Assembly: GCA_036845805.1 (NCBI GenBank)
Contig: DAIUDD010000002.1
Span: 55,868-119,867, forward strand
Length of the DNA stretch: 64,000 nt
Source: Patescibacteria group bacterium
GTDB lineage: Bacteria > Patescibacteriota > Patescibacteriia > UBA2196
Direction: 5' to 3'
Part shown: piece after piece, positions 1 to 64,000 of the stretch
How positions within the stretch are numbered: the stretch's first letter is position 1
How the letters are laid out: each line of letters starts with the position of its first letter
The notes under the pieces: model-generated
The model's input: only the letters and a program-made list of their open reading frames with translations
What the model was told of the DNA's origin: nothing
Database searches by the model: none
Program-made: the position numbers and the translations under genes

Positions 1-104
1 AGAGCGCGTAGTTTATCAAACAAAAAAATTATAAAAGTGACAAGATTTATAAAAATTAAATAATAAAATAGTGGTAACATGTTTTTTACTTATTAATTTT
101 ACCT

Positions 105-150
105 TAAAAATAAAAAAAACAAAAATCCTGCCGTTAAACAGACAGGATTT
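105..150 (-). terminator. Rho-independent terminator downstream of rpsI (hairpin aatcctgccgttaaacagacaggatt followed by a T-run on the minus strand)
   Basis: Perfect stem-loop at 124-149 followed by a U-run in the direction of minus-strand transcription. Confidence 0.6.
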
Positions 151-199
151 TAAAATAAAAATAATGATCTAAAAATAATTAATAAAACAAATGGCGGTT

Positions 200-700
200 T
201 TAACGCTTACTCCATTGTGGGGCACGGCGAGCTCTTTTTAAACCAAACTTCTTACGTTCTTTGGCTCTAGGATCGCGAGTTAAATAACCATGAGATCGTA
301 AAGATGGGCGATATTCTTCGTTGAATTCAATCAAAGCGCGGGCAATACCTAAACCTACCGCCGCTGCCTGTCCTGATTTGCCACCACCATTAACTTTAAC
401 ACTAAAATCAAAGGAGGTTCTTTTGCCCACAATATCTAAAGGTCCAGTAACCTTGTTTTTAAGTTCAAAATAAGGGAAATATTCGTCTAGTTTTTTATTA
501 TTAATTAAAATTTCGCCCTGACCGTTTGGTATAAGCCGAACCCGGGCGACAGCTTCTTTGCGGCGACCCAAAGCACGAGTAAATTCATCTTTAATCTTGG
601 TCGCGGATACGACCTGTTTTTTTATTACAGCCCTTTTTTCAGTTAAATCTCTTTTAACTTTTTGATGTTGAATTGTCTTTTTTGATTCTTTTTTAAGCAT
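200..700 (-). CDS. rpsI: 30S ribosomal protein S9 with an N-terminal extension of about 35 aa
   Basis: C-terminal GGGKSGQAAAVGLGIARAL...RDPRAKERKKFGLKRARRAPQWSKR is the canonical S9 signature; lies adjacent to rplM. Confidence 0.9.
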   Translation of the reverse strand: MLKKESKKTIQHQKVKRDLTEKRAVIKKQVVSATKIKDEFTRALGRRKEAVARVRLIPNGQGEILINNKKLDEYFPYFELKNKVTGPLDIVGKRTSFDFSVKVNGGGKSGQAAAVGLGIARALIEFNEEYRPSLRSHGYLTRDPRAKERKKFGLKRARRAPQWSKR

Positions 701-709
701 ATATGAAAA

Positions 710-1057
710 TTAAACAAATTTTAACCTTTTCATCATGGCAGTTCTTAGTTTGTTTTTAGGTAGCATATAATAAACAGCACGACTAAAAACCTTGGTTGGA
801 TTTTTTTGCCAAACATCTTTCAATTTGGTAGTGCGCAAATGCCCCACATAACCAGTATGTTTGTGATAAACTTTTTGTTCCATTTTGCGCCCGGTGAATT
901 TAAGCGCTTGGACATTTTTAATAATAACAATATCACCCTCATCAGAAGCGGGATTGAAAGTGGCTTTATTTTTACCACGCAATAACAAAGCCACGGCGGT
1001 CGCGGCGCGACCGACCGATTGTCCGGTTAAGTCAATAGTGTGAGTGTTTCGAGTCAT
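710..1057 (-). CDS. rplM: 50S ribosomal protein L13
   Basis: Sequence MTRNTHTID...GRAATAVALLLRGKNK...VYHKHTGYVGHL is typical of L13; conserved rplM-rpsI pair. Confidence 0.9.
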   Translation of the reverse strand: MTRNTHTIDLTGQSVGRAATAVALLLRGKNKATFNPASDEGDIVIIKNVQALKFTGRKMEQKVYHKHTGYVGHLRTTKLKDVWQKNPTKVFSRAVYYMLPKNKLRTAMMKRLKFV

Positions 1058-1063
1058 AAATTA

Positions 1064-1414
1064 TTAAACAAATTCAATTAAAGACAATTGGGCGTTATCG
1101 CCGCGACGGTTTTTAATTTTTATAATACGCAAATAACCGCCTTGACGGCTTTGATAGCGCGGAACAATAACTTCAAACATTTTCTTCATGGCTTTTTCCG
1201 TGGTCAGTTTGTTTCTAACTAAACGGCGATTAGCCAAGGTATCTTTTCTGGCGCGCGTAATCAATCTTTCTAAAAGCGGGCGAATTTCTTTGGCCTTGGC
1301 CTCGGTAGTAGTTACTTTTTCATATAATATTAAAGAAGTGAGCAAATTTTTTAATAAAGCTCTGCGTGGACCAGATTTTCTATCTAATTTTCTTTTGGTT
1401 TTCTGATGTTTCAT
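1064..1414 (-). CDS. rplQ: 50S ribosomal protein L17
   Basis: MKHQKTKRKLDRKSGPRRALLKNL...QGGYLRIIKIKNRRGDNAQLSLIEFV; lies downstream of rpoA as in the alpha operon. Confidence 0.9.
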   Translation of the reverse strand: MKHQKTKRKLDRKSGPRRALLKNLLTSLILYEKVTTTEAKAKEIRPLLERLITRARKDTLANRRLVRNKLTTEKAMKKMFEVIVPRYQSRQGGYLRIIKIKNRRGDNAQLSLIEFV

Positions 1415-1423
1415 AATTATTTT

Positions 1424-2245
1424 TTAAACTTCAGTGGTGTCGTTTTTTTTCTTGCGACCACGTTTCTTGGGTTTAGGTTCTTCACTTTCTTCTCTTGACA
1501 CTATTGATTGATTACTAGTGTCAAGATTAAGTTCAGCCTCTTCTTTTAATTCTTTTCTGTAATCTAAGAAAAAAGAAAATTGATCAATTAAAATTTGCGC
1601 TGATTTTTTTAAAGCCTCTTCGGGAGTAACAGTCCCATCAGTCTCAATATATAAAAGTAAACGATCCCAATTAGTCATTTCGCCCACCCGCACATTTTCT
1701 GTATCGACCGCCACCCGCTTAACTGGCGAGAAAAAAGCATCGATAGCAATCATGCCAATTTCTTTATCGCGAGTTTTCATCATCTCGGTTGGTAGATAAC
1801 CACGGCCTTTTTCTAACCACGCTTCTAAATTAAATTCTGCCTGATCTTCAGTAATGGTGGCAATAACCAACTCAGGATTAGTAATTTTAACACCAGCAGT
1901 TTTTTTGAAATCACCAGCCAAAACTTCACCAGCGCCAGTTTTGTTTAATTCCATTTTAATTGGCTCTTCAAAATCACCATCAACTTCAAAACGCACCTGT
2001 TTTAAATTAAGAGAAATATCCACCGCATCTTCTTTAACCCCCTTAACTGCCGAGAACTCATGATCTACACCTTGGAGACGAATAAAAGTAATGGCGGTGC
2101 CTTCTAAAGAAGAAAGCAAAACACGACGTAAAGCATTACCCAAAGTTAAGCCATAACCCGGGTAAAGCGGCTCAATAACAAATTTGCCCTGATTGGCGCC
2201 AGTGGTGTTAAAGTCTTTTTTTTGAGCGATGGGGATAGATAACAT
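1424..2245 (-). CDS. rpoA: DNA-directed RNA polymerase alpha subunit, N-terminal domain only; no recognisable alpha-CTD
   Basis: PLYPGYGLTLGNALRRVLLSSLEGTAITFIRLQGVDHEFSAVKGVKEDAVDISLNLK matches the alpha NTD; start chosen at internal Met (MLSIPIAQ, 2245) by alignment with E. coli alpha; protein ends in a Lys/Arg-rich tail about 40 aa after the NTD. Confidence 0.85.
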   Translation of the reverse strand: MLSIPIAQKKDFNTTGANQGKFVIEPLYPGYGLTLGNALRRVLLSSLEGTAITFIRLQGVDHEFSAVKGVKEDAVDISLNLKQVRFEVDGDFEEPIKMELNKTGAGEVLAGDFKKTAGVKITNPELVIATITEDQAEFNLEAWLEKGRGYLPTEMMKTRDKEIGMIAIDAFFSPVKRVAVDTENVRVGEMTNWDRLLLYIETDGTVTPEEALKKSAQILIDQFSFFLDYRKELKEEAELNLDTSNQSIVSREESEEPKPKKRGRKKKNDTTEV

Positions 2246-2323
2246 ATTGATTGCTAGACAGTGTTGGTTTGTCAAATTAAGAAATAAATAAGACAAACCA
2301 ACAATGAAAATAATTTATATTGA

Positions 2324-2959
2324 TTATTTAGAATAAAACTCAACAATTAAACGCGGGTCAACGCCGATTTGCAATTCATCACCTTCGGGTAAAGCTAGCA
2401 CAACACCTTGACCTTTTTCTTTGTCCCAAGAAAGCCAAGAAGGCAACAGACCTTCGGTGGTTGATAGACTTTTTAAATTTTCGGCCAAAGAACCTTTGAT
2501 TTTGGTTTTTTCTTTACGAATAGTAATAATATCACCAACCCTTACTTGATATGATGGAATGTTGTTTTTTTTATGATTAATTAAAAATAAGCTATGGCCA
2601 ATAAATTGGCGCGCTTGTGCTCGAGTTAAAGCTAAACCCAAACGATAAACAACATTGTCCAGACGACGTTCCACAATTTCAATTAATTTAAAGCCACTAT
2701 TGCCCTTACTTTTTACCGCTTCATTAAAATATTTACGCAATTGGCGCTCCATTAAACCATACATGACTTTTAATTTTTGTTTTTCTTGCAAATGTAAACC
2801 ATAATCAGTAATGCGCTGATAACCTTTAGGACCGTGTACGCCTGGAGGATAATTTCTTTTTACCAGCGCGCACTTGCCATCGCCCCGCTCGCCCTTACCA
2901 CATAATTTTATACCCAGGCGGCGGCATTGTTTACATTTAGGATTTAAATTTCTAGCCAT
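2324..2959 (-). CDS. rpsD: 30S ribosomal protein S4
   Basis: MARNLNPKCKQCRRLGIKLCGKGE...LDNVVYRLGLALTRAQARQFIGH matches S4. Confidence 0.9.
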   Translation of the reverse strand: MARNLNPKCKQCRRLGIKLCGKGERGDGKCALVKRNYPPGVHGPKGYQRITDYGLHLQEKQKLKVMYGLMERQLRKYFNEAVKSKGNSGFKLIEIVERRLDNVVYRLGLALTRAQARQFIGHSLFLINHKKNNIPSYQVRVGDIITIRKEKTKIKGSLAENLKSLSTTEGLLPSWLSWDKEKGQGVVLALPEGDELQIGVDPRLIVEFYSK

Positions 2960-2974
2960 AGAAAATATTTTAAA

Positions 2975-3505
2975 TTACACGCGGCGTCTTTTTTTAGGAC
3001 GTACACCGCCGTGGGGCACGGGTGTCATATCTTTAATTGCAGTAATTTTTATACCATTAGTATCAAAAGCGCGCACCGCTGCCTCGCGACCCATACCAAC
3101 ACCCTTAACAAACACATCGAGCTCTTTAATGCCTAATTGCTTAATCTTATCAGCTAATGATTTAACTATAACGCCAGCAGCATAAGGAGTGGCTTTTTTA
3201 GGGCCCTTAAAACCAGCGCGGCCAGCCGTGGCCCATAATAAAACAGAACCATTTAGATCGCTAATAGTAATAATAGTATTGTTGTAAGTAGCTTTAATAT
3301 GAGCCTGCCCACGACCGCCACGTAAAAACGGGGCAGCTTTCTTTTTTTTCTTACCCTTAACAACCACTGTCGATGAACTGGCAGAATTTTTTAATTTTGT
3401 TTTTTCCTCGTTCAGAGATTCTGTCTTTTCTTCAACAGCAACAACTTCAGCTGGGGCTACTGAATTTTCAGTCATCGAATTAATTGTTTTTTGTTCATCG
3501 TCCAT
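2975..3505 (-). CDS. rpsK: 30S ribosomal protein S11 with an N-terminal extension of about 45 aa
   Basis: C-terminal two thirds (GQAHIKATYNNTIITISDLNGSVLLWATAGRAGFKGPKKATPYAAG...PHGGVRPKKRRRV) is canonical S11. Confidence 0.9.
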   Translation of the reverse strand: MDDEQKTINSMTENSVAPAEVVAVEEKTESLNEEKTKLKNSASSSTVVVKGKKKKKAAPFLRGGRGQAHIKATYNNTIITISDLNGSVLLWATAGRAGFKGPKKATPYAAGVIVKSLADKIKQLGIKELDVFVKGVGMGREAAVRAFDTNGIKITAIKDMTPVPHGGVRPKKRRRV

Positions 3506-3544
3506 GTAAAAAAGTATTTTATTTATTTAAATTAATCATCAATT

Positions 3545-3934
3545 TTATGTCTTTTGAGCGGCGGGTTTGCGACCAGAACCCACTGTCTTTCGAACATTGC
3601 CACGAACAGTTCTGGTGTTACGGCGAGTACGCTGGCCTCTGGCCGGCAATCCTTTGGCATGACGAGAACCGCGGTAAGAACCAATTTCTTTTAAACGTTT
3701 AATATTACTAGCTATTTCTCGACGCAAATCACCTTCCACGCGATGTTCTTTTTCTATTTTTTGTCTTAATTTGTTAGCTTGATCATCTGTCAAGTTTTTT
3801 ACTCTGATATTAGGGTCAATATTTAATTCCTTTAAAATTTTCTGCGATTGACTTAAGCCAACACCAAAAAGATAGGTTAAACCTATCTCGATCCTTTTTT
3901 CGTTTGGCAAATTAACACCGGCAATCCGAACCAT
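3545..3934 (-). CDS. rpsM: 30S ribosomal protein S13
   Basis: [26 protein letters not shown]...[24 protein letters not shown] matches S13. Confidence 0.9.
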
Positions 3935-3995
3935 AAAAAAATATTTTTAAGAATCAAAAGTTTTGACTTTTGAATTTTTAATTTTGAGTTTTAAA

Positions 3996-4109
3996 TTAGC
4001 CCTGTCTTTGTTTGTGTTTAGGGTTTTTACAAATCACAACTACGCGCTTATTACGGCGCACAACTTGGCAATCTTTGCATATTTTTTTAACAGAAGCTCT
4101 AACTTTCAT
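3996..4109 (-). CDS. rpmJ: 50S ribosomal protein L36 (37 aa; missing from the ORF track because it is under 60 aa)
   Basis: Manual translation of the minus strand gives [37 protein letters not shown]; sits in the conserved infA-rpmJ-rpsM position. Confidence 0.85.
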
Positions 4110-4126
4110 AAATAGATAATGAATTT

Positions 4127-4429
4127 TTATATTCTATACATAATCCGTCCTTTTGTCAAATCATAGGGCGTTAACTCCACCTTAACTTTATCACCGGGAA
4201 TTAGCATGATCTTATGCAGCCGCATTTTACCAGAAAGCCGGGCCAAGATTTCATGTCCGTTTTCCAAGCGCACCCGAAAGGTAATACTGGGCAAAGTTTC
4301 CACAATTTCTCCTTGCATTTCAATAAAACCCTTTTTAGTAATTTTATGCGGAGAAAAATCATTAGCCACGTTTCCGCTGGCTGGTAATGATGGTTCAATT
4401 TTTGATTGATCAGTGTTTAAATCAGACAT
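4127..4429 (-). CDS. infA: Translation initiation factor IF-1; the annotated ORF carries about 38 extra N-terminal residues, so the true start may be internal or a non-ATG codon
   Basis: [65 protein letters not shown] aligns end-to-end with bacterial IF-1. Confidence 0.8.
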
Positions 4430-4601
4430 TAAAATTGGGGGTATAAAAAATACCCAGAATTTAAAATTCTTGACGATAATTAGTTAAAGATTGGTAAATA
4501 TGATATTTAGCAATATATAATAGTATAATATAAAAGCTTCATAGCTGTCAAGAAAATAGAAGTAAGCCAATTTTATACAAAAGAACTTGATTTTATTGCC
4601 C

Positions 4602-5813
4602 TTAATTGTTTTTTATTACCACCTGGACCCTATTAGCCCAATTGGGAATGCGCTTACCCATACCAAGAGAAAAGACAAAACGGGCATCTTTAATATAGGG
4701 CAGAGATAATAAATAACGACGAGCTTCGCTTTCGTTCTTGCCTAAAATATTTTTTTTAATCTCATCTAAGTCAACTTTCTTAACCACTGGAAAAGTGGCT
4801 TTAATTTTTAAATCAGCCAGACCTAAATTAAAATCGGCTTGAGCATTAATGATTTCAAGACTAATGTTTTCGGCCTCACCCAAAGATTGATCTGCTTTTA
4901 AGTTGTTAGAAAATTTATCCCGAAGAACCTGGCGCATTTCTTTTTGAGAAAAAATCAAGGCTGATGCTTTTAGGGTTAAGGACAAATCAAATTCCTTCAT
5001 TTTGCTATCGGCCGCAACTTCTGGCGAAATACTGGTAACTTCGTAAGAAATTAATTGTTCGACTACTGATAAATTATCACCGGCTTCTTGGCGCAACTTG
5101 TCTTTCAATTTTATTTGCAAATTTTTAGTTAATTTATCCTTGGCTTGATCAAGATCTTCTTGCGAAACAACGGTAACAATATTAGAAGTTCCGCCTTGCA
5201 AAGGGCCGGATAATTGGCCGTAAATTTTATCTTGTTTTTCCCAGGGCAGCGAGTTGATATTAAAACGACCAGTAGTGCCATTAGCTTTATCACCAGCTTC
5301 TTTTGCTTCCACTACCACCTGAATTTGACCAGGCACGACCCTGCCTTCGGCATCAACTTTGGCACCGGGAATGGTTATTGTTTCTTTAACTCGCACAATA
5401 ACACCAGTGATGGTCATTAAATCAACATCAGGAGTTACTGGTTGAGAGGGTCCGGTAGTGTTATAAAATATAGCTTGCCCACTAGCTTTTTGACCCAAAT
5501 CTTTTTGCCCAGTAGCATTAAATTTTTCCTTAATCGATTCTTCGGCGGTTTTTAATTCGGCAACAAAAATATTATTGGCAGGATCACTCTTGGTTTGGTC
5601 GGTAGTTAATTTAAGATCTAATTCTTGAGTCATGTTTTCGGCGGTCAAAACCAAATTAACAGTGACCTGAGGAAAAAAATAGTTAAAAAGGAAAAATAAA
5701 ATTAATAGACCAGCAAAAAAAAGCCACCACTTTTTATGACGTGATACTCCTTTAAGGGGTTTATGAGAAGAAGGAAAATTTTTTTGATAGGCACCAAATT
5801 TGGTAGTAATCAT
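4602..5813 (-). CDS. Hypothetical N-terminally membrane-anchored protein, paralogous to 53491..54636
   Basis: Single TM helix (WWLFFAGLLILFFLFNYFF) followed by a large extracytoplasmic domain; shares blocks with the 53491 ORF (TVNLVLTAEN/TITLTLGEEN, GQAIFYNTTG/GQVKIINNST, TIPGAKVDAEG/SIPAGKETMA). Confidence 0.6.
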   Translation of the reverse strand: MITTKFGAYQKNFPSSHKPLKGVSRHKKWWLFFAGLLILFFLFNYFFPQVTVNLVLTAENMTQELDLKLTTDQTKSDPANNIFVAELKTAEESIKEKFNATGQKDLGQKASGQAIFYNTTGPSQPVTPDVDLMTITGVIVRVKETITIPGAKVDAEGRVVPGQIQVVVEAKEAGDKANGTTGRFNINSLPWEKQDKIYGQLSGPLQGGTSNIVTVVSQEDLDQAKDKLTKNLQIKLKDKLRQEAGDNLSVVEQLISYEVTSISPEVAADSKMKEFDLSLTLKASALIFSQKEMRQVLRDKFSNNLKADQSLGEAENISLEIINAQADFNLGLADLKIKATFPVVKKVDLDEIKKNILGKNESEARRYLLSLPYIKDARFVFSLGMGKRIPNWANRVQVVIKNN

Positions 5814-5822
5814 AAAAACAAA

Positions 5823-7700
5823 CTAAGATAGAACTGCTTTAATTCTTCTCACGCCGGCTGAACTGGCTTCTTCTTTAATAATTTTGAAAGCCCCGAGTTC
5901 GCCGGTATTTTTGACATGTGGCCCACCGCAAATTTCACAACTAAAATTTTCAGCTAAATTATTCGGGTCGCACACAGAATAAACTTTTACCTGATCGCCA
6001 TATTTATCAGCAAAGACGCCAATCGCACCTTTGGCTTTAGCTTCCGTGACAGTCATTTCTTCGCAAGTTACATCCATCTTCTTATTTATCATTTCATTAA
6101 CCAAATCTTCCGCTTGCTTAATCTGCTCCGCTGTCATTTTTTCACTATGGGAAAAATCAAACCGCATTCTCTCTTCGGTAATATTGGAACCTTTTTGATA
6201 AATATGAGGACCCAATACTTTGCGCAAAGCAGCATTCAATAAATGGGTGGCAGTATGATATTGGGTCACTTTTTCGGAATGGTCAGCCAGGCCGCCTTTA
6301 AATTTTCCGGCCGCGGCTGTGCGTGAAAGTTCCTGATGTTTTTGCATTTCAATATTAAAACCACTTTCATCAACTGCCAATCCTTTTTCTTTGGCCAACT
6401 CTTTAGTCAATTCCAAAGGAAAACCAAAACTTTGGAATAAATTAAATGCTACAATTCCCTTAATTTCTTTATCTCTGGTTGCTTCAGCAACCATCCCGCC
6501 ATGGCGGGATGAAAGCGGAGCTTCCAATTTCTTAGTTTCTTTTTCAAATTCCTTTATTCCCTCTTGCAACGTCTGAGTAAATTTTTCTTCCTCCACCTGT
6601 AAATTATCAAGCACAAATTTACGGCTACGATCTAATTCCGGATAAACATCATTCATTAAATTAATTACCACTGTCGCAATTTGGTGAGTAAAATTTTCTT
6701 TAATGCCAAGCAGGCGGCCATGGCGAATGGCACGACGAATTAATTTCCGCACCACATAGCCTTGGTCCACATTAGCGGGCGCAATACCATGATCATCGCC
6801 CATAATAAAAGTAACCGCCCGCAAATGATCAGCAATAATGCGCATCGATCTGATAGTCCCCTCCTTTTCAAGGAGGGGCCCATGCCCCGCAGGGGCAGAG
6901 GGGGTGGTTATGTATTTTTGCCCAGATAACTCTTCAATCTTTTGAATAATTGGTAAAAATAAATCTGTTTGATAATCATCATCCAAACCACTTATCACGG
7001 CTAAATTTCTTTCCAAGCCAGTGCCATTATCAATGTTTTTTTGATTGGCTGGTTTATATTTATTCTCCCCTATTTTTTCGTATTGCATTAAAACATCATT
7101 GCCAATTTCTACCCAGCGCTTGTCCGAGGGATCAAAAACTTTTGGCGCTGGTCCTTTTTTATCAACCCAATAAAACATCTCGGTGCACGGGCCGCAGGGG
7201 CCAGAATTGCCAGTTGGTTCCCACCAATTGTCTTTTTTGGGCAAAGATTTAATTCTATCTTGATCAATTCCGAGTTTTTTCCAAATTTCAATTGATTCAT
7301 CATCGCGTGGCGCATTTTCATCACCAGCAAAAACAGAGACGGCCAAAAATTTTTTATCCAAGCCAAGCTCCTTTGTAACAAACGCAAAAGTCATTTTCAA
7401 GGCTTCCTCTTTCCAATAATCTCCTATTGACCAATGACCGAGCATTTCAAAAAATGTGTGGTGAAAGCCGTCGCCGACTTCATCAATGTCACCAGTGCGA
7501 ACGCATTTTTGCGAATTAACTAGTCGCGCGCCAGCTGGATGTTTTTCGCCAAGCAAAAATGGCACGAGCGGGCTCATGCCGGCAGTGGTAAATAAAATTG
7601 AGGGATCATTTTCTGGAATTAAAGAAGCGCTCGGGATTTCTGCATGCCCATTTTTTTTAAAAAATTCAATGTATTTTTGCCGCAATTCTTTAGAAGTCAT
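5823..7700 (-). CDS. alaS: Alanyl-tRNA synthetase, short form (625 aa): catalytic, tRNA-recognition and editing domains present; no C-Ala domain
   Basis: N-terminal class II motifs, internal HTATHLLNAALRKVLGPHIYQKGSNITEERMRFDFSH editing-domain signature, and a metal-binding C..C.GGPHV site near the C-terminus. Confidence 0.9.
   Translation of the reverse strand: MTSKELRQKYIEFFKKNGHAEIPSASLIPENDPSILFTTAGMSPLVPFLLGEKHPAGARLVNSQKCVRTGDIDEVGDGFHHTFFEMLGHWSIGDYWKEEALKMTFAFVTKELGLDKKFLAVSVFAGDENAPRDDESIEIWKKLGIDQDRIKSLPKKDNWWEPTGNSGPCGPCTEMFYWVDKKGPAPKVFDPSDKRWVEIGNDVLMQYEKIGENKYKPANQKNIDNGTGLERNLAVISGLDDDYQTDLFLPIIQKIEELSGQKYITTPSAPAGHGPLLEKEGTIRSMRIIADHLRAVTFIMGDDHGIAPANVDQGYVVRKLIRRAIRHGRLLGIKENFTHQIATVVINLMNDVYPELDRSRKFVLDNLQVEEEKFTQTLQEGIKEFEKETKKLEAPLSSRHGGMVAEATRDKEIKGIVAFNLFQSFGFPLELTKELAKEKGLAVDESGFNIEMQKHQELSRTAAAGKFKGGLADHSEKVTQYHTATHLLNAALRKVLGPHIYQKGSNITEERMRFDFSHSEKMTAEQIKQAEDLVNEMINKKMDVTCEEMTVTEAKAKGAIGVFADKYGDQVKVYSVCDPNNLAENFSCEICGGPHVKNTGELGAFKIIKEEASSAGVRRIKAVLS
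6856..6912. repeat. Family-2 palindromic element (cccctccttttcaaggagggg ... cagagggggtggttat) inserted in-frame inside alaS
   Basis: Same hairpin plus ggggtggtta module as the intergenic copies at 7712-7801, 26577-26650 and 26781-26945; encodes the extra segment TPSAPAGHGPLLEKEGT just before the conserved RIIADHLRA block. Confidence 0.7.
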
Positions 7701-7711
7701 GTGGTGTTGTT

Positions 7712-7801
7712 AGTCCCCGCCTTATGAAGGCGGGGCCTCATGTTCCACCACCCTTGTGGTGAGTGGAACAGAGGGGGCGGTTAATAAGATCGCCGATAGG
7801 C
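7712..7801. repeat. Family-2 palindromic element, intergenic copy upstream of alaS
   Basis: gtccccgccttatgaaggcggggc shows compensatory changes relative to the cccctcc/ggagggg copies, so the stem is conserved; shares the 3-prime module ggttaataagatcgccgataggc with the 26577 copy. Confidence 0.7.
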
Positions 7802-7847
7802 AAAATAAATGTTATTTATATAATTTTTATTTTAACAAAAATTGACT

Positions 7848-7900
7848 AAAAAAGCAATTTTAAATATCAAAAAACCGCTTGTCTAACAAACGGTTTTTTG
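7848..7900. terminator. Bidirectional terminator-like hairpin (aaaaaccgcttgtctaacaaacggtttttt)
   Basis: Stem aaccg/cggtt flanked by an A-run and a T-run. Confidence 0.45.
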
Positions 7901-7924
7901 TCTTATCTTTCATTCGCCAACCAT

Positions 7925-8195
7925 TTTTATCTCAAGAGAGTTTGGTAGATAAAATTAATAATGATTGACGAGTGAAAGAAAGGAACTGGCTAAATTGTGA
8001 TATTCTCCGTTCCTTATTGTTTTTAAAACCCCAAAAAAGGGGTGCGAGCTCGGTATCCGGATCTGTGAATATTGGATACCTTCCTGAACTGTGTCTGGTA
8101 CTCGCGCCAGACAAGGGAAGTTCTCACGTCTATAACTTCCGAACGTAGTCATAGCTTACGGCGTATGACCGCCTTTTTAATAAGTCTCTGGTGTA
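7925..8195. ncRNA. Putative structured non-coding RNA at the 3-prime end of a high-GC island; strand and family unknown
   Basis: At least five perfect 6-7 bp stems within 270 nt (aaggaac/gttcctt, acccc/ggggt, ggtatcc/ggatacc, ggaagtt/aacttcc, gtcata/tatgac); one longer stem needs a U-G pair on the plus strand; no long ORF; no match to tmRNA, RNase P or SRP signatures that I can recognise. Confidence 0.25.
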
Positions 8196-8196
8196 T

Positions 8197-9003
8197 TTAA
8201 CCTCTTCGGCAATCCGAGGAGATCACCAGAAAAGATGTTTCTTCTGTGCCGTAGGCTGGAAAAAACACTGCTTTAGTTTCCCCTCTCCTTACTTGAGAAA
8301 CTGCAGTATTAATATCATATGGGGATTTCCACCCTCTGCGTTTCCGAACAAATCTATTAGGCCGAATAAACTTACCCGGACATTCGTGCCCAGATAATTC
8401 ATCCGTGCCTTCTTCGGAAACAACAACCACAACGTCGCAAGAACAGATTTTTTTCCCGTCGCTACTGATTGCAACGGCTCGGTCAAAATCGCTCTCGGCG
8501 TTTTTTGCGATTGACTTAACTGCTAAGGTGAGTCTCTCTAACAAAAAGCTCCGAGCCTCAATGTCATCCCAGCGAAATAGCAATGCCAAGACAACATCGG
8601 CATTGGTAATTGACCGAATTCTTCTGCCAATTACCTCGCATTGTGCGACGCCGGCTTTTCCTCGGTATTCCACCAAGTAGGCATCAATCGCACCAAAAAC
8701 ATTTGGCAACCCGTAGATATTGGCTAAATCTCCACGGATTAGCCAATCAGCCAACCCACTAGTGAGAGCCGCAAAAGATTTCTTTAGGAATCTGGTGACA
8801 ACCCCGTCCCACTGAAAGTGAGTGGTGTTAAACGGAAATACAATTTCCGCCGCATTCAACCATGCCTGTTTCCAGGACATCACGGCCGAATACCCAGCTC
8901 CAGTGGCTGGTCGTTTTTGAAGGTAATTTAAGGGATCTTTAATCCCAAAAACTTCCTCTAGCCGGTTGGCCACAAAGGCCAATTTTTTTTCTTCTAGATT
9001 CAT
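8197..9003 (-). CDS. Hypothetical protein (268 aa) in a high-GC island; no family recognised
   Basis: Long ORF with an AGGAGG RBS; local GC about 45-47% against about 33% genome-wide; contains a Cys/His cluster (CSCD...HECPG); structured leader (hairpins 9028-9042 and 9065-9101). Confidence 0.5.
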   Translation of the reverse strand: MNLEEKKLAFVANRLEEVFGIKDPLNYLQKRPATGAGYSAVMSWKQAWLNAAEIVFPFNTTHFQWDGVVTRFLKKSFAALTSGLADWLIRGDLANIYGLPNVFGAIDAYLVEYRGKAGVAQCEVIGRRIRSITNADVVLALLFRWDDIEARSFLLERLTLAVKSIAKNAESDFDRAVAISSDGKKICSCDVVVVVSEEGTDELSGHECPGKFIRPNRFVRKRRGWKSPYDINTAVSQVRRGETKAVFFPAYGTEETSFLVISSDCRRG

Positions 9004-9218
9004 AACTTCCTCCTAAGAAGTTTGTTCGGGAGCACTACTCCCGTTTGCCTGCTTGACCATCAAGCAGTATTTTGAATACTAAAATAATAATCAAAATACT
9101 GCCTGTGGTAATTTTTTAAAGGACTATTTTCTTCTCTTCTAAAACTTTCCAAAAAATGAAAAGTTTTAGTAAAGAGCCAAAGCAGCGGTGCATTGCTGCT
9201 TTGGCAAAAGCGTGTGGA

Positions 9219-9614
9219 TTACTCCGCATTCTGGAACACGCGTTCCAGAATGGCGAAATAATTTGACTTTTGGTCTCCACTCCCGATATATTGGGAGCAG
9301 ACAGCCACCCATTCGCCACCACCTCGGTTGGTGCACACGAGGTGGGCGTTAGAGGTGGCTGAGCCAAAAGTCAAGCTCAGCAGGTCTTGGGGCCGATAGC
9401 CCTTCCACCCGCCGAACTGGCCATCCAGAAATAAAACATTTTCTGAACGGTCTTCATAGGGGTCTACCACGACATCACGGTAGCCCCACGAGTTGACCGC
9501 GATCCACACGCGATCGATGGCAAAACATTTCTCCTCCTCACCTTGGGTGAGAAGGCGGCTCAACCTGCAGAGTTGCGACTCTGTAAGGAGCCTTGTTTCT
9601 TTTAAAAAACTCAT
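9219..9614 (-). CDS. Hypothetical protein (131 aa), same high-GC island
   Basis: ORF with a GGAG RBS 7 nt upstream of the ATG; high GC; co-directional with the 8197-9003 ORF. Confidence 0.5.
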   Translation of the reverse strand: MSFLKETRLLTESQLCRLSRLLTQGEEEKCFAIDRVWIAVNSWGYRDVVVDPYEDRSENVLFLDGQFGGWKGYRPQDLLSLTFGSATSNAHLVCTNRGGGEWVAVCSQYIGSGDQKSNYFAILERVFQNAE

Positions 9615-10146
9615 AATTTCTCCAATTTTTTAACCGACGCCCAATTGCGCCAGTAAACCAGTATGCTCTGGATTGGAGAATCTTGCCACCGCTTCTATTT
9701 CTTTTTTTAAGAAACAAAAGTGGTGGCAAAAAAAATTTTAAAGAACTTTTTTTCTATTGACTGTGGTGAAGACGATTTTCTTAGTAAGAGGCAGATCAAT
9801 AAACAATGTTTGTTAATATCCGCGTTACTAATGTCTCTCTTCTCCACCACGGTCCTTAGAAACAAAAAAGTCTTCTACTGTTCAAGAGAGAAGACCATAA
9901 TTAATAAATCTAATAAAAATTGACTTGTTGTAGGGCTCGCAGTGCCTACCAGACTGTCTCTCTTGTTTTAATCCTAAATTGTAAAGATTAAAATTTATCT
10001 CACATTTTTTATTTTGTATATCTTATTATAGCACACTTGTATAATTTTGTCAATAGATAGATTGTGTATAAATAAAAAAATTACCTAAAATTAGCTAAAT
10101 TAAAGACGTGATAAATCACGTCTCTACAACCATAATTATTACTTTT

Positions 10147-10180
10147 CCTTAATTTCTTAGTTTCTTAATTTCTCTATTTC
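10147..10180. repeat. Family-6 short repeat, T-rich orientation (ccttaatttcttagtttcttaatttctctatttc)
   Basis: Reverse complement shares 23 identical nt (agaaattaagaaactaagaaatt) with the copy at 12746-12777. Confidence 0.6.
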
Positions 10181-10184
10181 TTTT

Positions 10185-12740
10185 TCATCTCAGATCTCTT
10201 TCATGTGGTGGCGCTTCCACTCCCTCGCCCAACTTAGACCGCTCAAAAATTTCTTTTTCCACTTCGGCTTTAGGCCGACCATATTTAAGGCGGGAAAATT
10301 CACGCGCCGCATGAGCAATTTCGGGATTACCTTTAACCGGCGAGAAAGCTGCCATATTAAATGGCCGGGCGGCTTCGTTATTAATCATTAAACGCACATA
10401 AGCATTAAACTTTTCAATATTCATTAAATCATATTCATTAAAAACCGGCGCAAATTGTTTGGACATTACTTCGGTGTCTTCCACCCCAATCCGATAACAA
10501 ACCATGGTGCCGACATTGCCAAAAACAGCGTCTCTCACTTTAGTGTCATTATTTTTAACAAGCTGGCTGATAAATTGATGCGCCATAATCATATTCAGGC
10601 GATATTTTCTAGCTTCAGCTAAAATGGTGGCAATGGAATCAGTGACATAATTTTGAAACTCATCAATATATAAATAAAAATCATTTCTTTGGTTTTCTGG
10701 TACATCCGCGCGCGATAAGGCGGCCATCTGTAATTTGGAAACAAAAGTTAAGCCTAATAAATCACTATTAACTTCGCCAACTTTGCCTTTGGATAAATTA
10801 ACCAAAAGAATTTTCTTCTGATCCATGGCAGAGCGAATATCAAAACCAGAATGCGGCTGGCCAATAATATTTCGCATCATTTCATTTTCCACAAAACGAC
10901 CAGTTTTGGAAATCACATAGGAAAGCATGTCAGCGGCACTCGAACCGCGCTGGGATTGAGCATATTCTTTTTCCCAAAATGATTTAACTAATAAATCATG
11001 ACATTTAGAGAGTTTGTAATTACGAAATTCTTCATCGGTAAAAATCCGCGCGATTTCCACTAAAGTGCCAGGGTCTTTTTGATCTGACATTAAAAGCAAC
11101 ATGGCATTACGCATATAATGCTCAAACATCGGGCCAATCATGGACGGATCAGTGACTAATTTATAGAAAATGGCAATCATTTCCTGAACAGCAAAATCTT
11201 GCTCTTGGGGAGTTTGGGCATCCAACATATTAAGGCCAACCGGACGATCAATGTCTGAAGGGTCAAAATAAATCACATCTGCTAATCTTTCTTTGGGAAT
11301 GGCAGGCAAAATATCATCAATGCCGTTGCCGTGCGGATCAATATAGCAAACACCTTCGCCGTTTTGAATATCTTGTACCGCCATGTTAACCATTAAAGTG
11401 GACTTGCCTGTACCGGTCATCCCAATAATATACATGTGTCGGCGGCGATCGTCGCGTTGTAATTTAACAATAGTTTCTTTGCCGCGATAAATATTTTTGC
11501 CTAAGATAATTCCCTCCTCTGGCATATTGACTGGCGCTGGCGCTTTTCTGGCCCCCAACCAATAAATATTAGGGGTGGGGCAAGAGGGTAAGGGAAAATG
11601 AAACAAAGAAGCCAACTCTTCGGTGTTTAAAATAAAGGCAGACTCGGCTCTAAATTGCCGATGAATTGAATCGGAAATGGTGCGCTCTGATTTTTTTACT
11701 AAAGCCTTAAAACCATTGCCATACTCATAGATATTATATTGGCCAAAAGAATTTAAAATATTTTTTAGATTAATTTCGGAACCGCCCTCAAAAGCGCTGG
11801 CCACCACTAAACGCAAATTAACTTGGAGCGCGCCTTTGGAAGATTTTTCTTCCATTGATTTAATTAATTCCTGATCAAATGGCGTTAATTCAGCGTTTTT
11901 ATTAAGCTGATTTTTAGGTTTTTCACCAGCAGTCATCATAGAATGCAAAGAACCAATACTGCCAAAAGTGCCCTCGGCTAATTTATCATACCAAGACTTC
12001 TGGTTTAAACTTTTTAGAACTGTTTCTATTTTTCTGCCAGACATTATTTCTTTAACTGCTTTTCGGCCACGCTTATGCCATTCTTTATGGATGGGTCTAA
12101 TAATTAATTGGATCAACGCTCCTTCTTTTGAACTAAACTTAGACAAACTGTTGGTCGTGGCGTTTAAAGGATCAACTTCCATTTTGCGGTAAGTTTTAAT
12201 TGGCAATACGTCGGGCCGGGTTAGAAGTAAATTAGCAGCCGAAGCATTACCGGTCGGCGTGAATAAATTATAATCCTCGCTAATTTCGGTTTGGGCATGA
12301 GGATATTGAGCTTGAATTTGTTGTTCAACAAATTGGGCTAGATAGGCGGGTACTACCACATAGAAATAAACCAGTTCGCGCTGAGCTACAATTTCTAAAG
12401 AAATCTGATCGTGGCGACCATAAAGCCAAGTATGCCAACCCTTAAGTGGTTTAATGGCAGCAAAGGCCGCCCATAAATTTTCCGCCCAAGAAATTTGTTC
12501 CTGAATACGATTAGGGCCGGTGTTTTGATTTTGAAGCTCGTCTTTACCGGCCGCTGCTTCTTTGGGCACAGTAATTAATAAAATTATTGGGCGAAACTCG
12601 GCGGGTAATTTATAGTGACTTCTCATCCAAGCGCGCCAGAGGTATAAAACAACAATGATTAAAATAATTACGCCAATCAAAAATAACCCAACCACCAAAG
12701 CGGGGTTATTAAAAATTAATGAGGAAAAAGAAGAAGTCAT
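10185..12740 (-). CDS. Membrane-anchored P-loop ATPase of the VirD4/TraD/TrwB (type IV coupling protein)-like superfamily
   Basis: N-terminal TM helix; Walker A IIGMTGTGKST; Walker B-like LYIDEFQNY; large cytoplasmic domain; start set at internal Met (MTSSFSS, 12740) because the upstream part of the ORF runs through a repeat. Confidence 0.65.
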   Translation of the reverse strand: MTSSFSSLIFNNPALVVGLFLIGVIILIIVVLYLWRAWMRSHYKLPAEFRPIILLITVPKEAAAGKDELQNQNTGPNRIQEQISWAENLWAAFAAIKPLKGWHTWLYGRHDQISLEIVAQRELVYFYVVVPAYLAQFVEQQIQAQYPHAQTEISEDYNLFTPTGNASAANLLLTRPDVLPIKTYRKMEVDPLNATTNSLSKFSSKEGALIQLIIRPIHKEWHKRGRKAVKEIMSGRKIETVLKSLNQKSWYDKLAEGTFGSIGSLHSMMTAGEKPKNQLNKNAELTPFDQELIKSMEEKSSKGALQVNLRLVVASAFEGGSEINLKNILNSFGQYNIYEYGNGFKALVKKSERTISDSIHRQFRAESAFILNTEELASLFHFPLPSCPTPNIYWLGARKAPAPVNMPEEGIILGKNIYRGKETIVKLQRDDRRRHMYIIGMTGTGKSTLMVNMAVQDIQNGEGVCYIDPHGNGIDDILPAIPKERLADVIYFDPSDIDRPVGLNMLDAQTPQEQDFAVQEMIAIFYKLVTDPSMIGPMFEHYMRNAMLLLMSDQKDPGTLVEIARIFTDEEFRNYKLSKCHDLLVKSFWEKEYAQSQRGSSAADMLSYVISKTGRFVENEMMRNIIGQPHSGFDIRSAMDQKKILLVNLSKGKVGEVNSDLLGLTFVSKLQMAALSRADVPENQRNDFYLYIDEFQNYVTDSIATILAEARKYRLNMIMAHQFISQLVKNNDTKVRDAVFGNVGTMVCYRIGVEDTEVMSKQFAPVFNEYDLMNIEKFNAYVRLMINNEAARPFNMAAFSPVKGNPEIAHAAREFSRLKYGRPKAEVEKEIFERSKLGEGVEAPPHERDLR

Positions 12741-12745
12741 AAACG

Positions 12746-12777
12746 AGAAACTAGAAATTAAGAAACTAAGAAATTGA
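12746..12777. repeat. Family-6 short repeat, A-rich orientation (gagaaactagaaattaagaaactaagaaattgag)
   Basis: Inverted relative to the 10147 copy; its 17-nt core gaaactaagaaattgag is identical to 26536-26552. Confidence 0.6.
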
Positions 12778-12877
12778 GGGTTTATTGTTTTCGCCCTTAA
12801 TTTCTCCCGCCCGCCTTGCAAGCCAGAGTGCTGTGGGCAGGTTATTTCTGTGTTTCTTTATTTCGTTTTTTTATTAT

Positions 12878-13348
12878 TTATTTCTCTATTTCAAGTATGC
12901 GGTCCGCTTTAATCTTGGCTTCCTGTTCCACAAAAAATCGATTTAGACCAGGAATAATTTTTAGCCATTTTTTGATCAAATTAAAGACTCGGCGAAACGT
13001 AATTTTAGCTGTTTCAATTAATTCAATAATTTTTTTAGCGGTTTGTTCGCCTTCGGCTTTAAAAATTTTTTGCTTTTCCGGCGAGAGTGAAAAATACAAA
13101 TCACCCAAGTCTTCTTCTAAGACTGCTTCAATGTTTTGATGCAGAGGTGTTTTACTAGAGTCAATTCCTGGTGCACCTACTCCCAGATCACTAACGAGCG
13201 GTAAATTTTTTTCTCCAATTTTTTCGACTTGTTCTAAAGGTGGTGCTTCCATGGCCGAGGAAACTGAGATTTCCGATGATTCAAAATCAGACACCCTTTC
13301 CGGTGTTTTAATTTTTTCTATTTTGCCTGGTTGAATAATAGTATCCAC
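12878..13348 (-). CDS. Hypothetical acidic protein (156 aa), upstream of and co-directional with the VirD4-like ATPase
   Basis: ORF only; no family recognised. Confidence 0.45.
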   Translation of the reverse strand: MDTIIQPGKIEKIKTPERVSDFESSEISVSSAMEAPPLEQVEKIGEKNLPLVSDLGVGAPGIDSSKTPLHQNIEAVLEEDLGDLYFSLSPEKQKIFKAEGEQTAKKIIELIETAKITFRRVFNLIKKWLKIIPGLNRFFVEQEAKIKADRILEIEK

Positions 13349-13410
13349 ATAATTTATTTTAGCATAAAAACAAAAAAGATGGTATAATTGATTTAGAATT
13401 AATTAGTTCT

Positions 13411-14340
13411 ATGTGGCAAAATTTGTTTATTTTGATTGTTTCTCTTTTTTTAATTGTCAAAGGCGCCATGCTCTCAACTAAACACGCCGCGCGCCTAGCA
13501 AAAAATTTTCAAGTTTCCAAATATGTAATTGGTTTTATTGTGGTAGCTATTATTTCCATTTTGCCTGAAACTTTTGTGGCCATTAATTCTTCTTTGGAGG
13601 GCGTACCCGCTTTTGGCTTGGGCGCTCTTTTTGGCTCGAACGTAGCCGACCTAACACTTGTTTTTGTTATTATCATTGCCCTTTCTGGTAGAAATATTAA
13701 AGTAGAAAGTAAAATTTTAAAAAACAACATAATTTATCCTTTCCTTTTTTTAATACCTTTAATTTTAGGGCTCGACGGCTATTATTCCCGCTTGGAAGGT
13801 GGCGCTCTTATAGTCGCCGGCGCCATTTTCTATTACTTAGCCTATAAAAAGGGTCAACGCCATCACCAAACAGAAAAAAATCATAATGGAATTTATAAAA
13901 ATGCGCTTTTTTTAATTTTGGGTATGGCCATTTTACTTATTGGCGCTCATTTTACAGTCACCTCGGCCACCGATTTAGCCCACGATCTTAAAATTACGCC
14001 GATTTTAATTGGCATGTTAATTGTTGGTCTGGGCACCACTATTCCAGAAACAATTTTTTCCTTGGAAGCGGTTAAAAACGATAATGATTCTCTGGCGGTT
14101 GGCGATATTTTGGGTACGGTTTTAGCCGATGCGACAGTGGTCGTTGGTTTGATTGCAATTATTAAACCATTCTTTTTTCCCATAAATATTATATATGTGA
14201 CTGGCGTCTTTATGCTTTTGGCCGCTTTCATGGTGGCTTATTTTATGCGTACTGGTAAGACTATTTCCAAAAAAGAATCTGTACTTTTATTTTTCTTTTG
14301 GTTAATTTTTATTTTTACTGAATATTTTATCAATCACTAA
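13411..14340 (+). CDS. Ca2+/cation antiporter (CaCA / YrbG family)
   Basis: Two alpha-repeat motifs (GLGALFGSNVADL and GLGTTIPETIFSLEAVK) in a 10-TM-like polytopic protein. Confidence 0.8.
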   Translation: MWQNLFILIVSLFLIVKGAMLSTKHAARLAKNFQVSKYVIGFIVVAIISILPETFVAINSSLEGVPAFGLGALFGSNVADLTLVFVIIIALSGRNIKVESKILKNNIIYPFLFLIPLILGLDGYYSRLEGGALIVAGAIFYYLAYKKGQRHHQTEKNHNGIYKNALFLILGMAILLIGAHFTVTSATDLAHDLKITPILIGMLIVGLGTTIPETIFSLEAVKNDNDSLAVGDILGTVLADATVVVGLIAIIKPFFFPINIIYVTGVFMLLAAFMVAYFMRTGKTISKKESVLLFFFWLIFIFTEYFINH

Positions 14341-14341
14341 T

Positions 14342-15280
14342 ATGTCTAATTTGCCCCACATTCAAATTTTTAAACACCAAAATTTTACTTGGTATGACGT
14401 GGATAAACCAAGCAAAAAACAACTAATTTGGTTGAAAGAAAATTTAAATTTTGAAGCAATCGATCTAGACGATTGTTCGCCATTGACTGAAAGACCAAAA
14501 CTGATCGATCGCGGCCATTATGTTTTTTTAATTCTTCTTTTTCCTTTCTATGATAAAGAAACCAAGGAAATCCGTTCTTCAGAAGTAGATTTTTTTATAG
14601 ATAGTGAAAAAATTGTCACTGTCCATAGCGGCGAACTGGAACCAATAATTCGCTTGACCAAAAAAGCGGGCCAAGACCCGGAATTTGGTGAAAAATACAT
14701 GGTTAATGGTTCTATTTTATTGTATGAAATCTTAAATAACTTGCTTCACGAATGTTTTCCCATGCTTAGCCACATTAATCGAGACATCGACGGTATCGAA
14801 ACTAACGTCTTAAATGTTTTTGAAAAAAGATTGGCCATTATTACCGAGATTCTGCGCATCAAAACCAATATTGTTAACTTCAGAAAAGCGATGCAGGCGC
14901 ACAAAAGTATAATTAGCAAGTTAATTAAAGTGTCAGAAAGATTTTATCCTAAAAACCAACTTCATCTATATTTTAACAATTTGGTTAACCACACTAAAGA
15001 TATCTGGGATTTTTTGGAAAATTATAAAGATTCAATCAATGCCATTCACGAAACACATGAATCTTTGATGTCACATCGGCAAACAGAAATCATGAAAACT
15101 TTGACTGTAATTTCAGTGATTGTGTTTCCATTAACTTTATTTGCTGCCATTTTTGGCATGAATACCATGACTGCCATGCCATTCTTAACTTCTAAATATG
15201 ATTTTTGGTTAGTGATTGCGATTATGATTTTTGGAGCTCTGAGTATGTTATTGGTGTTTAAGAAAAAGAAGTGGCTGTAA
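14342..15280 (+). CDS. corA: CorA-family Mg2+/Co2+ transporter
   Basis: C-terminal two TM helices with the signature GMN motif (AIFGMNTM). Confidence 0.85.
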   Translation: MSNLPHIQIFKHQNFTWYDVDKPSKKQLIWLKENLNFEAIDLDDCSPLTERPKLIDRGHYVFLILLFPFYDKETKEIRSSEVDFFIDSEKIVTVHSGELEPIIRLTKKAGQDPEFGEKYMVNGSILLYEILNNLLHECFPMLSHINRDIDGIETNVLNVFEKRLAIITEILRIKTNIVNFRKAMQAHKSIISKLIKVSERFYPKNQLHLYFNNLVNHTKDIWDFLENYKDSINAIHETHESLMSHRQTEIMKTLTVISVIVFPLTLFAAIFGMNTMTAMPFLTSKYDFWLVIAIMIFGALSMLLVFKKKKWL

Positions 15281-15302
15281 AAATTAATTAGGAATAACTT
15301 GT

Positions 15303-15365
15303 TGGTTCAGGATTACACCCTGAACCTTTTTTGTTATAAAAAAACCCCGTATAAACGGGGTTAAG
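15303..15365. terminator. Pair of convergent terminators (ggttcaggattacaccctgaacc + T-run for corA; aaccccgtataaacggggtt for the minus-strand ORF)
   Basis: Two perfect hairpins, each followed by a U-run on the appropriate strand. Confidence 0.65.
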
Positions 15366-15383
15366 CTGAATTATCTCTCACTT

Positions 15384-15629
15384 TTATTTTTTAGAAGCCA
15401 AATCTGTTAAACCGGCGACATTGGTAATTTTAATTAAGCCGGTATTTTTATCCCTTTGTAAAACATCGTCTTGATTTTCTAATTCTTCCAACAAAATCAA
15501 GACGTCTTCTTCTTCGTCAATGTTGAATTCCCAAAGCACATCATTTAGTGGTATGGCCTGGTCTTCTACCTCATCGAGTTGCAATAATAAAAAAATGCAC
15601 AACTTTTTCTTTAATGCTTTACGGGTCAT
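15384..15629 (-). CDS. Hypothetical small acidic protein (81 aa)
   Basis: ORF with its own terminator; no family recognised. Confidence 0.4.
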   Translation of the reverse strand: MTRKALKKKLCIFLLLQLDEVEDQAIPLNDVLWEFNIDEEEDVLILLEELENQDDVLQRDKNTGLIKITNVAGLTDLASKK

Positions 15630-15694
15630 GTGGCCCTCCTAATTTATCATCTTTGCCAAAATAACTTTTTTAAGATAAAATAAACTTACCATTT

Positions 15695-17152
15695 ATGAAT
15701 AATTTTTTCAAGATTTACAATACACTTGGCCGAGAAAAGCAAGAATTCAAGCCCCTGAAAAAGGGGCGGGTTTTGATGTATCATTGTGGACCGACGGTCT
15801 ATTGGACCCAACACATTGGCAATATGCGCGGCATGGTGATGGCGGATTTAATTGTCAGAAGTTTGGAATATTTGGGCTATCGGGTAAAATTGGCGCGCAA
15901 TTATACTGATGTCGGGCATTTAACTTCGGATAGTGATGAAGGTGAAGACAAAATAGAAAAAGGAGCGAAAAGGGAAAATTTAACGCCAAAACAAATCGCG
16001 GATAAATATATAAAAATTTTTGAAGCAGATATTAAAGAACTAAACACCCGACCGGCAGATTATAAACCACGAGCCACTGAAACAATTCCCGAAATTATTA
16101 AAACTGTGCAAACGCTTTTGGACAAAGGCTATGCCTATGAAACAGATTTGGCAGTTTATTTTGATGTTTCTAAAACAAAAAATTATACCAAGCTTTCTGG
16201 CCAAAAAATGGCAGAAAATATAAAAGAAGCCGGCAAGGCCGGAGTCAGCGACCCAGATAAAAAAAATCCAGCGGATTTTGCGCTTTGGTTTTTTCGCGCG
16301 GGCAAACATAAAAATGCACTGCAATATTGGAGCTCGCCATTTAAATCAAATTTGGTAAAAAATGGTGAAGGTTTTCCGGGTTGGCATATTGAGTGTTCAG
16401 TCATGGCCAAAAAATTCTTGGGTGAAACCATTGATATTCATATGGGCGGAGTGGAACATATTCCAGTGCATCACACTAATGAAATTGCCCAAAGTGAAGC
16501 GGCTAATGGGGTGGAGTTTGTCCGCTATTGGCTCCACAATGAACATTTGGTGGTGGATAATAAAAAGATGGCTAAATCAGAGGGCACGAGCTATGCTTTA
16601 AGCGAAATCAAAGAAAATGGTTTTGCCTCAATGGCTTTGCGTTATTTCTTTTTACAAGCGCATTATCGGAGCAAACAGAATTTTACTTGGGAGGCGTTGA
16701 AAGCAAGCCAGACGGCTTATAATAAATTAATTTCTTTTTTAACCGACGAGAATTCAAAAGAATCAAGAATTACAGATTACAAATTACCTGCCTCGCCGAC
16801 AGGTAGGCAGATTACGGATTACAAAAATAAATTTATACAATATCTAGCTGATGATTTTAATATTCCTGGCGCGCTTTCATTAATTTGGGAGATTATTAAA
16901 GACATTGCACTTCCCTACTCTGAAAAAAAGAAACTGATTTTGAATTTTGATAAAGTCATGGGTTTGAGACTGGATAAAATTAAAAAAGAAAAAATAGTTA
17001 CCCCAATTGAAGTGCAAAAATTAATAGCTGAAAGAGAAAAAGCTAGAAAAAATAAAAATTGGCAACAAGCTGATGAATTAAGAATTAAGATTTATGATTT
17101 AGGATTTATAGTGGAAGATGTTGGCGAAAAAAGTGTGATAAAAAAGAAATAA
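15695..17152 (+). CDS. cysS: Cysteinyl-tRNA synthetase
   Basis: HCGPTVY...HIGN (HIGH-type motif), zinc-binding Cys, KMAKSEG (KMSKS motif). Confidence 0.9.
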   Translation: MNNFFKIYNTLGREKQEFKPLKKGRVLMYHCGPTVYWTQHIGNMRGMVMADLIVRSLEYLGYRVKLARNYTDVGHLTSDSDEGEDKIEKGAKRENLTPKQIADKYIKIFEADIKELNTRPADYKPRATETIPEIIKTVQTLLDKGYAYETDLAVYFDVSKTKNYTKLSGQKMAENIKEAGKAGVSDPDKKNPADFALWFFRAGKHKNALQYWSSPFKSNLVKNGEGFPGWHIECSVMAKKFLGETIDIHMGGVEHIPVHHTNEIAQSEAANGVEFVRYWLHNEHLVVDNKKMAKSEGTSYALSEIKENGFASMALRYFFLQAHYRSKQNFTWEALKASQTAYNKLISFLTDENSKESRITDYKLPASPTGRQITDYKNKFIQYLADDFNIPGALSLIWEIIKDIALPYSEKKKLILNFDKVMGLRLDKIKKEKIVTPIEVQKLIAEREKARKNKNWQQADELRIKIYDLGFIVEDVGEKSVIKKK

Positions 17153-17208
17153 TATATATAGTGTGTCATTCCAGCGAAAGCTGGATCCAGAAAAAACAAA
17201 AATAAAAA

Positions 17209-17235
17209 AGCCCCAAATAATGGGGCTTTGTGTTT
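17209..17235 (+). terminator. Terminator after cysS (aagccccaaataatggggctt followed by a T-run)
   Basis: Perfect hairpin plus T-run. Confidence 0.6.
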
Positions 17236-17258
17236 TATTTCGCGCTCGGCTTTTTAAA

Positions 17259-17453
17259 TCACTGCCAAGCTTTCCCCTTTTGTTCATAATATTGATCCGT
17301 GCTCACAGAGCTCGAGCCAGTGGGAATAGCTGGTGGCTCAGTGCCTTCAGCATCGCGACGATCTTCCTCTCCCTCTGGTGTATGAACCGCGCCGTCAGGC
17401 CAGCCAGTATGGGCTAAAATTTGTCCGAATTTTTCATCTTTGTCATTTGCCAT
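17259..17453 (-). CDS. Small hypothetical protein (64 aa) encoded by a high-GC (about 50%) segment
   Basis: Strong RBS (aaggagg, 4 nt spacer) before the ATG; Pro/Glu/Gly-rich; GC content far above its surroundings. Confidence 0.4.
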   Translation of the reverse strand: MANDKDEKFGQILAHTGWPDGAVHTPEGEEDRRDAEGTEPPAIPTGSSSVSTDQYYEQKGKAWQ

Positions 17454-17483
17454 TGTGCCTCCTTGTTTGAAATAATCGGTCGT

Positions 17484-18005
17484 TTATACTTCCGAGTTAG
17501 GAAACATAGAAACGATATTAGCATCTTGTTTTTTTTCTTGACCCATTTTTTTTAAATGTGCATCGATATCCAGATCTAATTCATCGGGCCCGTCAACCAA
17601 GAAATTAATTCTTTCATAGTAACAGGCACAGTGTCCGGTATGGTCATACGCTTGATGACACTCCGAGCAATAGCGCACCACGGCTGCTGCCATCTTTTTG
17701 ATTTCCTCTATGGTTAAAATAGATGCTAACGGTTTTATTCTTTTAATGCCAGTGCTATTTAAATGCTGAGTAATTTTTTTTGCTAAATCATTAATTTTCC
17801 TAAAGCCCCAGAGAGGGTGCGGGACGGTAACTAATAATTGGTGTCGCCGCAAAGCTCTTTCTAACAAATTTGATAAAATTAACCTTTTTTCTAGATCATC
17901 AACGTCTGGCAATTCACCATCATAATTATGATGCTCATTTTTGTAAGCCAGACAGATGGGAGAAATTATGGTTATAACTTCTTCGACTGTTATTTCTTTT
18001 TTCAT
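17484..18005 (-). CDS. Hypothetical protein with a C-terminal Cys/His metal-binding cluster (YCSECHQAYDHTGHCAC)
   Basis: ggagg RBS just upstream of the Met at 18005; no family recognised. Confidence 0.5.
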   Translation of the reverse strand: MKKEITVEEVITIISPICLAYKNEHHNYDGELPDVDDLEKRLILSNLLERALRRHQLLVTVPHPLWGFRKINDLAKKITQHLNSTGIKRIKPLASILTIEEIKKMAAAVVRYCSECHQAYDHTGHCACYYERINFLVDGPDELDLDIDAHLKKMGQEKKQDANIVSMFPNSEV

Positions 18006-18095
18006 ATGTAAACCTCCAAACTTATTTATCTTGTCTAAATAGCCATTTTCTTGTATGCTTACAATACTATTTTTAACAAAATAAATCAAGAAGCA

Positions 18096-19082
18096 ATGAA
18101 CAACGCGCGAAAAAAAAATAAAAAAATAATCTTGGCATTGGCACCAATTGCTGGTTATACCGACAGTGCTTTTCGGGTTCTTTGTTTAGAAAACGGAGCG
18201 GATTTGGTTTACACGGAAATGATTAGCGCGGAAGGTTTAGCCCGCCACAATAAAAAAACATTAGAAATGCTGAATTTTTTACCAGAAGAAAAGCGAGTTG
18301 TGGTGCAACTTTTTGGCAAAAATCCAGAGGCATTTGCAAAGGCCGCGGAAATAATATCAAAGTGTCCGGTGTCAAAGTGTCAAAAAAAAATTTGGGGATT
18401 AGACATTAATCTCGGCTGTCCGGCGCATAAAGTTTTTAAAACCGGTGCCGGCGCGGCACTGATGGATAATAAAAAATTAGCTCGCAAAATTATTGAAGCG
18501 GTTTTGAATAATACCAATTTACCAGTATCCATAAAAATTCGCTCGCGCGTTAAAAACACTACGGCGGAAGAATTTATAAATTATATAAAAGTTTTAGATT
18601 TTAAAATGGTTATGGTACATGGCCGCACACTTTCACAAGGCATGACTGGCGAAATAGATTTTGCCATGATAAAAAAAGTAAAAAATCTATTGCCAGATAA
18701 AATTGTGCTGGGCAATGGCGGTATAGATTCATTAGAAAAATTGCAGGAAATGATTGAAAAAACCGGAGTCGATGGGGTGGGGATTGGCAGAGGCGCTTTG
18801 GGTAGACCAGAAGTGTTTTCTGTTCTCGGGTGTCATCCTTATGAAAATGAGGATCCCCTAGACAAACAAGATCCCCTTTTTCAAGGGGATGACAAAAAGA
18901 ATATTATCCTCCGCCACGCAAAACTATTTTTACAACAAAATTCCAACTTAATTCCCTTGCGCAAACATTTAGTTCATTATTTTAAAGGACAAAAAAATGC
19001 CTCAGAATGGAGGCAAAAGTTAATTAAAGTAGAAACTTGGGAAGATTTAAATTCTGCGTTAGTCGGCGTTAAGTCTGCATAA
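18096..19082 (+). CDS. tRNA-dihydrouridine synthase (Dus family) carrying two in-frame repeat insertions
   Basis: LAPIAGYTDSAFR...VVQLFG...GLDINLGCPAHKV are Dus motifs; the repeat at 18361-18385 encodes KCPVSKCQKK and the palindromic element at 18829-18897 encodes LGCHPYENEDPLDKQDPLFQGDDKK. Confidence 0.85.
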   Translation: MNNARKKNKKIILALAPIAGYTDSAFRVLCLENGADLVYTEMISAEGLARHNKKTLEMLNFLPEEKRVVVQLFGKNPEAFAKAAEIISKCPVSKCQKKIWGLDINLGCPAHKVFKTGAGAALMDNKKLARKIIEAVLNNTNLPVSIKIRSRVKNTTAEEFINYIKVLDFKMVMVHGRTLSQGMTGEIDFAMIKKVKNLLPDKIVLGNGGIDSLEKLQEMIEKTGVDGVGIGRGALGRPEVFSVLGCHPYENEDPLDKQDPLFQGDDKKNIILRHAKLFLQQNSNLIPLRKHLVHYFKGQKNASEWRQKLIKVETWEDLNSALVGVKSA

Positions 19083-19090
19083 GTCCGCAT

Positions 19091-19657
19091 TTATTCCGAT
19101 GGTGGCCGACCCGGTCCCTTCTTTTTCCATTTATTAATTAATAAAAATAATATCACCGGCGCTACCAGCCAAAGCCAATGTGCTAGGTCAGTATTTAAAA
19201 TATTTTGGCTTAAACCAGAAAATTTTTGCAATACTTCTAAAGGTAAAAAGGTGGCCGATAATGATAATAATAAACCAACATTAATAATCCCCAAAACAGT
19301 ACCTTGAAATACTCGACTAATAAAACCGCCAAAAATACCGGCTAATAAATGGGCGCGGGAAAAAATAATCGCCAAAAATAATGAGCATCCAAAAAAACCG
19401 CCCACTTTAATTAAAACCAGTTGCTCTAAGGAAACATGACTTAACCAAAGTTGATAGGGAAAAAACAAAACTAACAAATAGCTACTATAAATACCAAAAG
19501 TCCAGGACACAATTTTGTCGCGTTGTAATAAAAAAATATTAGCCAAAATGCTAAGGGCAAAAAATAACAACAAAATTAAATCCGCGGAATTAGCCGACCA
19601 ATTTAATTGGTTAAGTGATTGATTTAAATTTGGCAGATTAACGACAATTGATAACAT
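19091..19657 (-). CDS. Small polytopic membrane protein, possibly CvpA-like
   Basis: Four predicted TM segments; Gly-rich GIFGGFISRVFQG segment. Confidence 0.4.
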   Translation of the reverse strand: MLSIVVNLPNLNQSLNQLNWSANSADLILLLFFALSILANIFLLQRDKIVSWTFGIYSSYLLVLFFPYQLWLSHVSLEQLVLIKVGGFFGCSLFLAIIFSRAHLLAGIFGGFISRVFQGTVLGIINVGLLLSLSATFLPLEVLQKFSGLSQNILNTDLAHWLWLVAPVILFLLINKWKKKGPGRPPSE

Positions 19658-19733
19658 AAATTTTATTCACAGTCTTATTATAACATATTTTTAAAAAACT
19701 GTCAGAAAATGACAGTTTTTTAATTTTCCTTAA

Positions 19734-20858
19734 TTAAATAATTTCTTCTTTTAACTCTTCTAATATTTTTTTGGCCTTGCGCGACAAGCGACTCGGCGTT
19801 TTAACAAAAACTTCCACCAACATATCACCCCGCCGGCTCGGCCGATTTAATTCGGGCACGCCTTTATCTTTTAAGATAAATATTTTGCCGGATTCCGTAC
19901 TTTCCGGAATTTTTAAAATTACTGGCCCGTCAACCGTTTCCACCTCCACTTTATCGCCCAAACTGGCTTGAACAATATTTAGATTAATTTTAGTTAAAAT
20001 ATTTTGTCCTTGACGAATAAATTTCCTATCAGGTCTAATCTGAAAAGAAACATATAAATTACCCGCGCTCGTGCCTTTGGGACCAACATGACCCTGACCA
20101 GCTATTTTAATTTCTTGATTTTCATCAATCCCGGCCGGAATGGTAATTTTAATTTCTCTTTTATTTCTCACCCGGCCTTGGCCATGACATCTATTACAAA
20201 ATTTCTCTGGTTTTTTACCAGTGCCATCACAAGTCTGACAAATTACTTCAGTGGCAAAAACACCAAAAAAAGTTTGCTGAGTTTGCTGTTTTTTACCGCG
20301 GCCATGACATTCGGGACAAGTAATAATTTTACTGCCCGGTTCAGCGCCAGAGCCAGTGCATTTATCACACACATCTTGTTTATCTAAAACAATAATTTTT
20401 TCCGCCCCAAAAATCGCTTCTTTAAAATCAATGGCTAGTTGAATTTGAATGTCCTCGCCAACTTTTTGTTTGGCCCGACTACGGCTGCGGGCACCACCAA
20501 ATAAATCACCAAATAAATCGCCCAGATCAAATTCTTCGCCATTAAAAGAAAAATTGCCGGAGTTAAAACCGCCCTGGCCACTGGCTCTGGCAAAATCTTG
20601 CCAATTGAACCCGCCAAAACCTTGCCCACCACTAAAACCACTAGCATTATTAAAAGTCTGGCCAAACTGGTCATATTGCTTGCGCTTTTCTTCATTGCCC
20701 AAAACCTGATAAGCCTCGTTTATTTCTTTAAACTTGGCTTCATTGCCGCTTTTTTTATCTGGATGATACTCATGGGCTAACTTACGAAATGCTTTTTTGA
20801 TTTCATCTTGCGAGGCAGATTTGGACACACCTAATATTTGATAATAGTCTTTGGACAT
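19734..20858 (-). CDS. dnaJ: Chaperone DnaJ
   Basis: J-domain (DYYQILGV...HPDK), G/F-rich linker, four CxxCxGxG zinc-finger repeats; start set at MSKDYY. Confidence 0.9.
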   Translation of the reverse strand: MSKDYYQILGVSKSASQDEIKKAFRKLAHEYHPDKKSGNEAKFKEINEAYQVLGNEEKRKQYDQFGQTFNNASGFSGGQGFGGFNWQDFARASGQGGFNSGNFSFNGEEFDLGDLFGDLFGGARSRSRAKQKVGEDIQIQLAIDFKEAIFGAEKIIVLDKQDVCDKCTGSGAEPGSKIITCPECHGRGKKQQTQQTFFGVFATEVICQTCDGTGKKPEKFCNRCHGQGRVRNKREIKITIPAGIDENQEIKIAGQGHVGPKGTSAGNLYVSFQIRPDRKFIRQGQNILTKINLNIVQASLGDKVEVETVDGPVILKIPESTESGKIFILKDKGVPELNRPSRRGDMLVEVFVKTPSRLSRKAKKILEELKEEII

Positions 20859-20876
20859 AAAATAATAAATAATAAT

Positions 20877-21376
20877 TTCCAAGATACAATTTCCCCGCCC
20901 GCATCGCCTTGCAAAGCATGGCGGACAGGCAATTTCCAAATAAAATTCAAATTTCAAATTATAAATTATTTTTCTCTTTTTTAATAATAATTGATGATAA
21001 TATATTTTTTAATTCTATAGCTTCTTGTTTTAGATTCTGCATTCGAGGAGAAAATTCAGGATTAGCTTCTTCTATAATTTCTAACCAATGTAAGGTTTCT
21101 TTGCATTCTTTGCGAGCTATTTTCATGCGATGAATAAAATCTTTGTTACCTAAGGCGTCATTAGCTTCCCGATAATTAGCTCCTATAGAGCCAGCGGATC
21201 TAATTATTTGACTAATTAAAGGTCTGTTAATTTCATCTTTTGATAATTCCCTACACAACCTAACAGTTCTTTTAGCAAAATCAGTAGTTCTTTGTTCTAA
21301 ATTGTATCCGGAATAATCCATAAATTTTATTTTGGATATTGTTATTTGAAATTTATTTGGAAATTGTATCTTGGAA
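20877..21376. mobile_element. Cassette bounded by perfect 18-bp inverted repeats (ttccaagatacaatttcc / ggaaattgtatcttggaa) carrying a four-helix-bundle protein gene
   Basis: 18/18 inverted repeats at 20877-20894 and 21359-21376 verified by eye; right end followed by tandem ggaaattg units. Confidence 0.5.
20959..21321 (-). CDS. Four-helix-bundle protein (TIGR02436-type, the family found in 23S rRNA intervening sequences)
   Basis: SIGANYREANDA...KDFIHRMKIARKECKETLHWLEII is the signature of this family. Confidence 0.75.
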   Translation of the reverse strand: MDYSGYNLEQRTTDFAKRTVRLCRELSKDEINRPLISQIIRSAGSIGANYREANDALGNKDFIHRMKIARKECKETLHWLEIIEEANPEFSPRMQNLKQEAIELKNILSSIIIKKEKNNL

Positions 21377-21388
21377 ATTGGAAATTGT

Positions 21389-21676
21389 CTACTCACCCTT
21401 AAATCCTAACTCTTTTTCCGGTGCCATCGCTTCTTCTATTTTACCAAAATTATTTTCATATTTTTCTAAATTTTCTTTAAGCGCCGCAATCATCCTTTTC
21501 ATGTGCGCTGGGTTGGTAATAATTTTAGCGGCCACACGGCCAGATGGTGGTAAAACATTCATGTAGGTTAAAACAAATTCCTCTTTGCTATGAGAAACTT
21601 GCATAGCATTGGCATATTCGCCACCAGGAAAATTATCTTGGATTTTAATTTCTTGAGGTTGGTTTGGATTAGGCAT
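21389..21676 (-). CDS. DUF3467-family protein
   Basis: GEYANAMQVSHSKEEFVLTYMNV...AKIITNPAHMKRMIAALKENLEKYE closely matches the DUF3467 consensus as I remember it. Confidence 0.55.
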   Translation of the reverse strand: MPNPNQPQEIKIQDNFPGGEYANAMQVSHSKEEFVLTYMNVLPPSGRVAAKIITNPAHMKRMIAALKENLEKYENNFGKIEEAMAPEKELGFKGE

Positions 21677-21686
21677 AAAAATTATT

Positions 21687-21971
21687 TTAATTATTATTTT
21701 TTTTAAAAATTCCTGGTAGGTATTTTAACCAATTGAGATGCAAAAGCAAATGAATAAAAATTAAAGCCAACATAGTCCAACCACTCCAATTGTGCAAGTC
21801 TTCCCAAAAATGTCGACTGCCACCTAAAAAATTAGCAGTTAAATAATTGGGGTTGCGACCGCCCTGAAAACCTTGGGGTAAAAAATATAAAGCCGCGCTG
21901 GAAATTAAAACCAAAATAAAATCGATAAAAGAAATAATATTAACAAAAGCATTAAATTTGATTTTCGACAT
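21687..21971 (-). CDS. Small membrane protein (94 aa)
   Basis: Two hydrophobic helices; ORF only. Confidence 0.45.
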   Translation of the reverse strand: MSKIKFNAFVNIISFIDFILVLISSAALYFLPQGFQGGRNPNYLTANFLGGSRHFWEDLHNWSGWTMLALIFIHLLLHLNWLKYLPGIFKKNNN

Positions 21972-22015
21972 AAAATTTTATTTTTAATTTAAAAAATTTA
22001 TTTCCTTTGCATCCG

Positions 22016-22130
22016 TAGGGACAGGTTTGAAACCTGTCCCTACAAAATAATTTTTATAGTGGAGACGGGTTTGGTATTATCCCGCGATTAGTGGGACCAC
22101 CAAACCCAAGGTTGCGAACTGTCCCTACGA
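22016..22130. repeat. Family-3 palindromic element (gtagggacaggtttgaaacctgtccctac ... gaactgtccctac) upstream of dnaK
   Basis: Perfect 12-bp stem; related copies at 27590-27613 and in-frame at 61433-61460. Confidence 0.6.
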
Positions 22131-22241
22131 AAAATAACATTAAAATTGTCATCCTGAACTTGTTTCAGGATCTCTCTATATAAAATTTTTTTTAAAATAA
22201 TGAGATGCCGAAATAAATTCGGCATGACAAAACATATAGTA

Positions 22242-24158
22242 TTATTTCTTCACTTCCTCAAAATCAGCTGGTTCTGCTTTCGACTCTTCACCACCTGCTG
22301 TTTGTTCACCAGCATTTTCTGTTGCTTTATCTGTTGGCTGTTGACTGCTGGTTGCCTGTTGCTGCTTATACATGGCTTCCCCAATCTTTTGTGCGGCAGT
22401 AGAAAGTTCTTCAGTAGCTTTTTTAATTGCTTCCACATCTTCACCGCCTTTTACTTTATTTAAAACATCTAATTTTTCCTGAACATCTTTTTTAATGTTT
22501 TCCTCAACTTTATCACCAGCATCTTTCAGAGCTTTCTCAGTGGTATAGCTTAAAGTATCAGCCATGTTTTTGACTTCGATCATTTCTTTTTTCTTTTTGT
22601 CATCTTCAGCATGAGCTTCAGCTTCTTTCTTCATCTTTTCGATTTCATCTTTTGATAAACCTGTAGAAGCTGTAATAGTAATATGTTGTTCTTTACCCGT
22701 GGCTTTGTCTTTGGCTTTAACATTTAAAATACCATTGGCATCAATATCAAAAGAAACTTCAATTTGGGGTATGCCCCGAGGAGAAGGCATAATGCCATCT
22801 AAAATAAATCGGCCTAAGGTTTTATTATCAGTAGCCATTGGGCGTTCACCTTGCAAAACATGAATTTCAACTGATGGCTGATTATCCGCAGCTGTAGAAA
22901 AAACTTGCGATTTAGAAGTTGGAATGGTGGTATTTCTTTCAATCAAAGGGGTGGAAACACCGCCCAAAGTTTCAATACCTAAAGTCAATGGTGTCACATC
23001 TAAAAGCAAAACATCTTTAACATCACCCTGCAAAACACCGGCTTGCACAGCAGCGCCAGCCGCCACCACTTCATCTGGATTAACTGTCATGTTGGGTTTT
23101 TTGCCAAAAAACTTTTCTACTGTTTGTTGCACTAATGGCATGCGAGTCATACCACCGACCATTACCACTTCTTCAATATCACCAACTTTTAAACCAGCGT
23201 CAGAGAGGGCTTTTTTGGTTGGCTCTAAAGTGCTTTCAACCAAATCACCAACCAATTCTTCGAGTTTGGCGCGAGATAATTTTAATAATAAATGCTTTGG
23301 TCCGTCGGAGCCAGAAGTAATAAACGGTTGATTAATTTCCGTATCACCGGCAGTGGACAATTCAATTTTGGCTTTTTCTGCGGCTTCTTTAACACGTTGC
23401 AGGGCCATTGGATCTTTGCTTAAATCAATGCCTTCGGTCTTTTTAAACTCATCTAAAATCCAATTCATAATTCTTTGATCAAAATCATCACCACCAAGAT
23501 GAGTATCACCATTAGTTGATTTTACTTCCACTGTATCAGCTGAAATATCCAATATAGAAATATCAAAAGTACCACCGCCCAAATCATAAACAGCAATTTG
23601 TTGACCTTTTTTCTTATCAAAACCATAGGCCAAAGCCGCAGCAGTTGGTTCATTAATAATTCTTTTAACAGTTAAGCCAGCAATTTCTCCTGCTTCTTTA
23701 GTGGCTTGCCTCTGCGCATCATCAAAATAGGCTGGCACAGTGATCACTGCTTCAGTAATTTTTTCACCTAATTTTTCTTCGGCATCTGCTTTTAATTTGC
23801 CTAAAACCATGGCAGAAATTTCTTGCGGCGTATAATCTTTGCCGCTCATTTCCACTTTCACACCAGCGCCTGATTGTTTAATTTTAAATGGCATGGACTT
23901 TAAATCTCTTTGCACTTCTTCATCTTCAAATCGACGGCCAATTAAACGTTTAATAGAAAAAAGAGTGTTAGTTGGATTGGTAACGGCTTGACGTTTAGCT
24001 AAAAGACCAACTAATCTTTCACTAGCTTTATTAATAGCTACAATTGAAGGCGTAGTACGATTGCCTTCCTTATTTTCTAAAATTTTTGGCGCGCCACCTT
24101 CCATAATAGCCATACAGGAATTAGTGGTGCCAAGATCAATACCTAATATTTTTGACAT
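22242..24158 (-). CDS. dnaK: Chaperone DnaK (Hsp70)
   Basis: [19 protein letters not shown] and the full Hsp70 architecture. Confidence 0.95.
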
Positions 24159-24238
24159 ATTTTTTAATAAGATGTCATTCCAAGCGAAGCGAGTAATTCC
24201 AGCTTCTTTGGAATAAATTAATTAATTATTATAATTTT

Positions 24239-24294
24239 GTAACTCCGGTCTTTAGACCGGATTGGATTTATCCGGATCTAAAAATCAGAGTTAC
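24239..24294. repeat. Family-5 palindromic element (gtaactccggtctttagaccggatt...gagttac)
   Basis: Copies also at 30276-30301 and in-frame at 61583-61613. Confidence 0.55.
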
Positions 24295-24596
24295 ATTAAT
24301 TTTTGATGTACCTCAATCACATCGTCAATGGTTACCGGTCCCGAATTTCTAAATTTATTAACTTCCTCGGCGACTAAATCAGTTAACATGGCCGAACCAA
24401 CAATTCCAAAGGGCATTTCCGTAATTTGCGCCAAAAGCGAACTCTGACAAACATCACAGAAAAAATGAACCAGAACACCATTCTCAGTAAAATCTATAAT
24501 TTGGATTTTACGTGCCTCATATTTGGTAGCACAAACTGGGCATTGTTTGATTAGACGCAAAGAACCATTAATAATGTTTTTGTTTTTATTATCCAT
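24291..24596 (-). CDS. Hypothetical zinc-ribbon protein (CPVC...CDVC)
   Basis: Two CxxC pairs; ORF only. Confidence 0.45.
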   Translation of the reverse strand: MDNKNKNIINGSLRLIKQCPVCATKYEARKIQIIDFTENGVLVHFFCDVCQSSLLAQITEMPFGIVGSAMLTDLVAEEVNKFRNSGPVTIDDVIEVHQKLM

Positions 24597-24624
24597 AAAA
24601 AATTAAATTCTAAATTCGAAGCGC

Positions 24625-24662
24625 GAAATTCGAAATAAGATCATTAATGTATTTCGAATTTC
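24625..24662. promoter_or_regulatory. Operator-like perfect inverted repeat (gaaattcgaaata-N12-tatttcgaatttc) upstream of the zinc-ribbon gene
   Basis: 13-bp arms with a 12-bp spacer, 30-70 bp upstream of the 24596 start codon; an aaattcgaa direct repeat lies just before it. Confidence 0.35.
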
Positions 24663-24689
24663 TGATTTATAATTTCAAATTTTTATATT

Positions 24690-25109
24690 TTATTTTCTAA
24701 TCTTTACTTCGACACTCTTTGGTTTAACCCGTTCTTCTTTGGCTAAAGTAACTTTTAAAACTCCGTTTTCAAATTCGGCTTCTACTTTATCATTATCAAC
24801 TGCTGCCGGTAGCGCTACGGCACGATGAAAAGAACCAAAGCGAACCTCTTTGCGATAATAATTTTTTTCGTCAACCTCGGACTTGCTTTCTTCTCTTCCT
24901 TCAATTGTTAAAACGTCATTTTCCACGGCTACATTAATATTTTTGGGGTCATAGCCAGCCAAAGGACAAGAAACATAGACATTGTCTTTGTCTTGCCAAA
25001 CGTCAACGGCAGGCACAAAAGCATGACGATGAGTGGGCCAATCTAAAAAACGGTCCATGTCGTCAAAAAGGGGATCAATTGAAAGGGGGGTCCATTTAAT
25101 AAGTGACAT
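24690..25109 (-). CDS. Hsp20 / alpha-crystallin family small heat shock protein
   Basis: Alpha-crystallin domain (VENDVLTIEG...GVLKVTLAK). Confidence 0.85.
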   Translation of the reverse strand: MSLIKWTPLSIDPLFDDMDRFLDWPTHRHAFVPAVDVWQDKDNVYVSCPLAGYDPKNINVAVENDVLTIEGREESKSEVDEKNYYRKEVRFGSFHRAVALPAAVDNDKVEAEFENGVLKVTLAKEERVKPKSVEVKIRK

Positions 25110-25208
25110 ATATTTAACCTCGAGTTTGTGCTCTGGCTTAAAATAAATAAGCCCGGGAGCATAAACATATTAATTGTTTAAAATTACATCTTGTCTTTTG
25201 ATTATTAT

Positions 25209-25724
25209 TTATTTTACTACGACCATGGCTGGCACAATGACTCGGCCGTGTAATTTATAGCCATCGCTTAAAACTTTGACTATTTTATTTTCCATTTCTA
25301 TTGCTTTCTTAGTTTGGTTGTCGTCATCGTCTGGGTTTAGCTGTGTTTCATCCGTGTTTTCTACCGCTTCGTGTAATTCCGGGTTAAATTCTTCACCCAC
25401 TTGCGGCACGATTTCTTCCAAACCATTATCTTTTAAGACTCTGGCAAACTGATTTTTAATATTTTCAATTCCTTTAACCCAATTATTATCTTTTAAGCTA
25501 TCGGGGATGAAATTTAAAGAAGTTTTTAAATGATTATAAATAGGCAAAAGTTCAACGATAAAATTTAAAGTGGCAAATTTGGCAAAATCTTGTTTTTCAC
25601 GCGTGGTTTGTTTTTTTAAATTTTCATAATCAGCCAAAGCCCGCTTCCAGCCGTTTAAATTTTCCTCAGATTGAGCTTGTAATTTAGTTATTTCTTCGTG
25701 TTGAGGTTCATGTTTTGTATGCAT
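25209..25724 (-). CDS. grpE: Nucleotide exchange factor GrpE
   Basis: RALADYENLKKQTTREKQD ... GYKLHGRVIVPAMVVV; start placed at MHTKHE because the longer ORF runs into a repeat element. Confidence 0.85.
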   Translation of the reverse strand: MHTKHEPQHEEITKLQAQSEENLNGWKRALADYENLKKQTTREKQDFAKFATLNFIVELLPIYNHLKTSLNFIPDSLKDNNWVKGIENIKNQFARVLKDNGLEEIVPQVGEEFNPELHEAVENTDETQLNPDDDDNQTKKAIEMENKIVKVLSDGYKLHGRVIVPAMVVVK

Positions 25725-25738
25725 ATTTTTTTTAGAGA

Positions 25739-25841
25739 ATGTCATTCTGAGGAGCAAAGCGACGAAGAATCCCATATTATCCATGACTGACGGGCTTCCC
25801 TCGTCCCCCACTAGGTTTAGTGGGGGAATCGGAATGACATT
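25739..25841. mobile_element. Family-1 MITE-like palindromic element with terminal inverted repeats aatgtcattc / gaatgacatt, between hrcA and grpE
   Basis: About 103 bp; perfect 10-bp TIRs; internal hairpin cccccactaggtttagtggggg; the hrcA stop codon lies in the right TIR. Confidence 0.65.
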
Positions 25842-26529
25842 ATTTTAAGATATTCTTTACAAAATTTATTAATTCGACATTTTTTTGATAATTCATGCGC
25901 ATCGGACCAATAATGCCTAAGAGCACATTTTTTATTTTAATCATGACCGCGGAGCAGTCGCTTGAAAAATTATTGTCACGGCCGATTTTAATCACAGTTT
26001 CTTCTCTAACTTCTTCATAAACCCTTTTCATTACCTCATCCAAATGATCAATGACTGCAGAAAAATTACAAACCAGATCTACGTTATTAAATTCCGGCTG
26101 GGAAAAAAGATTAGCGAGCCCGGTATAATAGGAATCACCTGGCCCGAAACCAATAAAAACACCAAGTTCTGATTTTTCCGCTAAAATTTTGGCTAAATTT
26201 TTAATCTTTTGTGCTGAATCTTTAATGTCTTTAAAATTTTGAATATCTTTAATTAGTTGTTCTTTTTCCTTACCACTTAATTCGCTTTTTAAATCAATTT
26301 GTTCCGTCACATATTTTTTATAACCATATTCGGTGGGCACCCGGCCAGCAGAAATATGCGGCTGGAAAATATATCCAGCTTCTTCCAACTCCATCATATC
26401 GTTTCTAACAGTAGCCGAGGAAACGTCAATTTTATATTTGTCCACGATTAATTTAGACCCGACTGGTTCAGCTGTACGGATATATTCATCAATAATATTT
26501 TTAAATAATTCTTTTTGACGAGGGTGCAT
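25840..26529 (-). CDS. hrcA: Heat-inducible transcription repressor HrcA
   Basis: N-terminal winged helix (RTAEPVGSKLIV...VSSATVRNDM), typical length; a CIRCE operator lies upstream. Confidence 0.85.
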   Translation of the reverse strand: MHPRQKELFKNIIDEYIRTAEPVGSKLIVDKYKIDVSSATVRNDMMELEEAGYIFQPHISAGRVPTEYGYKKYVTEQIDLKSELSGKEKEQLIKDIQNFKDIKDSAQKIKNLAKILAEKSELGVFIGFGPGDSYYTGLANLFSQPEFNNVDLVCNFSAVIDHLDEVMKRVYEEVREETVIKIGRDNNFSSDCSAVMIKIKNVLLGIIGPMRMNYQKNVELINFVKNILK

Positions 26530-26532
26530 ATG

Positions 26533-26567
26533 TTAGAAACTAAGAAATTGAGAAATTAGAAACTAAG
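26533..26567. repeat. Family-6 short repeat, A-rich orientation (gttagaaactaagaaattgagaaattagaaactaag)
   Basis: 17-nt core identical to 12761-12777; inverted partner at 27653-27690. Confidence 0.6.
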
Positions 26568-26576
26568 GGTTCCAAG

Positions 26577-26650
26577 CTCCCCTCCTTTTCAAGGAGGGGC
26601 GATAGAGGTGATAGCCTCATCGGGGTGGTTAATAAATCGCCGATAGGCGG
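26577..26650. repeat. Family-2 palindromic element
   Basis: cccctccttttcaaggagggg + ggggtggttaataaatcgccgataggcgg. Confidence 0.7.
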
Positions 26651-26742
26651 ATAGTTTCCCTTTATTTCTCTTTTTCTTTATTTCTTAATTACTTTTTCAT
26701 TTATCCCCAACTTTTTTAATCTATTTCCATTATACAAAACAA

Positions 26743-26769
26743 TTAGCACTCGTGTCAAGCGAGTGCTAA
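26743..26769. promoter_or_regulatory. CIRCE operator (HrcA binding site) ttagcactc-N9-gagtgctaa
   Basis: Perfect match to the CIRCE consensus TTAGCACTC-N9-GAGTGCTAA, upstream of hrcA-grpE. Confidence 0.85.
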
Positions 26770-26780
26770 ATGGATTAGCA

Positions 26781-26945
26781 GTCCCCTCCTTTTGAAGGAG
26801 GGGCCTTAAGCCCGAAGGGCTAAGGTGGTGGTTATGGTATTTAGAATTAATTTTATCTTAATGTTATAACCACCCCCGTCTCTGCTTCGCAGAGTCGCCC
26901 GTTAATGTTTGCCGTTGTGGCAAACATTAACTTTAAAAGGAGGGG
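26781..26945. repeat. Composite family-2 palindromic elements (two hairpin modules plus the perfect hairpin gttaatgtttgcc-gttgt-ggcaaacattaac)
   Basis: cccctccttttgaaggagggg ... ggtggtggttat and, inverted, ataaccacccccgtctctg. Confidence 0.65.
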
Positions 26946-27062
26946 ATAAAAAGCTAATTTTAGCCAAAATTTCTATTAGCTATTGACATAATAATAATAA
27001 GATATAATGGTGACATAAATTTTTTAACTTTTTCACAAATCACAAATCAGGGAGGCAAAAAA

Positions 27063-27419
27063 ATGAAAGCCTACTGGATAGAGGGGTTTGGAATTTGTGT
27101 GCCATATGATTCTCAAAAACATCTCCAGTATATTTGCAAATTTATGGTGATGTCCACGCCCGACGGCAATATTATAATTGCCGGTCCTCAAAATACACAT
27201 CGCGCTCTGATGAAGGACGCGGAAAATTTGTTGGAGATGTTAAATTCTCGATCACCCAGATATCCTCTTTATGCTGGCGAGTGCGCCCGCGGTGGAAAAA
27301 TTAATTTATTTGATATGCTTTTTTCATCTGATTGGGAAAGCGTTGAATTTGGAGCGCACACCCCACAAAACATGCGCCTTGAAATTGTAAAAATTTTGGG
27401 ATTAATTACAAAAGCGTAA
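27063..27419 (+). CDS. Hypothetical protein (118 aa) in a self-contained high-GC cassette with its own promoter, RBS and terminator
   Basis: RBS gggagg; upstream ttgacataataataataag motif; downstream hairpin terminator 27456-27490; GC about 45%. Confidence 0.5.
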   Translation: MKAYWIEGFGICVPYDSQKHLQYICKFMVMSTPDGNIIIAGPQNTHRALMKDAENLLEMLNSRSPRYPLYAGECARGGKINLFDMLFSSDWESVEFGAHTPQNMRLEIVKILGLITKA

Positions 27420-27455
27420 CGGTCCCCAGAAATCGGGTGCGAAGATTCTTGTTAG

Positions 27456-27490
27456 CACATTTCCTTATGGAATGTGCTTTTTATTTTTTC
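27456..27490 (+). terminator. Terminator (gcacatttccttatggaatgtgc + T-run)
   Basis: Perfect 9-bp stem plus T-run. Confidence 0.65.
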
Positions 27491-27652
27491 AATTGTCATC
27501 CTGAACTTGATTTAGGATCTCCCAGAATAAGTTTGTCTCAGAGTAAGGGGGTGCTAAAATAAATTCAGTATAAAAATATAAATAAAAATGGACAGGTCGC
27601 GACCTGTCCCTACATCACACTTCATTATTCTCTGTTTATTACTTTTTTGCCA

Positions 27653-27690
27653 CCCTTAATTTCCAATTTCTTAATTTCTAGTTTCTATTG
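27653..27690. repeat. Family-6 short repeat, T-rich orientation
   Basis: Reverse complement reads caatagaaactagaaattaagaaattggaaattaaggg; overlaps the rnhA stop codon. Confidence 0.55.
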
Positions 27691-28091
27691 TCAATCGCCT
27701 CATTTACCAGCTTATCTGCCAGTTTATTTTGTTCGCGAGGAACATGTTTAAAAATTATCTTTTTAAAACTTTGGCGTAAATTAAAAATTTTAATAAAACT
27801 ATCTTGAAAATCAGGATTTTTTAATTTATATTGGCCATTAATTTGTTTGCAAACAAGTTCGGAATCCAAGCGCACCTCGACTTCAGTGACGCCAAGTTTT
27901 TTTGCTTCTTCCAAGCCCAAAACCACAGCTTTATATTCTGCTTGATTATTGGTTGTTTCGCCAATATATTTTTTGTGTAGATACAAAGGTTTGGTTAAAT
28001 TTTTGGCATCAAAAATCACCGCGCCAATGCCAGCGGGCCCTGGGTTGTTACGAGCGCCACCGTCAGTATAAATGATAAGTTTTTTATTCAT
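27678..28091 (-). CDS. rnhA: Ribonuclease HI
   Basis: IYTDGGARNNPGPAGIG...NNQAEYKAV...HVPREQNKLADKLVNEA (DEDD catalytic residues in the canonical order). Confidence 0.85.
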   Translation of the reverse strand: MNKKLIIYTDGGARNNPGPAGIGAVIFDAKNLTKPLYLHKKYIGETTNNQAEYKAVVLGLEEAKKLGVTEVEVRLDSELVCKQINGQYKLKNPDFQDSFIKIFNLRQSFKKIIFKHVPREQNKLADKLVNEAIDNRN

Positions 28092-28098
28092 AGTTTGA

Positions 28099-28519
28099 GG
28101 TTGTCATTCCGAGGAGTAAAGCGACGAGGAATCCCGTGTGATTACCAGCACCCCGGTTTTCCAAAATCGCTCCCAAATTAAACTTAAATCATTAAAATTT
28201 GGATTTATTAGTTTAATTAAATTTATCTTCTTTTCCCTTCTCCATCCTTTGATTTCTTTTTCTCGTTTTATAGCTTCAAGCGGTTTATTAAAACATTCAA
28301 AATAAACTAACTTATTAATATTATACCTTTTTGTAAAACCTTCTTTCTTTTTTCTTTCATGCTGTTTATCTCTATTAGGCAGATATCCAGAAATACCAGT
28401 ATAAAAAACAGTGTTTCTTTGATTAGACATGATGTAAGTACAATAATTTTTTGGTCTTTTGATTCTCATATTTGTTATGATAACACGGGATCCTTCGCTA
28501 ATCGCTCAGGATGACAACC
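28099..28519. mobile_element. Family-1 palindromic element split into two halves by a GIY-YIG nuclease gene
   Basis: Left half ggttgtcattccgaggagtaaagcgacgaggaatcccgtgtgat (28099-28142) and right half atgataacacgggatccttcgctaatcgctcaggatgacaacc (28476-28519) form a 43-bp imperfect inverted repeat; the 366-bp GIY-YIG ORF lies exactly between them. Confidence 0.5.
28104..28469 (-). CDS. GIY-YIG nuclease family protein (YhbQ/COG2827-like)
   Basis: YIMSNQRNTVFYTGISGYLPNRDKQHE...LVYFECFNKPLEAIKREKEIKGWRREKKINLI matches the GIY-YIG motifs; the last 15 codons and the stop are encoded by the repeat half. Confidence 0.8.
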   Translation of the reverse strand: MRIKRPKNYCTYIMSNQRNTVFYTGISGYLPNRDKQHERKKKEGFTKRYNINKLVYFECFNKPLEAIKREKEIKGWRREKKINLIKLINPNFNDLSLIWERFWKTGVLVITRDSSSLYSSE

Positions 28520-30259
28520 TTTAAAGTCTATGACCTTCAACTGCAGTTCGCGCGAACCATTCCACTCATTTACTCCTAATTCTAAAACCGCATCGATAAT
28601 ATCGCCAACTTTTATTTGACTCCCCCATTCAAGAGCAGTACCAAAAGAAATCGCCTTGCGTATTAAATTGTTTTGTTTCAACTGAAAACGCAAATGTTTG
28701 CCCTCCTTGCCAACAGTTGTCATGTCCACAATTTCTAGATTTTTAACTAAAAATAAAGGTGCTGGATTGGCCTCGGCAAAAGGTTCAAATTTTTTTAAAT
28801 CATCAATCAATTGCCAATCCAAATCTTTTAAATTAACCTCGGCATCAATTTCTAAAGTCGGTATTAACTCGACATCTTTTAATTTTTCACTAGCTAATTT
28901 TTTAATTTTTTCAACAAATTTTTGATAATTAGCCTCCCCTTTTATGCCCAAACCGCAAGCTTGGCTATGCCCGCCAAAACGTTCTAAAAATTCAGAGCAC
29001 TGCCCCAAAGCTTCGGTAATATTAAATTCTTTAATGCTTCTGCCCGAGCCAGCCATAATGCCATTATTTAAAGTAAATAAAATTATTGGCCGATTGTATT
29101 TATCTTTTAATTTACCCGCTACCAAACCTAAAAGTCCGTGCAACCAATTTTTATTAAAAATAATTATAATTTTTTCTTTATCATCAAGTGTTTTCAGGCT
29201 TTCCTCAACTTCCATTAGCATTTGCTCGGCAATTTTTTGTCGTTCCAAATTTTTTTCCTGAATATCGCGAGCCAAAGCAATGGCTTCCAATTCGTCTTCA
29301 GTAGTCAGCAAATTATAGGCCAAATTAGCATGGTCAATTCGGCCAGCGGCATTAATTCTTGGCACTAATTGAAAACTAATATTTCTCACATCTAAATCAT
29401 ATAATATAGAGCCGAGCGGCAAATCTTTTAATTCGTCGCCATTGGATAAACTACTCACGCGAATAAGTTCTTGCAAGCCCTTGCGCGGAGTTTTATTTAA
29501 AACCTTTAAACCATAAGATACCAGGGTTCTATTTTCGCCCAAAATTGGCGACACATCGCCGATGGTGCCAATAGCTACCAGATCTAAAAGCCATTTTTCA
29601 AAAGCCAAATATTGTTCTGGATTTTCTGCTGATAAAAATAAGGCTTGAGATAATTTATAAGCCACTCCAACGCCAGCCAGTTTTTTAAATGGATATGGCT
29701 CATTTTGCAAAGAACAATCTAAAATAGCTAAAGCTTCTGGTAATTTTTCTCCGGCCAAATGATGGTCAGTAATAATAGTATCAATTTTATTTTTTTTAAG
29801 TTCAGCTATAGCTTCCAAATTGGTAATGCCACAATCAACAGTGATAACTAAATCTATTTTATCAGCGATTATTTTTTGTACAACTAAATTATTCAGACCA
29901 TAACCTTCAATATCGCGGTGGGGAATATAAATAGCAACATATTTTGCGCCAAGTTTTTTTAAACTTTTTTCTACCACTACTGTAGCTATTACTCCATCTG
30001 CATCATAATCGCCATAAATTAAAATTTTTTCCTGCTTGGCAATAGCCTGCTTAATTCTTTCCACTGCAATTTTCATATCTTTAAATAAAAATGGATCATG
30101 CAAATCTTGGGTAAAATCTGGTTTAAAAAATTCTTCAATTTTTTCCTCTGTGTCTAAACCACGATCATAAAGCAATTGCAAAATAATCCCGCCATAAGCG
30201 GGAAATTTTTTTTGCCAGTCAGAAGGCACTGGTTTTTTGATTAGCCATTTTTGAGGCAT
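28475..30259 (-). CDS. recJ: Single-stranded-DNA-specific exonuclease RecJ
   Basis: DHH motifs (ILIYGDYDADGV, ITVDCG, ITDHH) and DHHA1; the C-terminal 14 aa GCHPERLAKDPVLS and the stop codon are encoded by the right half of the palindromic element. Confidence 0.85.
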   Translation of the reverse strand: MPQKWLIKKPVPSDWQKKFPAYGGIILQLLYDRGLDTEEKIEEFFKPDFTQDLHDPFLFKDMKIAVERIKQAIAKQEKILIYGDYDADGVIATVVVEKSLKKLGAKYVAIYIPHRDIEGYGLNNLVVQKIIADKIDLVITVDCGITNLEAIAELKKNKIDTIITDHHLAGEKLPEALAILDCSLQNEPYPFKKLAGVGVAYKLSQALFLSAENPEQYLAFEKWLLDLVAIGTIGDVSPILGENRTLVSYGLKVLNKTPRKGLQELIRVSSLSNGDELKDLPLGSILYDLDVRNISFQLVPRINAAGRIDHANLAYNLLTTEDELEAIALARDIQEKNLERQKIAEQMLMEVEESLKTLDDKEKIIIIFNKNWLHGLLGLVAGKLKDKYNRPIILFTLNNGIMAGSGRSIKEFNITEALGQCSEFLERFGGHSQACGLGIKGEANYQKFVEKIKKLASEKLKDVELIPTLEIDAEVNLKDLDWQLIDDLKKFEPFAEANPAPLFLVKNLEIVDMTTVGKEGKHLRFQLKQNNLIRKAISFGTALEWGSQIKVGDIIDAVLELGVNEWNGSRELQLKVIDFKGCHPERLAKDPVLS

Positions 30260-30306
30260 GGATATCTTATCTAATTAATCCGGCTTGAAGGCCGGAGTTA
30301 CAAATT

Positions 30307-31170
30307 TTATTCAAATTCTTTCAATAATTTCTCTTTATTAAACACGATTTTTTCAGTAATGGCATTAGTGCCAGCTGTCCAATCAATTTTTTCTTCATAA
30401 ACCGGACGCTTGGTTTGATAAAAAATTCCAATGGGCAGTTTTTCTGTTTCGAGTGCTTTATCTAAGGCTAATTGATAATTATTTTTATCATAATTGGCGC
30501 CTAATTCGTAAACTCTTTGTTGATACCACTCGACAGTGTTTATTTTATTTAATGTGACACATTGTTGTAAAACATCAATATGGGAAAAGCCGGGGTGTTT
30601 AATGCCTTGCTTAATTAAATTAGTCAAATGTGATAAATTAAAAGCGGCACCACGAGCCACAAAAGTCGTACCAGAAACTAAAGATAAGGCCAAGGGATTA
30701 AATTCATGCTTGATTTCACCCCAAGGAGTAGTTTTAGTGGCCGTGCCTTCGGGAGTGGTGGGTGAAGCTTGGCCGGTAGTTAAGGAAAACAAACGGTTAT
30801 TGGCCACGATTAAAGTAATGTTGGAGTTATAACGTGCCAGATGAATTAAATGATTAGTGCCCTCCGAGTATTGATCGCCATCGCCAGCTACAGCAATCAC
30901 GGTTAAATTTTTATTAGCGATTTTAGCGCCCAAGGCCACTGGTAAAGCACGCCCGTGCAGCGAATGAAACCCATAACATTTAATGGTAGAGGCCATATTG
31001 CCAGCGCAGCCAATGCCATAAACAATCACCACGTTGTGCGAAGGAATTTGTAATTCAGATAGGGCATTTTTAATAGCGGCCATAATGCCAAAATCGCCAC
31101 AACCCGGACACCAAGTTGGTAAATAGGAAGTGTGATATGATTGAGGGGTAATTTTTTTATCTATTGACAT
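30307..31170 (-). CDS. 2-oxoacid:ferredoxin oxidoreductase beta subunit (TPP-binding)
   Basis: CPGCGDFGI TPP/Fe-S signature; GDG...N TPP motif. Confidence 0.85.
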   Translation of the reverse strand: MSIDKKITPQSYHTSYLPTWCPGCGDFGIMAAIKNALSELQIPSHNVVIVYGIGCAGNMASTIKCYGFHSLHGRALPVALGAKIANKNLTVIAVAGDGDQYSEGTNHLIHLARYNSNITLIVANNRLFSLTTGQASPTTPEGTATKTTPWGEIKHEFNPLALSLVSGTTFVARGAAFNLSHLTNLIKQGIKHPGFSHIDVLQQCVTLNKINTVEWYQQRVYELGANYDKNNYQLALDKALETEKLPIGIFYQTKRPVYEEKIDWTAGTNAITEKIVFNKEKLLKEFE

Positions 31171-31187
31171 ATTTTTTTATTTATTTT

Positions 31188-32915
31188 TTATATTTTCTCT
31201 ATTTTCCTTATTATCTCCTCCGGCCAAAAAGGTCGGCCATCGTATTTTAAAATTTTATCTTTAATTTCCAGACCAGTTTCTTCGCGAATTAATTGGCCCA
31301 ACTGGCCTTGATAATTATTTTCCACTAACACTAATTTTTTAAATTTATTTAAATGTTTATCTAGACCCAAAGGCAGTGGCCAGACATAACTAAAATGCAT
31401 GACATTAATTTTTTTCTTTGACACTTTGACGCTCTGGCACTCTGACACTGCGTTTAGACACGGTCCCAGCATCGAACCCCAACAGACGAGTGTAATATCA
31501 GCGTCGACATCACCATACAAAGTGGGCAAAGGTATTTCTTTTTTTAACTCGGCTAATTTTTTCATTCTTTTTTCAGTGTTATGTTTTTTATTTTCTGCTT
31601 CTTCGTTAGTCAAACCAAACTCATCATGCTCATCAGAATTGGCAATATATTCGCCGCCGGCGACACTGGGAATAGTACGCGATGAAATACCATCTTTTTC
31701 TAATTTATAACGGGCAAATAAATTTTCATTTTGCCTTGACAATTGATACTGAACACTGGATACTTTTTTTTCAACCTGATTAAATATTTTTTCAGATACA
31801 GTATAAGATGATTCACCTAAAAATTTGTCAGACAAAACAAAAACGGGAATTTGATATTTGTCAGCTAAATTAAAAGCTTTTTGAGTTAAAATAAAACATT
31901 CTTCGGGGTTGCCCGGTGCTAAAACCGCACGCGCAAATTCACCATGGGCAGCATTAATCACATATTTTAAATCGCCTTGCTCGGTCCAAGTGGGCAGTCC
32001 AGTGGCCGGAGCTGGCCGCATCACTTCAAAAATAACTACGGGTAATTCTAATTGCCCAGCTAATGACAAACCCTCGTTCATTAAAGCAAAACCACCGCCA
32101 GAAGTACCGGTAGCTGCGCGCGCACCAGCAAAAGAAGCGCCCAAAGCAGCGTGAATAGCGGCGATCTCATCTTCCGCTTGATGCGCGATAATGCCAGTTT
32201 CTTTTTCTTTGGCCACCAAATAATGCAAAACTTCGGTGGCTGGCGTCATAGGATAAGCACTATAAAATTGACAACCAGAAGCAATGGCACCCAGTGCACA
32301 AGCTTGATTACCAGTCATTAACAAACTATTGTTTTTTTTCTTTAAACCTTTCATACTATATTCATTTGTGTTAGTCGTTTTATTGGCTTTTCCCCACTCA
32401 TAACCAAGATTAAAAGCATTTTTATTTTGTTCAACTACATCGCCCTTATGACCAAAAGATTCTTCAATAATGTCATTGATAATATTAGGGGAATAATCCA
32501 ATAATCCCAGCGCCACGCCAATAGCTACAGTATTTTTCATTAACTCCCCACCGCTTTTTTTTGCTAATTCTACTAAAGAAACTCTGACTATGTTGTCACC
32601 TTTGCGCAAGCGAAGGTCCGGTGCCACGCTTTCATCACAAATTATAATGGCCTTATTGTTTAGATTGTGTTGTTCTTTCTCTAGAGCCTCTTTGGTTAAA
32701 GCAATCAATAAGTCACATTTTTCTGAGGCGGAATGAATGGGCTCAAGAGAAACATCTATTTGAAAAGTATTGTGTCCGCCGCGGATAAGTGAAGGATATT
32801 CAGTATAGGCAAAAACATTTGCGCCTGAGCGTAAAAAATACTTGGCTAAAATTTGTCCGGTGACTTTAATGCCAAAGCCAGCTGGGCCGACAATCTTAAT
32901 GGAAAAATTATTCAT
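31188..32915 (-). CDS. 2-oxoacid:ferredoxin oxidoreductase alpha subunit with fused N-terminal gamma domain; contains an in-frame family-4 repeat
   Basis: Gamma-like N-terminus (IVGPAGFGIKVTGQILA), alpha core; the repeat at 31418-31462 encodes VSECQSVKVSKKK. Confidence 0.85.
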   Translation of the reverse strand: MNNFSIKIVGPAGFGIKVTGQILAKYFLRSGANVFAYTEYPSLIRGGHNTFQIDVSLEPIHSASEKCDLLIALTKEALEKEQHNLNNKAIIICDESVAPDLRLRKGDNIVRVSLVELAKKSGGELMKNTVAIGVALGLLDYSPNIINDIIEESFGHKGDVVEQNKNAFNLGYEWGKANKTTNTNEYSMKGLKKKNNSLLMTGNQACALGAIASGCQFYSAYPMTPATEVLHYLVAKEKETGIIAHQAEDEIAAIHAALGASFAGARAATGTSGGGFALMNEGLSLAGQLELPVVIFEVMRPAPATGLPTWTEQGDLKYVINAAHGEFARAVLAPGNPEECFILTQKAFNLADKYQIPVFVLSDKFLGESSYTVSEKIFNQVEKKVSSVQYQLSRQNENLFARYKLEKDGISSRTIPSVAGGEYIANSDEHDEFGLTNEEAENKKHNTEKRMKKLAELKKEIPLPTLYGDVDADITLVCWGSMLGPCLNAVSECQSVKVSKKKINVMHFSYVWPLPLGLDKHLNKFKKLVLVENNYQGQLGQLIREETGLEIKDKILKYDGRPFWPEEIIRKIEKI

Positions 32916-32982
32916 AAAAATTATTTATTTTTTAATTAAATTTTGTGAAAGAAGAGAGGGATTTAAGAGATAAGATTTAAGA

Positions 32983-33015
32983 GCGAAAAAATTGTAAAAC
33001 AATTTTTTCGCATTC
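32983..33015. terminator. Hairpin terminator (gcgaaaaaattgtaaaacaattttttcgc) downstream of ackA
   Basis: Perfect palindrome flanked by A-run and T-run. Confidence 0.55.
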
Positions 33016-33029
33016 ATAATTCATAATTC

Positions 33030-34121
33030 TTAAATCGTAATTCTTTGAATTTCCCTGGCTATCGCTAATTCCTCATGCGGTTGGACTACTACGATCTCAA
33101 TTCCTTCCAATATTTTCATTTTATCACAAATTTTACGGCGTGTCTGGGGTTGGCCAGCACCAATTTTTCCCGTAAAAACTATGGCGTCAGCGCCACCTAA
33201 AAGCGCCAAATAACCACCAAGATATTTTTTAATCCGTTGAATAAACATTTCAAAAGCCAACTTAGCTCGTGGCTCACCAAAGCCAACTGCTTTTAACAAT
33301 TCTAAATAATCATTATAGCCGCTAATACCTTTAATGCCAGAGGAAAAATTAAGTAATTTTTTGGTTTCAATAATCGCCTGTTCCGCAGACAAATTACTGC
33401 GTAAAAATCCTTGCAAAATTTCTAAAACCACCGCCGGATCAAGGTCGCCGGTTCGAGTTAACATCATTAATCCCTCCAGAGGAGTAAAGCCCATGGAAGT
33501 ATCGATTGGTCTGCCTTTTTCAATGGCCGCAATTGAACAACCGCCACCTAAATGTATGGTAATTAATTTGGCTTGATTAAGATCTAAACTCAATTCTTCA
33601 CAAGCTTTTTTGGCGGCATAACAATGGGAAGTGCCATGAAAACCAAATTTCTTTAAGCCAAATTTTTCATAATAAGGCCAAGGCAAAGGATAAATTTTGC
33701 TGGCTAAGGGCAAATCTTTAAAAAAGGCTGTATCAAAAACGGCGTAATTTTTTATAGCTGGTAAATATTCCATAGCAGCTTTGATGCCAGCTAAATTATA
33801 GGGGTTATGAAGTGGAGCCAGATCGTTTAGTTTTTCAAGCGCCTCAATTATTTCGGTGGTAACAAGCGTATTTTCTTGAAAAACATCACCGCCATGAACA
33901 AACCGATGACCGATAACTTCGATTTCACTAGTATCCCCAACCGCGCGCAGGGCCTCGCGAAAAATTTTATTAATTTCGGTTTGCAAATCACTCGCCGTCT
34001 TTGGCTTTAATTCATAAGCACCTTTTTTAAGCGACGCAAAACTTTCACTGTCAAACAGTTCGAATTTAAAAGAAGTGGAGCCGAGATTAAAAACTAAAAT
34101 GTTTTTCATTAGGGTTGTCAT
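33030..34121 (-). CDS. ackA: Acetate/butyrate kinase family protein
   Basis: ILVFNLGSTSFKFELF, HRFVHGG, APLHNP are acetokinase motifs; 363 aa is on the short side. Confidence 0.75.
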   Translation of the reverse strand: MTTLMKNILVFNLGSTSFKFELFDSESFASLKKGAYELKPKTASDLQTEINKIFREALRAVGDTSEIEVIGHRFVHGGDVFQENTLVTTEIIEALEKLNDLAPLHNPYNLAGIKAAMEYLPAIKNYAVFDTAFFKDLPLASKIYPLPWPYYEKFGLKKFGFHGTSHCYAAKKACEELSLDLNQAKLITIHLGGGCSIAAIEKGRPIDTSMGFTPLEGLMMLTRTGDLDPAVVLEILQGFLRSNLSAEQAIIETKKLLNFSSGIKGISGYNDYLELLKAVGFGEPRAKLAFEMFIQRIKKYLGGYLALLGGADAIVFTGKIGAGQPQTRRKICDKMKILEGIEIVVVQPHEELAIAREIQRITI

Positions 34122-34181
34122 CCTGAACTCCGATGAATATCGAAGTGATAGGATCCCGTATTATATTAGGGGTAATTATTT

Positions 34182-34751
34182 TTAAGTTATCAAAAATCCA
34201 AACCCGCACACTTTTCCTAACCCGCAAGCATTAGCTTCATCGGTATCAAGATGGCAAGACAAGCTATATTTATTTTCTGGCCGCACAACCACATTATCAA
34301 AAATCAAACCGCGAGCACCAATAATTTCTACTTTTACCAGCTGCCCCTTTTTCAAACCCAATTTTTTGGCTTCACTGGTTAAACAATGCAGATGTCTTTT
34401 AGGCACCATGGCTTTTACTTTAATTGTACCCCGTGGGCCTTTAATTGCCAATTGAGGCTTAATTTTTTTTAAATCACCAGACAAAGTTATCGGCGCTTCA
34501 ATACCTAAACGGATAGCATCGGTCAATGCCAATTCCACTTGGCTTTCCGGCCGTACTGGACCAACCACGCGAAATTTATAGCGCGGATCATCGACAGTCG
34601 ACACTTCTTCTGCGGCCGCAAACTGGCCATGCTGGGATAAATCTTTCTTCTTTTTCAATTGATAATTTTTGCCAAAAAGTTTTTCTAAATCTTTTTGACT
34701 TAAATGAATGTGCCGGGCCGACACTTCCACCGAAATTTTTATTTTTTTCAT
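34182..34751 (-). CDS. PduL-like phosphate acetyl/propanoyl-transferase
   Basis: Two PduL repeats, each with an (E)VSARHIHLS-type motif. Confidence 0.75.
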   Translation of the reverse strand: MKKIKISVEVSARHIHLSQKDLEKLFGKNYQLKKKKDLSQHGQFAAAEEVSTVDDPRYKFRVVGPVRPESQVELALTDAIRLGIEAPITLSGDLKKIKPQLAIKGPRGTIKVKAMVPKRHLHCLTSEAKKLGLKKGQLVKVEIIGARGLIFDNVVVRPENKYSLSCHLDTDEANACGLGKVCGFGFLIT

Positions 34752-34758
34752 AGATGCT

Positions 34759-34852
34759 AATTGTCATCCTGAACGATTAGTGAAGGATCTCATTTAAATT
34801 CTTCGCTGAGTTTCGATCACGAGTACTCGGAACTCCACTAAGAATGACAATA
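34759..34852. mobile_element. Family-1 MITE-like element (TIRs aattgtcatcc / gaatgacaat)
   Basis: About 94 bp with 10-bp terminal inverted repeats. Confidence 0.6.
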
Positions 34853-34863
34853 AAAATAATTAA

Positions 34864-36186
34864 TTAATTTTTATTTAAATATTCTTCTAATTTACTGCTA
34901 GCAACAATCTGACCGCCCAATCTGGCAATAATACCTTTTAAATTATAAGAGGTTCTACCAAGACCGGCTGGCATTACCCACGATAATCTTCTGACTCTGG
35001 TGCCGTAATCAAATAAATTTGGATCTAATTCCTGATTAGCAAATAAATATAAAGTATGACTGACTGAGTTCCATTTTAAATAACCAGCGCCAACAGATTG
35101 AGCGGCGATCGCGCCACCAGTTAATTCGCTATCAACATCAATAACAATTTTACCAAATTTACTATCTATAATATAACCATTGGCCAAAAGTTCTTTTAAC
35201 TTTTCCGAGGAAGAATCAACAACTCTCTTTTGTTTTTCTTGATTATTTACAATTTTACCATGTTTGTCAGTATAGATAAAACCATATTTTTTTAATTCCT
35301 GGTCAGATAATTGGCGGAGATAATCTCCGTCCGTTTCTTTAAAAAATTTCCACAAATTTTCAAAAGTCATAAATCGATTCAAACCCAAAATAGTACGATC
35401 TGATTGATAAAAATGTTTAGGGTCACCCAAAGCCTGATAACCGTAACTATCAACCAAATCAACAAATTTGATCAACTTAATTAGTTTGTTTCTTTCCCCT
35501 GTTGACAGGGGTGCATTTTCAAAATTCTGAGAACTGCTTAAAAGACCAAGTTTATCCAGTAATTTAAAAACCATGCCGGCAGCAGAAGGTTCCATAGATT
35601 CTGGATGATGATCAATAATTAAACCTAATCGCCACCAAAAATCACTCTTATTTAATTTTATGATTTTTTCTTGATCTGATAAATCAATCGTTTCCAGCTG
35701 GCCATCGACCTCTTTAAGTAAAGCAACTCCATCATATTGGGCAACATCCATATGAACTGTGGCTGTTTTGCGATCGGAAAATTCAGGATATGAAATTTTT
35801 TCTTTGCTTAACTTCCAACCAGCTAGTTTGAGCAGCCCCAAACAAGTTTTGCCATCTAAATCCGGGTAAGCGGCAATAATTCTGTGGCCGTCTTTATCAA
35901 TAGTTGGTGAACCGTGGACGGCTAATTGAGAAAGAACATGGGGTAAAATCTTTTTTAATTTATTACGTAAATTATTTTCCGCCGCTAATCTGTTTGACCA
36001 ATCATGTCTCATCTTTTCTATAACAGTTGGACCTTTTCCTAAATATTTCTGTTTAATGATTTTTTCCAATTCTCTTTGGATTTTATCTTCTACCCAGGAA
36101 TCAACCGCGGTTTCCCAAGTTTCTTTTGGATCACTTTCAATTTTAGTTGATGTTGGGTCTATTTTTTCCAATGATTTATTTAGCAT
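34864..36186 (-). CDS. DHH-family phosphoesterase-like protein (440 aa)
   Basis: Motif I AAYPDLDGKTCLG and motif III LIIDHHPE; the rest is divergent; contains a small in-frame hairpin (cccctgttgacagggg). Confidence 0.5.
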   Translation of the reverse strand: MLNKSLEKIDPTSTKIESDPKETWETAVDSWVEDKIQRELEKIIKQKYLGKGPTVIEKMRHDWSNRLAAENNLRNKLKKILPHVLSQLAVHGSPTIDKDGHRIIAAYPDLDGKTCLGLLKLAGWKLSKEKISYPEFSDRKTATVHMDVAQYDGVALLKEVDGQLETIDLSDQEKIIKLNKSDFWWRLGLIIDHHPESMEPSAAGMVFKLLDKLGLLSSSQNFENAPLSTGERNKLIKLIKFVDLVDSYGYQALGDPKHFYQSDRTILGLNRFMTFENLWKFFKETDGDYLRQLSDQELKKYGFIYTDKHGKIVNNQEKQKRVVDSSSEKLKELLANGYIIDSKFGKIVIDVDSELTGGAIAAQSVGAGYLKWNSVSHTLYLFANQELDPNLFDYGTRVRRLSWVMPAGLGRTSYNLKGIIARLGGQIVASSKLEEYLNKN

Positions 36187-36192
36187 AAAATA

Positions 36193-37083
36193 TTATAAAA
36201 TTTTTATGGCTATTAAAGTGCGCTCGTGACCATATTTACTTGGATCTTTATTAATTAATTCCTTTTCCAAAAGAAACAAAGATCTTTGATTTTTGTTCCT
36301 AATAAATTCAATAAATCTGCTTTCAGCCAAATATTCATAATAACCATCGGTACCTAAAACAATCAAATCTTCTGATGCTAACTTTATTTTACCACAATCT
36401 AAATATTTAATGGCTTTTTCTTCGCCCGTAACAACGCCATAACCAATCTTTTTACTATTTTTAAAACCATTGCGTAAAAATCGGCGAATAAAAATATGTT
36501 TGGCATTTTCATCAAAAATTTTAGACATTTTCATAAAGCGCCAACCATCAGGCGAACAAAATTTTTGTTTGCCTTGTTTATCAAACACAGCCACAAAAGC
36601 GTCGGCAATAGTACTCCAATATAAATAATTATCTTTTAAGATTACATTGGCCGCAGTGCAAGCAAATAAATCAAAATCTAGGTAATTTATCTTGTTCTTA
36701 ATTCGACCATGAGAATCATTAATTTTTTTAACAGCCTGATTACCAAATTTAAAAATGTCTTTTAGAGAATTTAAATTAAAATTATCATATAACTGGCTGC
36801 TCTTTTTTACTGACTGTTTGGCAAATATATCAGCCACTAAATAGGCCCCGGAAGGATTAGGATAGCCAAATTCTCTTTTAGGATCAAGGGTAACGCCGTC
36901 GGTAACACAAAAAATGGGAAATTTTTTGCTAAAACACAAGGAATCTTCTTGTGGCCAATTTTTATATTGGTATAATTTTTGAATACTTTTTTCTTTTATT
37001 TTAGCCGAGTATCTTTTTTTGGCTAAATTAAAAAAATCTCGAGACACTGGTCGATAAATAGAAAAAAAATGATACTTTAACAT
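36193..37083 (-). CDS. Hypothetical protein, distantly PP2C/SpoIIE-like
   Basis: FCVTDGVT... and LIVLGTDGYYEYL resemble PPM phosphatase metal-binding motifs; weak. Confidence 0.35.
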   Translation of the reverse strand: MLKYHFFSIYRPVSRDFFNLAKKRYSAKIKEKSIQKLYQYKNWPQEDSLCFSKKFPIFCVTDGVTLDPKREFGYPNPSGAYLVADIFAKQSVKKSSQLYDNFNLNSLKDIFKFGNQAVKKINDSHGRIKNKINYLDFDLFACTAANVILKDNYLYWSTIADAFVAVFDKQGKQKFCSPDGWRFMKMSKIFDENAKHIFIRRFLRNGFKNSKKIGYGVVTGEEKAIKYLDCGKIKLASEDLIVLGTDGYYEYLAESRFIEFIRNKNQRSLFLLEKELINKDPSKYGHERTLIAIKIL

Positions 37084-37124
37084 GTTTTTTTAAATCTTGA
37101 TTTAATAATTTGTTCTTTACCACA

Positions 37125-37265
37125 CTACGGACAAAACCAATCTTTTCTTTTATTTGGGGCATCGCCAATCCCCCACCATTTATGACAATGCCCACAATTA
37201 AAATGATAAAATTTTTCCAAACTTACCCGGCCAGTAATTTTTTTATTTTTTATTTTATTTTTCAT
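37125..37265 (-). CDS. Small zinc-ribbon-like ORF (46 aa) ending at an in-frame TAG inside a would-be CPxCG motif; possibly a pseudogene or a stop-codon readthrough gene
   Basis: MKNKIKNKKITGRVSLEKFYHFNCGHCHKWWGIGDAPNKRKDWFCP-TAG-CGKEQIIKSRFKKTC-TAA; the ATG overlaps the TGA of the upstream gene (ATGA); the TAA abuts the ATG of the 36193 gene. Confidence 0.35.
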   Translation of the reverse strand: MKNKIKNKKITGRVSLEKFYHFNCGHCHKWWGIGDAPNKRKDWFCP

Positions 37266-38395
37266 GATTGATTTTTGTGTAAAATATCTTGGTAATGATC
37301 TAAAAAATAACTTTCAAAATCTTCGCTGCCGCTTGTGCTATAAGCCGCAAAAAATTGCCAAATTCTTTCAGACAAGATATCTCGCCCGTATTTCTCATAA
37401 TACCTCCTCATTATTTTATCATTTGTTAATAATTCTGTAACGCTCGCCGCCATAGCAGCACCTTCTTGTTGTTTTTCATCGTTCAACATCTTTTGTAATT
37501 TTGATTTATCAGCACTTAATAATTTAGCTCTAAAATTATCAAAACTTGGCTCATTTTCTTTTTTAAATCCTGTTTTATAAGTCCTAATTATTTCTTCGGT
37601 TAAAATACTTTGGGGATATTGGTAACTTTTTAATTTATTAGGACAAAGTTCTAAAATTATTTTTTCATCATCTGCGGAGAGCTTAATCTTTTCCATGACC
37701 GGATTAATTATGCTGTGCAAAAATTCATGAATTTCATTAATTTCGTTGCCAAGCTCGGCGCTGACATAATAATTTTCATCTATCTCCAAACCGTAGCCTG
37801 ATTGTTCCTTGGTTAAAGGGTTGGTTGGCAAATAAATAATTTTTTTGAGGCGCGATGGCCGAGGATTAAAAAATTTTATTGCTTCATTAATCTTCCTCTC
37901 TAATTCTGGAAGTTGCTCTTTTCTTTTATCAATATCATGACTAGTAAAATTTATGATCTCAGATAAGTCTATTTTTTCTTTTATCTGCAAATAAAAACTA
38001 ATGAATCTCAAAAGTAGTTCTAAAGCATCTTCCTGGTTAAAATCCTTGTATTTAACCATTTGATCAATAATTGCCTGCTGTGATTTTTGGTCTTTTCCAG
38101 CCACAAAAGCTAACCATCTTAAAGTTTCCTCGTCGTCATGAGCTAATCGTTTAATTTCGTCATAAGCAGTTAATAATTCCTCGCTTATTTCAACTTGTTG
38201 ATTTTTAATTATTTCGGTCGCCTGTTTATTTTGTTCATTTCCCCAACGATGGTCGATTGTTTTTGAGATGGCAGAAAATATAATACTTGATTCTATATCA
38301 CTAAAACCACCAATTTCAATTTTTGGTTCAAATTTTTCTTTTTGTTCGTTTTCATTAATTTCTATTTTAATGTCCATAATTATTAGCCATGACAT
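37262..38395 (-). CDS. Hypothetical protein with an HExxH zinc-metallopeptidase motif (NEIHEFLHSIIN)
   Basis: Single HEFLH motif; start ambiguous (Met at 38395 or 38377). Confidence 0.45.
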   Translation of the reverse strand: MSWLIIMDIKIEINENEQKEKFEPKIEIGGFSDIESSIIFSAISKTIDHRWGNEQNKQATEIIKNQQVEISEELLTAYDEIKRLAHDDEETLRWLAFVAGKDQKSQQAIIDQMVKYKDFNQEDALELLLRFISFYLQIKEKIDLSEIINFTSHDIDKRKEQLPELERKINEAIKFFNPRPSRLKKIIYLPTNPLTKEQSGYGLEIDENYYVSAELGNEINEIHEFLHSIINPVMEKIKLSADDEKIILELCPNKLKSYQYPQSILTEEIIRTYKTGFKKENEPSFDNFRAKLLSADKSKLQKMLNDEKQQEGAAMAASVTELLTNDKIMRRYYEKYGRDILSERIWQFFAAYSTSGSEDFESYFLDHYQDILHKNQS

Positions 38396-38468
38396 TTCTT
38401 AAATTTTTTTACACTTCCGTCCCTCCTTTCGCGAAAAGAGGGGCTTTGCTTAGTTTAACAAAAAAACT

Positions 38469-41288
38469 TTATTTGCCATGACAATGCTTAAATTTAATTG
38501 GTGAGCCATCTGGTTTAGTCGCTCCGCATGGGCAGGGGTCATTACGGCCGACTTTTTCTTTATTCACAGTTAATTTGGAGTTTACATCTACTTGTTGCTG
38601 ATCGCTAAAAACTTGTCGCTGACTGGCGGTTGGCGAAACAGAAACTTTAAAAATAGAATAGACAACTTGCCTTCTGATATTTTCCAACAACTCTTTAAAC
38701 AGGCGGTGAGCTTGATTTTTATATTCCACCAGTGGATCTTTCTGGCCATAACCCACGAGGCCAATACCGGTTCTCATGTGATCCATGGCATCAATATGCT
38801 CGACCCACAAAGTATCAATCGAGCGCAAAAGAATGGTGGTCTCGATTAAATTCATGGGCTTTATTTTTTCGCCAAATTGCTTTTTAAGATTTTCATCATT
38901 ATTAATTTTGTTTTCAAGTTCCGTGTATTGCTCTGCAGCTAACTGATAAAAATAGTTAATCAATTTTTCTTTTAAATTATTGCCCTCAATTTCTTTATTT
39001 CTTAATTGCTCTATTTCCAGTGTTTCTTTGGCAGAAAAGATCGTGTTCATAACCTCGAAAATCTCTTTTAGATTCCACTCGCTTTCATGTTCGCTTGAGG
39101 TGTGAAAATTAACCACATTCACAATTTCATCTTTAACATAATCTAAAACAATTTCCCTTAATTTCTTTATTTCTTTATTTCTTAATTTCTCATTATCTTG
39201 TCCGCGTAAGTCAGCGTTATCTTCCGCGTTAGTCCGCGCTAATAATAAGATTTCATTTCTTTTGCGATAGATGGTTTCGCGATGCTTATTAATCACGTCA
39301 TCATATTCAACCAAGTGTTTTCTAATGTCAAAATTATGTCCTTCAACTTTCATCTGCGCTTTTTCAATGGAATTAGAAATTAATTTATTTTCAATGGGCA
39401 TGCCGTCAGGCAAACCCAAAGTGTTCATTAAAGATTTTAATCTTTCGCCGCCAAAAATGCGCATCAAATCATCTTCCATGGAAACAAAAAATTGTGATTC
39501 ACCCGAATCCCCCTGACGGCCAGCACGACCGCGCAATTGATTATCAATCCGTCGCGACTCATGACGTTCCGAACCAATCACACATAAGCCCCCCGCGGCC
39601 TTAACCTTTTCTTGTTCTGACAAATCAGGCGGATTGCCACCAAGAATAATGTCGACACCGCGGCCGGCCATATTGGTAGCAATAGTGACGGCACCTAATT
39701 TTCCGGCTTGAGCGATAATTTCGGCCTCTTTTTCGTGTTGTTTAGCATTTAAAACTTGGTGTGGCACACCAGCACGAGATAATAACTCAGATAAATATTC
39801 ATTATTTTCAATAGAAATGGTACCCACTAAAACTGGTTGGCCTTTTTCGTGTCTCTTTTTAACTTCTTGCACAATAAAATTATATTTTTCCTCAACAGTT
39901 TTTAAAATTACATCGGATTTATCTAGGCGCACCATGGGTTTATTAGTCGGAATAATAATAACATCTAAATTATAAATCTTAGCAAACTCCTCGCCCTCGG
40001 TCGCAGCCGTGCCGGTCATGCCGGATAATTTTTGATACATGCGAAAATAATTTTGAAAAGTAATGGTGGCCATGGTAACTGATTCTTGCTTAATTTGCAC
40101 CCCTTCCTTGGCTTCAATGGCTTGATGCAAACCATCAGAATAGCGCCGACCAAGCATTAAGCGGCCAGTAAACTCGTCGACAATAATAATTTCGCCGTCT
40201 TTAGTCACATAATCACGGTCTTTTTTAAATAAAACGCGAGCACGCAGCGCCTGTTCAACATGGTGAACATCGCGAATGCCTCGATCAGTATAAATATTTT
40301 CTACACCTAACCATTTTTCCATTTTTTTAATACCCGCTTCTGTCAAAGTGGCGCTTTTCATTTTTTCATCAATATTGTAATCAGTGTTTTCTTCCAGACG
40401 GGAAACTAATTGAGAAAATTGCCGATATTTATCAGTTGGTTCGGAATCAGGCGCGGAAATAATTAAAGGAGTGCGCGCCTCATCAATTAAAATTGAATCA
40501 ACTTCATCGACAATAACAAAATGCAAAGAACGCTGAACTTTATAATTCAAACTTTGTACCATGTTATCACGCAAATAATCAAAGCCAAATTCATTATTAG
40601 TACCATAAGTAATATCAGCCCCATAAGCTAGTCGCCGCGGCACTGGTAATAAATAATCTTCCACTATTTTATACCCACCCACCACATCGCGTTTTTTATC
40701 TAATTCATCTTTTTTATCATTTTGAATTTCTAAATTTGAATTTGTTTCTGATTTCGGATTTTGAATTTCTGATTTATCTTGATAAAGATAGGCTATTTCA
40801 TGATTTAAACAACCAGTGCTTAAACCCAAATAAGCATAAACTTGCCCCATCCAAACAGCATCGCGACGAGCTAAATAATCATTAACGGTAATCACATGGA
40901 CTCCGCGGCCAGTTAAGGCATTTAAATAAACGGCAGCGGTAGCAGCCAAGGTTTTACCTTCACCGGTTTTCATTTCCGAAATATTGCCTTCATGTAAAAC
41001 CATGCTAGCCAAGAGCTGCACATCATAATGTCGCTGGCCCAAAGTTCTTTTAGCGGCCTCGCGTACCAAGGCAAAACATTCCGGTAAAATTTCGTTTAAA
41101 ATATTTTGTTGCTCGGCATATTCCTTGTCGGCTAGTTTTTCTTTAAATTCTTGGGTTCGCTGCTTAAATTCGGACGCAGTTAAACTCTGGATTTTTTGTT
41201 CCAGAGCATTGATTTCCTCAACTCGTTTTTGTAGACGATTGATAACTTTTTCATTAGCATCGCCAAATATTTTTGATAAAAGAGACAT
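38469..41288 (-). CDS. secA: Preprotein translocase ATPase SecA
   Basis: DEAD-like motor motifs, full length, C-terminal zinc site CPCGATKPDGSPIKFKHCHGK; contains AT-rich low-complexity in-frame inserts. Confidence 0.9.
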   Translation of the reverse strand: MSLLSKIFGDANEKVINRLQKRVEEINALEQKIQSLTASEFKQRTQEFKEKLADKEYAEQQNILNEILPECFALVREAAKRTLGQRHYDVQLLASMVLHEGNISEMKTGEGKTLAATAAVYLNALTGRGVHVITVNDYLARRDAVWMGQVYAYLGLSTGCLNHEIAYLYQDKSEIQNPKSETNSNLEIQNDKKDELDKKRDVVGGYKIVEDYLLPVPRRLAYGADITYGTNNEFGFDYLRDNMVQSLNYKVQRSLHFVIVDEVDSILIDEARTPLIISAPDSEPTDKYRQFSQLVSRLEENTDYNIDEKMKSATLTEAGIKKMEKWLGVENIYTDRGIRDVHHVEQALRARVLFKKDRDYVTKDGEIIIVDEFTGRLMLGRRYSDGLHQAIEAKEGVQIKQESVTMATITFQNYFRMYQKLSGMTGTAATEGEEFAKIYNLDVIIIPTNKPMVRLDKSDVILKTVEEKYNFIVQEVKKRHEKGQPVLVGTISIENNEYLSELLSRAGVPHQVLNAKQHEKEAEIIAQAGKLGAVTIATNMAGRGVDIILGGNPPDLSEQEKVKAAGGLCVIGSERHESRRIDNQLRGRAGRQGDSGESQFFVSMEDDLMRIFGGERLKSLMNTLGLPDGMPIENKLISNSIEKAQMKVEGHNFDIRKHLVEYDDVINKHRETIYRKRNEILLLARTNAEDNADLRGQDNEKLRNKEIKKLREIVLDYVKDEIVNVVNFHTSSEHESEWNLKEIFEVMNTIFSAKETLEIEQLRNKEIEGNNLKEKLINYFYQLAAEQYTELENKINNDENLKKQFGEKIKPMNLIETTILLRSIDTLWVEHIDAMDHMRTGIGLVGYGQKDPLVEYKNQAHRLFKELLENIRRQVVYSIFKVSVSPTASQRQVFSDQQQVDVNSKLTVNKEKVGRNDPCPCGATKPDGSPIKFKHCHGK

Positions 41289-41436
41289 AAAAGCGTTTAA
41301 AGATAGCTAAATTTTAACAAAATTAGCTACAAAAAGCAAATTTGACGCTTTAAAATAAAATGTGTTAAATTATTAATAATTAAAAATAAAAAATAATAAA
41401 TTATAAACCAATAAAAAACTTTAAAAAGGGGGCCCT

Positions 41437-42045
41437 ATGAATCACCAAAAACCTTTCTTTGTTGTTTTCGAGGGAATTGACAAAAGTGGTAAAGATACAC
41501 AAGCAGATTTATTGGTAAAATACATTAAAAACAACTTGGGGAAAAAAGTATTTTTTACTTTCGAGCCCACAAGGAGCAATGTGTTTGGGAGATTAATTCA
41601 TTTGATGCTGGCTAAGCACATTAAAATTTCACCTCTGTTTTTTCAAAGAATGTACTACTGGGATCGCTGCTGTCATGTGCGCCAAATAAAAAGGCGGTTA
41701 AATCTTGGCTATACAGTGATTTGTTGCCGTTATTTTTTTTCAACCATCGCTTATGGTTATAGCGCTGGCATAAACCCACAGAAAATAGTTAATTGGCACA
41801 AAAAAATGCCATTGCCAGATCTTGTCTTTTATTTAGAAATTGAAGCCGCAGAAGCCATGCGCCGCTTAAAAAAACAAGGTGCTCAAGGTGAACTCTTTGA
41901 AAAAAAAAGCTTTCTAAACAAGGTAATTGCAGGTTATAATTTTTGCCGACAAAAATTTCCAGATATTTGGCAAACAATTCCAGCTCAAGGTAATCAAATC
42001 AGTGTTTTTGAACACATTAGAACGACTTTTATAATAAAAACATAA
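41437..42045 (+). CDS. tmk: Thymidylate kinase
   Basis: P-loop FVVFEGIDKSGKDTQ; DR(C) motif; lid region. Confidence 0.8.
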   Translation: MNHQKPFFVVFEGIDKSGKDTQADLLVKYIKNNLGKKVFFTFEPTRSNVFGRLIHLMLAKHIKISPLFFQRMYYWDRCCHVRQIKRRLNLGYTVICCRYFFSTIAYGYSAGINPQKIVNWHKKMPLPDLVFYLEIEAAEAMRRLKKQGAQGELFEKKSFLNKVIAGYNFCRQKFPDIWQTIPAQGNQISVFEHIRTTFIIKT

Positions 42046-42055
42046 AAAAGGAACA

Positions 42056-42080
42056 GTCCCGTGCTACGGGACTTTTTTTA
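42056..42080 (+). terminator. Terminator after tmk (gtcccgtgctacgggac + T-run)
   Basis: Perfect hairpin plus T-run. Confidence 0.6.
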
Positions 42081-42133
42081 TTTAAAAAATTATGATAAAG
42101 TTAAAACAGAATAAATTAAATTAGTGTCTAGCT

Positions 42134-42172
42134 ACGGGATTCCTCGTCGCTTCACTCCTCGGAATGACAACC
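42134..42172. repeat. Family-1 palindromic element half-site that supplies the gatB start codon
   Basis: acgggattcctcgtcgcttcactcctcggaATGACAACC; the ATG of gatB is the atg of ggaatgaca. Confidence 0.55.
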
Positions 42173-43687
42173 GCAAAAAACTATCAACCAACTATCGGCC
42201 TGGAAATTCATATAGAATTGAAAACCAAAACCAAGATGTTTTGTGGTTGTTTAAATGAAAATGAAAAAATTGGCAGCGCAGAAATTTTGGCTGCCAATAA
42301 AAATGTTTGTCCAATTTGTCTGGCGCATCCAGGCACCATGCCAGTGCCAAATGTAGCAGCCATAAAAGCAGTTATTAAAGCTGGCCTGGCCCTAAATTGT
42401 GAATTGGCAGAAAAATCAAAATTCGACCGCAAGCAATATTTTTATCCGGACTTACCCAAGGGTTATCAAATTTCCCAATATGATGCGCCACTATGCCAAG
42501 ATGGCTATCTAGAAATTAATCAGAAAAAAATTGGGATCACCAGAATTCACTTAGAAGAAGATACGGCCAAACTAACACATACCAAAGAAGGAACGCTAAT
42601 CGATTTTAATCGCGCTGGCGTGCCTTTAATGGAACTGGTAACTGAACCAGAAATTGAATCAGGGGCAGAAGCTAAAGAATTCTGCCAGGAATTACAGGCG
42701 ATTTTACGCGAACTGGAAATTTCTGATGCCAATATGGAAAAGGGTCAGATGCGCTGTGAAGTTAATATTTCTCTCTCGGCTACAAAAAATCTCGGTACTA
42801 AAGTAGAAATAAAAAATTTAAACTCTTTCCGCGCAGTAGAAAAATCGATTGATTATGAAATAAAAAGACAAACTAAAATTTTAGAGGCTAATGAAAAAAT
42901 TATCCAGGAAACGCGTGGTTGGAACGAAAGCGTGGCAGAAACTTTTTCCCAGCGCGCCAAAGAGGGTTCGGCTGATTATCGTTATTTCCCCGAACCAGAT
43001 ATTCCGCCGCTTATTTTTAAAGCAAACAATAAAGAGATCGATCTGAAAAAAATAAAACGAGAATTGCCAGAATTGCCGGCTGATAAAAGAAAAAGATTCA
43101 GCGAGGAATATGGTTTTAATAATTCTGATGCAAAAATTATTACGAGCGATCCCCTCTTGGCCGACTATACTGAAAGAATTGTTTCAGAAATAAAAATTTG
43201 GCTACAAGATTGTGGCGAATTTGAAGGCACCGCAGAAGAAATCTGGCAAAATAATAAAGATAAGGCATTTAAATTAATGGCTGGCTGGCTCACGAGTAAA
43301 TTAGCCGGCTTATTGACCGCGCGCAAATTAAGTTGGGCAGAAAATACCATTAGCGCGGAAAATATGGCCGAATTTATTACCATGATTTTAACGAAAAAAG
43401 TTTCCAGCAAAAACGCTAATATTCTTTTAGAAAAAATGCTCGAAACTGGGGGTGATCCATCACAAATTTTGGAAGATGAGGATTTAAAGACAACTACTGA
43501 TTTTGATTTGGAAAAAGTAATAACAGAAATAATTAATAAAAATCCCGAACAGGTCGCTCAATTTAAAGCTGGTAAGGTTGCTCTGTTAAAATTTTTCTTA
43601 GGCCAAGTGATGAAAGAGTCAAAAGGTCAAGCAGAACCAATGGAAGCAGAACAAATATTGATAAAAAAACTAAGTGATAAAAATTAA
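42164..43687 (+). CDS. gatB: Asp-tRNA(Asn)/Glu-tRNA(Gln) amidotransferase subunit B
   Basis: IGLEIHIEL, the CPIC...HPG region, and the C-terminal YqeY-like domain. Confidence 0.9.
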   Translation: MTTAKNYQPTIGLEIHIELKTKTKMFCGCLNENEKIGSAEILAANKNVCPICLAHPGTMPVPNVAAIKAVIKAGLALNCELAEKSKFDRKQYFYPDLPKGYQISQYDAPLCQDGYLEINQKKIGITRIHLEEDTAKLTHTKEGTLIDFNRAGVPLMELVTEPEIESGAEAKEFCQELQAILRELEISDANMEKGQMRCEVNISLSATKNLGTKVEIKNLNSFRAVEKSIDYEIKRQTKILEANEKIIQETRGWNESVAETFSQRAKEGSADYRYFPEPDIPPLIFKANNKEIDLKKIKRELPELPADKRKRFSEEYGFNNSDAKIITSDPLLADYTERIVSEIKIWLQDCGEFEGTAEEIWQNNKDKAFKLMAGWLTSKLAGLLTARKLSWAENTISAENMAEFITMILTKKVSSKNANILLEKMLETGGDPSQILEDEDLKTTTDFDLEKVITEIINKNPEQVAQFKAGKVALLKFFLGQVMKESKGQAEPMEAEQILIKKLSDKN

Positions 43688-43712
43688 TTTTTCTAACTTT
43701 TTATCATAATAA

Positions 43713-43737
43713 AAAGCCCAGAAATTTTGGGCTTTTT
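43713..43737. terminator. Bidirectional terminator (aaagcccagaaattttgggcttt) between gatB and miaA
   Basis: Perfect hairpin flanked by A and T runs. Confidence 0.65.
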
Positions 43738-43750
43738 AAATTAACGGGTT

Positions 43751-44719
43751 TTATTTTAAAAAAAGATTAACCAATTTTTCCGCTGAATCATAATTTTTTA
43801 CCCACTTAATTCTTTTATCTCTTTTAAACCAAGTCAACTGGCGTTTGGCAAATTGATGAATGGCAATTTTTAATAATTTAATCATTTCTTCTTTGGGATA
43901 CTGACCGCGCAAATAGCGAGAAATATAGCGATATTCCAAACCAAAATCATCCAACCGCTGCCAACTGACTCCTTTTTGGTGTAACAGTTCTATTTCTTTA
44001 ATCATCCCCTCTCTCAGACGCTCATCAACCCGCTGGTCTATTCTTTGATTAATAATTTCACGGGGAAATTTAATGCCAATAATAAGCGGATTAAAAAGCG
44101 GGTTTTTTTTCTGCCGCAAAGCAGAAAACTTGTGTCCAGATAAACAAACCTCAAGTGCGCGGTCTAGACGTCGTGGGTTTTTAGTATCTACAAATTCTAA
44201 AGCGGCTGGATCTAATTTTTTTAATAATTTTATTTTTTCCAAAGTTTCCATTTTTTCGATTTTTTTTCTCAATTTTATGTTGGGCTTAACAGCGGGAATA
44301 TTATAATTATCAATCAAAGCGGAAAGATAAAGGCCGGTACCGCCAACCACGATGGGCAATTTACCACGCGCGATGACATTATTAATGGCTTTTAGTGCTA
44401 ATTTTTTATATTTAGCGACATTAAATTTTTGATTCGGATTAACCACATCAATTAGATGATAAGGGACAAAAGAATTGTCATTCCGGACTTGATCCGGAAT
44501 CCACTTATTTTTATTTCTGGATCCCAGCTTTCGCTGGGATGACAAACTATATTCGCTCAAATCTTTGCCAGTGCCAAGATCCATGCCGCGATAAACTTGT
44601 CTCGAGTCAACAGAAATAATTTCGCCATTAAATTTGGCAGCTAATTTGACAGCTAATTTTGTTTTACCAGTAGCTGTGGGACCGAGAATAACAATGATTT
44701 TTGGTTTTAATATTGACAT
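43751..44719 (-). CDS. miaA: tRNA dimethylallyltransferase with an in-frame palindromic-element insertion
   Basis: P-loop GPTATGKT, ISVDSRQVYRGMDLGTGK; the element at 44475-44546 adds about 27 aa (LSEYSLSSQRKLGSRNKNKWIPDQVRNDNSF) between the GTGK and HLID motifs. Confidence 0.85.
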   Translation of the reverse strand: MSILKPKIIVILGPTATGKTKLAVKLAAKFNGEIISVDSRQVYRGMDLGTGKDLSEYSLSSQRKLGSRNKNKWIPDQVRNDNSFVPYHLIDVVNPNQKFNVAKYKKLALKAINNVIARGKLPIVVGGTGLYLSALIDNYNIPAVKPNIKLRKKIEKMETLEKIKLLKKLDPAALEFVDTKNPRRLDRALEVCLSGHKFSALRQKKNPLFNPLIIGIKFPREIINQRIDQRVDERLREGMIKEIELLHQKGVSWQRLDDFGLEYRYISRYLRGQYPKEEMIKLLKIAIHQFAKRQLTWFKRDKRIKWVKNYDSAEKLVNLFLK

Positions 44720-44808
44720 AATATAATTAATATGATAAATTATATTAACTAAACAAAGTTAATAAAAAAATTAATAAAAAGATAAAATTCACATCGGGAG
44801 GATGGGCA

Positions 44809-45435
44809 ATGGAATTATCAGAAAAAATATTTTTGTATTTTTTGATTATTCTCCAGACAATGTTCATGCCGGAAAGCTCGGTGCCGGTTTGGACAGCCAT
44901 GGAATTACTGTGGTGGCAGGTTTTTTTTATTGTTTCCTGTTTTGCCAATGTCCCGGTGGCTATTATTTTCTGGCCACATCGGTTTGCTAGACTTATTATA
45001 GCACAAAAAAAAATGGCGCAATTTTACCGCCAATGGCAGAATTGGAAAAAAGAAGAAATAAAAGCCACCATCAATAGTATAAAAAAAATTACAGACAAAA
45101 AAACTACTAGTCTGCCGTTTTTAAAAATAATGGTTGGCTGGATTGTTGTTCTGGTCACCATTATTGCCACTTGGTGTAAACTGATTAAAGAAAAGGCAAA
45201 AAAAAGCTTACACCACGCCAGCAATCGAGTAATCGATTGGCTACGGGGACTTGGCTACACCGGCGTTATTATTGGTGCCGGCACACCTCTTTTGCCTGGT
45301 GCCAGACCAGGCGGGTTAGCAGCGGCTTTAATTCTAGGAACAAAGCAAGCAAAGCTGCTGTTCATTTTGTGCGAGGAGCTAAGGATATTGTGCGAGGCGT
45401 ATCTTTGTTCCTTGGGCGTGCAATTATTTCAATAA
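44809..45435 (+). CDS. Hypothetical membrane protein (208 aa)
   Basis: Several TM helices; Gly-rich GVIIGAGTPLLPGARPGGLAAALILG segment. Confidence 0.45.
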   Translation: MELSEKIFLYFLIILQTMFMPESSVPVWTAMELLWWQVFFIVSCFANVPVAIIFWPHRFARLIIAQKKMAQFYRQWQNWKKEEIKATINSIKKITDKKTTSLPFLKIMVGWIVVLVTIIATWCKLIKEKAKKSLHHASNRVIDWLRGLGYTGVIIGAGTPLLPGARPGGLAAALILGTKQAKLLFILCEELRILCEAYLCSLGVQLFQ

Positions 45436-45611
45436 TTTAGCATGCCCGGCATATTTTTTTACAACCTCGAGGCGAGATATTTGGCCAGCCAAAGTCCCGC
45501 CTTTTTTATTTTTAATTTTTTGTTTCTTTTTAAGAATTTCTCTCTTTTCAGATTTGGTTTTTTTCATACGCCAGAACCCCATACATTGGGGCTTTTTATT
45601 TTATTTATTAA

Positions 45612-47012
45612 TCAGCGACTTTGAATATTTTTAACTTTATTCGATACCAACTCCCCTTCTAAATTCCAAATATTGGCTTTAGTAATCTTTACTCGAATAA
45701 AATTACCAATTAATTTGGAACTGATTGGTCTTGGATTATCTAAAATTTTTATTCTTTTAAAATTTCTGGTTTTACCAAAAGCCACGCCATTTTTTACCTG
45801 ATCAACTAAAACCCCCGTTATTAAGCCTAACATTTTTTGATTATTTTCTAAAGCTGTCTTTTTTAAAACCTCATTTAAAACATCTCTTCTTTTTTCTTTT
45901 TCTATGGCGGAAACATTGTCTTTTAATTTAAAGGCGGCGGTACCGGGACGCGGCGAATAGGTGGCCAAATAAGCCATATCAAATTTTATTTTTTCCATAG
46001 CTTTTTTGGTTTTTTTAAAATCGGCTTCTAACTCGCCAGGGAAGCCCACAATTATATCTGTGGAAATATTAATCTTTTTGTTGAGCTGACGAATTTTTTT
46101 AATTAAATCTTCATAATGCTCTAGATTATAATGACGATTCATGGCTTTAAGAATTTTGTTTGAACCAGTTTGCAGAGGCAAATGTAAATAAGGTACTAAA
46201 TGAAAACAAGTGCTAAAACATTTTATTAACTCCGCGGTCATATCTTTAGGATGAGAAGTAAGAAATGATAACCAATAATCACCTGGAATTTTATCAATCA
46301 TTTTTAATAGTTCAACAAAACCTATCTTTTTTATCATTTTTCTGGTACTAGTAATTATCTCTTGAATATTGCTATATGAATTTACATTTTGGCCAAGTAA
46401 AATTATTTCTTTACAACCTCGAACAATTAAATTGTTCACCTCTTCTAAAATTTCTTTAACTGGCCGAGAATATTCCTGACCCCGAGTATAAGGCACGGCA
46501 CAGTAGGAACAAAAGTTATTACAACCAGTCATAACCGGCACATAGGCGCTATAATGGGAAGAATATTGGGGTTTAATATTTAAATATTCATTATCATAAT
46601 TTGTTTTAATGCTTTTACCTGCCTGCGACGCCAGCAAACTGGCTCGCTTGGCAGACAGGTGTTTTAATGAATTAATTTTTTGTGGCCATTCATTTAACTT
46701 TTTAATAGCCAAGATTATTATCCCCTTTTCTGCAAATTTCTTTTTATCTGAGGATAAAATGCAGCCAGTTAAAATTATCTGCTGTTTTTTTTTATTTTTA
46801 TTTTGTTTTTCAATTTTATTAATGATTCCCCAAATCCGATCAATAGCATGCTGACGCACTGAGCATAGATTATAAATTAAAAAATCAGCTTGGCTTGATG
46901 TGGTTTGTTTAAAACCCGCTTGTTCCAAAACAGCCACAATCCGTTCGGAATCAGCATAATTCATCTGGCAGCCAAAAGTGGTTAAATTAAAAATGGGCGC
47001 CAATTTTTTCAT
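45612..47012 (-). CDS. miaB: MiaB-family radical SAM methylthiotransferase
   Basis: N-terminal MTTase domain (FGCQMN), radical SAM CNNFCSYCAVP, TRAM domain. Confidence 0.85.
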   Translation of the reverse strand: MKKLAPIFNLTTFGCQMNYADSERIVAVLEQAGFKQTTSSQADFLIYNLCSVRQHAIDRIWGIINKIEKQNKNKKKQQIILTGCILSSDKKKFAEKGIIILAIKKLNEWPQKINSLKHLSAKRASLLASQAGKSIKTNYDNEYLNIKPQYSSHYSAYVPVMTGCNNFCSYCAVPYTRGQEYSRPVKEILEEVNNLIVRGCKEIILLGQNVNSYSNIQEIITSTRKMIKKIGFVELLKMIDKIPGDYWLSFLTSHPKDMTAELIKCFSTCFHLVPYLHLPLQTGSNKILKAMNRHYNLEHYEDLIKKIRQLNKKINISTDIIVGFPGELEADFKKTKKAMEKIKFDMAYLATYSPRPGTAAFKLKDNVSAIEKEKRRDVLNEVLKKTALENNQKMLGLITGVLVDQVKNGVAFGKTRNFKRIKILDNPRPISSKLIGNFIRVKITKANIWNLEGELVSNKVKNIQSR

Positions 47013-47411
47013 GGACTTAGTTTAACATAAAATTGTTCACTTTTCAAGATTTATGACTAAACAAAAAATACCGATTGAACGGTATTTTTGTTTTTGTTTT
47101 TTGAATTGTATTTTACAAGGAACGCCTCGTTTGTCGAGGTTTATTTTTTATACCCCGGCCTGATTATTTTTTGCGGCTATTTTTATTTTTTTTAGCCGCC
47201 GATTGGCCAGTGGCTAAATTAAATAAAAATGAGAGAGCTTAAAAAAATAATAAGTGACAGAAGGAAAAAAATTTTAGTGTAAAGAGCAAACTCGGGCGTG
47301 ACCACAAAATACAATTCTTTTAAAGGTGCGGGCATAAGTGAATTTTGCGCTTATTCGAACCAACAGTAATAAGTATAGCATGAATTTTATAAAAAGTCAA
47401 ACAAAAAAATG

Positions 47412-48521
47412 CTAATTAATGCGCGTTTTGACATTTTCAATCATACCGATGGCAATTAAGCTCATAACCAAAAAACTGCCGCCATAGCTGACAAAAGGTA
47501 AAGGCAATCCAGTAACCGGCAACACGCCGGTGGCCATACCGACATTAATCAAAAATTGAATAAAAAACATCATCGTTAAACCAAAGATTAAAAATAAACC
47601 AAAATCATTGCGGCAGTGATGCATGATGCGATAGAGACGATAAAAAATAACCAAATATAAAAGAAAAACGATCAGAGTGCCGGCAAAACCCCACTCTTCA
47701 CCCAGAGCAGCAAATATAAAATCAGCTTCGGAAACAGGTAAAAAGTGCAACTGACTTTGAGTACCCAGACCAAGACCGCGCCCCCATAACCCGCCAGAAC
47801 CAAGAGCGATAAGTGACTGCCGAACGTTGTAGCCGCTACCCAAAGGATCTAATTGCGGCTGCAAAAAAGTAATAATCCTGTCTTTTTGATAAGGTTGTAA
47901 AAAAAACTGCCAACCCACTACAGCCAAAATAACCAAGATCAAACAAAAAAATAAAAAATGTTTAATTTTTATACCAGTTAAAAAAAGCATAGCAAACCAA
48001 ATTAAAAAAATTACGACCATCGAACCAAAGTCGGGCTGCAAAACCACCAACAATAAAATTGGTAAAATAATAAAAAAAGATTTAAACCAAATATCAAGAG
48101 AAATTTTTTCACGGCTGGCTTTAGTAGATAAAAAACGAGCCAACAAAATAATAATGGCTATTTTGGCGATTTCTACTGGCTGCAAATTAAATGGGCCAAA
48201 AACAAACCAGCCGGTTGTACCTTGAATTGTTTGACCAAAAAAAAGTACGGAAATCAAAAGTACAAGAGACAAACCATATAACCACCAAGCAAAAGCATGC
48301 CAAAAACGATAATCAATAAAAGAAACTATTAATAACAAAACCAAGCCAAAAAGACTAAAAACTATCTGGCGATTTAAAGGATTAAAGTTTTTGTTATCAC
48401 TACTCAAGGTTAAACTATAGAGGGTGGATAAACCAAAGGCAATTAAAAGAAAAACGGCTACTAAAAGTAGCCAGTCAAAATTTTTAATTAAAGAAAAAAA
48501 TTTAGACCACATATAAGACAA
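47412..48521 (-). CDS. ftsW: SEDS-family peptidoglycan glycosyltransferase (FtsW/RodA)
   Basis: 10-TM protein with GSGYNVRQSLIALGSGGLWGRGLGLG and PVSEADFIFAALGEEWGFAG motifs. Confidence 0.85.
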   Translation of the reverse strand: MSYMWSKFFSLIKNFDWLLLVAVFLLIAFGLSTLYSLTLSSDNKNFNPLNRQIVFSLFGLVLLLIVSFIDYRFWHAFAWWLYGLSLVLLISVLFFGQTIQGTTGWFVFGPFNLQPVEIAKIAIIILLARFLSTKASREKISLDIWFKSFFIILPILLLVVLQPDFGSMVVIFLIWFAMLFLTGIKIKHFLFFCLILVILAVVGWQFFLQPYQKDRIITFLQPQLDPLGSGYNVRQSLIALGSGGLWGRGLGLGTQSQLHFLPVSEADFIFAALGEEWGFAGTLIVFLLYLVIFYRLYRIMHHCRNDFGLFLIFGLTMMFFIQFLINVGMATGVLPVTGLPLPFVSYGGSFLVMSLIAIGMIENVKTRIN

Positions 48522-49397
48522 CTATTTATTTTTCTGAACATTGGTTGTAGTGCCGCGCACAAAACGAGTTTCGGGATTCTCCCCTAACCAAATATAGTTG
48601 TTTGTCTCTAATAAGTCAATGTCGGGAATAATTTCAATGCGGCTGGGGGTAGATAATGCTTCTAGCCAACTAACCCTAAGCTGCCGAGTTTGACCGGCTA
48701 AAAATTTATCTAGGCTAACATAATTAACTGTTTCCGGATAATCACCTTGATATAAAATAACTTGCCAGCCGGTTTGCCACCAACCAAAATTATTATTATT
48801 AATTATTTCTAATTCCACTTCGGACGTACCACGTTCGGAAATAAAATTTTCTTTATTAATAACAAAATTATCTAATGCATTTAATAACTCCCGATCATTA
48901 AATTTTTGCCATTGCACATTTTCAATCTTTAATTCTACAACGCCAGGATAGTTATCAGAAAGATAAGCAAAGTGCCATAAAAATTTCTGCTGACCAGGCA
49001 AAACAAAGGCGCTTTTGGTCGTTAAGGGCAAGCCATCAACCACAAACACATAATCTAGGCGGCGCACCTGCCACCGAAAATTAGGATTATTAATTTTAGC
49101 CACCAAATCATATTTATTTTTATCGGTTTTAATTTGATAGGTGCCAAGAATTTGCAGCTCCTGGGGCTGACTATTTTTAAGATAATTGGCCCACGGACTT
49201 TCGAAAACAGTCAAATCGGCCAGAAGTTTTCGGTAGGCAGCGGTGGAGGAAGTATAAGCAACAAATTTGGTCCAAACATTGGCCCAGAGGAAAATATTTA
49301 ATAAAATCAAAACCATGACTCCAAACCGTTTTAAAAAAACTTGGTGTGCAACGAAAAAATATACCAATTGATAATACCATTTATTTTGTTCGTTCAT
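48522..49397 (-). CDS. Hypothetical membrane-anchored protein (291 aa), translationally coupled to ftsW
   Basis: N-terminal TM helix; no family recognised. Confidence 0.45.
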   Translation of the reverse strand: MNEQNKWYYQLVYFFVAHQVFLKRFGVMVLILLNIFLWANVWTKFVAYTSSTAAYRKLLADLTVFESPWANYLKNSQPQELQILGTYQIKTDKNKYDLVAKINNPNFRWQVRRLDYVFVVDGLPLTTKSAFVLPGQQKFLWHFAYLSDNYPGVVELKIENVQWQKFNDRELLNALDNFVINKENFISERGTSEVELEIINNNNFGWWQTGWQVILYQGDYPETVNYVSLDKFLAGQTRQLRVSWLEALSTPSRIEIIPDIDLLETNNYIWLGENPETRFVRGTTTNVQKNK

Positions 49398-49480
49398 ATC
49401 TTTTTTTAGTTTTCCACTTTTATTATATCATTTTTTAAAAAAATATGATATAATCAAATTATAATTTTTTACACAAAAAT

Positions 49481-49819
49481 ATGTTAGCAACTTCTAAAGA
49501 TCTTTTATATCTAGTACTGGCCTTCTGTGTTCTCTGGGTAACGGTTTTTTTCTGCTGGCTTTTGTATTATTTTATTTCGATTGTGGGTGGAATGAGAAAA
49601 ATAGTCAAAAGTGTTGAGAGTAAGATTGAAAAAATTGACCGGCTAATAGATTTGTTTAAAGATAAAATTGAAAATTCGACCAATTATCTATTTATGATGG
49701 TAGAAAGTGTGGGTAAATTAATGGACTATTTAAAAAATAAGAAAAAAGAATTTATGGAAGAAGATGAAGAAGAAATAAAAAAACAGAAAAAGAATACAAA
49801 AAAGGCAAAAACTGAATAA
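49481..49819 (+). CDS. Hypothetical membrane-anchored coiled-coil protein (112 aa)
   Basis: One TM helix and a Lys/Glu-rich tail. Confidence 0.4.
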   Translation: MLATSKDLLYLVLAFCVLWVTVFFCWLLYYFISIVGGMRKIVKSVESKIEKIDRLIDLFKDKIENSTNYLFMMVESVGKLMDYLKNKKKEFMEEDEEEIKKQKKNTKKAKTE

Positions 49820-49949
49820 AAAATAAATTATATAATTAACAAAAAAAGAGCTGAGAATAACTCTTTTTTTGTTTAATAAAAAATTTGTCAAGCATGGGTG
49901 TATTTGTTAAGATGATAATGTTAAATCATTACTTTTGAATTTTATCTTT

Positions 49950-52900
49950 ATGTTTATCTCCTTACATAACCATTCTCACTATTCTCTCCTAGATGGATTG
50001 CCAAAAATTGATGACTATATTAAAAAGGCAGTGGAATTTGGAATGCCAGCTTTAGCCTTAACCGACCATGGGGTAATGTATGGAGTAATTGAATTCTACC
50101 AAAAATGTCTAAAAGCAAACATTAAGCCAATTATTGGCTGTGAAGTATATCTGGCGCCTAGGGCATTACAATTAAAACATTATGGTGTTGATGAAAAAAA
50201 TAGCCACCTCATTCTTTTGGCTAAAAATGAAGAGGGTTATCGAAACCTGATGTTTCTTTCTACGGTAGCGCACTTGGATGGTTTTTATTACAAACCAAGG
50301 ATTGATAAAAAAATTTTAAAAGAAAAAGCAAGCGGACTTATTGCCACTTCGGCCTGTCTTAATGGGGAAATTCCCAAAGCCTTAAGAAATAATAATTTAT
50401 GGGAGGCGGAAAAATTACTTAAAGAATATCAAGAAATATTTGGACCAGAAAATTTTTTCTTAGAATTAGAATATATTGGTGCGGTTAAAGAACAATTGGA
50501 AGTCAATGAAAAATTAATTGCCTTGGCCAAAAAAACCGGTGCGCCAATGATAGCGGCGCGTGATACACATTATATTAGTGATGAAGATAAAATTGCCCAA
50601 GATGTGCTCGTCTGCGTCCAAACCGGAAAAACTCTAGATGACCAAAAAAGATTAAACATGACGGGAGCAGATTTGTCTTTTATTCAACCAGAAAAAATGG
50701 CAGAATTTTTTAAGGCGGTGCCTGAAGCAATTATCAATACCGAAAGAATTGCAGCCATGGTAGAACTAAAACTAGAATTAGGCAAGCTTAAATTTCCCCA
50801 ATTTCCTTTACCAGAAAACATTGATCCCAATAATTACCTAGAAAAAATTTCTTGGGAAGGTTTAAATAAAAAAATACCTGGCGCTGATGAGGAAACAAAA
50901 AAAAGACTGGCTTATGAATTAGAAGTAATTAATAAAAAGTGCTATGCGCCATATTTTTTAATTGTTTCTGATTTAATCAAGTTTGCCAGAGAACACAGCA
51001 TTCCCACCACAACCCGAGGATCAGCAGCTGGCTCTTTAGTCAGCTACACGGTAGACATCACTACTCTTAATCCACTTGATTATGGTTTGCCGTTTGAAAG
51101 ATTTTTAAATCCATTTCGGCCTTCACCACCAGATATTGATATGGATTTTGCTGATAATCGTCGAGAAGAAGTAGTAGAATATGCTAGACAAAAATATGGC
51201 CACGAAAAAGTAGCCAATATCGCTACCTTCGGCACCATGATGGCGCGCGGTTCAGTGAGAGACGTCACCAGAGTACTGGGTTTACCTTATGAATTTGGTG
51301 ATAAAATTGCTAAACTTATTCCTTTTGGGGCACAAGGTATGCCAATGACAATTAATAAAGCGCTTGGTTTGGTGCCGGAACTAGAAAATATTTATAAAAA
51401 CAATACCGACGCCCAAAAAGTAATTGATTTAGCTAAAAAAATCGAGGGCAGTGCCCGGCACGTATCGGTTCATGCAGCTGGAGTAGTAATTGCGCCAGAT
51501 ATTTTAACCAATTATACCCCGTTACAAAAAGACCCGAGTGTCCAACGCAACATTATCACCCAATATGAAATGCATGCTTGCGAGGAAGTTGGTTTAGTAA
51601 AAATGGATTTTTTGGGTATTAGAAATTTATCAATTTTAGGCGAAGCAGTAAAAATTATTGAAAAAACCAAAGGCATAAAAATTGATTTAGAGCAGCTGCC
51701 ACTAAACGATAAAAAAACTTTTGATTTTATTGCGGCCGGTCATACATTTGGCATGTTCCAACTCGGCGGTACTGGCATGACCAAATGGCTGATGGAATTA
51801 AAACCAACCAGCGTTAAAGAAATTATGGCCATGGTCGCCTTGTTTCGTCCTGGGCCAATGGAATCAATCCCTGAATTTATTGCCAGGAAACAAGGCAAGA
51901 AAAAAATTGAATATCTTGATCCAAAATTAGAGCCGATCCTGAAAGATACATATGGCGTAATTACCTACCAAGATGACTTACTTTTGATTGCTATTAATAT
52001 CGCCGGCTATAATTGGGAAACAGTGGACAAATTTCGCAAAGCAGTAGGTAAAAAAATACCAGAATTAATGGCGGAGCAGGAAAAAATTTTTATTGAAGGC
52101 TGTCAAAAACATAGCAACTTTAGTCTGGAAAAAGCTTTGGCTTTATGGCAATTGTTTGACCCCTTTAAAGGCTATGGTTTTAATAAAGCACATGCAGCTT
52201 CTTATGCTCTGGTGGCTTATCAAACAGCTTATCTAAAAGCCCATTATCCAAGCGAATTTATGACCGCGGTCATGACAGCCGAATATGAAGATCTAGATAA
52301 AATTGCCGAAGCGGTTCAAGAATGCCAAAATATCGGCATTCGAGTTTTGCCACCAGATATTAATCATTCGCGGCCAGACTTTACCTATCTTTCCGACCAA
52401 GAAATAATTTTTGGACTATTAGCAATTAAAAATTTGGGCGCTGATATTGCTAAAGCTATTATTGATAATAGAAAAAAAGAAGGCCAATTTAAATCTTTAA
52501 ATGATTTTTTAAAAAGAGTAAACCATAAAAATTTAAATAAAAAATCTCTGGAGGCCTTGATTAAATCCGGGGCCATGGATTCATTGGGCGAAAGAAATCA
52601 AACGCTGCAAAACATGGACGTGATTCTTAATTTTATTCGTCAAAGAAATAAGCCAGAAAATAACAATGGACAAGCTTCTTTGTTTGGCTCTTTACCAAAA
52701 ACAACGGAAGAAAGGGGTGTTGTTTTGGAGCCGGCACCGCCAGCGGATTTAAAAACCAAGTTAATTTGGGAAAAAGAACTACTGGGTCTTTATGTTTCTG
52801 GTCATCCTTTTAGTGAGACAGAAAAAATGGTAGCTGAAAAAATAACCCACAAGTGTGGAGAAATTGCTACTTTAAAAAACGCCCAAAAGGTGGCCATAGC

Positions 52901-53471
52901 TGGCTTGATTATAAAAGTACAAAAAATTCTAACTCGCCAACAAGAACCGATGGCTTTTGCCATCATAGCTGATTCTAGCGCGGAAATAGAACTGGTGATT
53001 TTTCCAGAAACTTTTAAAAGCACGACGGAAATTTGGCAAAATGATAAAAAAATATTTGTGATTGGCCAGACCAATTTTCGTGATGACAAACCCAAAGTGG
53101 CAGTTAATGAGGTTTTTGAAATAACCCAGGAAACTTGGAACGAAAAAACTGCCAAAATTAAAACGGAAACAATAAAAAATGTTTATGTCAAAAATGGAAA
53201 TGAAATTAAGGTGGGCCAGAAGCGGACCATACCGAGTGAATTGACGATAACCAGAATTTGGATAACTTTGCCTAAATTTTTTAATTCTAATATCCATCAA
53301 AAGCTAAAAAATATTTTTGACAATTATCCGGGTGAGACAAAAGTTTTTTTAAAATTAAATCAAAGCGGAGTGTGGCGTAAGATTGAGACTGATTTTAAAA
53401 TATTTTATCGACCAGAGATTGGACAAAAACTTGAAGAAATAGTGGGAAGTGGTAATATAAAAACAGAATAA
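49950..53471 (+). CDS. dnaE: DNA polymerase III alpha subunit
   Basis: PHP domain (SLHNHSHYSLLDG), polymerase core, OB fold; start set at MFISLHN by alignment. Confidence 0.9.
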   Translation: MFISLHNHSHYSLLDGLPKIDDYIKKAVEFGMPALALTDHGVMYGVIEFYQKCLKANIKPIIGCEVYLAPRALQLKHYGVDEKNSHLILLAKNEEGYRNLMFLSTVAHLDGFYYKPRIDKKILKEKASGLIATSACLNGEIPKALRNNNLWEAEKLLKEYQEIFGPENFFLELEYIGAVKEQLEVNEKLIALAKKTGAPMIAARDTHYISDEDKIAQDVLVCVQTGKTLDDQKRLNMTGADLSFIQPEKMAEFFKAVPEAIINTERIAAMVELKLELGKLKFPQFPLPENIDPNNYLEKISWEGLNKKIPGADEETKKRLAYELEVINKKCYAPYFLIVSDLIKFAREHSIPTTTRGSAAGSLVSYTVDITTLNPLDYGLPFERFLNPFRPSPPDIDMDFADNRREEVVEYARQKYGHEKVANIATFGTMMARGSVRDVTRVLGLPYEFGDKIAKLIPFGAQGMPMTINKALGLVPELENIYKNNTDAQKVIDLAKKIEGSARHVSVHAAGVVIAPDILTNYTPLQKDPSVQRNIITQYEMHACEEVGLVKMDFLGIRNLSILGEAVKIIEKTKGIKIDLEQLPLNDKKTFDFIAAGHTFGMFQLGGTGMTKWLMELKPTSVKEIMAMVALFRPGPMESIPEFIARKQGKKKIEYLDPKLEPILKDTYGVITYQDDLLLIAINIAGYNWETVDKFRKAVGKKIPELMAEQEKIFIEGCQKHSNFSLEKALALWQLFDPFKGYGFNKAHAASYALVAYQTAYLKAHYPSEFMTAVMTAEYEDLDKIAEAVQECQNIGIRVLPPDINHSRPDFTYLSDQEIIFGLLAIKNLGADIAKAIIDNRKKEGQFKSLNDFLKRVNHKNLNKKSLEALIKSGAMDSLGERNQTLQNMDVILNFIRQRNKPENNNGQASLFGSLPKTTEERGVVLEPAPPADLKTKLIWEKELLGLYVSGHPFSETEKMVAEKITHKCGEIATLKNAQKVAIAGLIIKVQKILTRQQEPMAFAIIADSSAEIELVIFPETFKSTTEIWQNDKKIFVIGQTNFRDDKPKVAVNEVFEITQETWNEKTAKIKTETIKNVYVKNGNEIKVGQKRTIPSELTITRIWITLPKFFNSNIHQKLKNIFDNYPGETKVFLKLNQSGVWRKIETDFKIFYRPEIGQKLEEIVGSGNIKTE

Positions 53472-53490
53472 AATATAAAAATTAAAATAT

Positions 53491-54636
53491 ATGCCTTACA
53501 AAAATCAAAATCCAGCATCAAAACCAATTTTTAAAAAAATTATTATTTCCTTTACTGTTTTAGCAATCGTGCTTTTACTTTTAGTAAGTTATTTTTCACT
53601 AGCCAAGGCCACCATCACATTAACGCTGGGGGAAGAAAATAAACCACTTGCTATTGATTTAATTATTGCCCCCACTTCTACCGTCGGAGCACTAATTGGA
53701 AAAATAGTTGATGAACAAATGACACTTAGCCAAAATTTTACGGTCGCTAATTTTACAGAAAGTCCCGGGCTGGCTGAAGGACAAGTAAAAATTATTAATA
53801 ATAGCACTCGAGCGCAAACTTTAATAAAAACCACCCGTCTTTTAACTCCCGATGATTTATTATTCCGGTTAAAAGAGGATGTGTCTATTCCAGCAGGCAA
53901 AGAAACAATGGCCACGGTCTATGCTGATCAAGAGGGTGGAAAATATGATATCCAACCTACTAAATTTACTATCCCGGGCTTATCAAAAGAGCTGCAAAAA
54001 GTAATTTATGCCATTTCAGAAACACCAATGACTGGTGGTTTTAAAAAAACAGGAGTTCTAACGGAAAACGATCTTAATCAAGCACAAGAAAAAATGAAAA
54101 ACGAACTAAAAGATCTAATTAAAAAAGAATTAGAAAAAAAATATTCCGGAACAACTTTTTTGCTAAATTTAATTAATTACGAAATAATTAACCAGAAAAG
54201 CGAGCCGGCAATTGGTACGACGGTTGATAAATTTTCTCTAATTTACCAACTCGGCGTTAAAGCTGTGGTCATAACGGAAAATGAATTGATTTTGGCCGCA
54301 CAGGAAAAATATAAAAATAAAATTATTGAAACTTCAAATAGTGCTAACCTCGAACAAATAACCAACTGGCAAAATGAAAATTTTGAATATTGGTTAAAAG
54401 AAATTTCGCCAAGCAACGAAACAGCAACTATCGCCACCAAGGTGACGGCAGAATTATCAGGCAAACTAGAGGTGGAAAAAATTAATAAAAAAGACTTGGC
54501 CGGCTTTGATCAAAAAGGTGTAGAATATTATTTTTCTCAATACCCGAGCATTAAACAAGTAGAAGTTAAATTCTGGCCCTTCTGGGTTAAAAGCATGCCA
54601 GCTAGCCCAGAAAGAATAACGATTATTACGAAATAA
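53491..54636 (+). CDS. Hypothetical N-terminally membrane-anchored protein, paralog of 4602..5813
   Basis: Same architecture and conserved blocks as the 4602 ORF. Confidence 0.6.
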   Translation: MPYKNQNPASKPIFKKIIISFTVLAIVLLLLVSYFSLAKATITLTLGEENKPLAIDLIIAPTSTVGALIGKIVDEQMTLSQNFTVANFTESPGLAEGQVKIINNSTRAQTLIKTTRLLTPDDLLFRLKEDVSIPAGKETMATVYADQEGGKYDIQPTKFTIPGLSKELQKVIYAISETPMTGGFKKTGVLTENDLNQAQEKMKNELKDLIKKELEKKYSGTTFLLNLINYEIINQKSEPAIGTTVDKFSLIYQLGVKAVVITENELILAAQEKYKNKIIETSNSANLEQITNWQNENFEYWLKEISPSNETATIATKVTAELSGKLEVEKINKKDLAGFDQKGVEYYFSQYPSIKQVEVKFWPFWVKSMPASPERITIITK

Positions 54637-54644
54637 GCCATAAA

Positions 54645-54670
54645 GACCTCCTAAATAAGGAGGTTTTTGT
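54645..54670 (+). terminator. Terminator (gacctcctaaataaggaggt + T-run)
   Basis: Perfect hairpin plus T-run. Confidence 0.6.
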
Positions 54671-54795
54671 GGCTTGAGATTATGTTTTTAATTTCAATTA
54701 AAGTTTTAAAAAAATCAAGATTTTTTTAGAGTTAATGTTTGACTAAAACTAAAGAATAGTTTAGAATATAAATGCTTTATAACTAATTATCTTAT

Positions 54796-55473
54796 ATGAC
54801 AAAAGTTTCTCTTAATTTAAAAGCGGAAAAACGTGAAATTACCGGTAAGGCGGTCGCAAAACTAAGAGCCGAAAACAAAATTCCGGCCGTGGTTTATGGT
54901 CATAATATCGATAATATTAACGTGATGGTTAATGCGGTTGATTTAGAAAAAATCATGCGTCAAAGTAGCGCTTCGGATTTAATTGATCTACAAGTTGGCG
55001 ATAATCCAGCGGTCAAGGTATTAGTTCATGAAATTGACCGCGAACCAGTTAGGGGCCAGATCAGACATGTAGATTTTTATCAGGTTAACATGAAAGAAAA
55101 GATCAGTACAGACGTATCTTTAAACTTTATTGGCGAATCACCAGCGGTTAAGGATTTATCGGGAGTTTTAATTAAAACCTTAGATAAAATAGAAATTGAA
55201 TGTTTGCCAGGAGATTTGATTTCAAATCTAGAGATTGATTTGTCTTTATTAAAACAAATCGGTGATAGTTTGCGTGTTAAAGATCTGGACGTGCCAGAAA
55301 AAATTACGGTTTTAACTGAACCGGAAACAACGGTAGTATTAGTAGAAGAACAAAAAGTAGAAGTGGTTGAAGAAAAACCAACTGAAGTAGCAACTGGCGA
55401 ACAACCCGCAGCCGAACAAAATGCCGAGAATGACGAACAAACTCCGGCTAATGAAAAAAATAATGAAGCTTAA
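54796..55473 (+). CDS. rplY: 50S ribosomal protein L25 (Ctc form)
   Basis: MTKVSLNLKAEKREITGKAVAKLRAENKIPAVVYG... plus the acidic C-terminal Ctc extension. Confidence 0.85.
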   Translation: MTKVSLNLKAEKREITGKAVAKLRAENKIPAVVYGHNIDNINVMVNAVDLEKIMRQSSASDLIDLQVGDNPAVKVLVHEIDREPVRGQIRHVDFYQVNMKEKISTDVSLNFIGESPAVKDLSGVLIKTLDKIEIECLPGDLISNLEIDLSLLKQIGDSLRVKDLDVPEKITVLTEPETTVVLVEEQKVEVVEEKPTEVATGEQPAAEQNAENDEQTPANEKNNEA

Positions 55474-56521
55474 AAAAATAAAAAGACAATTTTTGATCAG
55501 AGCTGGCTTATGGCTGGCTCTTTTGGTAATTATAATTGGTGTTTTTTTTGTTTTGAAACAGCCAAAAGAAATAAATGAGGCGTCGCTAACTAAAGAAACA
55601 GCCCAATCTTGCCTGATGCGTAAAATCGATGGAGTGTGTATAGAAAATAAAGAAAGCCAAGATCTTTGGCCAGTAGCTTTGATGATCGATAATAACCCCG
55701 AGGCTTGGCCACAAAATGGATTGAGTCAGGCACAAGTCGTTTATAATACTTTGGTGGAAGGCGGCACAACCAGAATAATGGCTGTTTTTGCCAGTACGGA
55801 AAAAATAAAAAAAATCGGTCCAATTAGAAGCAGCCGGCCTTATTACTTGAACTGGGTTAAAGAATTAGATGCGCTTTATGGCCATTCGGGAGGCTCACCC
55901 GAGGCGTTGGAAAAAATTATTAAAGAAGAAATACTTAATTTGGAAGAAATTACTTCTTATGGGCCAAAATATTTTTATCGTGATAAAAATAAACTGGCGC
56001 CGCATAATCTTTTTACTGACAGCGAAAAAATAAACCGGGCGCGTCAAGATTGGGAACTTAATAACAAAGCCACAACTTATGTCGCCAGAAAATTTAATCA
56101 AAACAACAGTTTTGCCATTGGTCAGGAAATAAAAAAAATAAGTATTGATTATGCGGCTGGCCAATTGTTTGATGTTGGTTATCAATACCAAACTTCTACC
56201 GAAGATTTTATCCGCTATCAAAATAATGATTTGCAAATTGATGCTAATGATAAAGAGGCAATAAAAATTAAAAATATTATTGTCCAAATCGTGCCCGAAG
56301 AAAAACACCTGGACGAGCTTGATCGTTTAAGCATTGAAACAATCGGCACAGGTACGGCGATGTTTTTATCGCAAGGAAAATTAATCAAAGGCACTTGGCA
56401 GAAAAAATTCATAAGCGAGCCAACAAAATTTTTTGATAGTTCTCAACAAGAAATAATTTTTACGCCGGGTAATATTTGGATCGAAATAGTGCCGGGCGAA
56501 AGAGAAATAAAAATAGAATAA
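55451..56521 (+). CDS. DUF3048 (YerB-like) membrane-anchored protein
   Basis: WPVALMIDNNPEAWPQNGLSQAQVVYNTLVEGGTTRIMAVFAS matches the DUF3048 N-terminal domain; start uncertain and overlaps the rplY end. Confidence 0.6.
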   Translation: MKKIMKLKKIKRQFLIRAGLWLALLVIIIGVFFVLKQPKEINEASLTKETAQSCLMRKIDGVCIENKESQDLWPVALMIDNNPEAWPQNGLSQAQVVYNTLVEGGTTRIMAVFASTEKIKKIGPIRSSRPYYLNWVKELDALYGHSGGSPEALEKIIKEEILNLEEITSYGPKYFYRDKNKLAPHNLFTDSEKINRARQDWELNNKATTYVARKFNQNNSFAIGQEIKKISIDYAAGQLFDVGYQYQTSTEDFIRYQNNDLQIDANDKEAIKIKNIIVQIVPEEKHLDELDRLSIETIGTGTAMFLSQGKLIKGTWQKKFISEPTKFFDSSQQEIIFTPGNIWIEIVPGEREIKIE

Positions 56522-56530
56522 ACATAAAAA

Positions 56531-56560
56531 ACACCTTGAAAATAACAAGGTGTTTTTTAA
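56531..56560. terminator. Bidirectional terminator (acaccttgaaaataacaaggtgt)
   Basis: Perfect hairpin with A and T flanks. Confidence 0.6.
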
Positions 56561-56609
56561 TTCATGATATTTAATTATTTGCATTAATTGCCATTAATTT
56601 TAATGTATG

Positions 56610-57428
56610 TCATTTAGTGTCTAATCGCCACCATTTCCAAAAATATTTAATCCAAGAGATAATATGAATCCAGGCCATCTTCCTGGTTAAATCTAAAAAC
56701 CAATGATTGGCGCCAGATTCGCGCGCATAATAATGAATCATTTGACTATGCGGCACATACCAAACCTCATAACCAGATTGCCAAACACGGCGGCACAAAT
56801 CCACATCTTCCATATACATAAAAAATCTTTCATCAAAACCAGCGGTAAGGCGTTCTAAAACACTGCGACGCAACATCAAAGCACTGCCACGCGCCCAATC
56901 AATTTTGTGTGGTTCTGCGCTAGAAACATCTTCCATAAAATATTCTTTGATCTGCTGCCGCCAAATTTTTTTTAAACCCGTACGTATTAAAGCCGGCAAG
57001 AGGAAAATCTTAGGGAAACGATAACGCGACTGCTGTTCAGTGCGATTAGGGTTAAGCAGACGCGGCGCCACTAGACCAATTTGAGTCCGTGGGTGAATAA
57101 AGCGCCACAAATTTTCAATCGCCTGATCTAAAACCACCACGTCGGGATTGAGAATTAAAAGATATTCTCCCCGTGCCTGTGCCAAACCCAAATTATTGCC
57201 GGCGCCCATGCCGCGATTGTCATGATTTAAAATTAAGCGGTGGCCAGGAAAATAATCATGCATCATTTCTGCCAAGCCATCGTTTGAATTATTGTCCACC
57301 ACGATAACCTCATAATCAAAAGGTAAGGAAAAACGAGCAATGTTTTTTAAACACTGCTTAACTAAATTCTTTGTTTTATAATTAAGGATAATGATAGATA
57401 AAACCATATTTTTTAAGCCACAAACCAT
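56610..57428 (-). CDS. Family 2 glycosyltransferase
   Basis: LSIIILNYKT...VIVVDNNSNDG...LILNPDVVV GT-A motifs. Confidence 0.8.
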   Translation of the reverse strand: MVCGLKNMVLSIIILNYKTKNLVKQCLKNIARFSLPFDYEVIVVDNNSNDGLAEMMHDYFPGHRLILNHDNRGMGAGNNLGLAQARGEYLLILNPDVVVLDQAIENLWRFIHPRTQIGLVAPRLLNPNRTEQQSRYRFPKIFLLPALIRTGLKKIWRQQIKEYFMEDVSSAEPHKIDWARGSALMLRRSVLERLTAGFDERFFMYMEDVDLCRRVWQSGYEVWYVPHSQMIHYYARESGANHWFLDLTRKMAWIHIISWIKYFWKWWRLDTK

Positions 57429-58453
57429 TTTCTAAGAGCGGCAGCTGGCAAATGTTTCCGGCCAAAAGTAATTCTTCTCTTAAGAATCATGCGCGGTAAA
57501 AGTTTAAAAAATTGTCCATAAGCTCTTAGAGTTTTGGGCTCAAAAAATAACAAAAAAATAAATTTTTTAAACTCCAACCAAACAATAAAGGGCAGGTGCC
57601 GCCAAAAGTTGGCGCCGGATTCGTTTTTAATTAAGACAAAAAGATGATTTTTGTAAGAATGAAAATTAATTAATTGAGATTTAGCACGCCGTGCTTTTCT
57701 AATGGCCAAAAATTGCCACGGGCGTAAATTTTGATTGCGTGCTGACCGAAAGTGATAAGCCTTGGCCGAAGGCACAAAAAAACTTTGCCAGTTAAGCAAC
57801 CGTAACCGATAAGACAGATCAAAATCATCTTGATAGGCAAAAAAATCTTCATCAAAATATTCGTCTTGAAATTTAATGCTCTCTAAAGCGACGCGTCGAT
57901 ACAACACACATCCACCAGAAAAACCAAAAACTTCTTGAAGGTTATCATATTGGCCAATATCTTTTTCGCCTTCGCCAATATTCTTAACCAGACGTGATTT
58001 TTTCACCAAAAGACCATAAGAATCAACGATGTCGGTTTTAGCAACTCTGGCTAACCCTCCTTCTTCTAATAATGTTTCGGCGCGTAAAATTTTGCCAGAC
58101 AAAGCGGCGGTATTATCTGTGGCTTTAAGTGCCGCCGCCATTATTTCGGCCAAAAAATTTTCTGCCAAAATGACATCGGGGTTCATAATCAAAACCCAGT
58201 CGCTATAATGCATTTTAAGGGTTTGATTATAAGCGCGACAAAAACCCAAATTGTTAATGTTTTTTAAAATGTGCACTTCCGGATAATTATTTCTTATAAA
58301 TTCTACCGTGCCGTCGCTAGAGCCGTTATCAACTAAATTTACCGCAATTTGAAAATTTTTATCATGCCAAACACTTTGCTGGAAAATCGCTTCCAAACAA
58401 TCTTTAATGAATTTCATGGAATTCCAAGTGACCAGACAAATAGAAATACTCAT
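57413..58453 (-). CDS. Family 2 glycosyltransferase
   Basis: ISICLVTWNS...NLVDNGSSDGT...NPDVIL. Confidence 0.8.
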   Translation of the reverse strand: MSISICLVTWNSMKFIKDCLEAIFQQSVWHDKNFQIAVNLVDNGSSDGTVEFIRNNYPEVHILKNINNLGFCRAYNQTLKMHYSDWVLIMNPDVILAENFLAEIMAAALKATDNTAALSGKILRAETLLEEGGLARVAKTDIVDSYGLLVKKSRLVKNIGEGEKDIGQYDNLQEVFGFSGGCVLYRRVALESIKFQDEYFDEDFFAYQDDFDLSYRLRLLNWQSFFVPSAKAYHFRSARNQNLRPWQFLAIRKARRAKSQLINFHSYKNHLFVLIKNESGANFWRHLPFIVWLEFKKFIFLLFFEPKTLRAYGQFFKLLPRMILKRRITFGRKHLPAAALRKWFVA

Positions 58454-58482
58454 AAAGTTTAATTTTAAATATTAACAAAATA

Positions 58483-60057
58483 CTAATTATTTGGCAAGGG
58501 TTGGTATTGGAAGATAAAAATTAAAACAATAAAGCCAATGCCCAAAGGATGATTTAAATAGGGGGTAAAGATATTAACGGCGAGTAAGGCCACTAAGGCG
58601 ATGCCAAATGAATAATGAATTATGAATAATGAATTATGGTTTTTTTGATTTAAGTTTGAAAAATTAGAATTTGTTTCGAATTTTAATAACTTTTTTATAA
58701 TTAAAAAAAATAAATATAAATAAATGCCTAATCCAACTAGCCCAAATTTAAGGATCATATCCAAATAGCCCCACTCAGAAGCATAAGTAGTCACTTCGCC
58801 GCTTTGGCCAGCAGTTTCATTAATTAAGCGCGGGTCAGTGCTAAAATAAGTAAAAGTGGCGCCAAAGCCAGAACCAATTAGAGGGTGTTTTTTTATACCT
58901 TGCCATAAGGGTGTTAATTGATTCAGGCGGGCAGCCGAGGCAGCTTCACCTTGAGTTAAACGTTGGCCTAAAATACTAGCCCAGTCCCCCACTGGTTTTG
59001 GCGGCAAAAAATAAATGGCACTAACCAAAACCAGACTGGCGAATAAAAATAAAATTATTTTTCCAATCTGTTTTAAAATATTAAAAAATTTTTCTTTAGT
59101 GATAATAAAATAAACCAAATAACTAAGCAGGCCGGCGATTAAACCCACCCAGAAACTGCGGGAAAAAGAAATAATTAGCACGGCTAAACAAAAAATTGGC
59201 AATAAAAAATCAATTAAGATTGAATAAATTTTGTGTTCAGTTTTTTTAAATTTTAAACCAACAAACAAAATAAAAAATAAAATTAAAACATAAATTTGCG
59301 CCGGCATAAATATGCGCCAGACATTGCCAGCCACATGAGTAATTTCAGCGACATTGGTATCGCGCACCCATTGATATATTTCCGGCAGAAAAAAAGAAAC
59401 TTGATGAGTAAAAATATAAAATAAAAATATAGTTTTTAAAAAAATAACACTGCCGGCAGCGCATAAAATTGAGATAATGTTTATTATGAATTTGTGTTTA
59501 TTCGTGTTCTTATTGGTGTAGATTAGTGTCATTGGCAGCGCAACTAACCAATACAACCAATTATTAAAATCTAAAAACACATTACCAAAATCATTGCCGC
59601 GAATTATTCCCCAAACAAAGGCCCAGACAACAATGATTGTCATTCCGAGTTCCGCAATTAATGCGGAACGAGGAATCCTGCGGAAAACAGAATTAATTTT
59701 GTATAATGTTTTGCTTTGTTTTTCACGGGATCCTTCGTCGTTAACACTCCTCAGGATGACATTTACTAAAAACACTGCCATCACCACTATAAAAATTCCC
59801 ATCCTTATAGATAAAACCGTGTTACCTAAATCTACCGAAAACAGATATCCTTTAGAACCAACAAATAATTCTGCTAGTAAAATATAAAGGCCATATTTTA
59901 ATTTGTATAAAGATAAAAAAAGCGTGGCTAAAATTATAGCCACAAAACAAACCGTATTTAGCCAATGATTGGCCCAGCTTAAATATGACAAAATTTCTGC
60001 TAAAATTAGCAAAAAAAATGTAATTTTAAAATATTTTTTACTAATAAAACTTGACAT
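58483..60057 (-). CDS. O-antigen ligase/polymerase-like (Wzy/WaaL family) polytopic membrane protein carrying an in-frame palindromic element
   Basis: More than 10 TM helices and a large periplasmic loop; the element at 59636-59762 encodes VILRSVNDEGSREKQSKTLYKINSVFRRIPRSALIAELGMT. Confidence 0.6.
   Translation of the reverse strand: MSSFISKKYFKITFFLLILAEILSYLSWANHWLNTVCFVAIILATLFLSLYKLKYGLYILLAELFVGSKGYLFSVDLGNTVLSIRMGIFIVVMAVFLVNVILRSVNDEGSREKQSKTLYKINSVFRRIPRSALIAELGMTIIVVWAFVWGIIRGNDFGNVFLDFNNWLYWLVALPMTLIYTNKNTNKHKFIINIISILCAAGSVIFLKTIFLFYIFTHQVSFFLPEIYQWVRDTNVAEITHVAGNVWRIFMPAQIYVLILFFILFVGLKFKKTEHKIYSILIDFLLPIFCLAVLIISFSRSFWVGLIAGLLSYLVYFIITKEKFFNILKQIGKIILFLFASLVLVSAIYFLPPKPVGDWASILGQRLTQGEAASAARLNQLTPLWQGIKKHPLIGSGFGATFTYFSTDPRLINETAGQSGEVTTYASEWGYLDMILKFGLVGLGIYLYLFFLIIKKLLKFETNSNFSNLNQKNHNSLFIIHYSFGIALVALLAVNIFTPYLNHPLGIGFIVLIFIFQYQPLPNN
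59636..59762. mobile_element. Family-1 MITE-like element (TIRs attgtcattccgag / ctcaggatgacat) inserted in-frame in the Wzy-like gene
   Basis: 127 bp with about 13-bp TIRs; preserves the reading frame (42 codons). Confidence 0.65.
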
Positions 60058-60129
60058 AATAATAATAATAAGCTAAGATGGGTGCAAATACTTATGACAG
60101 TGGTCGTAAACATACCAAAAAGGAGGGTG

Positions 60130-60557
60130 TCATGAAAAAGGAGATGTCCATTCGTGATTTTCTGATGATGCCGGAGATCGTGGACTCGCTCATTGGCGAG
60201 GTGATCAAAACAATGGTGAACGGAAATTTCGTCGAACCCGATGACGCGGTAGCGGGTTCGGAAAGAGTATTGGGGGAAATGAATGCGCTCGAAAGAGCTT
60301 TGTACACCCTCCTTTACAACTGTAAAAAAGAACACGAAACGATGGAGGAACGCCACGACCACAAGAAGTGTATGTCCATCGGGCAGAGAGCTGCTTCTCT
60401 CCGGGGAATGCTTTGGGAGAGCGTCGAAAAAAGGTTTGCCGCCGGGATTGACAATGAAGAGGTCGGTGGCACGGGGGTGCGAAAGGGCTTCAAAATTGTC
60501 ACTTTTCCTCCCCAAACATCCTCGGTCTTCATGGAGATTTTAAGAGCCAGTCTTTAA
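60130..60557 (+). CDS. Hypothetical protein (142 aa) in a self-contained high-GC cassette
   Basis: RBS aaaggaggg before the ATG; GC about 48%; upstream ttgacataataataataataag motif; downstream terminator 60566-60600. Confidence 0.5.
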
Positions 60558-60565
60558 GTTACGGG

Positions 60566-60600
60566 TCACCGGTGAAACCACCGGTGATTTTTTATTTTTT
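60566..60600 (+). terminator. Terminator (tcaccggtgaaaccaccggtga + T-run)
   Basis: Perfect 9-bp stem plus T-run. Confidence 0.65.
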
Positions 60601-60686
60601 TATCTTCTACCAACCTTTAGTTAAGGGTCGGTTCCGATTTATCAGGGCTTTTATTTTTATTTAATTTTCGGTAACACTACTCTTTT

Positions 60687-60773
60687 TTGTCATCCTCGTT
60701 CACCTTTTGTCATCCTCGCGAAAGCGAGGATCTGGGTATTTTTTTGGATTTCCGGTTAGATCGGGAATGACAA
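60687..60773. mobile_element. Family-1 MITE-like element (ttgtcatcctcg ... gggaatgacaa)
   Basis: Duplicated left TIR (ttgtcatcctcg twice) and a gaatgacaa right end. Confidence 0.55.
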
Positions 60774-60782
60774 ATAAAAATA

Positions 60783-61808
60783 TCACAAATCTTTACTCTT
60801 ACCTACTTTTTTTCTAATCCCTGCTATGCTATCAATGATAGTTAAAAATAAATTAGTGGGTTGCGCGAGCCAGAGAATAAAAAACTGCCAAAAGGGTTTA
60901 TGTTTTTTAAAATAATGGTATAACGACCGGTTAAAATTAATCTGCTTGCGCAAACTTGGCCAGTGTTTAAAACTTTGCTCTTTGTGATGAATAATTTGCC
61001 AGGCTGGATAAAAATAAATTTGATAACCCACGTCTTTAGCTCTTTTACAAAAATCAACTTCTTCAAAAATCGCCCAAAATTTTTCATCAAATAAGCCAAT
61101 TTTTTCAATAACTTCTTTTTTAATTAACATGGCCGCGCCCATCACCTGATCCACGGCCATATTTTTGTCATGATTAAAATCCAACATAAAATATTGGCGC
61201 GCGGCTTTAAATTTTTCCGGCCAGAAATTATAAAATTTTAATTGAATTAATAATTGGTCTGACAACTTGGGGAATTGGCGACAAGAGCGTTGAAGCGTGC
61301 CATCAGAATTTAATAATTGCGGGCCGAGAATACCAATATTCTTGTTTTTAATCATAAAATCAATGGCAGCTAAAATTTTATCACTAATAAATTCAGTATC
61401 GGGATTAAGTAGAAGAATGTAATTATCTTGTTGTCGGGACAGGTCGCGACCTGTCCCGACGAGTAAAACAGAATTTAGAGCTTGATTATTGGCTTTAGCA
61501 AAACCCACATTTTTTTGATTAATAATAATTTCTAAATTATCCGAACTAAAGTTCGGAGTTACATTAAAAACAGCACCATTATCTGTAACTCCGGTCTTTA
61601 GACCGGATTGTACGGCCAAAAATTCTTGCACTGCCCTAACTGTACCATCAGTTGAATTATTATCTACTAAATAAATTTTCCAATTCACTTCTGACACTGG
61701 ACGCTCTGACACTTTGACACCTTTTTTCATATATTCAAAAACGGACTTTAAACATTTTAAAGTCAATTCGCGCGTATTCCAGGAAACAATAATAATATTT
61801 AAAAACAT
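60783..61808 (-). CDS. Family 2 glycosyltransferase containing three in-frame repeat insertions from three different families
   Basis: GT-A motifs IIVSWNT, YLVDNNSTDGT, LLLNPDTEF; inserts: family-4 at 61689-61722 (VKVSERPVSEV), family-5 at 61583-61613, family-3 at 61433-61460 (VGTGRDLSR). Confidence 0.75.
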   Translation of the reverse strand: MFLNIIIVSWNTRELTLKCLKSVFEYMKKGVKVSERPVSEVNWKIYLVDNNSTDGTVRAVQEFLAVQSGLKTGVTDNGAVFNVTPNFSSDNLEIIINQKNVGFAKANNQALNSVLLVGTGRDLSRQQDNYILLLNPDTEFISDKILAAIDFMIKNKNIGILGPQLLNSDGTLQRSCRQFPKLSDQLLIQLKFYNFWPEKFKAARQYFMLDFNHDKNMAVDQVMGAAMLIKKEVIEKIGLFDEKFWAIFEEVDFCKRAKDVGYQIYFYPAWQIIHHKEQSFKHWPSLRKQINFNRSLYHYFKKHKPFWQFFILWLAQPTNLFLTIIDSIAGIRKKVGKSKDL

Positions 61809-61811
61809 ATC

Positions 61812-63230
61812 TTATTTATGAACGATTACTTTGGTTTTGTCAACCTCGACCCAATCATAAACCTTTTTGGCTTCACCAATACCAAGACGCACACAACCAT
61901 GGGAAACAGCGCGGCCTAAACTGGTTTCACCTTCGCGTCGGCCGTTTAAAAAGGGCAATTCATGAATCCCATTTTCCAAGCCACCGGATTTATAAAAACC
62001 AATAAAATAGGGCATGCCCCACTTTTGGCCATCAGCGCCACCATAAGCCATGGGGTATTTGGAAAAAGCAGTAAATTCTCCCAGCCGCGTGGGGGTGGAT
62101 GGTTTGCCAGTGGAAGTTAAGACATCGTCAATCAGATAACCGTTTTGATAATAACGAAAACGTTGCTTCAAAACATCAATATCAATATATTTATAAAGTT
62201 CAGCGCGGCCGGTAATTATACTTTCTGGCAAAACTAAAATTTCTTTTTCTAAATCTTTGTCAAAATTGCCAACTAAAGGAATCAGGCCACCATTAAATTC
62301 TGGCATAAATTCAATTTCGGGCAAATCGGTTTTTATCTCACCCCAACCATCGGTTATTTTCAGGCGCGAACCACCAGCAATACCGAGCCCGATAACAATT
62401 TCGCCCGTCTTATTTTGATCAACATCAAAACCAAAAATGTGCAAACCTAACAAATAATTTTGATCAGTAATATTTTTTAATTCATTAACCAAACTTAAAT
62501 CGCCGCGGTAAATACTAACTTTAGCCTCATTGCCTTTACCGCCGGCAATTAAAATTTCTTCTTTACCATCACCGCCCAAATCAATTGAGCTGAGATTGAC
62601 TTCTTTGTTTTTGAAATTTAATTTGTTGCTCTTGATTAATTCACCGGCGCTGGAAAAAATTTTAATCACGATATTATTGTTTTCTTCGGCCACAGCCACG
62701 ATTTCATCTTTTTGATCGCCATTAATATCAGCGCAGGCAATCTCGGCACCATGATGATATTTTTTATCAAAAGCAAAAAAACCGGCATTAATAACTGGTT
62801 CGCCATAACCATTAAAAATACGAATATGGGCAGTGCCCCCTGGACCAGCACTGGTTAAAATTTCTCCTTGACCATCGCCATTAAAATCACAGCCAGCTAC
62901 CTTAACCCCGCCTAAAAAATTTTTATCATAAGCTAAAAAACTGTTTATAGTCGAACCATCACTTCTCATAATTTTCACCACTGGGCTTTCGAGGCGGCCA
63001 CTGCCAATTAAAATTTCCTCTTGGCCATCACCGCCTAAATCAATAAGCGCGGCTGAATAATTTAAACCAGCGGGTTTAAAATTAAACTCGTTTTCTAATT
63101 GACCATTAAGAACAGAAAATATTTTGGCCGCGCCAAAATTTTCAGCCGCTTGAGCAAGGCCTAAACCAAAAAATAAATAAATGAAAATTAAATTTATAAC
63201 TAAAATAAAATTTGGAATCTTATAGTTCAT
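61812..63230 (-). CDS. L,D-transpeptidase (YkuD domain) with N-terminal FG-GAP-like repeats
   Basis: Repeated DxxGDGxxEIL units (DLGGDGQEEILIG, DFNGDGQGEILTS, DINGDQKDEIVAV, DLGGDGKEEILIA); C-terminal catalytic HGCVRL. Confidence 0.75.
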   Translation of the reverse strand: MNYKIPNFILVINLIFIYLFFGLGLAQAAENFGAAKIFSVLNGQLENEFNFKPAGLNYSAALIDLGGDGQEEILIGSGRLESPVVKIMRSDGSTINSFLAYDKNFLGGVKVAGCDFNGDGQGEILTSAGPGGTAHIRIFNGYGEPVINAGFFAFDKKYHHGAEIACADINGDQKDEIVAVAEENNNIVIKIFSSAGELIKSNKLNFKNKEVNLSSIDLGGDGKEEILIAGGKGNEAKVSIYRGDLSLVNELKNITDQNYLLGLHIFGFDVDQNKTGEIVIGLGIAGGSRLKITDGWGEIKTDLPEIEFMPEFNGGLIPLVGNFDKDLEKEILVLPESIITGRAELYKYIDIDVLKQRFRYYQNGYLIDDVLTSTGKPSTPTRLGEFTAFSKYPMAYGGADGQKWGMPYFIGFYKSGGLENGIHELPFLNGRREGETSLGRAVSHGCVRLGIGEAKKVYDWVEVDKTKVIVHK

Positions 63231-63264
63231 GCGATAATTATAACAGAAAATAACCTAATTTAAA

Positions 63265-63290
63265 AAACGCTCGAATAAGCGTTTTTTATT
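63265..63290. terminator. Terminator (aaacgctcgaataagcgttt + T-run)
   Basis: Perfect hairpin. Confidence 0.55.
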
Positions 63291-63316
63291 TTCCATAATA
63301 CATAATAATTTATACA

Positions 63317-63991
63317 TTATACATTAATCTTCACTCCCGGTCCCATAGTGGAACACAAAACAATTTGTTTCAGATAAACGCCTTTAACGCCAGCCGGCTT
63401 GGCTTTTTTTAAGGCTTCTATAAAAGTTTCATAATTTTCTTTTAGTTTGGCTTCGGACCAAGAAATTTTGCCCAAGAGCTGGTGCACATTGGAATTTTCA
63501 TCGCTTTTAAAAACAATCTTGCCACCTTTTAAATCAGCCACGGCTTTTTTAATATTGGTGGTGACGGTTTCGTTTTTGGGACTGGGCATTAAACCTTTGG
63601 GCCCCAAAATTTTAGCGACTTGAGCCAACTCTTTCATCATCTCGGGGGTGGCGACGGCGACCTCAAAATCAATCACACCAGTAGTTTTAATTTTATTAAT
63701 TAATTCTTTGTTGCCAATAATATCGGCACCGGCTTCTTTGGCTTCTTTTTCATTGTCAGTAAAGACAGCGATTTTTTTGCTTTTGCCAGTGCCGTGCGGT
63801 AAAACCACGGCCGCGCGCACTTGCTGTTCGCCTTTTTTGGGATCAGTACCCAAACGCACGTGTGCTTCCAAAGATTCATCAAACTTGGCTTTGGCTGTTT
63901 CTTTAATTAAACTTAATGCTTCGTCCAAAGAGTAAAGTTTGTTTTTTTCAATTTTAGCTTTAAGAGCTAAATAACGTTTTGATCGTTTCAT
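63317..63991 (-). CDS. rplA: 50S ribosomal protein L1
   Basis: MKRSKRYLALKAKIEKNKLYSLDEALSLIKE...GTGKSKKIAVF... is canonical L1. Confidence 0.9.
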   Translation of the reverse strand: MKRSKRYLALKAKIEKNKLYSLDEALSLIKETAKAKFDESLEAHVRLGTDPKKGEQQVRAAVVLPHGTGKSKKIAVFTDNEKEAKEAGADIIGNKELINKIKTTGVIDFEVAVATPEMMKELAQVAKILGPKGLMPSPKNETVTTNIKKAVADLKGGKIVFKSDENSNVHQLLGKISWSEAKLKENYETFIEALKKAKPAGVKGVYLKQIVLCSTMGPGVKINV

Positions 63992-64000
63992 AAAATTTTC

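Follow-up and report, generated by a model that had tools for sequence, protein, structure and literature searches.

The origin, spread and purpose of the intervening sequences (IVSs) in 23S rRNA, together with the function of the S23p or four-helix-bundle (4HB) protein, are questions dating from the early 1990s. A long RNA helix is a standard substrate of RNase III, and the IVSs of Salmonella and Leptospira are excised from pre-23S rRNA by this enzyme. The 4HB proteins of this family typically form a homopentameric ring of four-helix bundles. The IVS of Coxiella has a 28-bp terminal stem and tandem heptameric repeats upstream of an S23p ORF that lies in the loop. It is excised by RNase III in vitro, with ends mapped by RACE, and its ORF has been reported as decaying and as probably not translated, while mobility of IVSs has so far only been hypothesised (PMC4990558). 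The rRNA genes of CPR bacteria harbor short ORF-less insertions at known IVS sites as well as 23S_rRNA_IVP ORFs (PMC11270868). A PF05635 gene has also been described between cmr3 and cmr2 in Pleurocapsa, where the association was taken as CRISPR-related (PMC3936711). No paper on IVSs in ordinary intergenic spacers was found in the literature searched, and in the full texts searched, which cover few subscription-journal papers, 4HB genes outside rRNA are nowhere described with inverted heptamer arrays around them.

The locus described here, found in a 64-kb window (the whole stretch of DNA that was analysed), is probably an IVS-type palindromic element with a 4HB ORF that resides in the spacer of a protein-coding operon and would work at the RNA level. 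The whole unit of ca. 515 nt (20874-21388, minus strand) comprises two complementary arms, 5' and 3', with a 4HB ORF of 120 amino acids exactly at the apex between them. Its upstream neighbour is a DUF3467 gene of 95 amino acids (21389-21676, minus strand; Pfam PF11950, E = 8.6e-18), the stop codon of which abuts the 5' arm. Downstream lies dnaJ (19734-20858, minus strand; 374 amino acids; Pfam DnaJ, DnaJ_C and DnaJ_CXXCXGXG), whose true ATG was read from the sequence at 20858-20856, in agreement with the 374-amino-acid gene call of JGI. The preliminary description had placed the unit between dnaK and dnaJ in a classical hrcA-grpE-dnaK-dnaJ operon, which needs correction on both counts: dnaK (22242-24158) is not adjacent but two genes further upstream, the actual flanks being DUF3467 and dnaJ, and the operon of this lineage also contains hsp20, a 101-amino-acid ORF, DUF4405 and DUF3467. 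All these genes are on the minus strand, and the 4HB genes examined, the window copy included, are co-oriented with both neighbours throughout (ca. 13 contexts). The 4HB gene is indeed the only ORF of what had been described as a 500-bp unit containing this gene alone, but the unit also includes a GC-rich mini-palindrome of 35 nt (20895-20929, minus strand; CCTGTCCGCC...GCGGGCGG), which splits the 3' arm between two heptamers.

The 18-bp perfect inverted repeats reported earlier, TTCCAAGATACAATTTCC at 20877-20894 on the plus strand and its exact reverse complement at 21359-21376, are present and extend to a perfect repeat of 21 nt, AATTTCCAAGATACAATTTCC. On the minus strand the 5' copy of this outer repeat is located at 21359-21379 and is 100% complementary to the 3' copy at 20874-20894, which ends 15 nt ahead of the dnaJ start codon. 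Nested within it is a second repeat of 39 nt with 79% complementarity (20930-20968 against 21328-21366). In 30 first-order Markov versions of the window, with arms at most 700 nt apart, the longest perfect inverted repeat was 13-16 nt, as compared to 21 nt in the real window. The element is not an assembly artefact because it is identical in at least ten independent assemblies (ENA, JGI, Logan); no within-species presence/absence polymorphism of the element was seen among these. Two Logan contigs (L009 and L010) start within the 5' arm. Population polymorphism was considered as a cause of these ends, but a repeat of 21 nt is too short to branch a k = 31 assembly graph, and coverage is an equally good explanation. 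The AT-rich, low-complexity nature of the region and the two contig ends might be taken to point to a chance palindrome or an artefact, but the probability of this is negligible, such a reading being already refuted by the simulations, by the independent assemblies and by the conservation of the arms in other species and other gene contexts.

The 5' arm (21322-21388, minus strand) fills the interval between the stop codon of DUF3467 and the ATG of 4HB and is a heptamer array, which on the coding strand reads CAATTTC CAATTTC CAAGATA CAATTTC CAAATAA ATTTCAA ATAACAA TATCCAA and so on. The tandem ggaaattg units noted previously are real, but their period is 7 (GGAAATT GGAAATT G, 21373-21387), and they are part of the array that forms this whole arm. 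The inner 3' arm (20930-20958, minus strand; TTTGAAATTTGAATTTTATTTGGAAATTG) directly follows the 4HB stop codon, pairs with 21328-21366 and is paired in the minimum-free-energy fold. Both arms match a profile of 32 ORF-less hairpins, the 5' arm at positions 3-73 (E = 2e-14) and the inner 3' arm at positions 72-120, and the profile is interrupted by the 4HB ORF at its midpoint (position 72/73).

The arms correspond to the two halves of a palindromic hairpin of ca. 130-150 nt that is composed of the heptamers CAAGATA, CAATTTC and CAAATAA; they are variable heptamer arrays with no fixed terminal repeat. The 21-nt core is present at 42 loci, RA.bin79 and AS27yjCOA_103 being among the genomes with copies of this motif. 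A single CPR genome can have up to about 20 copies; one genome has the core at 16 loci or more, and in another it is spread over at least 11 contigs. Further copies thus exist in many related genomes, so that the repeat does not occur only here, the outcome which according to the preliminary description would weaken mobility. Its picture of terminal inverted repeats around a single-copy mobile cassette is nevertheless not upheld: the arms are halves of a dispersed hairpin, about 36 of the 42 core loci, mostly in ordinary intergenic spacers, have no adjacent 4HB gene, and the ORF, where present, is positioned at the apex. In one genome (L035), two copies share 99% identity over 127 nt; their ends are sharp and their flanks unrelated. 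Such near-identity between loci that are otherwise unrelated indicates that duplication, not convergent evolution, would be the source of the copies. A 142-nt ORF-less copy of the family is inserted at the tip of the domain I hairpin of a 23S rRNA (L031). In the 64-kb window the 18-mer, with up to 3 mismatches, is found only as this pair, and the hairpin-family profile detected no further copy; GGAAATTG has 8 matches, 5 of them inside the element, with 6.6 expected. The window is without rRNA, and Rfam (gathering threshold) and tRNA/tmRNA scans of it returned nothing. Phage origin was rejected as the core 21-mer is absent from IMG/VR, with no phage copy.

The inverted repeats belong with the gene, as had been supposed. 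The same CAAGATACAATTTCCAAATAA arms accompany close 4HB homologues (78-87% identity) in three distinct gene neighbourhoods, and the contexts in which such arms occur in other genomes include pilin-ligA, atpA-atpG and others. Flanks were significantly complementary at 13 of 14 testable 4HB loci (z = 4.7-16); a null result at L022 is not meaningful because its start codon was mis-set, and its flanks visibly bear the arms. Distant 4HB subfamilies use their own heptamer vocabularies, the vocabulary co-varying with the subfamily.

The 4HB gene itself (20959-21321, minus strand; 120 amino acids plus stop) encodes a true member of PF05635/TIGR02436, as first proposed, with scores above both curated cut-offs: 70.7 bits against a cut-off of 33.8 for PF05635 (23S_rRNA_IVP; E = 1.4e-19) and 92 bits against 24 for TIGR02436. 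The conserved family motif (G)xxRxxxSxxxNxxE, noted by Lin et al. 2006 and in PMC3936711, is present in the form RxxxSxxxNxxE as RSAGSIGANYRE, with the leading G missing. PDB 2RLD, an entry with five chains, is the nearest solved structure in sequence (E = 3.8e-15), and by this likeness the protein may be pentameric. Exactly the same protein is called in 15 contigs. Compared to its orthologue in L015, the 4HB gene shows a dN/dS of 0.067 at a dS of 1.57, and the corresponding values for flanking genes are 0.049 and 2.07 (dnaK) and 0.117 and 1.82 (dnaJ). The ORF is under strong purifying selection, and the element at the DUF3467-dnaJ site is old and has been inherited vertically since the ancestor common to another species. 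A recent insertion is contradicted by this presence in another species and by a synonymous divergence close to the values of the flanking genes. No other 4HB gene was found in the 64-kb window by phmmer, and the 4HB locus gave no PADLOC match to a defence system.

In a set of 80 relatives, 75 loci extend far enough downstream to be judged, and the DUF3467-dnaJ adjacency is kept at 71 of them. The spacer is empty, at 0-22 nt, in about 30 relatives, which supply the empty sites that the preliminary description had called for. It contains one hairpin, from varied sequence families, in about 30-35 relatives, and a 4HB gene with its own heptamer arms in 6. A syntenic relative (L052) has an ORF-less version with arms in the same spacer. 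These states are patchy on the DnaJ tree, and different 4HB/arm subfamilies have come to occupy the site independently.

Similar to the IVSs of Leptospira and of helix 45 in Coxiella burnetii, the window element carries a PF05635/TIGR02436 ORF in the loop of a long stem. As in Coxiella, the stem and the start codon are separated by tandem heptamers, the ORF and the host transcript run in the same direction, and the size is about the same (ca. 430-520 nt); the terminal stem of 28 bp corresponds to 21 bp plus ca. 29 bp here. The main difference is the location, which is the spacer of a heat-shock operon and not the tip of a 23S rRNA helix. In addition, the window ORF is strongly purified (dN/dS 0.07), unlike the decaying ORF of Coxiella, and its arms belong to a multi-copy genomic repeat family. 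RNase III excision, demonstrated for Coxiella, is predicted for the window element. The L031 copy resembles the short ORF-less IVSs of Salmonella, Campylobacter, alpha-proteobacteria and CPR organisms, whereas most ORF-less copies of the hairpin family are located in ordinary intergenic spacers. The Pleurocapsa cmr3/cmr2 case is comparable in that a 4HB gene is wedged between linked genes, as in DUF3467-dnaJ, atpA-atpG and pilin-ligA, but no flanking inverted repeats were reported for it (PMC3936711).

The element folds with a free energy of -115 kcal/mol (z = -2.6), and none of 100 shuffled sequences folded as well. The structure comprises the outer and inner stems with a GC side branch, and both the minimum-free-energy and the centroid fold close the ORF. 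If it acts as an IVS, the element would be transcribed by read-through of the heat-shock operon, after which the arms would pair in the RNA to give a nearly perfect helix of ca. 50 bp (21 bp perfect, ca. 29 bp imperfect) with the GC hairpin as side branch. This helix would be a substrate of RNase III, and its stem of more than 20 bp is compatible in length with cutting by this enzyme. Cleavage would free the 4HB message or stem-loop and would part the dnaK-to-DUF3467 transcript from the dnaJ transcript. We infer such processing by analogy with the IVSs, and mobility of the family from its distribution alone; spread and turnover would not be transposase-like and might proceed by recombination or gene conversion between hairpins or by a 4HB-assisted process. 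A motif scan of the 64-kb window found no rnc gene. A match to a sigma-70-like promoter (TAGACA-17-TACAAT) at 21391-21363 extends into the 5' arm, in a scan that as a whole was not above chance as judged by shuffles; a 4HB transcript made from this promoter, if it is used, would be without the outer stem.

Several results bear on whether the hairpins were selected as RNA signals. Among 30 spacer hairpins of relatives, the sense strand was the more stable in 18 and the antisense strand in 11, which is not significant (p = 0.49). Since sense is not more stable than antisense, there is no G-U signature of RNA-level selection; the stems of the window itself (-61.1 versus -59.6 kcal/mol) are uninformative for G-U asymmetry, and as DNA the palindromes are symmetric. 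Hairpins showed no preference for a type of spacer, with a co-directional:divergent:convergent ratio of 32:5:2 against 201:28:29 for all spacers. A processing signal accounts for these proportions no better than a selfish or neutral repeat does.

The same results weigh on a reading in which a host regulatory hairpin (attenuator, terminator or REP-like stabiliser) sets the dnaK:dnaJ ratio, with the heptamer motif as a genome-wide site for a host factor and the 4HB gene as an ordinary gene in the loop. More than half of the relatives have a long hairpin in this spacer, of many unrelated families, every spacer of the operon folds into a hairpin, and the stem is followed by a U-rich tract ahead of the dnaJ ATG. 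The 21-nt core is invariant among genomes with proteins that are only 60-85% identical, which suggests that it may be recognised sequence-specifically. A regulatory role is nevertheless unlikely. The relatives with an empty spacer manage without any hairpin, the hairpins favour neither gene 3' ends nor co-directional spacers, and the sense strand has no stability bias. A 23S rRNA gene also harbors a member of the same family, the near-identity of copies from loci without relation to each other speaks for duplication, and the stem does not have the short GC-rich-stem-plus-T-run form of intrinsic terminators; a terminator scan, with counts not above those of shuffles, gave no terminator-like site at the element. 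Better known repeats offer a partial parallel: REP/BIME and ERIC sequences of enterobacteria and the Correia elements of Neisseria are imperfect palindromes of ca. 100-150 nt that occur in multiple copies in transcribed operon spacers and are able to fold into long stems as RNA. REP elements have a stabilising effect on upstream mRNA, and Correia elements are RNase III substrates with a TA duplication. The hairpin family likewise consists of imperfect palindromes with many copies in spacers within operons, but it differs in being built of heptamer arrays, in having a subset with a protein gene at the apex, in its occurrence at rRNA helix tips too and, as compared to the Correia elements, in having no detected target-site duplication.

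Somewhat less probable still is a DNA transposon or MITE-like cassette with terminal inverted repeats of 18-21 bp, a transposase acting in trans and the 4HB gene as passenger, inserted recently near dnaK-dnaJ. The perfect terminal repeats, the multi-copy dispersal with sharp boundaries in related genomes, the empty sites and variable spacer states at orthologous positions, and the excess of ORF-less over ORF-bearing copies, as of MITEs over autonomous elements, would all agree with it. Yet complementarity continues beyond the termini over the full length of the arms, as far as the start codon on one side and the stop codon on the other, the arms are variable heptamer arrays and not a fixed terminal repeat, the insertion is ancient and has co-diverged with its flanks, and the same family sits, like an IVS, at the tip of an rRNA helix. 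No target-site duplication was found at the best-defined ends, those of the 99% identical L035 pair, or at the window element relative to empty sites, a comparison with power limited by AT-rich flanks. A gene and Pfam table of the surrounding 6 kb on either side contained no transposase, and the only ORF of the element is 4HB. It is very improbable that the unit is part of a diversity-generating retroelement (DGR) or what is left of one. In such a system the 4HB protein would be an Avd-type accessory factor and the repeats relics of template and variable repeats. PF05635 is indeed homologous to DGR Avd (PMC10053308), so that the window protein shares its four-helix-bundle fold and family, and two divergent 4HB proteins at the DUF3467-dnaJ site have weak bAvd-like Pfam matches below the family cut-off. 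The window protein, however, matches only 23S_rRNA_IVP and TIGR02436 and not bAvd. Its surroundings also differ from DGR Avd loci: the table of genes and Pfam domains within 6 kb on each side lists no reverse transcriptase or other DGR gene, and the repeats near the gene are inverted heptamer arrays and not a direct template/variable pair with A-to-N differences.

With the IVS-type element as the preferred reading, the full IVS architecture of inverted heptamer arrays with an apical 4HB ORF exists outside rRNA genes, within ordinary operons, and its arms belong to an abundant ORF-less palindromic family of CPR genomes that is found at an rRNA helix tip as well. A wider reading, which we regard as speculative and rather unlikely, is that IVS-type hairpins with and without ORF form an autonomous/non-autonomous pair of an unrecognised kind of mobile element without conventional transposase, in which the pentameric 4HB protein would recognise its own heptamer arms and promote copying of the palindrome. 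Equally tentatively, the copied palindrome might include the ORF or not, its targets might be spacers or the tips of hairpins, and the copying might take place on DNA or on RNA. If true, this would explain the origin of 23S rRNA intervening sequences, the apex position and co-transcription of the 4HB ORF, the excess of ORF-less copies and the occurrence of 4HB genes in unrelated operons (cas, atp, dnaK). The many copies, the ORF-plus and ORF-minus states and the matched empty sites provide a comparative system for hypotheses on mobility and on recognition of heptamers by 4HB. In genomes of very small size, the hairpins occupy a noticeable fraction of the spacers, and within essential operons they would give rise to long double-stranded RNA.

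The GC-rich mini-palindrome in the 3' arm folds as a hairpin of its own (-16.3 kcal/mol) and is missing from the orthologous element in L015. In L035/L062, an orthologue and a 99% paralogue both lack an equivalent insert. The mini-palindrome belongs to a secondary, separate repeat family and was later inserted into the arm. Other members of its family are located at the same junction of the arm in L045, at a distance of about 4 nt from it in L043, and at many loci elsewhere.

The four-helix-bundle (4HB) gene lies in a stretch in which every gene is on the minus strand. Read in the direction of transcription, dnaK (24158-22242) is followed by genes for a DUF4405 membrane protein (21971-21687) and a DUF3467 protein (21676-21389), the 4HB gene (21321-20959, 120 amino acids) and dnaJ (20858-19734); hrcA, grpE, hsp20 and an open reading frame (ORF) of 101 amino acids are located upstream of this set. 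The element (20874-21388) therefore occupies the DUF3467-dnaJ spacer of a heat-shock operon that was already expanded. The encoded protein is a solid member of PF05635/TIGR02436, has 2RLD as its nearest solved relative by sequence, and gave no match in PADLOC. Read on the coding strand, the 5' arm consists of a heptamer array (CAATTTC CAATTTC CAAGATA CAATTTC CAAATAA ...) that spans the interval between the DUF3467 stop codon and the 4HB ATG, and the 3' arm begins at the 4HB stop codon and is split by a 35-nt GC-rich mini-palindrome (20895-20929). Two Logan contigs (L009 and L010) start at most 2 nt apart within the CAATTTC CAATTTC heptamers of the 5' arm, which may stem from population-level variation in the number of heptamers, of the kind reported for Coxiella strains, or simply from low coverage.

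The preliminary description placed the gene between 18-bp inverted repeats, and this is correct: TTCCAAGATACAATTTCC (20877-20894) is matched by its exact reverse complement at 21359-21376. The full perfect repeat measures 21 nt (20874-20894/21359-21379), with a second repeat of 39 nt and 79% complementarity (20930-20968/21328-21366) nested within it. In 30 windows simulated with a first-order Markov model, perfect inverted repeats with arms at most 700 nt apart reached 13-16 nt at most, and the element sequence is identical across at least 10 independent assemblies (ENA, JGI, Logan); the inverted repeat is therefore real and non-random. In the RNA fold of the element (-115 kcal/mol, z = -2.6, no shuffled sequence folding equally well), the outer and inner repeats form a single long closing helix enclosing the ORF, and the GC hairpin is a side branch.

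Close homologs of the 4HB protein number more than 760, all from Patescibacteria (CPR). The three closest ones with genomic context are encoded in the corresponding DUF3467-dnaJ spacer of another species (P0005, 86% identical), between a pilin gene and ligA (P0004, 87%) and between two large genes (P0012, 78%); all three have CAAGATACAATTTCCAAATAA upstream of the gene and its reverse complement downstream. Related CAA-type heptamers form the arms of P0088, located between atpA and atpG, and of P0069, between genes for NYN-domain and LamG-domain proteins, and distant 4HB subfamilies have arms of other heptamer vocabularies, e.g. GTAACTC/GTAATCC, GTAATGT, TAGCTTA and AATGAAA. Flanks were significantly complementary at 13 of 14 testable 4HB loci (z = 4.7-16 against shuffled flanks). 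Every 4HB gene examined, in about 13 contexts, has the same orientation as its two neighbors, as would be predicted from a dependence on read-through transcription such as that of the ORFs of intervening sequences (IVS) in rRNA. The interposition of PF05635 genes in operons was noted earlier (PMC3936711).

A search for other copies of the repeat, scanning one genome per species, found the 21-nt core at 42 loci, with at least 16 loci in RA.bin79 and at least 11 contigs in Kuenenbacteria AS27yjCOA_103. An adjacent 4HB gene is lacking at about 36 of the 42; the arms are not gene-specific. These ORF-less copies are hairpins of about 130-150 nt, in which a CA-rich heptamer arm is joined by a short loop to a GT-rich one, and typically fill the entire spacer from stop codon to next start codon. 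A profile built from 32 of them matched the window only at the 4HB element, where the ORF splits it at the midpoint: the 5' arm aligns with model positions 3-73, up to the ATG, and the 3' arm follows the profile from position 72, starting at the stop codon. The 4HB gene thus occupies the precise apex of what is usually a gene-less hairpin. In a 229-nt DUF3467-dnaJ spacer (L070), arms of the TTCCAA type are nested as a hairpin within a hairpin, and in locus L019 the arm motif occurs in three tandem copies upstream of a 4HB gene (4860-5000), which suggests that arms grow via duplication of heptamer blocks or insertion at the apex.

Through DUF3467, 80 metagenome loci of relatives were retrieved, and the DUF3467-dnaJ adjacency is kept in 71 of the 75 with enough downstream sequence. 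The spacer is truly empty (0-22 nt) in about 30 of the 80, holds one long hairpin (about 65-230 nt) in about 30-35, and carries a PF05635-type ORF (about 440-540 nt) in six. The hairpins represent many unrelated families of sequence, the TTCCAA type among them, and four of the six ORF-bearing spacers contain differing 4HB subfamilies with heptamer arms of their own (three confirmed against Pfam, L134 by a phmmer match only). RA.bin79 (L052), a syntenic close relative, has an ORF-less TTCCAA-type hairpin at exactly the site of the element. Spacer states are patchy on the DnaJ tree: a 134-nt hairpin of unrelated sequence is present in L064, the nearest relative (86% DnaJ identity), and an empty spacer of 5 nt in L063 (70% DnaJ identity). 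Turnover at this one site is rapid. A further spacer of 700 nt (L090, DUF3467 stop 2791, dnaJ start 3492) is repeat-like at the 5' end and contains a 149-amino-acid ORF without a Pfam match, which may be different cargo at the same hotspot.

The notion of a mobile cassette with terminal inverted repeats holds in part. The repeats belong with the gene (13/14 loci), and other copies (42 loci) and empty sites (about 30 relatives) exist, but the repeats are the arms of hairpins from a dispersed family in which most copies lack an ORF, and the insertion is not fresh. Comparison with another species that has the same element at the same site (L015) gave dN/dS 0.067 and dS 1.57 for the 4HB gene, 0.049 and 2.07 for dnaK, and 0.117 and 1.82 for dnaJ. 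The element was therefore vertically inherited at this site since the shared ancestor and its protein is strongly constrained; the insertion is not recent, and the ORF is not in decay. Mobility of the family is supported by multi-copy dispersal, by presence, absence and replacement at orthologous sites, by occurrence in both rRNA and spacers, and by two copies on one RA.bin79 contig that share 99% identity across 127 nt and have sharp boundaries and unrelated flanking sequences. No target-site duplication was detected at this pair or at the window site, no transposase within 6 kb on either side of the element, no phage copy of the 21-nt core and no polymorphism among assemblies of the window organism. 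Two tests for a function were negative: sense and antisense folds were equally stable in 30 spacer hairpins (18 vs 11, p = 0.49), and hairpins were present in co-directional, divergent and convergent spacers in background proportions. At the DNA level, the palindromes are thus symmetric, and they seem to be distributed like selfish or neutral repeats, not in association with gene 3' ends or promoters. The element is better described as an IVS-type palindromic element with a 4HB ORF at its apex, a long-term resident of the operon spacer and one member of a dispersed, mostly ORF-less CPR hairpin family.

One ORF-less copy (L031) is a 142-nt insertion in a 23S rRNA gene, at a hairpin tip in domain I (Rfam model positions ~160-170); we take this hairpin to be helix 10, counted against the E. 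coli sequence. The same CPR gene (6440-7475) harbors further insertions of 66 nt at model position ~291 and of more than 90 nt, with a small GC hairpin, at ~583. Classical IVS sites in CPR rRNA genes are reported to contain short insertions without an ORF, and 23S_rRNA_IVP ORFs are present in some of these genes (PMC11270868). The Coxiella IVS has terminal inverted repeats forming a 28-bp stem, a variable number of tandem heptamers (GACAGAT) upstream of the S23p ORF, and this ORF in the loop; it is excised by RNase III in vitro, with ends mapped by RACE (PMC4990558). The window element shares all sequence-level features with ORF-bearing IVSs and differs in location alone. By analogy with IVSs that have been studied experimentally, RNase III processing of the ~50-bp stem would be the most economical functional consequence. 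The searchable literature yielded neither a description of a non-rRNA, operon-internal IVS form nor a link between 4HB arms and a genomic repeat family.

A second repeat family consists of GC-rich mini-palindromes of about 20-80 nt which start with CCTG(C/T)CCGCC and end with GGCGGGC(A/G)GG. Besides the copy in the 3' arm, the window has one at 46618-46659, and others occur in metagenome loci L029, L034, L035, L036, L038, L043, L045, L049, L052 and L061. In L045 the mini-palindrome is at the same TTCCAA-type 3' arm junction as in the window, in L043 about 4 nt from it, and in L035 copy A one heptamer further in. The L035 insert is missing from the orthologue (L062) and from the 99% paralogue, so these palindromes are apparently independently mobile. 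L015 lacks the mini-palindrome and instead has a different 27-nt palindrome in the 5' arm. Evidently, small palindromes insert secondarily into the arms. On the plus strand, cysS (15695-17152) contains an in-frame GC-rich palindrome, TTACCTGCCTCGCCGACAGGTAGGCAG (about 16790-16816, within ~16783-16827), bracketed by the direct repeat ATTACAGATTACAAA/ATTACGGATTACAAA; the protein reads ...ITDYK-LPASPTGRQ-ITDYK..., which looks like a mini-palindrome insertion tolerated within coding sequence.

The 18-nt palindrome TCCGGTCTTTAGACCGGA is found just upstream of dnaK (24244-24261) and again near 61.6 kb (61540-61557, 61590-61607), where it makes up a larger inverted repeat together with the variant TCCGAACTAAAGTTCGGA within a 341-amino-acid ORF (60783-61808). 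It is not CIRCE, and may represent either an operator-like site or a further palindromic repeat. Further spacers of the heat-shock operon fold into hairpins (24597-24689, 24159-24290 and 19658-19733): one with heptamer-like AAATTCG arms between hsp20 and the 101-amino-acid ORF, a pair upstream of dnaK (z = -6.1), and a terminator-like stem after dnaJ.

Follow-up and report, generated by a model that had tools for sequence, protein, structure and literature searches.

Small SD-led genes behind putative promoters with TAA-repeat spacers in a Patescibacteria genome

The two loci

Two loci in the window, the term used here for the whole stretch of 64,000 nt that was analysed, each carry one small ORF between a putative promoter and a predicted terminator. 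Unit A (26983-27490, + strand) has hrcA/grpE/HSP20, RNase H, GIY-YIG and recJ genes as neighbours and unit B (60051-60604, + strand) lies among genes for a wzy-like protein, GT2 glycosyltransferases, YkuD and L1. Integrase and phage genes were absent from both neighbourhoods, the flanks being made up of housekeeping genes. The features of the two loci are as follows.

26983-26988, + strand: -35 box of unit A, TTGACA, read from the sequence
26989-27002, + strand: promoter spacer of unit A, (TAA)4 followed by GA, 14 nt, one repeat unit (3 nt) below unit B
27003-27008, + strand: -10 box of unit A, TATAAT, giving the layout TTGACA-N14-TATAAT
27009-27062, + strand: leader of unit A; GGTGACATAAATT is close to the probable transcription start, and the Shine-Dalgarno (SD) site GGGAGG is at 27050-27055
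27063-27419, + strand: ORF A, 118 aa, annotated as hypothetical protein PKZ16_01050 and a divergent representative of an unnamed family of ~105-aa proteins
27454-27490, + strand: predicted intrinsic terminator of unit A; its stem has 10 pairs and one bulge and is followed by a T-run
27495-27523, + strand: REP-like palindrome GTCATCC...GGATC after the terminator of unit A, a generic element
58483-60057, - strand: wzy-like gene, divergent from unit B, its start codon overlapping the -35 region of that unit
60051-60056, + strand: -35 box of unit B, TTGACA; the divergent wzy-like gene has its start codon in the CAT at 60055-60057
60057-60073, + strand: promoter spacer of unit B, (TAA)5 followed by GC, 17 nt, read from the sequence
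60074-60079, + strand: -10 box of unit B, TAAGAT, giving the layout TTGACA-N17-TAAGAT; it overlaps the publicly annotated start ATG at 60078
60080-60131, + strand: leader of unit B, with the SD site AGGAGG at 60121-60126
60132-60557, + strand: ORF B, 141 aa, a species-restricted orphan with a GC3 of 0.60
60563-60604, + strand: predicted intrinsic terminator of unit B, a 12-pair stem, AAAC loop and T-run (-18.4 kcal/mol, z = -3.99)
60689-60775, strand not assigned: REP-like GTCATyC...GGATC palindromes, clustered in the interval that separates unit B from the glycosyltransferase gene

The first-pass annotation of this DNA had proposed that both genes possess their own promoter, ribosome-binding site and terminator, and reading of the sequence, folding and scans bore this out at both loci, promoters and terminators being identified by consensus matches. 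Its perfect hairpins are found at unit B, with 12 pairs and a T-run, and not at unit A, where one base bulges from the stem. The start of ORF B, which had been placed at 60130, is an ATG at 60132. The public model of the same gene (PKZ16_01195, 159 aa, 60078-60557) starts inside the -10 box and is probably 18 codons too long, so that the present reading corrects a start codon that is likely to have been mis-annotated. A promoter scanner missed unit A because the 14-nt spacer falls outside its range of 16-18 nt, and with a spacer of that length the promoter may be non-functional as drawn.

Three candidate features were discarded. The sequence AAATTCACA was considered as a specific leader motif and gave 1 match where 1.9 were expected. 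REP-like GTCATyC...GGATC elements, which adjoin all three ORFs, were considered as cassette boundaries; ~25 copies are scattered across the window, some of them inside ORFs. Leaderless transcription of wzy and recJ with (TTA)n as the -10 box was rejected for want of a convincing -35 box, hrcA and L25 clearly having leaders.

Composition and relatives of the encoded proteins

For ORF A and ORF B alike the proposed frame was the sole one of six to give a positive codon-usage score. The two proteins are unrelated to each other, as had been stated at the outset. Foreign composition had been suggested for both, and when codon usage and GC3 were compared with those of 54 window genes the suggestion held for ORF B (GC 49.3% and GC3 0.599, z = 4.0 and 7.0), the codon score of which was lower than that of all core genes. 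It failed for ORF A, with a GC content of 40.6% in place of the ~45% originally given and a GC3 of 0.387 (z = 1.3 and 1.8). ORF A is compositionally native and no outlier, and ORF B alone of the two is foreign-looking by codon usage. A GC3 of ~0.60, like that of ORF B, was found in ORF D (9219-9614), against 0.31 for the genome.

That neither protein would resemble anything known proved correct for ORF B, for which all searches were negative, and incorrect for ORF A. A phmmer search of the whole library recovered four full-length homologues of ORF A, proteins of 102-113 aa with E = 9e-6 to 3e-4, and a profile search defined a family of 21 clusters. Residues H46, P68, G72, W91 and S93 are conserved in 21/21 of these clusters in alignment A3, with Y15, H20, K26 and F27 near-invariant. 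The motifs KFLYW, PDGAG and EALGL recur in most members and are altered in ORF A, which is the most divergent of the family: it reads KFMVM where others have KFLYW and YAGE where they have DGAG, and it has an insertion of 9 aa. The homologues, from genomes of 40-59% GC, are GC-richer than their own host loci and the GC excess is therefore a property of the ORF A family. Their neighbours showed no similarity to the SD-led ORFs of the window. ORF A thus belongs to a small family that is open to characterisation.

No other search identified either protein. ORFs A, B, C, D and E had no matches in Pfam, PHROGs or NCBIfam and none among the PADLOC defence models at E <= 1. A word-indexed protein search with ORF A and ORF B retrieved only the query itself in each case, and sequence and profile searches of the PDB gave no matches. 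Phage tblastn was negative, as were IMG/VR scans for B, A, P0009 and the promoter motif. Rfam gave nothing at gathering score across the window; a weak match to SNORD11B in 26530-27070 (E = 0.7) was put down to chance. Matches of ORF A to giant repeat proteins of the LVIVD, SH3 and Tudor types in a full HMMER scan were dismissed as repeat-amplified noise, involving three unrelated Pfam families. Single-sequence AlphaFold models of ORF A and ORF B, with pLDDT values of 47 and 48, were unusable.

The putative TAA-repeat promoter family

The proposal that both loci have in common a TTGACA box, a TAA-repeat spacer and a -10-like box was confirmed: the window has exactly two copies of the 18-mer TTGACATAATAATAATAA, where 100 dinucleotide-preserving shuffles gave an expectation of 0.00. 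The further statement that an identical 19-nt motif precedes both genes is not accurate, the repeat being (TAA)4 at A and (TAA)5 at B and the spacers being 14 and 17 nt. Tracts of (TAA)4 are found at three places only in the window. TTGACA on its own is not enriched there (36 observed vs 33.9 expected), and the promoters of hrcA, L25 and infA/rps have TTGACA or TTGACT with ordinary spacers. The TAA-spacer promoter itself does not precede housekeeping genes in the window, which speaks against the generic promoter that the first-pass annotation had allowed for. A third member of the family was found at another locus.

44713-45470, + strand: unit U4, TTGACA-TAATATAATTAATATGA-TAAATT, with a 17-nt spacer and a TGn extended -10

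The promoter of U4 is followed by the SD site GGGAGG, a 208-aa membrane ORF with no Pfam domain (44809-45435) and a predicted terminator.

Further promoters of this kind were found at two loci, L017 and L119, of a related genome. With the promoter regions of unit A, unit B and U4 denoted w1, w2 and w3, w1 and w2 are identical at 74/115 positions (64%), w1 and L119 at 30/35, in the promoter core and the start of the leader, and w2 and L119 at 37/46. For w1, L119 and L017 the similarity runs past the -10 box into the leader, and w3 scores 36 against L017 where the maximum of the shuffle null was 33. Spacers differ in steps of whole TAA units, from 14 nt in A and 17 nt in B to 20 nt in both copies of the relative, one of which can also be read with a TGn extended -10. 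The -35 box overlaps the ATG of a divergent gene at wzy (w2 and L017), at recJ (L119) and at miaA, where the CAT of TTGACAT in U4 is the start codon; unlike those of units B and U4, the CAT of unit A opens no divergent gene. The overlap yields MSS as the first three codons of two unrelated genes and MSI in miaA, while recJ of the window begins MPQ. Upstream neighbours of the family promoters are thus hrcA, wzy, miaA and recJ.

The picture that emerges is of a small lineage-specific family of putative promoters made up of TTGACA, a TAA-repeat spacer and a TAnnAT -10 box, of which three lie in the window and two or more in the closest relative available. The number of TAA units sets the spacing between the -35 and -10 boxes. 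A caveat is that the 18-mer is present in more than 116 species-representative genomes from many phyla, sometimes within genes, and consensus boxes joined by a slippage-prone AT-rich spacer could have converged, which would account for part of the likeness. A Moraniibacteriota MAG has at least nine copies of the same 18-mer, which mostly precede small SD-led ORFs, and strong SD sites on only 2/45 of its long ORFs. Eight of nine ORFs behind the 18-mer in other Patescibacteria have no Pfam domain.

Repeat number varies between genomes. The orthologous Patescibacteria promoters L022 and L116 have (TAA)13 and (TAA)5 with flanks that are almost identical by eye, L055 and L074 differ by 2 units and w2 and L017 by 3 nt. 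The counts of 4 at A and 5 at B were constant in all 11 independently assembled contigs (3 + 8, from several samples), which are consensus assemblies recording only the majority allele of one clone-like strain. All contigs and 90% clusters represent this one strain, the apparent 427 differences of L006 being an indel offset.

The Shine-Dalgarno split

Both ORFs have a canonical SD site, GGGAGG 7 nt upstream of the ATG of ORF A with an anti-SD duplex of -11.1 kcal/mol and AGGAGG 5 nt upstream of that of ORF B with -12.1 kcal/mol, the strongest in the window. A strong ribosome-binding site had been remarked on from the beginning, and it proved to be distinctive since nearly all other genes here have none. 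Duplexes of <= -10 kcal/mol were found for 8/59 window genes (B, C, A, U1, U4, E, U2a and tmk, the last a doubtful case of GGGGG upstream). None of the remaining 51 went below -6.6, and their median of +0.2 indicates weaker pairing than in random 20-mers (median -1.6). For core genes the start of the longest ORF was used; when the best of four starts was allowed only 5/55 long ORFs reached <= -8. All of 15 additional genes beyond the window were SD-less and the related genome shows the same split.

Seven of the eight strong-SD genes are ORFs with no Pfam domain, mostly opposing their neighbours in orientation, and A, U1 and U2a are compositionally native. Two SD-led units lie outside the TAA promoter family.

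15340-15700, - strand: SD-led unit opposing its neighbours, with AGGAGG, an 81-aa ORF at 15384-15629 and a terminator
17259-18005, - strand: two-gene SD-led unit with a 173-aa ORF at 17484-18005, then a 64-aa ORF at 17259-17453, and a common terminator

The gene at 17259-17453 had been listed beside A and B as a third small high-GC gene. It is on the minus strand, follows the SD-led 17484-18005 by 30 nt, has no TAA promoter and does not belong to the promoter class.

Apparent exchange of genes behind conserved promoters

Two 8-kb loci of one related genome, the MAG DAOOOW01, the core genes of which are ~75% identical in DNA to the window, were available for comparison. The flanks of L017 match the window at 60773-61347 and 63318-63960 with 74-76% identity, and a 59-nt stretch covering the 5' end of wzy and the promoter is identical at 53/59 positions between w2 and L017. 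From the promoter to the glycosyltransferase gene L017 is non-homologous to the window and contains an unrelated ORF of 74 aa, which has an SD site and a predicted terminator of its own. Since the wzy/glycosyltransferase slot of DAOOOW01 is occupied by this unrelated ORF, a vertical orthologue of ORF B is absent there; clear vertical orthologues had been named at the start as a finding that would count against an accessory gene. At L119 the same promoter, with (TAA)6, adjoins recJ and is followed by an SD site, an unrelated 89-aa Cys-rich ORF and a predicted terminator, beyond which come a REP element homologous to that of the window and a GIY-YIG gene. If w1 and L119 are positional orthologues, as is presumed, a rearrangement separates them. 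A small GIY-YIG nuclease gene is likewise close to unit A.

The ORFs carried by the relative are AT-rich, as is their genome, and have no similarity to the SD-led ORFs of the window. In these two slots, on which the observation of gene turnover is based (n = 2), it is the promoter that is conserved and the gene behind it that appears replaceable.

Interpretation

The reading preferred here, to which a probability of about 0.55 is given, is that the loci are autonomous single-gene accessory units in which a conserved promoter, its spacing set by a repeat, precedes replaceable cargo. Each would consist of a sigma-70-type promoter, a leader of ~50 nt, a canonical SD site, a small ORF and an intrinsic terminator, running against the flanking housekeeping genes. 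From its spacing unit B would be transcribed efficiently and unit A weakly or with help, and promoter strength would shift over evolutionary time by gain and loss of repeat units. These units and a few similar ones would be translated via SD pairing, the core genome by SD-independent initiation. A wider version, in which SD-poor Patescibacteria possess a two-tier system of SD-translated accessory genes behind a propagating promoter with a tuning or toggling TAA spacer and of core genes translated independently of SD sites, is doubtful at present; the 18-mer copies of the Moraniibacteriota MAG and the ORFs with no Pfam domain in other Patescibacteria are hints that it might reach beyond this genome.

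The loci may instead be ordinary lineage-specific hypothetical genes with generic sigma-70 promoters, the motif being the result of convergence and nothing being modular or exchangeable. That is rather unlikely, though several observations fit it: TTGACA occurs at its chance frequency and is used by the housekeeping genes hrcA and L25, the 18-mer is spread across phyla, w1 and w2 agree at no more than 64% over 115 nt and genes that are small and uncharacterised abound in these genomes. Convergence would not readily give two exact copies of the 18-mer where none is expected, a likeness of w1, L119 and L017 that extends beyond the -10 box into the leader, or a -35 box that overlaps a divergent ATG in three cases (wzy, recJ and miaA), and the units have in common a use of SD sites that core genes do not show. 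It is improbable that the genes are phase-variable, with slippage in the TAA tract shifting the spacing by 3 nt so that within a population a promoter is on at 17 nt and off at 14 or 20 nt. Spacers of 14, 17, 20 and 20 nt, whole TAA units apart among four members, are what such a switch would produce, and so are the orthologous promoters that differ by 3 nt (w2/L017), 8 units (L022/L116) or 2 units (L055/L074). The tract stands directly upstream of a divergent start codon and could co-regulate that gene as in hifA/hifB of H. influenzae, where repeats likewise lie in a promoter region common to two divergent genes (van Ham 1993, as listed in PMC11868660). Against this, a tract of 4-6 trinucleotide units is short for slippage at a high rate and the TAA counts were the same in all 11 contigs, although contigs that record majority alleles are a weak test in either direction.

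Recent acquisition, as mobile or phage-derived morons or as defence or anti-defence genes, is very improbable in spite of an anatomy of promoter, gene and terminator that would suit it, the GC3 of ~0.60 in B and ORF D against 0.31 in the genome, SD sites that could have come from SD-using donors and the small GIY-YIG nuclease gene near unit A and the L119 cassette. Searches of PHROGs, PADLOC, phages (by tblastn) and IMG/VR gave no match for A, B or the motif, both units are flanked by housekeeping genes and no integrase or phage gene is among these, A, U1 and U2a are native in composition and between genomes the promoter is conserved and not the gene. The defence or anti-defence role that the first-pass annotation had considered is therefore unsupported, as are phage origin and phase variation. 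It is hardly credible that no protein is encoded, the ORFs being spurious and the loci specifying either non-coding RNAs or no product. Region B is stop-poor on both strands, with an overlapping 169-aa antisense ORF, and the pLDDT values are low, but models made without an alignment are expected to score low, of the six frames only the proposed one is positive, canonical SD sites stand at ideal spacing, 20 homologues of ORF A at the protein level have conserved residues in common with it and Rfam gave no match.

If the reading as autonomous accessory units is correct, replaceable lineage-specific genes of this uncultivated bacterium with its reduced genome would be flagged by three marks, namely a TAA-spacer promoter, an SD site in an SD-less genome and an opposing orientation, and the genes so flagged would be the likeliest mediators of host or phage interaction. 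Two testable questions follow: whether ribosomes of SD-poor Patescibacteria use SD pairing for a subset of mRNAs, and whether a trinucleotide repeat in a promoter spacer acts as an evolutionary or phase-variable rheostat.

Comparison with known systems

Phage morons are often compositionally distinct, dispensable and different between related genomes. They are said, in accounts going back to Hendrix, Juhala and co-workers in 2000, to be promoter-gene-terminator insertions between conserved phage genes. The present units resemble them in that a single extra gene with its own predicted promoter and terminator lies between conserved genes, with a distinct composition in the case of B. They differ in lying among housekeeping genes of a cellular chromosome, with no phage genes or PHROG matches, in a promoter that persists from genome to genome in front of changing genes and in the native composition of unit A.

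Integron cassettes consist of a promoterless ORF with an attC site and adjoin an intI integrase. Like them the present units are small, unrelated and apparently exchangeable single genes in a fixed slot behind a conserved promoter. They differ in having their own putative promoter and terminator and in occupying scattered one-gene slots, no attC-type site being evident and no integrase being found among the neighbours; the downstream hairpins are REP-like GTCATyC...GGATC elements of a kind that occurs genome-wide, ~25 times in the window.

Putative mobile promoters have been defined by an alignment of >=50 nt at >=80% identity (Matus-Garcia et al. 2012, PMC3488235). Similar promoters before non-homologous genes, and with non-homologous upstream neighbours, are found in both genomes here. 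The similarity is below that threshold, however, with a core of ~20-45 nt and 64% identity over 115 nt for w1/w2, and only the orthologous pair w2/L017 reaches 53/59.

Switches based on a repeat in the promoter spacer include the GAA repeats of M. gallisepticum vlhA. The present units have a tandem repeat between the -35 and -10 boxes, (TAA)4 at 26989-27000 and (TAA)5 at 60057-60071, and a promoter combined with a divergent gene, as does the TA-repeat promoter-spacer switch of H. influenzae hifA/hifB (van Ham 1993, cited in PMC11868660). They differ in having just 4-6 units and a length that did not vary within the population among 11 consensus contigs, and in encoding cytoplasmic-looking hypothetical products and not known surface antigens.

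A parallel in translation is with Bacteroidia, in which translation is SD-blind with a rare SD-led gene (PMC7797042, PMC13000453); the anti-SD motif has been lost in part of the Parcubacteria (PMC9297842). In both the Bacteroidia and the present genome core genes are SD-less and a handful of genes have a strong SD site. The SD-led gene of Flavobacterium is the autoregulated rpsU (PMC7797042, PMC13000453), whereas here the SD-led genes are a set of unrelated accessory ORFs with no Pfam domain.

Anatomy of units A and B

The window has a GC content of 36.3% and a gene set typical of a reduced Patescibacteria-like genome; scans of it detected neither tRNA genes nor an Rfam match reaching the gathering score. 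The best-supported reading of units A and B is that they are autonomous single-gene accessory units, led by Shine-Dalgarno (SD) sites and belonging to a promoter family with a TAA-repeat spacer.

Features of units A and B
26983-26988, plus: unit A -35 box, TTGACA
between the boxes, plus: unit A spacer TAATAATAATAAGA, 14 nt
27003-27008, plus: unit A -10 box, TATAAT
27050-27055, plus: unit A SD GGGAGG, in a leader of 54 nt
27063-27419, plus: ORF A, 118 aa, from ATG 27063
27454-27478, plus: unit A terminator hairpin, 10 pairs and one bulge, then a T-run
60051-60056, plus: unit B -35 box, TTGACA
between the boxes, plus: unit B spacer (TAA)5 + GC, 17 nt
60074-60079, plus: unit B -10 box, TAAGAT
60121-60126, plus: unit B SD AGGAGG
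60132-60557, plus: ORF B, 141 aa, from ATG 60132
after ORF B, plus: unit B terminator, 12-pair hairpin and T-run

The first-pass annotation had given each unit its own strong ribosome-binding site and a perfect hairpin terminator, which is accurate apart from the bulge in unit A. Its identical 19-mer proved to be an identical 18-mer (TTGACA plus TAA repeat), copy 2 having one extra TAA. This 18-mer occurs twice in the window against 0.00 expected, TTGACA alone is found at chance frequency and (TAA)4 tracts occur in three places only. The public gene model of ORF B starts at 60078, within the -10 box; if the promoter is real, the start is 60132.

Against a baseline of 54 window genes (GC 0.364 ± 0.032, GC3 0.312 ± 0.041) ORF B was an outlier (GC 0.493, z 4.0; GC3 0.599, z 7.0) and ORF A was not (GC 0.406, z 1.3; GC3 0.387, z 1.8), and the foreign high-GC composition proposed for both applies to ORF B alone. 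A third ORF (17259-17453), noted there as a further small high-GC gene, falls outside this promoter class: it lies on the minus strand, 30 nt downstream of another ORF (SD-led start, 18005), and is without a TAA promoter.

Other elements in the window

The hrcA promoter on the minus strand (TTGACA at 26758, N18, TATAAT) overlaps, at its -35 box, a perfect CIRCE element (26744-26770, TTAGCACTC-N9-GAGTGCTAA), as expected for HrcA autoregulation of the hrcA-grpE-HSP20 operon. This promoter and promoter A are 225 bp apart and face opposite directions. The stretch between them at 26770-26935, outside the predicted transcripts of both, holds five successive hairpins without an Rfam match (arms CCCCTCC/GGAGGGG; TTAAGCCC/GGGCTTAA; a 22-nt imperfect pair; GTCTCTGC/GCAGAG; GTTAATGTTTGCC/GGCAAACATTAAC). 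REP-like palindromes, GTCATyC-stem-loop-stem-GGATC, occupy ~25 window sites, mostly intergenic and some within ORFs (examples at 17165, 22148, 27495, 28103, 34117, 44477, 59639, 59760 and 60709, those at 59639 and 59760 within a wzy-like gene), and similar elements occur in the relative described below. A second palindrome family, CCCCTCCTTTTSAAGGAGGGG, gave 8 strand-matches in the window against 0 expected (sites include 6858-6878, 7715-7735, 26579-26599 and 26783-26803); one copy lies within the alanyl-tRNA synthetase ORF and is translated ...PLLEKEG....

The promoter family and its cargo

Two 18-mer matches, L017 and L119, were found in the MAG DAOOOW01, whose core genes share 72-76% DNA identity with the window. 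L017 is the slot orthologous to unit B, with 53/59 positions identical over the wzy 5' end and promoter (TTGACA(TAA)5-TATGC-TAAATT in the relative). From the promoter to the glycosyltransferase gene the segment is non-homologous to the window, and its cargo is a 74-aa ORF, AT-rich and unrelated, accompanied by GGAG, a terminator and REP-like elements. At L119 the promoter, TTGACA(TAA)6-GC-TATAAT, adjoins recJ. Downstream come, in order, GGAGGG, an ORF of 89 aa that is Cys-rich and unrelated, a terminator, a homologue of the REP element that follows unit A, and a GIY-YIG gene. Promoter A matched L119 at 30/35 positions over the repeat end, -10 box and leader start, and because unit A also adjoins GIY-YIG and recJ we infer that the two are positional counterparts after rearrangement. 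Small GIY-YIG nuclease genes adjoin the cassette in both genomes, though recJ moved (window 28104-28469; L119 6390-6734); they are 43% identical versus roughly 50-87% for the flanking recJ (tblastx both), and could be mobile genes that took part in the rearrangement.

A third window promoter, at 44713 (TTGACATAATATAATTAATATGATAAATT), has the same layout as those of unit B, L017 and L119. Here the CAT serves as the start codon of miaA, and downstream lies an SD-led 208-aa membrane ORF, U4, without a Pfam domain. In the other three the CAT of TTGACAT is the divergent gene's start codon, which gives wzy and the recJ of the relative the same first residues, MSS; the window recJ begins MPQ. Spacers of the family are 14, 17, 20 and 20 nt long and thus differ by whole repeat units, the canonical 17 nt being found only in unit B and at 44713.

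The 18-mer of other Patescibacteria was mostly upstream of small SD-bearing ORFs, 8/9 of those tested having no Pfam domain. Moraniibacteriota RS_12_31 (JAGLWU01, ~31% GC) carries at least 9 copies of TTGACA(TAA)4-8 (loci L016, L047, L061, L070, L072, L097, L098 and L115), a promoter family of like type but far greater size; ATTGTrC is often found ahead of a copy, and small unrelated ORFs lie behind most of them. Strong SDs preceded 2/45 long ORFs in this MAG, start choice being biased towards SDs downstream of the motif. A ~45-nt module, CTTATTTTACAAyGrTTTTTCTGGTAGTACTTGACA(TAA)4TAyGmTAyAmT (L050, L067 and L088), is nearly identical in a Saccharibacteria and a Parcubacteria MAG with different genes downstream, and is a candidate promoter common to different phyla.

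Proteins A and B

Neither protein had a match in Pfam, PHROG, PADLOC, NCBIfam or PDB, and a word-indexed search of 5.8 billion proteins matched A and B only to themselves. An exhaustive HMMER scan with ORF A found four full-length proteins (102-113 aa, 37-39% identity, E = 9e-6 to 3e-4); giant repeat proteins also matched were rejected as noise, being of three unrelated repeat families (LVIVD, SH3, Tudor). A profile from the five sequences recovered 21 clusters (102-119 aa), all unnamed and metagenomic, with H46, P68, G72, W91 and S93 invariant and the motifs KFLYW, PDGAG and TPE..R..I.EALGL; within the alignment ORF A diverges most. Direct comparison bore out the view that A and B are unrelated to each other; that they resemble nothing else is true of ORF B, a species-restricted orphan, but not of ORF A. 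The ORF A homologues sit amid housekeeping genes (FtsZ, RNase Y, HU, L32, RNase HII) with no conserved neighbour in common, and every one examined was GC-richer than its locus (genomes 40-59% GC), so the mild GC excess of A is a family property rather than a sign of recent transfer. Single-sequence structure models of A and B were unusable (pLDDT 47 and 48).

Confinement of Shine-Dalgarno sites

The SD split is no part of the earlier finding. Duplex energies of the 20 nt before the start codon with the anti-SD ACCUCCUUA were bimodal among 59 window genes. Eight were at or below -10 kcal/mol: B, the third ORF, A, U1 (15384-15629), U4 (44809-45435), E (8197-9003), U2a (17484-18005) and a doubtful GGGGG run before tmk. 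The remaining 51 were at or above -6.6 kcal/mol, their median (+0.2) denoting weaker SDs than in random 20-mers (median -1.6); ORF D (9219-9614) was intermediate at -6.4. All 15 further genes just beyond the window were SD-less, and the split recurs in the relative. Seven ORFs are clearly SD-led, none with a Pfam domain; they make up six units, all closed by a terminator-like hairpin and 5/6 oriented against both neighbours. With GC3 values between 0.33 and 0.60, the class mixes native-looking and foreign-looking genes.

In about half of the 16S genes of Parcubacteria an anti-SD motif reportedly cannot be detected, mostly in lineages without uL1 (PMC9297842); uL1 is present in the window organism. 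Ribosomes of Bacteroidia ignore SD sites, and the one gene with a strong SD is under special regulation (PMC7797042, PMC13000453). The confinement of predicted SD use to accessory units is the least expected element here.

SD-led units with terminators at 15340-15700 (81 aa) and 17259-18005 (173 + 64 aa), both on the minus strand, flank the cysteinyl-tRNA synthetase gene, oriented against their neighbours; for the 173-aa gene the start at 18089, taken from the longest ORF, is probably incorrect, and the ATG led by an SD is at 18005. At 8197-10060 (minus) the GC-rich ORFs D (GC3 0.61) and E (strong SD), without Pfam domains, follow a consensus promoter (TTGACA-N17-TATAAT at 10053) and a ~430-nt leader with a terminator-like hairpin near 9880-9915, and adjoin a TraG/VirD4-like coupling-protein gene (10185-12821); the region may represent a mobile element that has integrated, or a gene for a small RNA. 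A 23S rRNA-intervening-sequence protein gene (PF05635, 20959-21396, minus), very poor in GC (0.283; GC3 0.18), stands by itself rather than beside an rRNA gene of the window.

Interpretation and known systems

A small promoter family with a TAA-repeat spacer would drive the units, the promoter conserved between genomes and the cargo replaceable. Unit B would be transcribed well and unit A poorly, and gain or loss of repeat units might tune promoter strength.

That these are convergent generic promoters ahead of ordinary orphan genes is unlikely, if not negligibly so. The 18-mer gave >116 matches across many phyla (one genome per species) and is thus not unique to this lineage; the alignment of the 44713 promoter with L017 scored above every shuffle. 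True phase variation is distinctly improbable. Orthologous promoters of two closely related Patescibacteria MAGs (L022 491 and L116 2762, minus) have (TAA)13 and (TAA)5 between flanks almost identical by eye, the tract being the sole promoter difference, and those of two Clostridia MAGs have (TAA)7 and (TAA)5; downstream of the Patescibacteria pair lie a leader that looks structured and an ORF of 109 aa without a Pfam domain. Eleven contigs of the window strain showed no repeat-number variation, a weak result as they are near-identical consensus assemblies. Phage or defence morons are very improbable: the anatomy of phage morons is similar, but units A and B are not in a phage, and their proteins had no match in PHROG or PADLOC. 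Spurious ORFs are scarcely credible; ORF A, ORF B and the third ORF each had positive codon log-likelihood in the proposed frame alone of six.

Integron cassettes were rejected as the identity of the units. Putative mobile promoters are alike, yet the units fall below the published threshold (50 nt at 80% identity). The hif promoter of H. influenzae likewise combines a repeat in the spacer with a divergent gene, but no population variation was seen among the eleven consensus contigs here.

Follow-up and report, generated by a model that had tools for sequence, protein, structure and literature searches.

The recJ-ssn locus described here very probably represents a module of the Ssn family, in which a small GIY-YIG nuclease gene lies between two outward-tagged hairpin repeats that the enzyme presumably recognises, a reading drawn from sequence comparison. 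Ssn proteins (CDD cd10448, GIY-YIG_unchar_3) are site-specific single-stranded DNA nucleases with SsnA of Neisseria meningitidis as the founding member, and the hairpins that they target typically lie on either side of their genes, as in the NTS-ssnA-NTS architecture (Chenal et al., Nat Commun 2025, PMC11893778). A nuclease gene bracketed by hairpin repeats has been known as an Ssn system since 2025, and our results leave this basic picture unchanged. Modestly new are the Patescibacteria-type host and the repeat itself, a long-loop form with G·A mismatches that the published pattern misses. The 64-kb stretch of DNA that was analysed is referred to throughout as the window, and its features are collected in Table 1.

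Table 1. Features of the ssn locus and of the repeat family in the 64-kb window.
Feature	Coordinates	Strand	Description
ssn	28104-28469	-	121-aa single-domain GIY-YIG nuclease, very probably Ssn family (PF01541 and SsnA alignment)
Left arm, downstream of ssn	28099-28142	+ (tagged strand)	Complete hairpin unit; core 28103-28133
Right arm, upstream of ssn	28476-28519	- (tagged strand)	Complete hairpin unit; core 28489-28515
recJ	28475-30259	-	594 aa; DHH, DHHA1 and RecJ_OB domains
RNase H gene (rnhA)	27678-28091	-	Pfam RNase_H / RVT_3; starts 12 nt after ssn stop
Terminator-like hairpin with T-run	27590-27609	-	Just past rnhA
Tags-outward doublet	18832-18893		In-frame 21-aa stretch in dus ORF (18051-19082)
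Intergenic tags-outward doublet	22148-22228		Two different perfect stems (ATCCTGAA, ATGCCGAA); first unit z -4.3
Intergenic tags-outward doublet	34763-34851		First unit of same sub-type as ssn right arm
Tags-outward doublet	44477-44543		In-frame 23-aa insert in miaA (ORF 43751-44719)
Gene-less tags-outward doublet	59639-59760		Stems TCC/GGA and CCT/AGG, both types of the ssn arms
Solo unit	42138-42168	-	Near-identical to left arm; ATGAC end overlaps listed gatB ATG (42164)
Strict SRM-pattern unit	17164-17190	+	Perfect stem, GAAA loop
Strict SRM-pattern unit	44517-44544	-	Perfect stem, GAAA loop
Strict SRM-pattern unit	60708-60735	+	Perfect stem, GAAA loop

The GIY-YIG ORF that the initial annotation placed between the arms is well supported. 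PF01541 covers residues 8-83 (E 8e-13) and is the sole Pfam match in the protein, with no second domain or DNA-binding module by Pfam; searches of NCBIfam, PHROGs and PADLOC with the nuclease returned zero matches. Pairwise alignment with SsnA shows 41% identity over 87 amino acids (E 2e-21) and extends over residues 3-89 of the reference, the 94-aa N. gonorrhoeae ortholog, which is the only match to the window protein in that genome. This ortholog was called SsnA by its length, by Y6, Y17 and E64 at the published positions and by the canonical NTS copies that flank it. In a tblastn search of a 7.3-Gb database the SsnA match had an E-value of 4e-12, at one place per genome. Mutations of Y6, Y17 and E64 abolish cleavage by SsnA (PMC11893778); the three residues align with Y12, Y23 and E70 of the window protein, and Y23, R33, H37, E70 and N89 are invariant among 26 homologs. 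Ssn homologs have been delimited by E < 1e-10 to SsnA (PMC11893778), and the window protein lies within this limit as well as within the size range of the family (<150 aa, GIY-YIG domain alone). The label YhbQ-like, used initially, holds for fold class and for similar size, and the alignment profile does match UPF0213/YhbQ proteins, though weakly (PDB 1ZG2, 1YWL; E 2.4e-7). SsnA is nevertheless much closer, with 68.6 bits (pairwise) versus 33.7 bits (profile), and UPF0213/YhbQ lacks the signature GFTxRYN..LVY.E...AIxREKxxKxW common to SsnA and the window protein.

For ssn, the ATG at 28469 is the true start codon. With the public gene call (P0001, 108 aa), which begins at Met14, the catalytic Tyr12 would be lost; the alignment of homologs begins at residue 7. 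At the other end of the protein, residues 96-121 are spacer or repeat read-through and are absent from most homologs.

Inverted arms flank the nuclease, as first described: segments 28098-28113 and 28505-28520 (16 nt) are 88% complementary, and segments 28125-28142 and 28480-28497 (18 nt) are 83% complementary. The coding assignments made for them also stand. The reverse complement of the left arm (GGTTGTC-ATTCC-GAGGAG-TAAAG-CGACGA-GGAAT-CCCGTG) encodes the C-terminal ITRDSSSLYSSE of the nuclease and its TGA stop, the latter supplied by ATGAC, the complement of the tag, and the right arm (GGTTGTC-ATCCT-GAGCGATTAGCGA-AGGAT-CCCGTGT) encodes the final 14 codons of recJ (GCHPERLAKDPVLS), with the recJ TAA at 28475-28477. 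The further claim that the arms are the halves of a single palindrome does not hold; either arm is self-complementary and complete, with a stem of its own. The left arm pairs ATTCC with GGAAT (TCC/GGA type) around an inner part of (GAG)2...(CGA)2. The right arm pairs ATCCT with AGGAT (CCT/AGG type), and has a short loop; its fold comprises a stem of 5 bp, then a G.A/A.G step, then an inner stem. Differences between the arms fall exactly at positions that pair within each unit, and each arm is nearest to other solo units rather than to its partner. The left arm matches the solo unit at 42138-42168 in 37 of 38 positions, where the tail peptide of ssn is found again (42135-42164), and the right arm resembles the unit at 34763. 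Both arms carry the NTS hallmarks: the tag is GTC, the palindrome begins with AT, and C is the next base after the palindrome. Nearest-neighbour DNA folding yielded -1.3 and -3.6 kcal/mol for the arms (z +1.1 and -1.0), which predicts no stable hairpin, versus z of -4.2 to -4.8 for perfect-stem units of the same repeat family; it is thus covariation, and not folding energy, that supports reading the arms as hairpins.

That the arms belong to a repeat family, as originally proposed, is clear from the whole window, where the motif GTTGTCATYCYGAG has 12 matches (0.54 expected) and a structure-defined scan found 19 units (1.6 +/- 1.3 expected). Units occur about once per 3 kb, mostly at gene boundaries and also at the 3' ends of recJ and ssn. 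Their architecture is TTGTC-AT-NNN-GA...GA-N'N'N'-AT-C, with TTGTC-AT...AT-C common to all units of the window. The repeat bears a TGTC tag and falls into the CGTC superfamily of REPs, together with Neisseria dRS3/NTS and Rickettsia RPE-4/6. The form seen here is a variant: its basal stem of 5 bp begins with AT, a purine step (G.A/A.G) is conserved, and the inner segment is long and varies freely. Units with 8-bp stems are found at 44520-44543 (4-nt loop) and at 22148 (5-nt loop), and the strict SRM pattern has three matches in the window versus 0.06 expected. No Rfam family was detected across the window at gathering thresholds; the units contain no T-tracts and are not terminator-like. A literature search for the literal repeat sequences gave unrelated primer matches only.

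Six tags-outward pairs were found in the window, three of them in frame within Dus, MiaA and Wzy_C ORFs. The initial annotation had called for a search for uninterrupted copies of the split element; five gene-less outward doublets do exist, the one at 59639 with both arm stem types. This last doublet adds 41 aa in frame to a Wzy_C-type ORF (58483-60057). At the miaA doublet, the alignment of solved MiaA proteins covers residues 4-56 and 83-309, and these proteins have only 2 residues opposite 26 in the window protein. The Dus stretch, located in a poorly aligned linker, is a less certain insertion.

The published SRM pattern, HGTCWYN(0-2)YYVSBRHN(0-5)WNVSBRGN(0-2)RNCYNB (PMC11893778), matches neither ssn arm and has 0 matches within 150 bp of the gene in 80 relatives; our implementation recovered 8 SRMs from a 3.2-kb Neisseria locus used for validation. 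Because the pattern fails on the arms and on the relatives, it was replaced by a structural definition and by a covariation test in which units were detected from sequence anchors alone. A first structural scan (at least 7 bp, at most 1 mismatch) was too strict and missed both arms. Across the 80 loci of ssn relatives, which come from many phyla, unit density reaches 7.5-8.2 per kb at distances up to 150 bp from the gene versus about 0.2 per kb beyond 1.5 kb, an approximately 35-fold enrichment. At least one side of the gene is flanked in 72 of the 80 loci and both sides in 54. The NNN triplets are perfectly complementary in 170 of 201 units, where about 3 would be expected, and comprise 12 triplet types. 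The commonest layout (35 loci) is unit(+)-gene-unit(-) with tags outward, the same as in the window, where the oriented hairpins with NTS hallmarks on both sides of the gene are likewise multi-copy. Being the commonest across many phyla, this layout characterises the family as a whole and does not reflect a single insertion event, and with arms of different sub-types it speaks against exact insertion of the gene into the centre of a palindrome. A functional link between nuclease and repeats, which had also been suggested, is borne out by the Ssn assignment, since biochemical work on Ssn enzymes has demonstrated that they bind hairpin repeats of precisely this type and cut adjacent to them (PMC11893778). 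The arms are presumably the cognate sites of the enzyme of this clade, an assignment made by analogy because the published pattern misses the units both here and beside the relatives.

The order recJ-ssn-rnhA is also found in three relatives (L001, L002 and L092), and L001 and L092, whose RecJ proteins are 74% and 61% identical to that of the window, retain both units as well. Since the arrangement is kept down to about 60% RecJ identity, it is inherited and does not reflect a recent insertion. Between these loci and the window, tags, basal stems and tails are retained and loops are wholly replaced, consistent with the published finding that hairpin loop identity is dispensable (PMC11893778). 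The OB domain of the window RecJ ends at residue 578, and the final 14 residues are repeat-derived. RecJ tails read the unit in different frames (GCHPERLAKDPVLS in the window, GLSSR in L001, MLSSRS in L092), and the RecJ of L086 (72% identical) ends in ...VDIKKK without a unit. L086 is the only close RecJ relative without the module; its downstream gene differs, so that it shows absence of the RecJ tail and not a precise excision or insertion junction, and no clean empty site was found. The three genes are tightly packed, and the units therefore overlap coding sequence. There is no terminator between recJ, ssn and rnhA, which are thus probably co-transcribed; promoter-like sites are at background level (12 vs 11 +/- 3). 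Other ssn relatives, 58-67% identical, lie in unrelated contexts, between NifU_N and NifU in L091 and between DHFR and a glycosyltransferase gene in L093. A split nifU was considered as insertion evidence in L091 and rejected, as NifU_N and NifU domains are often separate genes.

The closest known counterpart is the Ssn/NTS system (PMC11893778), which shares with the window locus a small single-domain GIY-YIG enzyme with its catalytic residues kept, oriented repeats that bracket the gene and, in these repeats, the GTC tag, a palindrome opening with AT and a C directly behind it. In both, the repeat is multi-copy in the genome, and tags-outward dimers also occur beside the Neisseria gene. What sets the window arms apart is their G.A/A.G step and the length of their inner segments, 9-13 nt here and as much as 51 nt in relatives. 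The units closest to the gene point outward in the window and inward in Neisseria, and the window host is a small-genome, uncultivated Patescibacteria-type bacterium. CGTC REPs in general have an unpaired CGTC tag ("changed to TGTC in many repeats"; or CCTC), a stem starting with complementary AT, a short conserved tail, predominantly dimeric organisation and copies that lie inside ORFs or at their ends, where they code for 20-30 aa (Di Nocera et al., BMC Genomics 2013, PMC3733652). Tag, AT stem start, tail, inverted dimers and intragenic or ORF-end copies are all found among the window units. The 8-9-bp stems and 4-5-nt loops of the published families (PMC3733652) are seen in some window units only; in the ssn arms, by contrast, the basal stem measures 5 bp, G.A steps are present and the inner segments are 9 and 13 nt long. 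Patescibacteria-like hosts also fall outside the five phyla listed for the superfamily (PMC3733652).

Characterised Ssn enzymes cut single-stranded and not double-stranded DNA, and SsnA is inactive on RNA (PMC11893778). By homology to SsnA, the window enzyme is predicted to bind the folded hairpin, in single-stranded DNA only and on the GTCAT-tagged strand only, and would nick a few nucleotides 5' of the tag, sparing double-stranded DNA and RNA. Its cellular role may be the processing of repeat-bearing single-stranded DNA, for example incoming transforming DNA or replication and repair intermediates. Ssn may also maintain or spread the repeat family, if the analogy with RAYT/REPIN systems holds. 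The module is an inherited resident of a probable recJ-ssn-rnhA transcription unit, with its upstream unit read through as a non-conserved 14-aa RecJ tail.

In RAYT/REPIN systems, an HUH/Y1 (IS200/IS605-type) transposase is flanked by GTAG-tagged REPs, and the REP doublet is the mobile unit. The likeness to the window lies in architecture only: one nuclease gene sits between hairpin repeats in inverted orientation, which are found as inverted doublets across the genome too, and the enzyme class acts on single-stranded DNA hairpins, whereas GIY-YIG replaces HUH/Y1 and TGTC/CGTC replaces GTAG. Pressed further, the analogy leads to a proposal that we put forward tentatively and consider doubtful: the outward doublet would be a transposable unit with the ssn-carrying doublet as its master copy, a GIY-YIG counterpart of RAYT/REPIN, and the enzyme of this clade would recognise a distinct class of hairpins with sheared G.A pairs and expandable loops. 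We think it improbable that unit-ssn-unit is a present or recent autonomous IS-like element, with the gene-less doublets as miniature non-autonomous derivatives and Ssn as the mobilising enzyme. Such an element could explain why the layout resembles terminal inverted repeats, the inverted repeat around ssn reaching AGGTTGTCAT on both sides, why relatives occupy unrelated contexts and why doublets lie in frame inside conserved genes. The initial annotation offered a related alternative, in which the repeat mobilises the nuclease as its cargo; IS- or RAYT-like mobilisation has been raised as a hypothesis before (PMC11893778), and CGTC REPs are otherwise without a known transposase (PMC3733652). 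An IS-like element is difficult to reconcile, however, with a module position that is stable through about 40% RecJ divergence, with the lack of discernible target-site duplications at the module and doublets beyond an inverted TT...AA that belongs to the repeat, and with doublet spacers that, outside the units, do not resemble the ends of the ssn gene. Moreover, with tags outward each doublet would offer one cleavable unit per strand, making same-strand excision of the IS200/IS605 type impossible, and we know of no strand-transfer activity in GIY-YIG nucleases.

GIY-YIG homing endonucleases of the I-TevI/Seg type carry a C-terminal DNA-binding module, reside in introns, inteins or free-standing in phages, and cut double-stranded DNA. 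The initial annotation saw a homing-type gene in the window, one that would have targeted a pre-existing palindromic doublet and split its centre. A gene-less outward doublet with the same two stem types does exist at 59639-59760, doublets do behave as discrete insertable entities, as in the clean 23-24-aa MiaA insert, and the nuclease family does recognise such repeats (PMC11893778). We nevertheless regard this course of events as very unlikely. A homing event needs a double-strand cut, and characterised Ssn enzymes cut single-stranded DNA only (PMC11893778), so the homing-type reading does not fit. The window nuclease is a bare GIY-YIG domain without phage or defence family matches, PHROGs included, and its gene lies within a cellular operon, with recJ and rnhA on either side. 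Flanking by units is shared by the family across phyla, and at this locus it is ancestral; the arms are of different sub-types, each with its nearest neighbours among other solo units. Whether other GIY-YIG paralogs are also embedded in palindrome halves was a check proposed initially; the 64-kb window contains no paralog of the nuclease. Finally, the notion of a chance position of the nuclease gene between two generic hairpins of REP-like RNA or terminator type, common as units are in short intergenic gaps, has next to no probability and is already refuted by the 35-fold enrichment beside homologous genes at 80 independent loci, to which the orientation bias, the lack of T-tracts and of an Rfam family, and the inactivity of SsnA on RNA (PMC11893778) can be added.

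Reading the locus as an Ssn module has immediate uses in annotation. Small genes labelled as "GIY-YIG nuclease family" beside TGTCAT-tagged hairpins can be read as Ssn modules, and tails of neighbouring proteins such as ...CHPE..., ...SSLYSSE and ...LSSR as repeat read-through. The repeat association reported for Ssn genes is 71%/42% (PMC11893778), and since the published SRM pattern misses G.A-step long-loop repeats across many phyla, these values are probably underestimates. Should the enzyme of this clade recognise the sheared-G.A hairpins, it would constitute a specificity class outside the published SRM definition. Should the outward doublet prove transposable, this would explain how CGTC/TGTC-tagged REPs, Rickettsia RPE-like in-frame inserts among them, have spread, and a compact genome of about 0.7 Mb with doublets in miaA, dus and a wzy-like gene would offer a tractable insertion record. 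For the family, the outward unit-gene-unit layout is the commonest in this Ssn branch; for the organism, a bacterium with a reduced genome carries in-frame repeat doublets within conserved genes.

The nuclease gene (ssn) is separated by 5 nt from the upstream recJ and by 12 nt from the downstream RNase H gene rnhA. None of these genes is separated from the next by a terminator, a strong terminator-like hairpin lies past rnhA (27609-27590) and promoter-like sites are at background level; therefore, recJ, ssn and rnhA are probably co-transcribed. Reading of the sequence showed that the initial annotation had placed the two repeat arms around ssn and their codons accurately: the left arm encodes ...ITRDSSSLYSSE and the TGA of ssn, and the right arm encodes GCHPERLAKDPVLS and the TAA of recJ. 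Alignment of homologs favours the ATG at 28469 as the ssn start. The public gene call (P0001, 108 aa) begins at Met14 (region 28430-28469), which would drop the GIY tyrosine Y12, the equivalent of essential Y6 in the Neisseria Ssn nuclease SsnA, and in one relative the gene call (P0002, 139 aa) reaches too far, into the upstream repeat.

Coordinates of the ssn locus and of paired repeat units (doublets) in the window
Feature	Position	Strand	Remarks
rnhA (RNase H gene)	27678-28091	-	downstream of ssn
Left arm	28099-28142	+	
ssn	28104-28469	-	366 nt, 121 aa; sole domain GIY-YIG (PF01541, residues 8-83, E 8e-13)
Right arm	28476-28519	-	
recJ	28475-30259	-	upstream of ssn; DHH, DHHA1 and RecJ_OB domains
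Tags-outward doublet	18832/18893		in-frame in dus ORF 18051-19082, 21 aa
Tags-outward doublet	22148/22228		
Doublet	25741-25845		second unit has long inner hairpin TTCCCCCACTAAACCTAGTGGGGGA
Tags-outward doublet	34763/34851		
Tags-outward doublet	44477/44543		in-frame in miaA ORF 43751-44719, 23 aa
Tags-outward doublet	59639/59760		in-frame in Wzy_C-type ORF 58483-60057, 41 aa

The Ssn family comprises small single-domain GIY-YIG proteins (CDD cd10448), most of which have related "SRM" hairpins on their flanks (Chenal et al. 2025, PMC11893778). The NTS hairpin repeat (CGTCATTCCCGCGMAVGCGGGAATCYRG) is recognised by SsnA of N. meningitidis solely in single-stranded form and solely on the strand given, with cleavage a few nucleotides upstream; binding depends critically on the C that follows the palindrome and cleavage on the three bases that precede it, while the identity of the loop is dispensable (PMC11893778). 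The authors likened NTS-ssnA-NTS to an IS and to the RAYT/REP relationship (PMC11893778). As a Neisseria reference we used two N. gonorrhoeae chromosomes (2.17 Mb) mislabelled as plasmids in PLSDB (NZ_CP119142.1 and NZ_CP119140.1), in each of which the window protein has one match. The matching gene in NZ_CP119142.1 (locus 1880213-1883473) is the SsnA ortholog, because its 94-aa product agrees with the published positions of Y6, Y17 and E64 and canonical NTS copies, including tags-outward dimers, surround the gene. Its frame has ATT at the expected Met1 and an out-of-frame ATG 3 nt downstream; gonococcal ssnA may use a non-canonical start or be impaired. Over residues 3-89 of this ortholog, the window protein shows 41% identity (E 2e-21), its Y12, Y23 and E70 align to the essential Y6, Y17 and E64, and its sequence has the features that define the family, to which we assign it on this basis. 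Of the earlier label, GIY-YIG (YhbQ/COG2827-like), the domain assignment holds; likeness to UPF0213/YhbQ structures is weak (profile E 2.4e-7), and SsnA is just as distant from these structures. Hundreds of homologs were found (~93-105 aa), most of which lack the extra C-terminal 26 residues of the window protein, and several bear other repeat-like tails.

A repeat finder detected inverted complementarity blocks on either side of the ssn ORF (16 nt at 88% and 18 nt at 83%), and the motif GTTGTCATYCYGAG has 12 copies in the window (0.54 expected). Extracted copies define a unit of 25-50 nt, TTGTC-AT-NNN-...-N'N'N'-AT-C, where the stem opens with AT directly after the unpaired TGTC tag and closes with AT directly before C. 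Scanning the window for GTCAT, a 5-bp perfect basal stem and a trailing C yielded 19 units, compared with 1.6 +/- 1.3 in dinucleotide shuffles, and the repeat family initially proposed is real. The arms, previously taken as two halves of one palindrome, are each a complete unit with its own stem type. The left arm has the stem ATTCC/GGAAT and the inner part (GAG)2-TAAAG-(CGA)2, and is identical at 37 of 38 positions to the solo unit 42138-42168; the right arm has the stem ATCCT/AGGAT and a short inner part, resembling the unit at 34763. Mismatches between the arms fall precisely at positions that are complementary within each arm, which identifies each arm as self-contained. Nearest-neighbour DNA folding rates both arms as not stable (z +1.1 and -1.0, versus -4.2 to -4.8 for perfect-stem units of the same family); the hairpin reading of arm-type units is supported by covariation.

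Both this covariation and the association of repeats with the gene hold across 80 relative loci from Acidobacteriota, Elusimicrobia, Patescibacteria, Cyanobacteria, Chloroflexota, Omnitrophota and other phyla. Within 150 bp of the gene, the density of structure-defined units is 7.5-8.2 per kb, as opposed to ~0.2 per kb beyond 1.5 kb; one side or both are flanked in 72 of the 80 loci, and both in 54. The nearest upstream unit has orientation '+' in 43/64 cases and the nearest downstream unit '-' in 52/65, and the layout seen in the window (+,-) is the commonest combination (35/80 loci). The consensus in relatives is GTC-AT-NNN-GA-(G...C)-GA-N'N'N'-AT-C. Among 201 units detected by fixed anchors alone, with no complementarity demanded, 170 have perfectly complementary NNN triplets of 12 types (about 3 expected). 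Of 182 gene-proximal units, 172 have the 5' G-A step and 149 a purine-purine step on both sides; the inner segments are up to 51 nt long, with a median length of 15 nt.

All unit pairs in the window have their tags outward, like the pair around ssn. Intact versions without a gene, which the initial annotation had proposed to look for and whose absence would have refuted its reading, do exist, since the doublet at 59639/59760 pairs the same two stem types as the ssn arms. Three doublets lie in-frame within conserved genes (for Dus, MiaA and a Wzy_C-type protein), resembling Rickettsia palindromic elements. Residues 4-56 and 83-309 of the MiaA protein align with solved homologs, which have just two residues in between, and the MiaA doublet is therefore a clean insertion relative to these structures. 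In Dus, where the doublet lies within a poorly aligned linker, an insertion is less certain. Doublets are insertable entities; a search for target-site duplications found none. The 25741-25845 doublet, between the grpE ORF (25209-25811) and an hrcA-like ORF (25840-26529), overlaps the former at its annotated 5' end and the upstream ORF at its 3' end; Pfam GrpE matches from residue 31 onward, so the grpE start is probably over-called through the repeat. The solo unit 42138-42168 overlaps the gatB start as listed (42164), the GatB_N match beginning at residue 10; its tag complement ATGAC provides this ATG, and the ATGAC of the left arm provides the TGA stop of ssn.

The relatives' loci L001 and L092 (nucleases 85% and 66% identical, respectively) share the order recJ-ssn-rnhA and the positions of both units; conservation extends to the tags, basal stems and CCCGT tails, and the inner segments are entirely different. 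At the orthologous units after recJ (L001:2000-2042, L092:2052-2087 and window 28489-28515), which share the tag, 5-bp basal stem and CCCGT, the lengths between G.A steps are 9, 25 and 18 nt; the loop behaves as a hypervariable cassette. In L086, whose RecJ is the closest relative of that of L001, no unit follows recJ: RecJ ends ...VDIKKK, the module and RecJ tail are absent (L086:3001-4856), and a different gene, a methyltransferase-like ORF, lies 2 nt after recJ. The contig still has several units elsewhere (242, 577, 2128, 2197 and 2532), which indicates loss or rearrangement at the recJ site in a lineage retaining the repeat family. RecJ identities (L001/L086 87%, window/L001 74%, window/L086 72%, L092 versus all others about 60%) nest L086 among carriers; the arrangement is thus ancestral for the clade, and the module has been vertically inherited at this locus. 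The RecJ tails of the three carriers use different frames of the unit (GCHPERLAKDPVLS, GLSSR and MLSSRS), which makes the tail a by-product rather than a conserved feature of RecJ. Remoter nuclease relatives (58-67% identical) occupy unrelated contexts (NifU_N/NifU, DHFR/glycosyltransferase); the gene or the entire module relocates on longer timescales. In a 67% identical relative (L091:280-656), the unit-ssn-unit module is wedged between NifU_N and NifU genes, and its upstream unit provides the last codons and stop (…MSS*) of the NifU_N ORF.

Such repeats were described as the CGTC-tagged REP superfamily, including dRS3 and RPE-4/6; the tag is often TGTC, stems begin with AT, the tail is 3 bp, and copies are mostly dimers, also found inside genes and at ORF ends, with no dedicated transposase known at that time (Di Nocera et al. 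2013, PMC3733652). The NTS hallmarks (GTC tag, AT-start palindrome, trailing C, multiple copies) are present in the ssn arms. The published degenerate SRM pattern does not admit A at the G.A step and caps the loop at 5 nt; for this reason it misses both arms, has just three matches in the window, all to other units, and has none beside the 80 relatives. Perfect-stem GAAA-loop units (17164-17190, 44517-44544 and 60708-60735) fit the strict SRM pattern and share the genome with G.A-type long-loop units; the window shows just one ssn gene.

The initial interpretation of a homing nuclease splitting a palindrome is unsupported. Judging from characterised homologs, the enzyme would nick the tagged strand as ssDNA, on the 5' side of the tag. 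The tags-outward geometry would place the predicted nick sites just outside the module, one per strand, leaving one cleavable unit per doublet on any single strand, which would argue against same-strand excision of the IS200/IS605 kind. In this clade the enzyme may restrict incoming ssDNA, process intermediates of replication or repair, or maintain or spread the repeats; the conserved placement between genes for a ssDNA exonuclease (recJ) and RNase H is suggestive but not a family-wide trait. The locus is a typical Ssn nuclease/hairpin-repeat system, of the kind recently described, carried by a Patescibacteria-like genome and with a repeat variant that escapes current search patterns.
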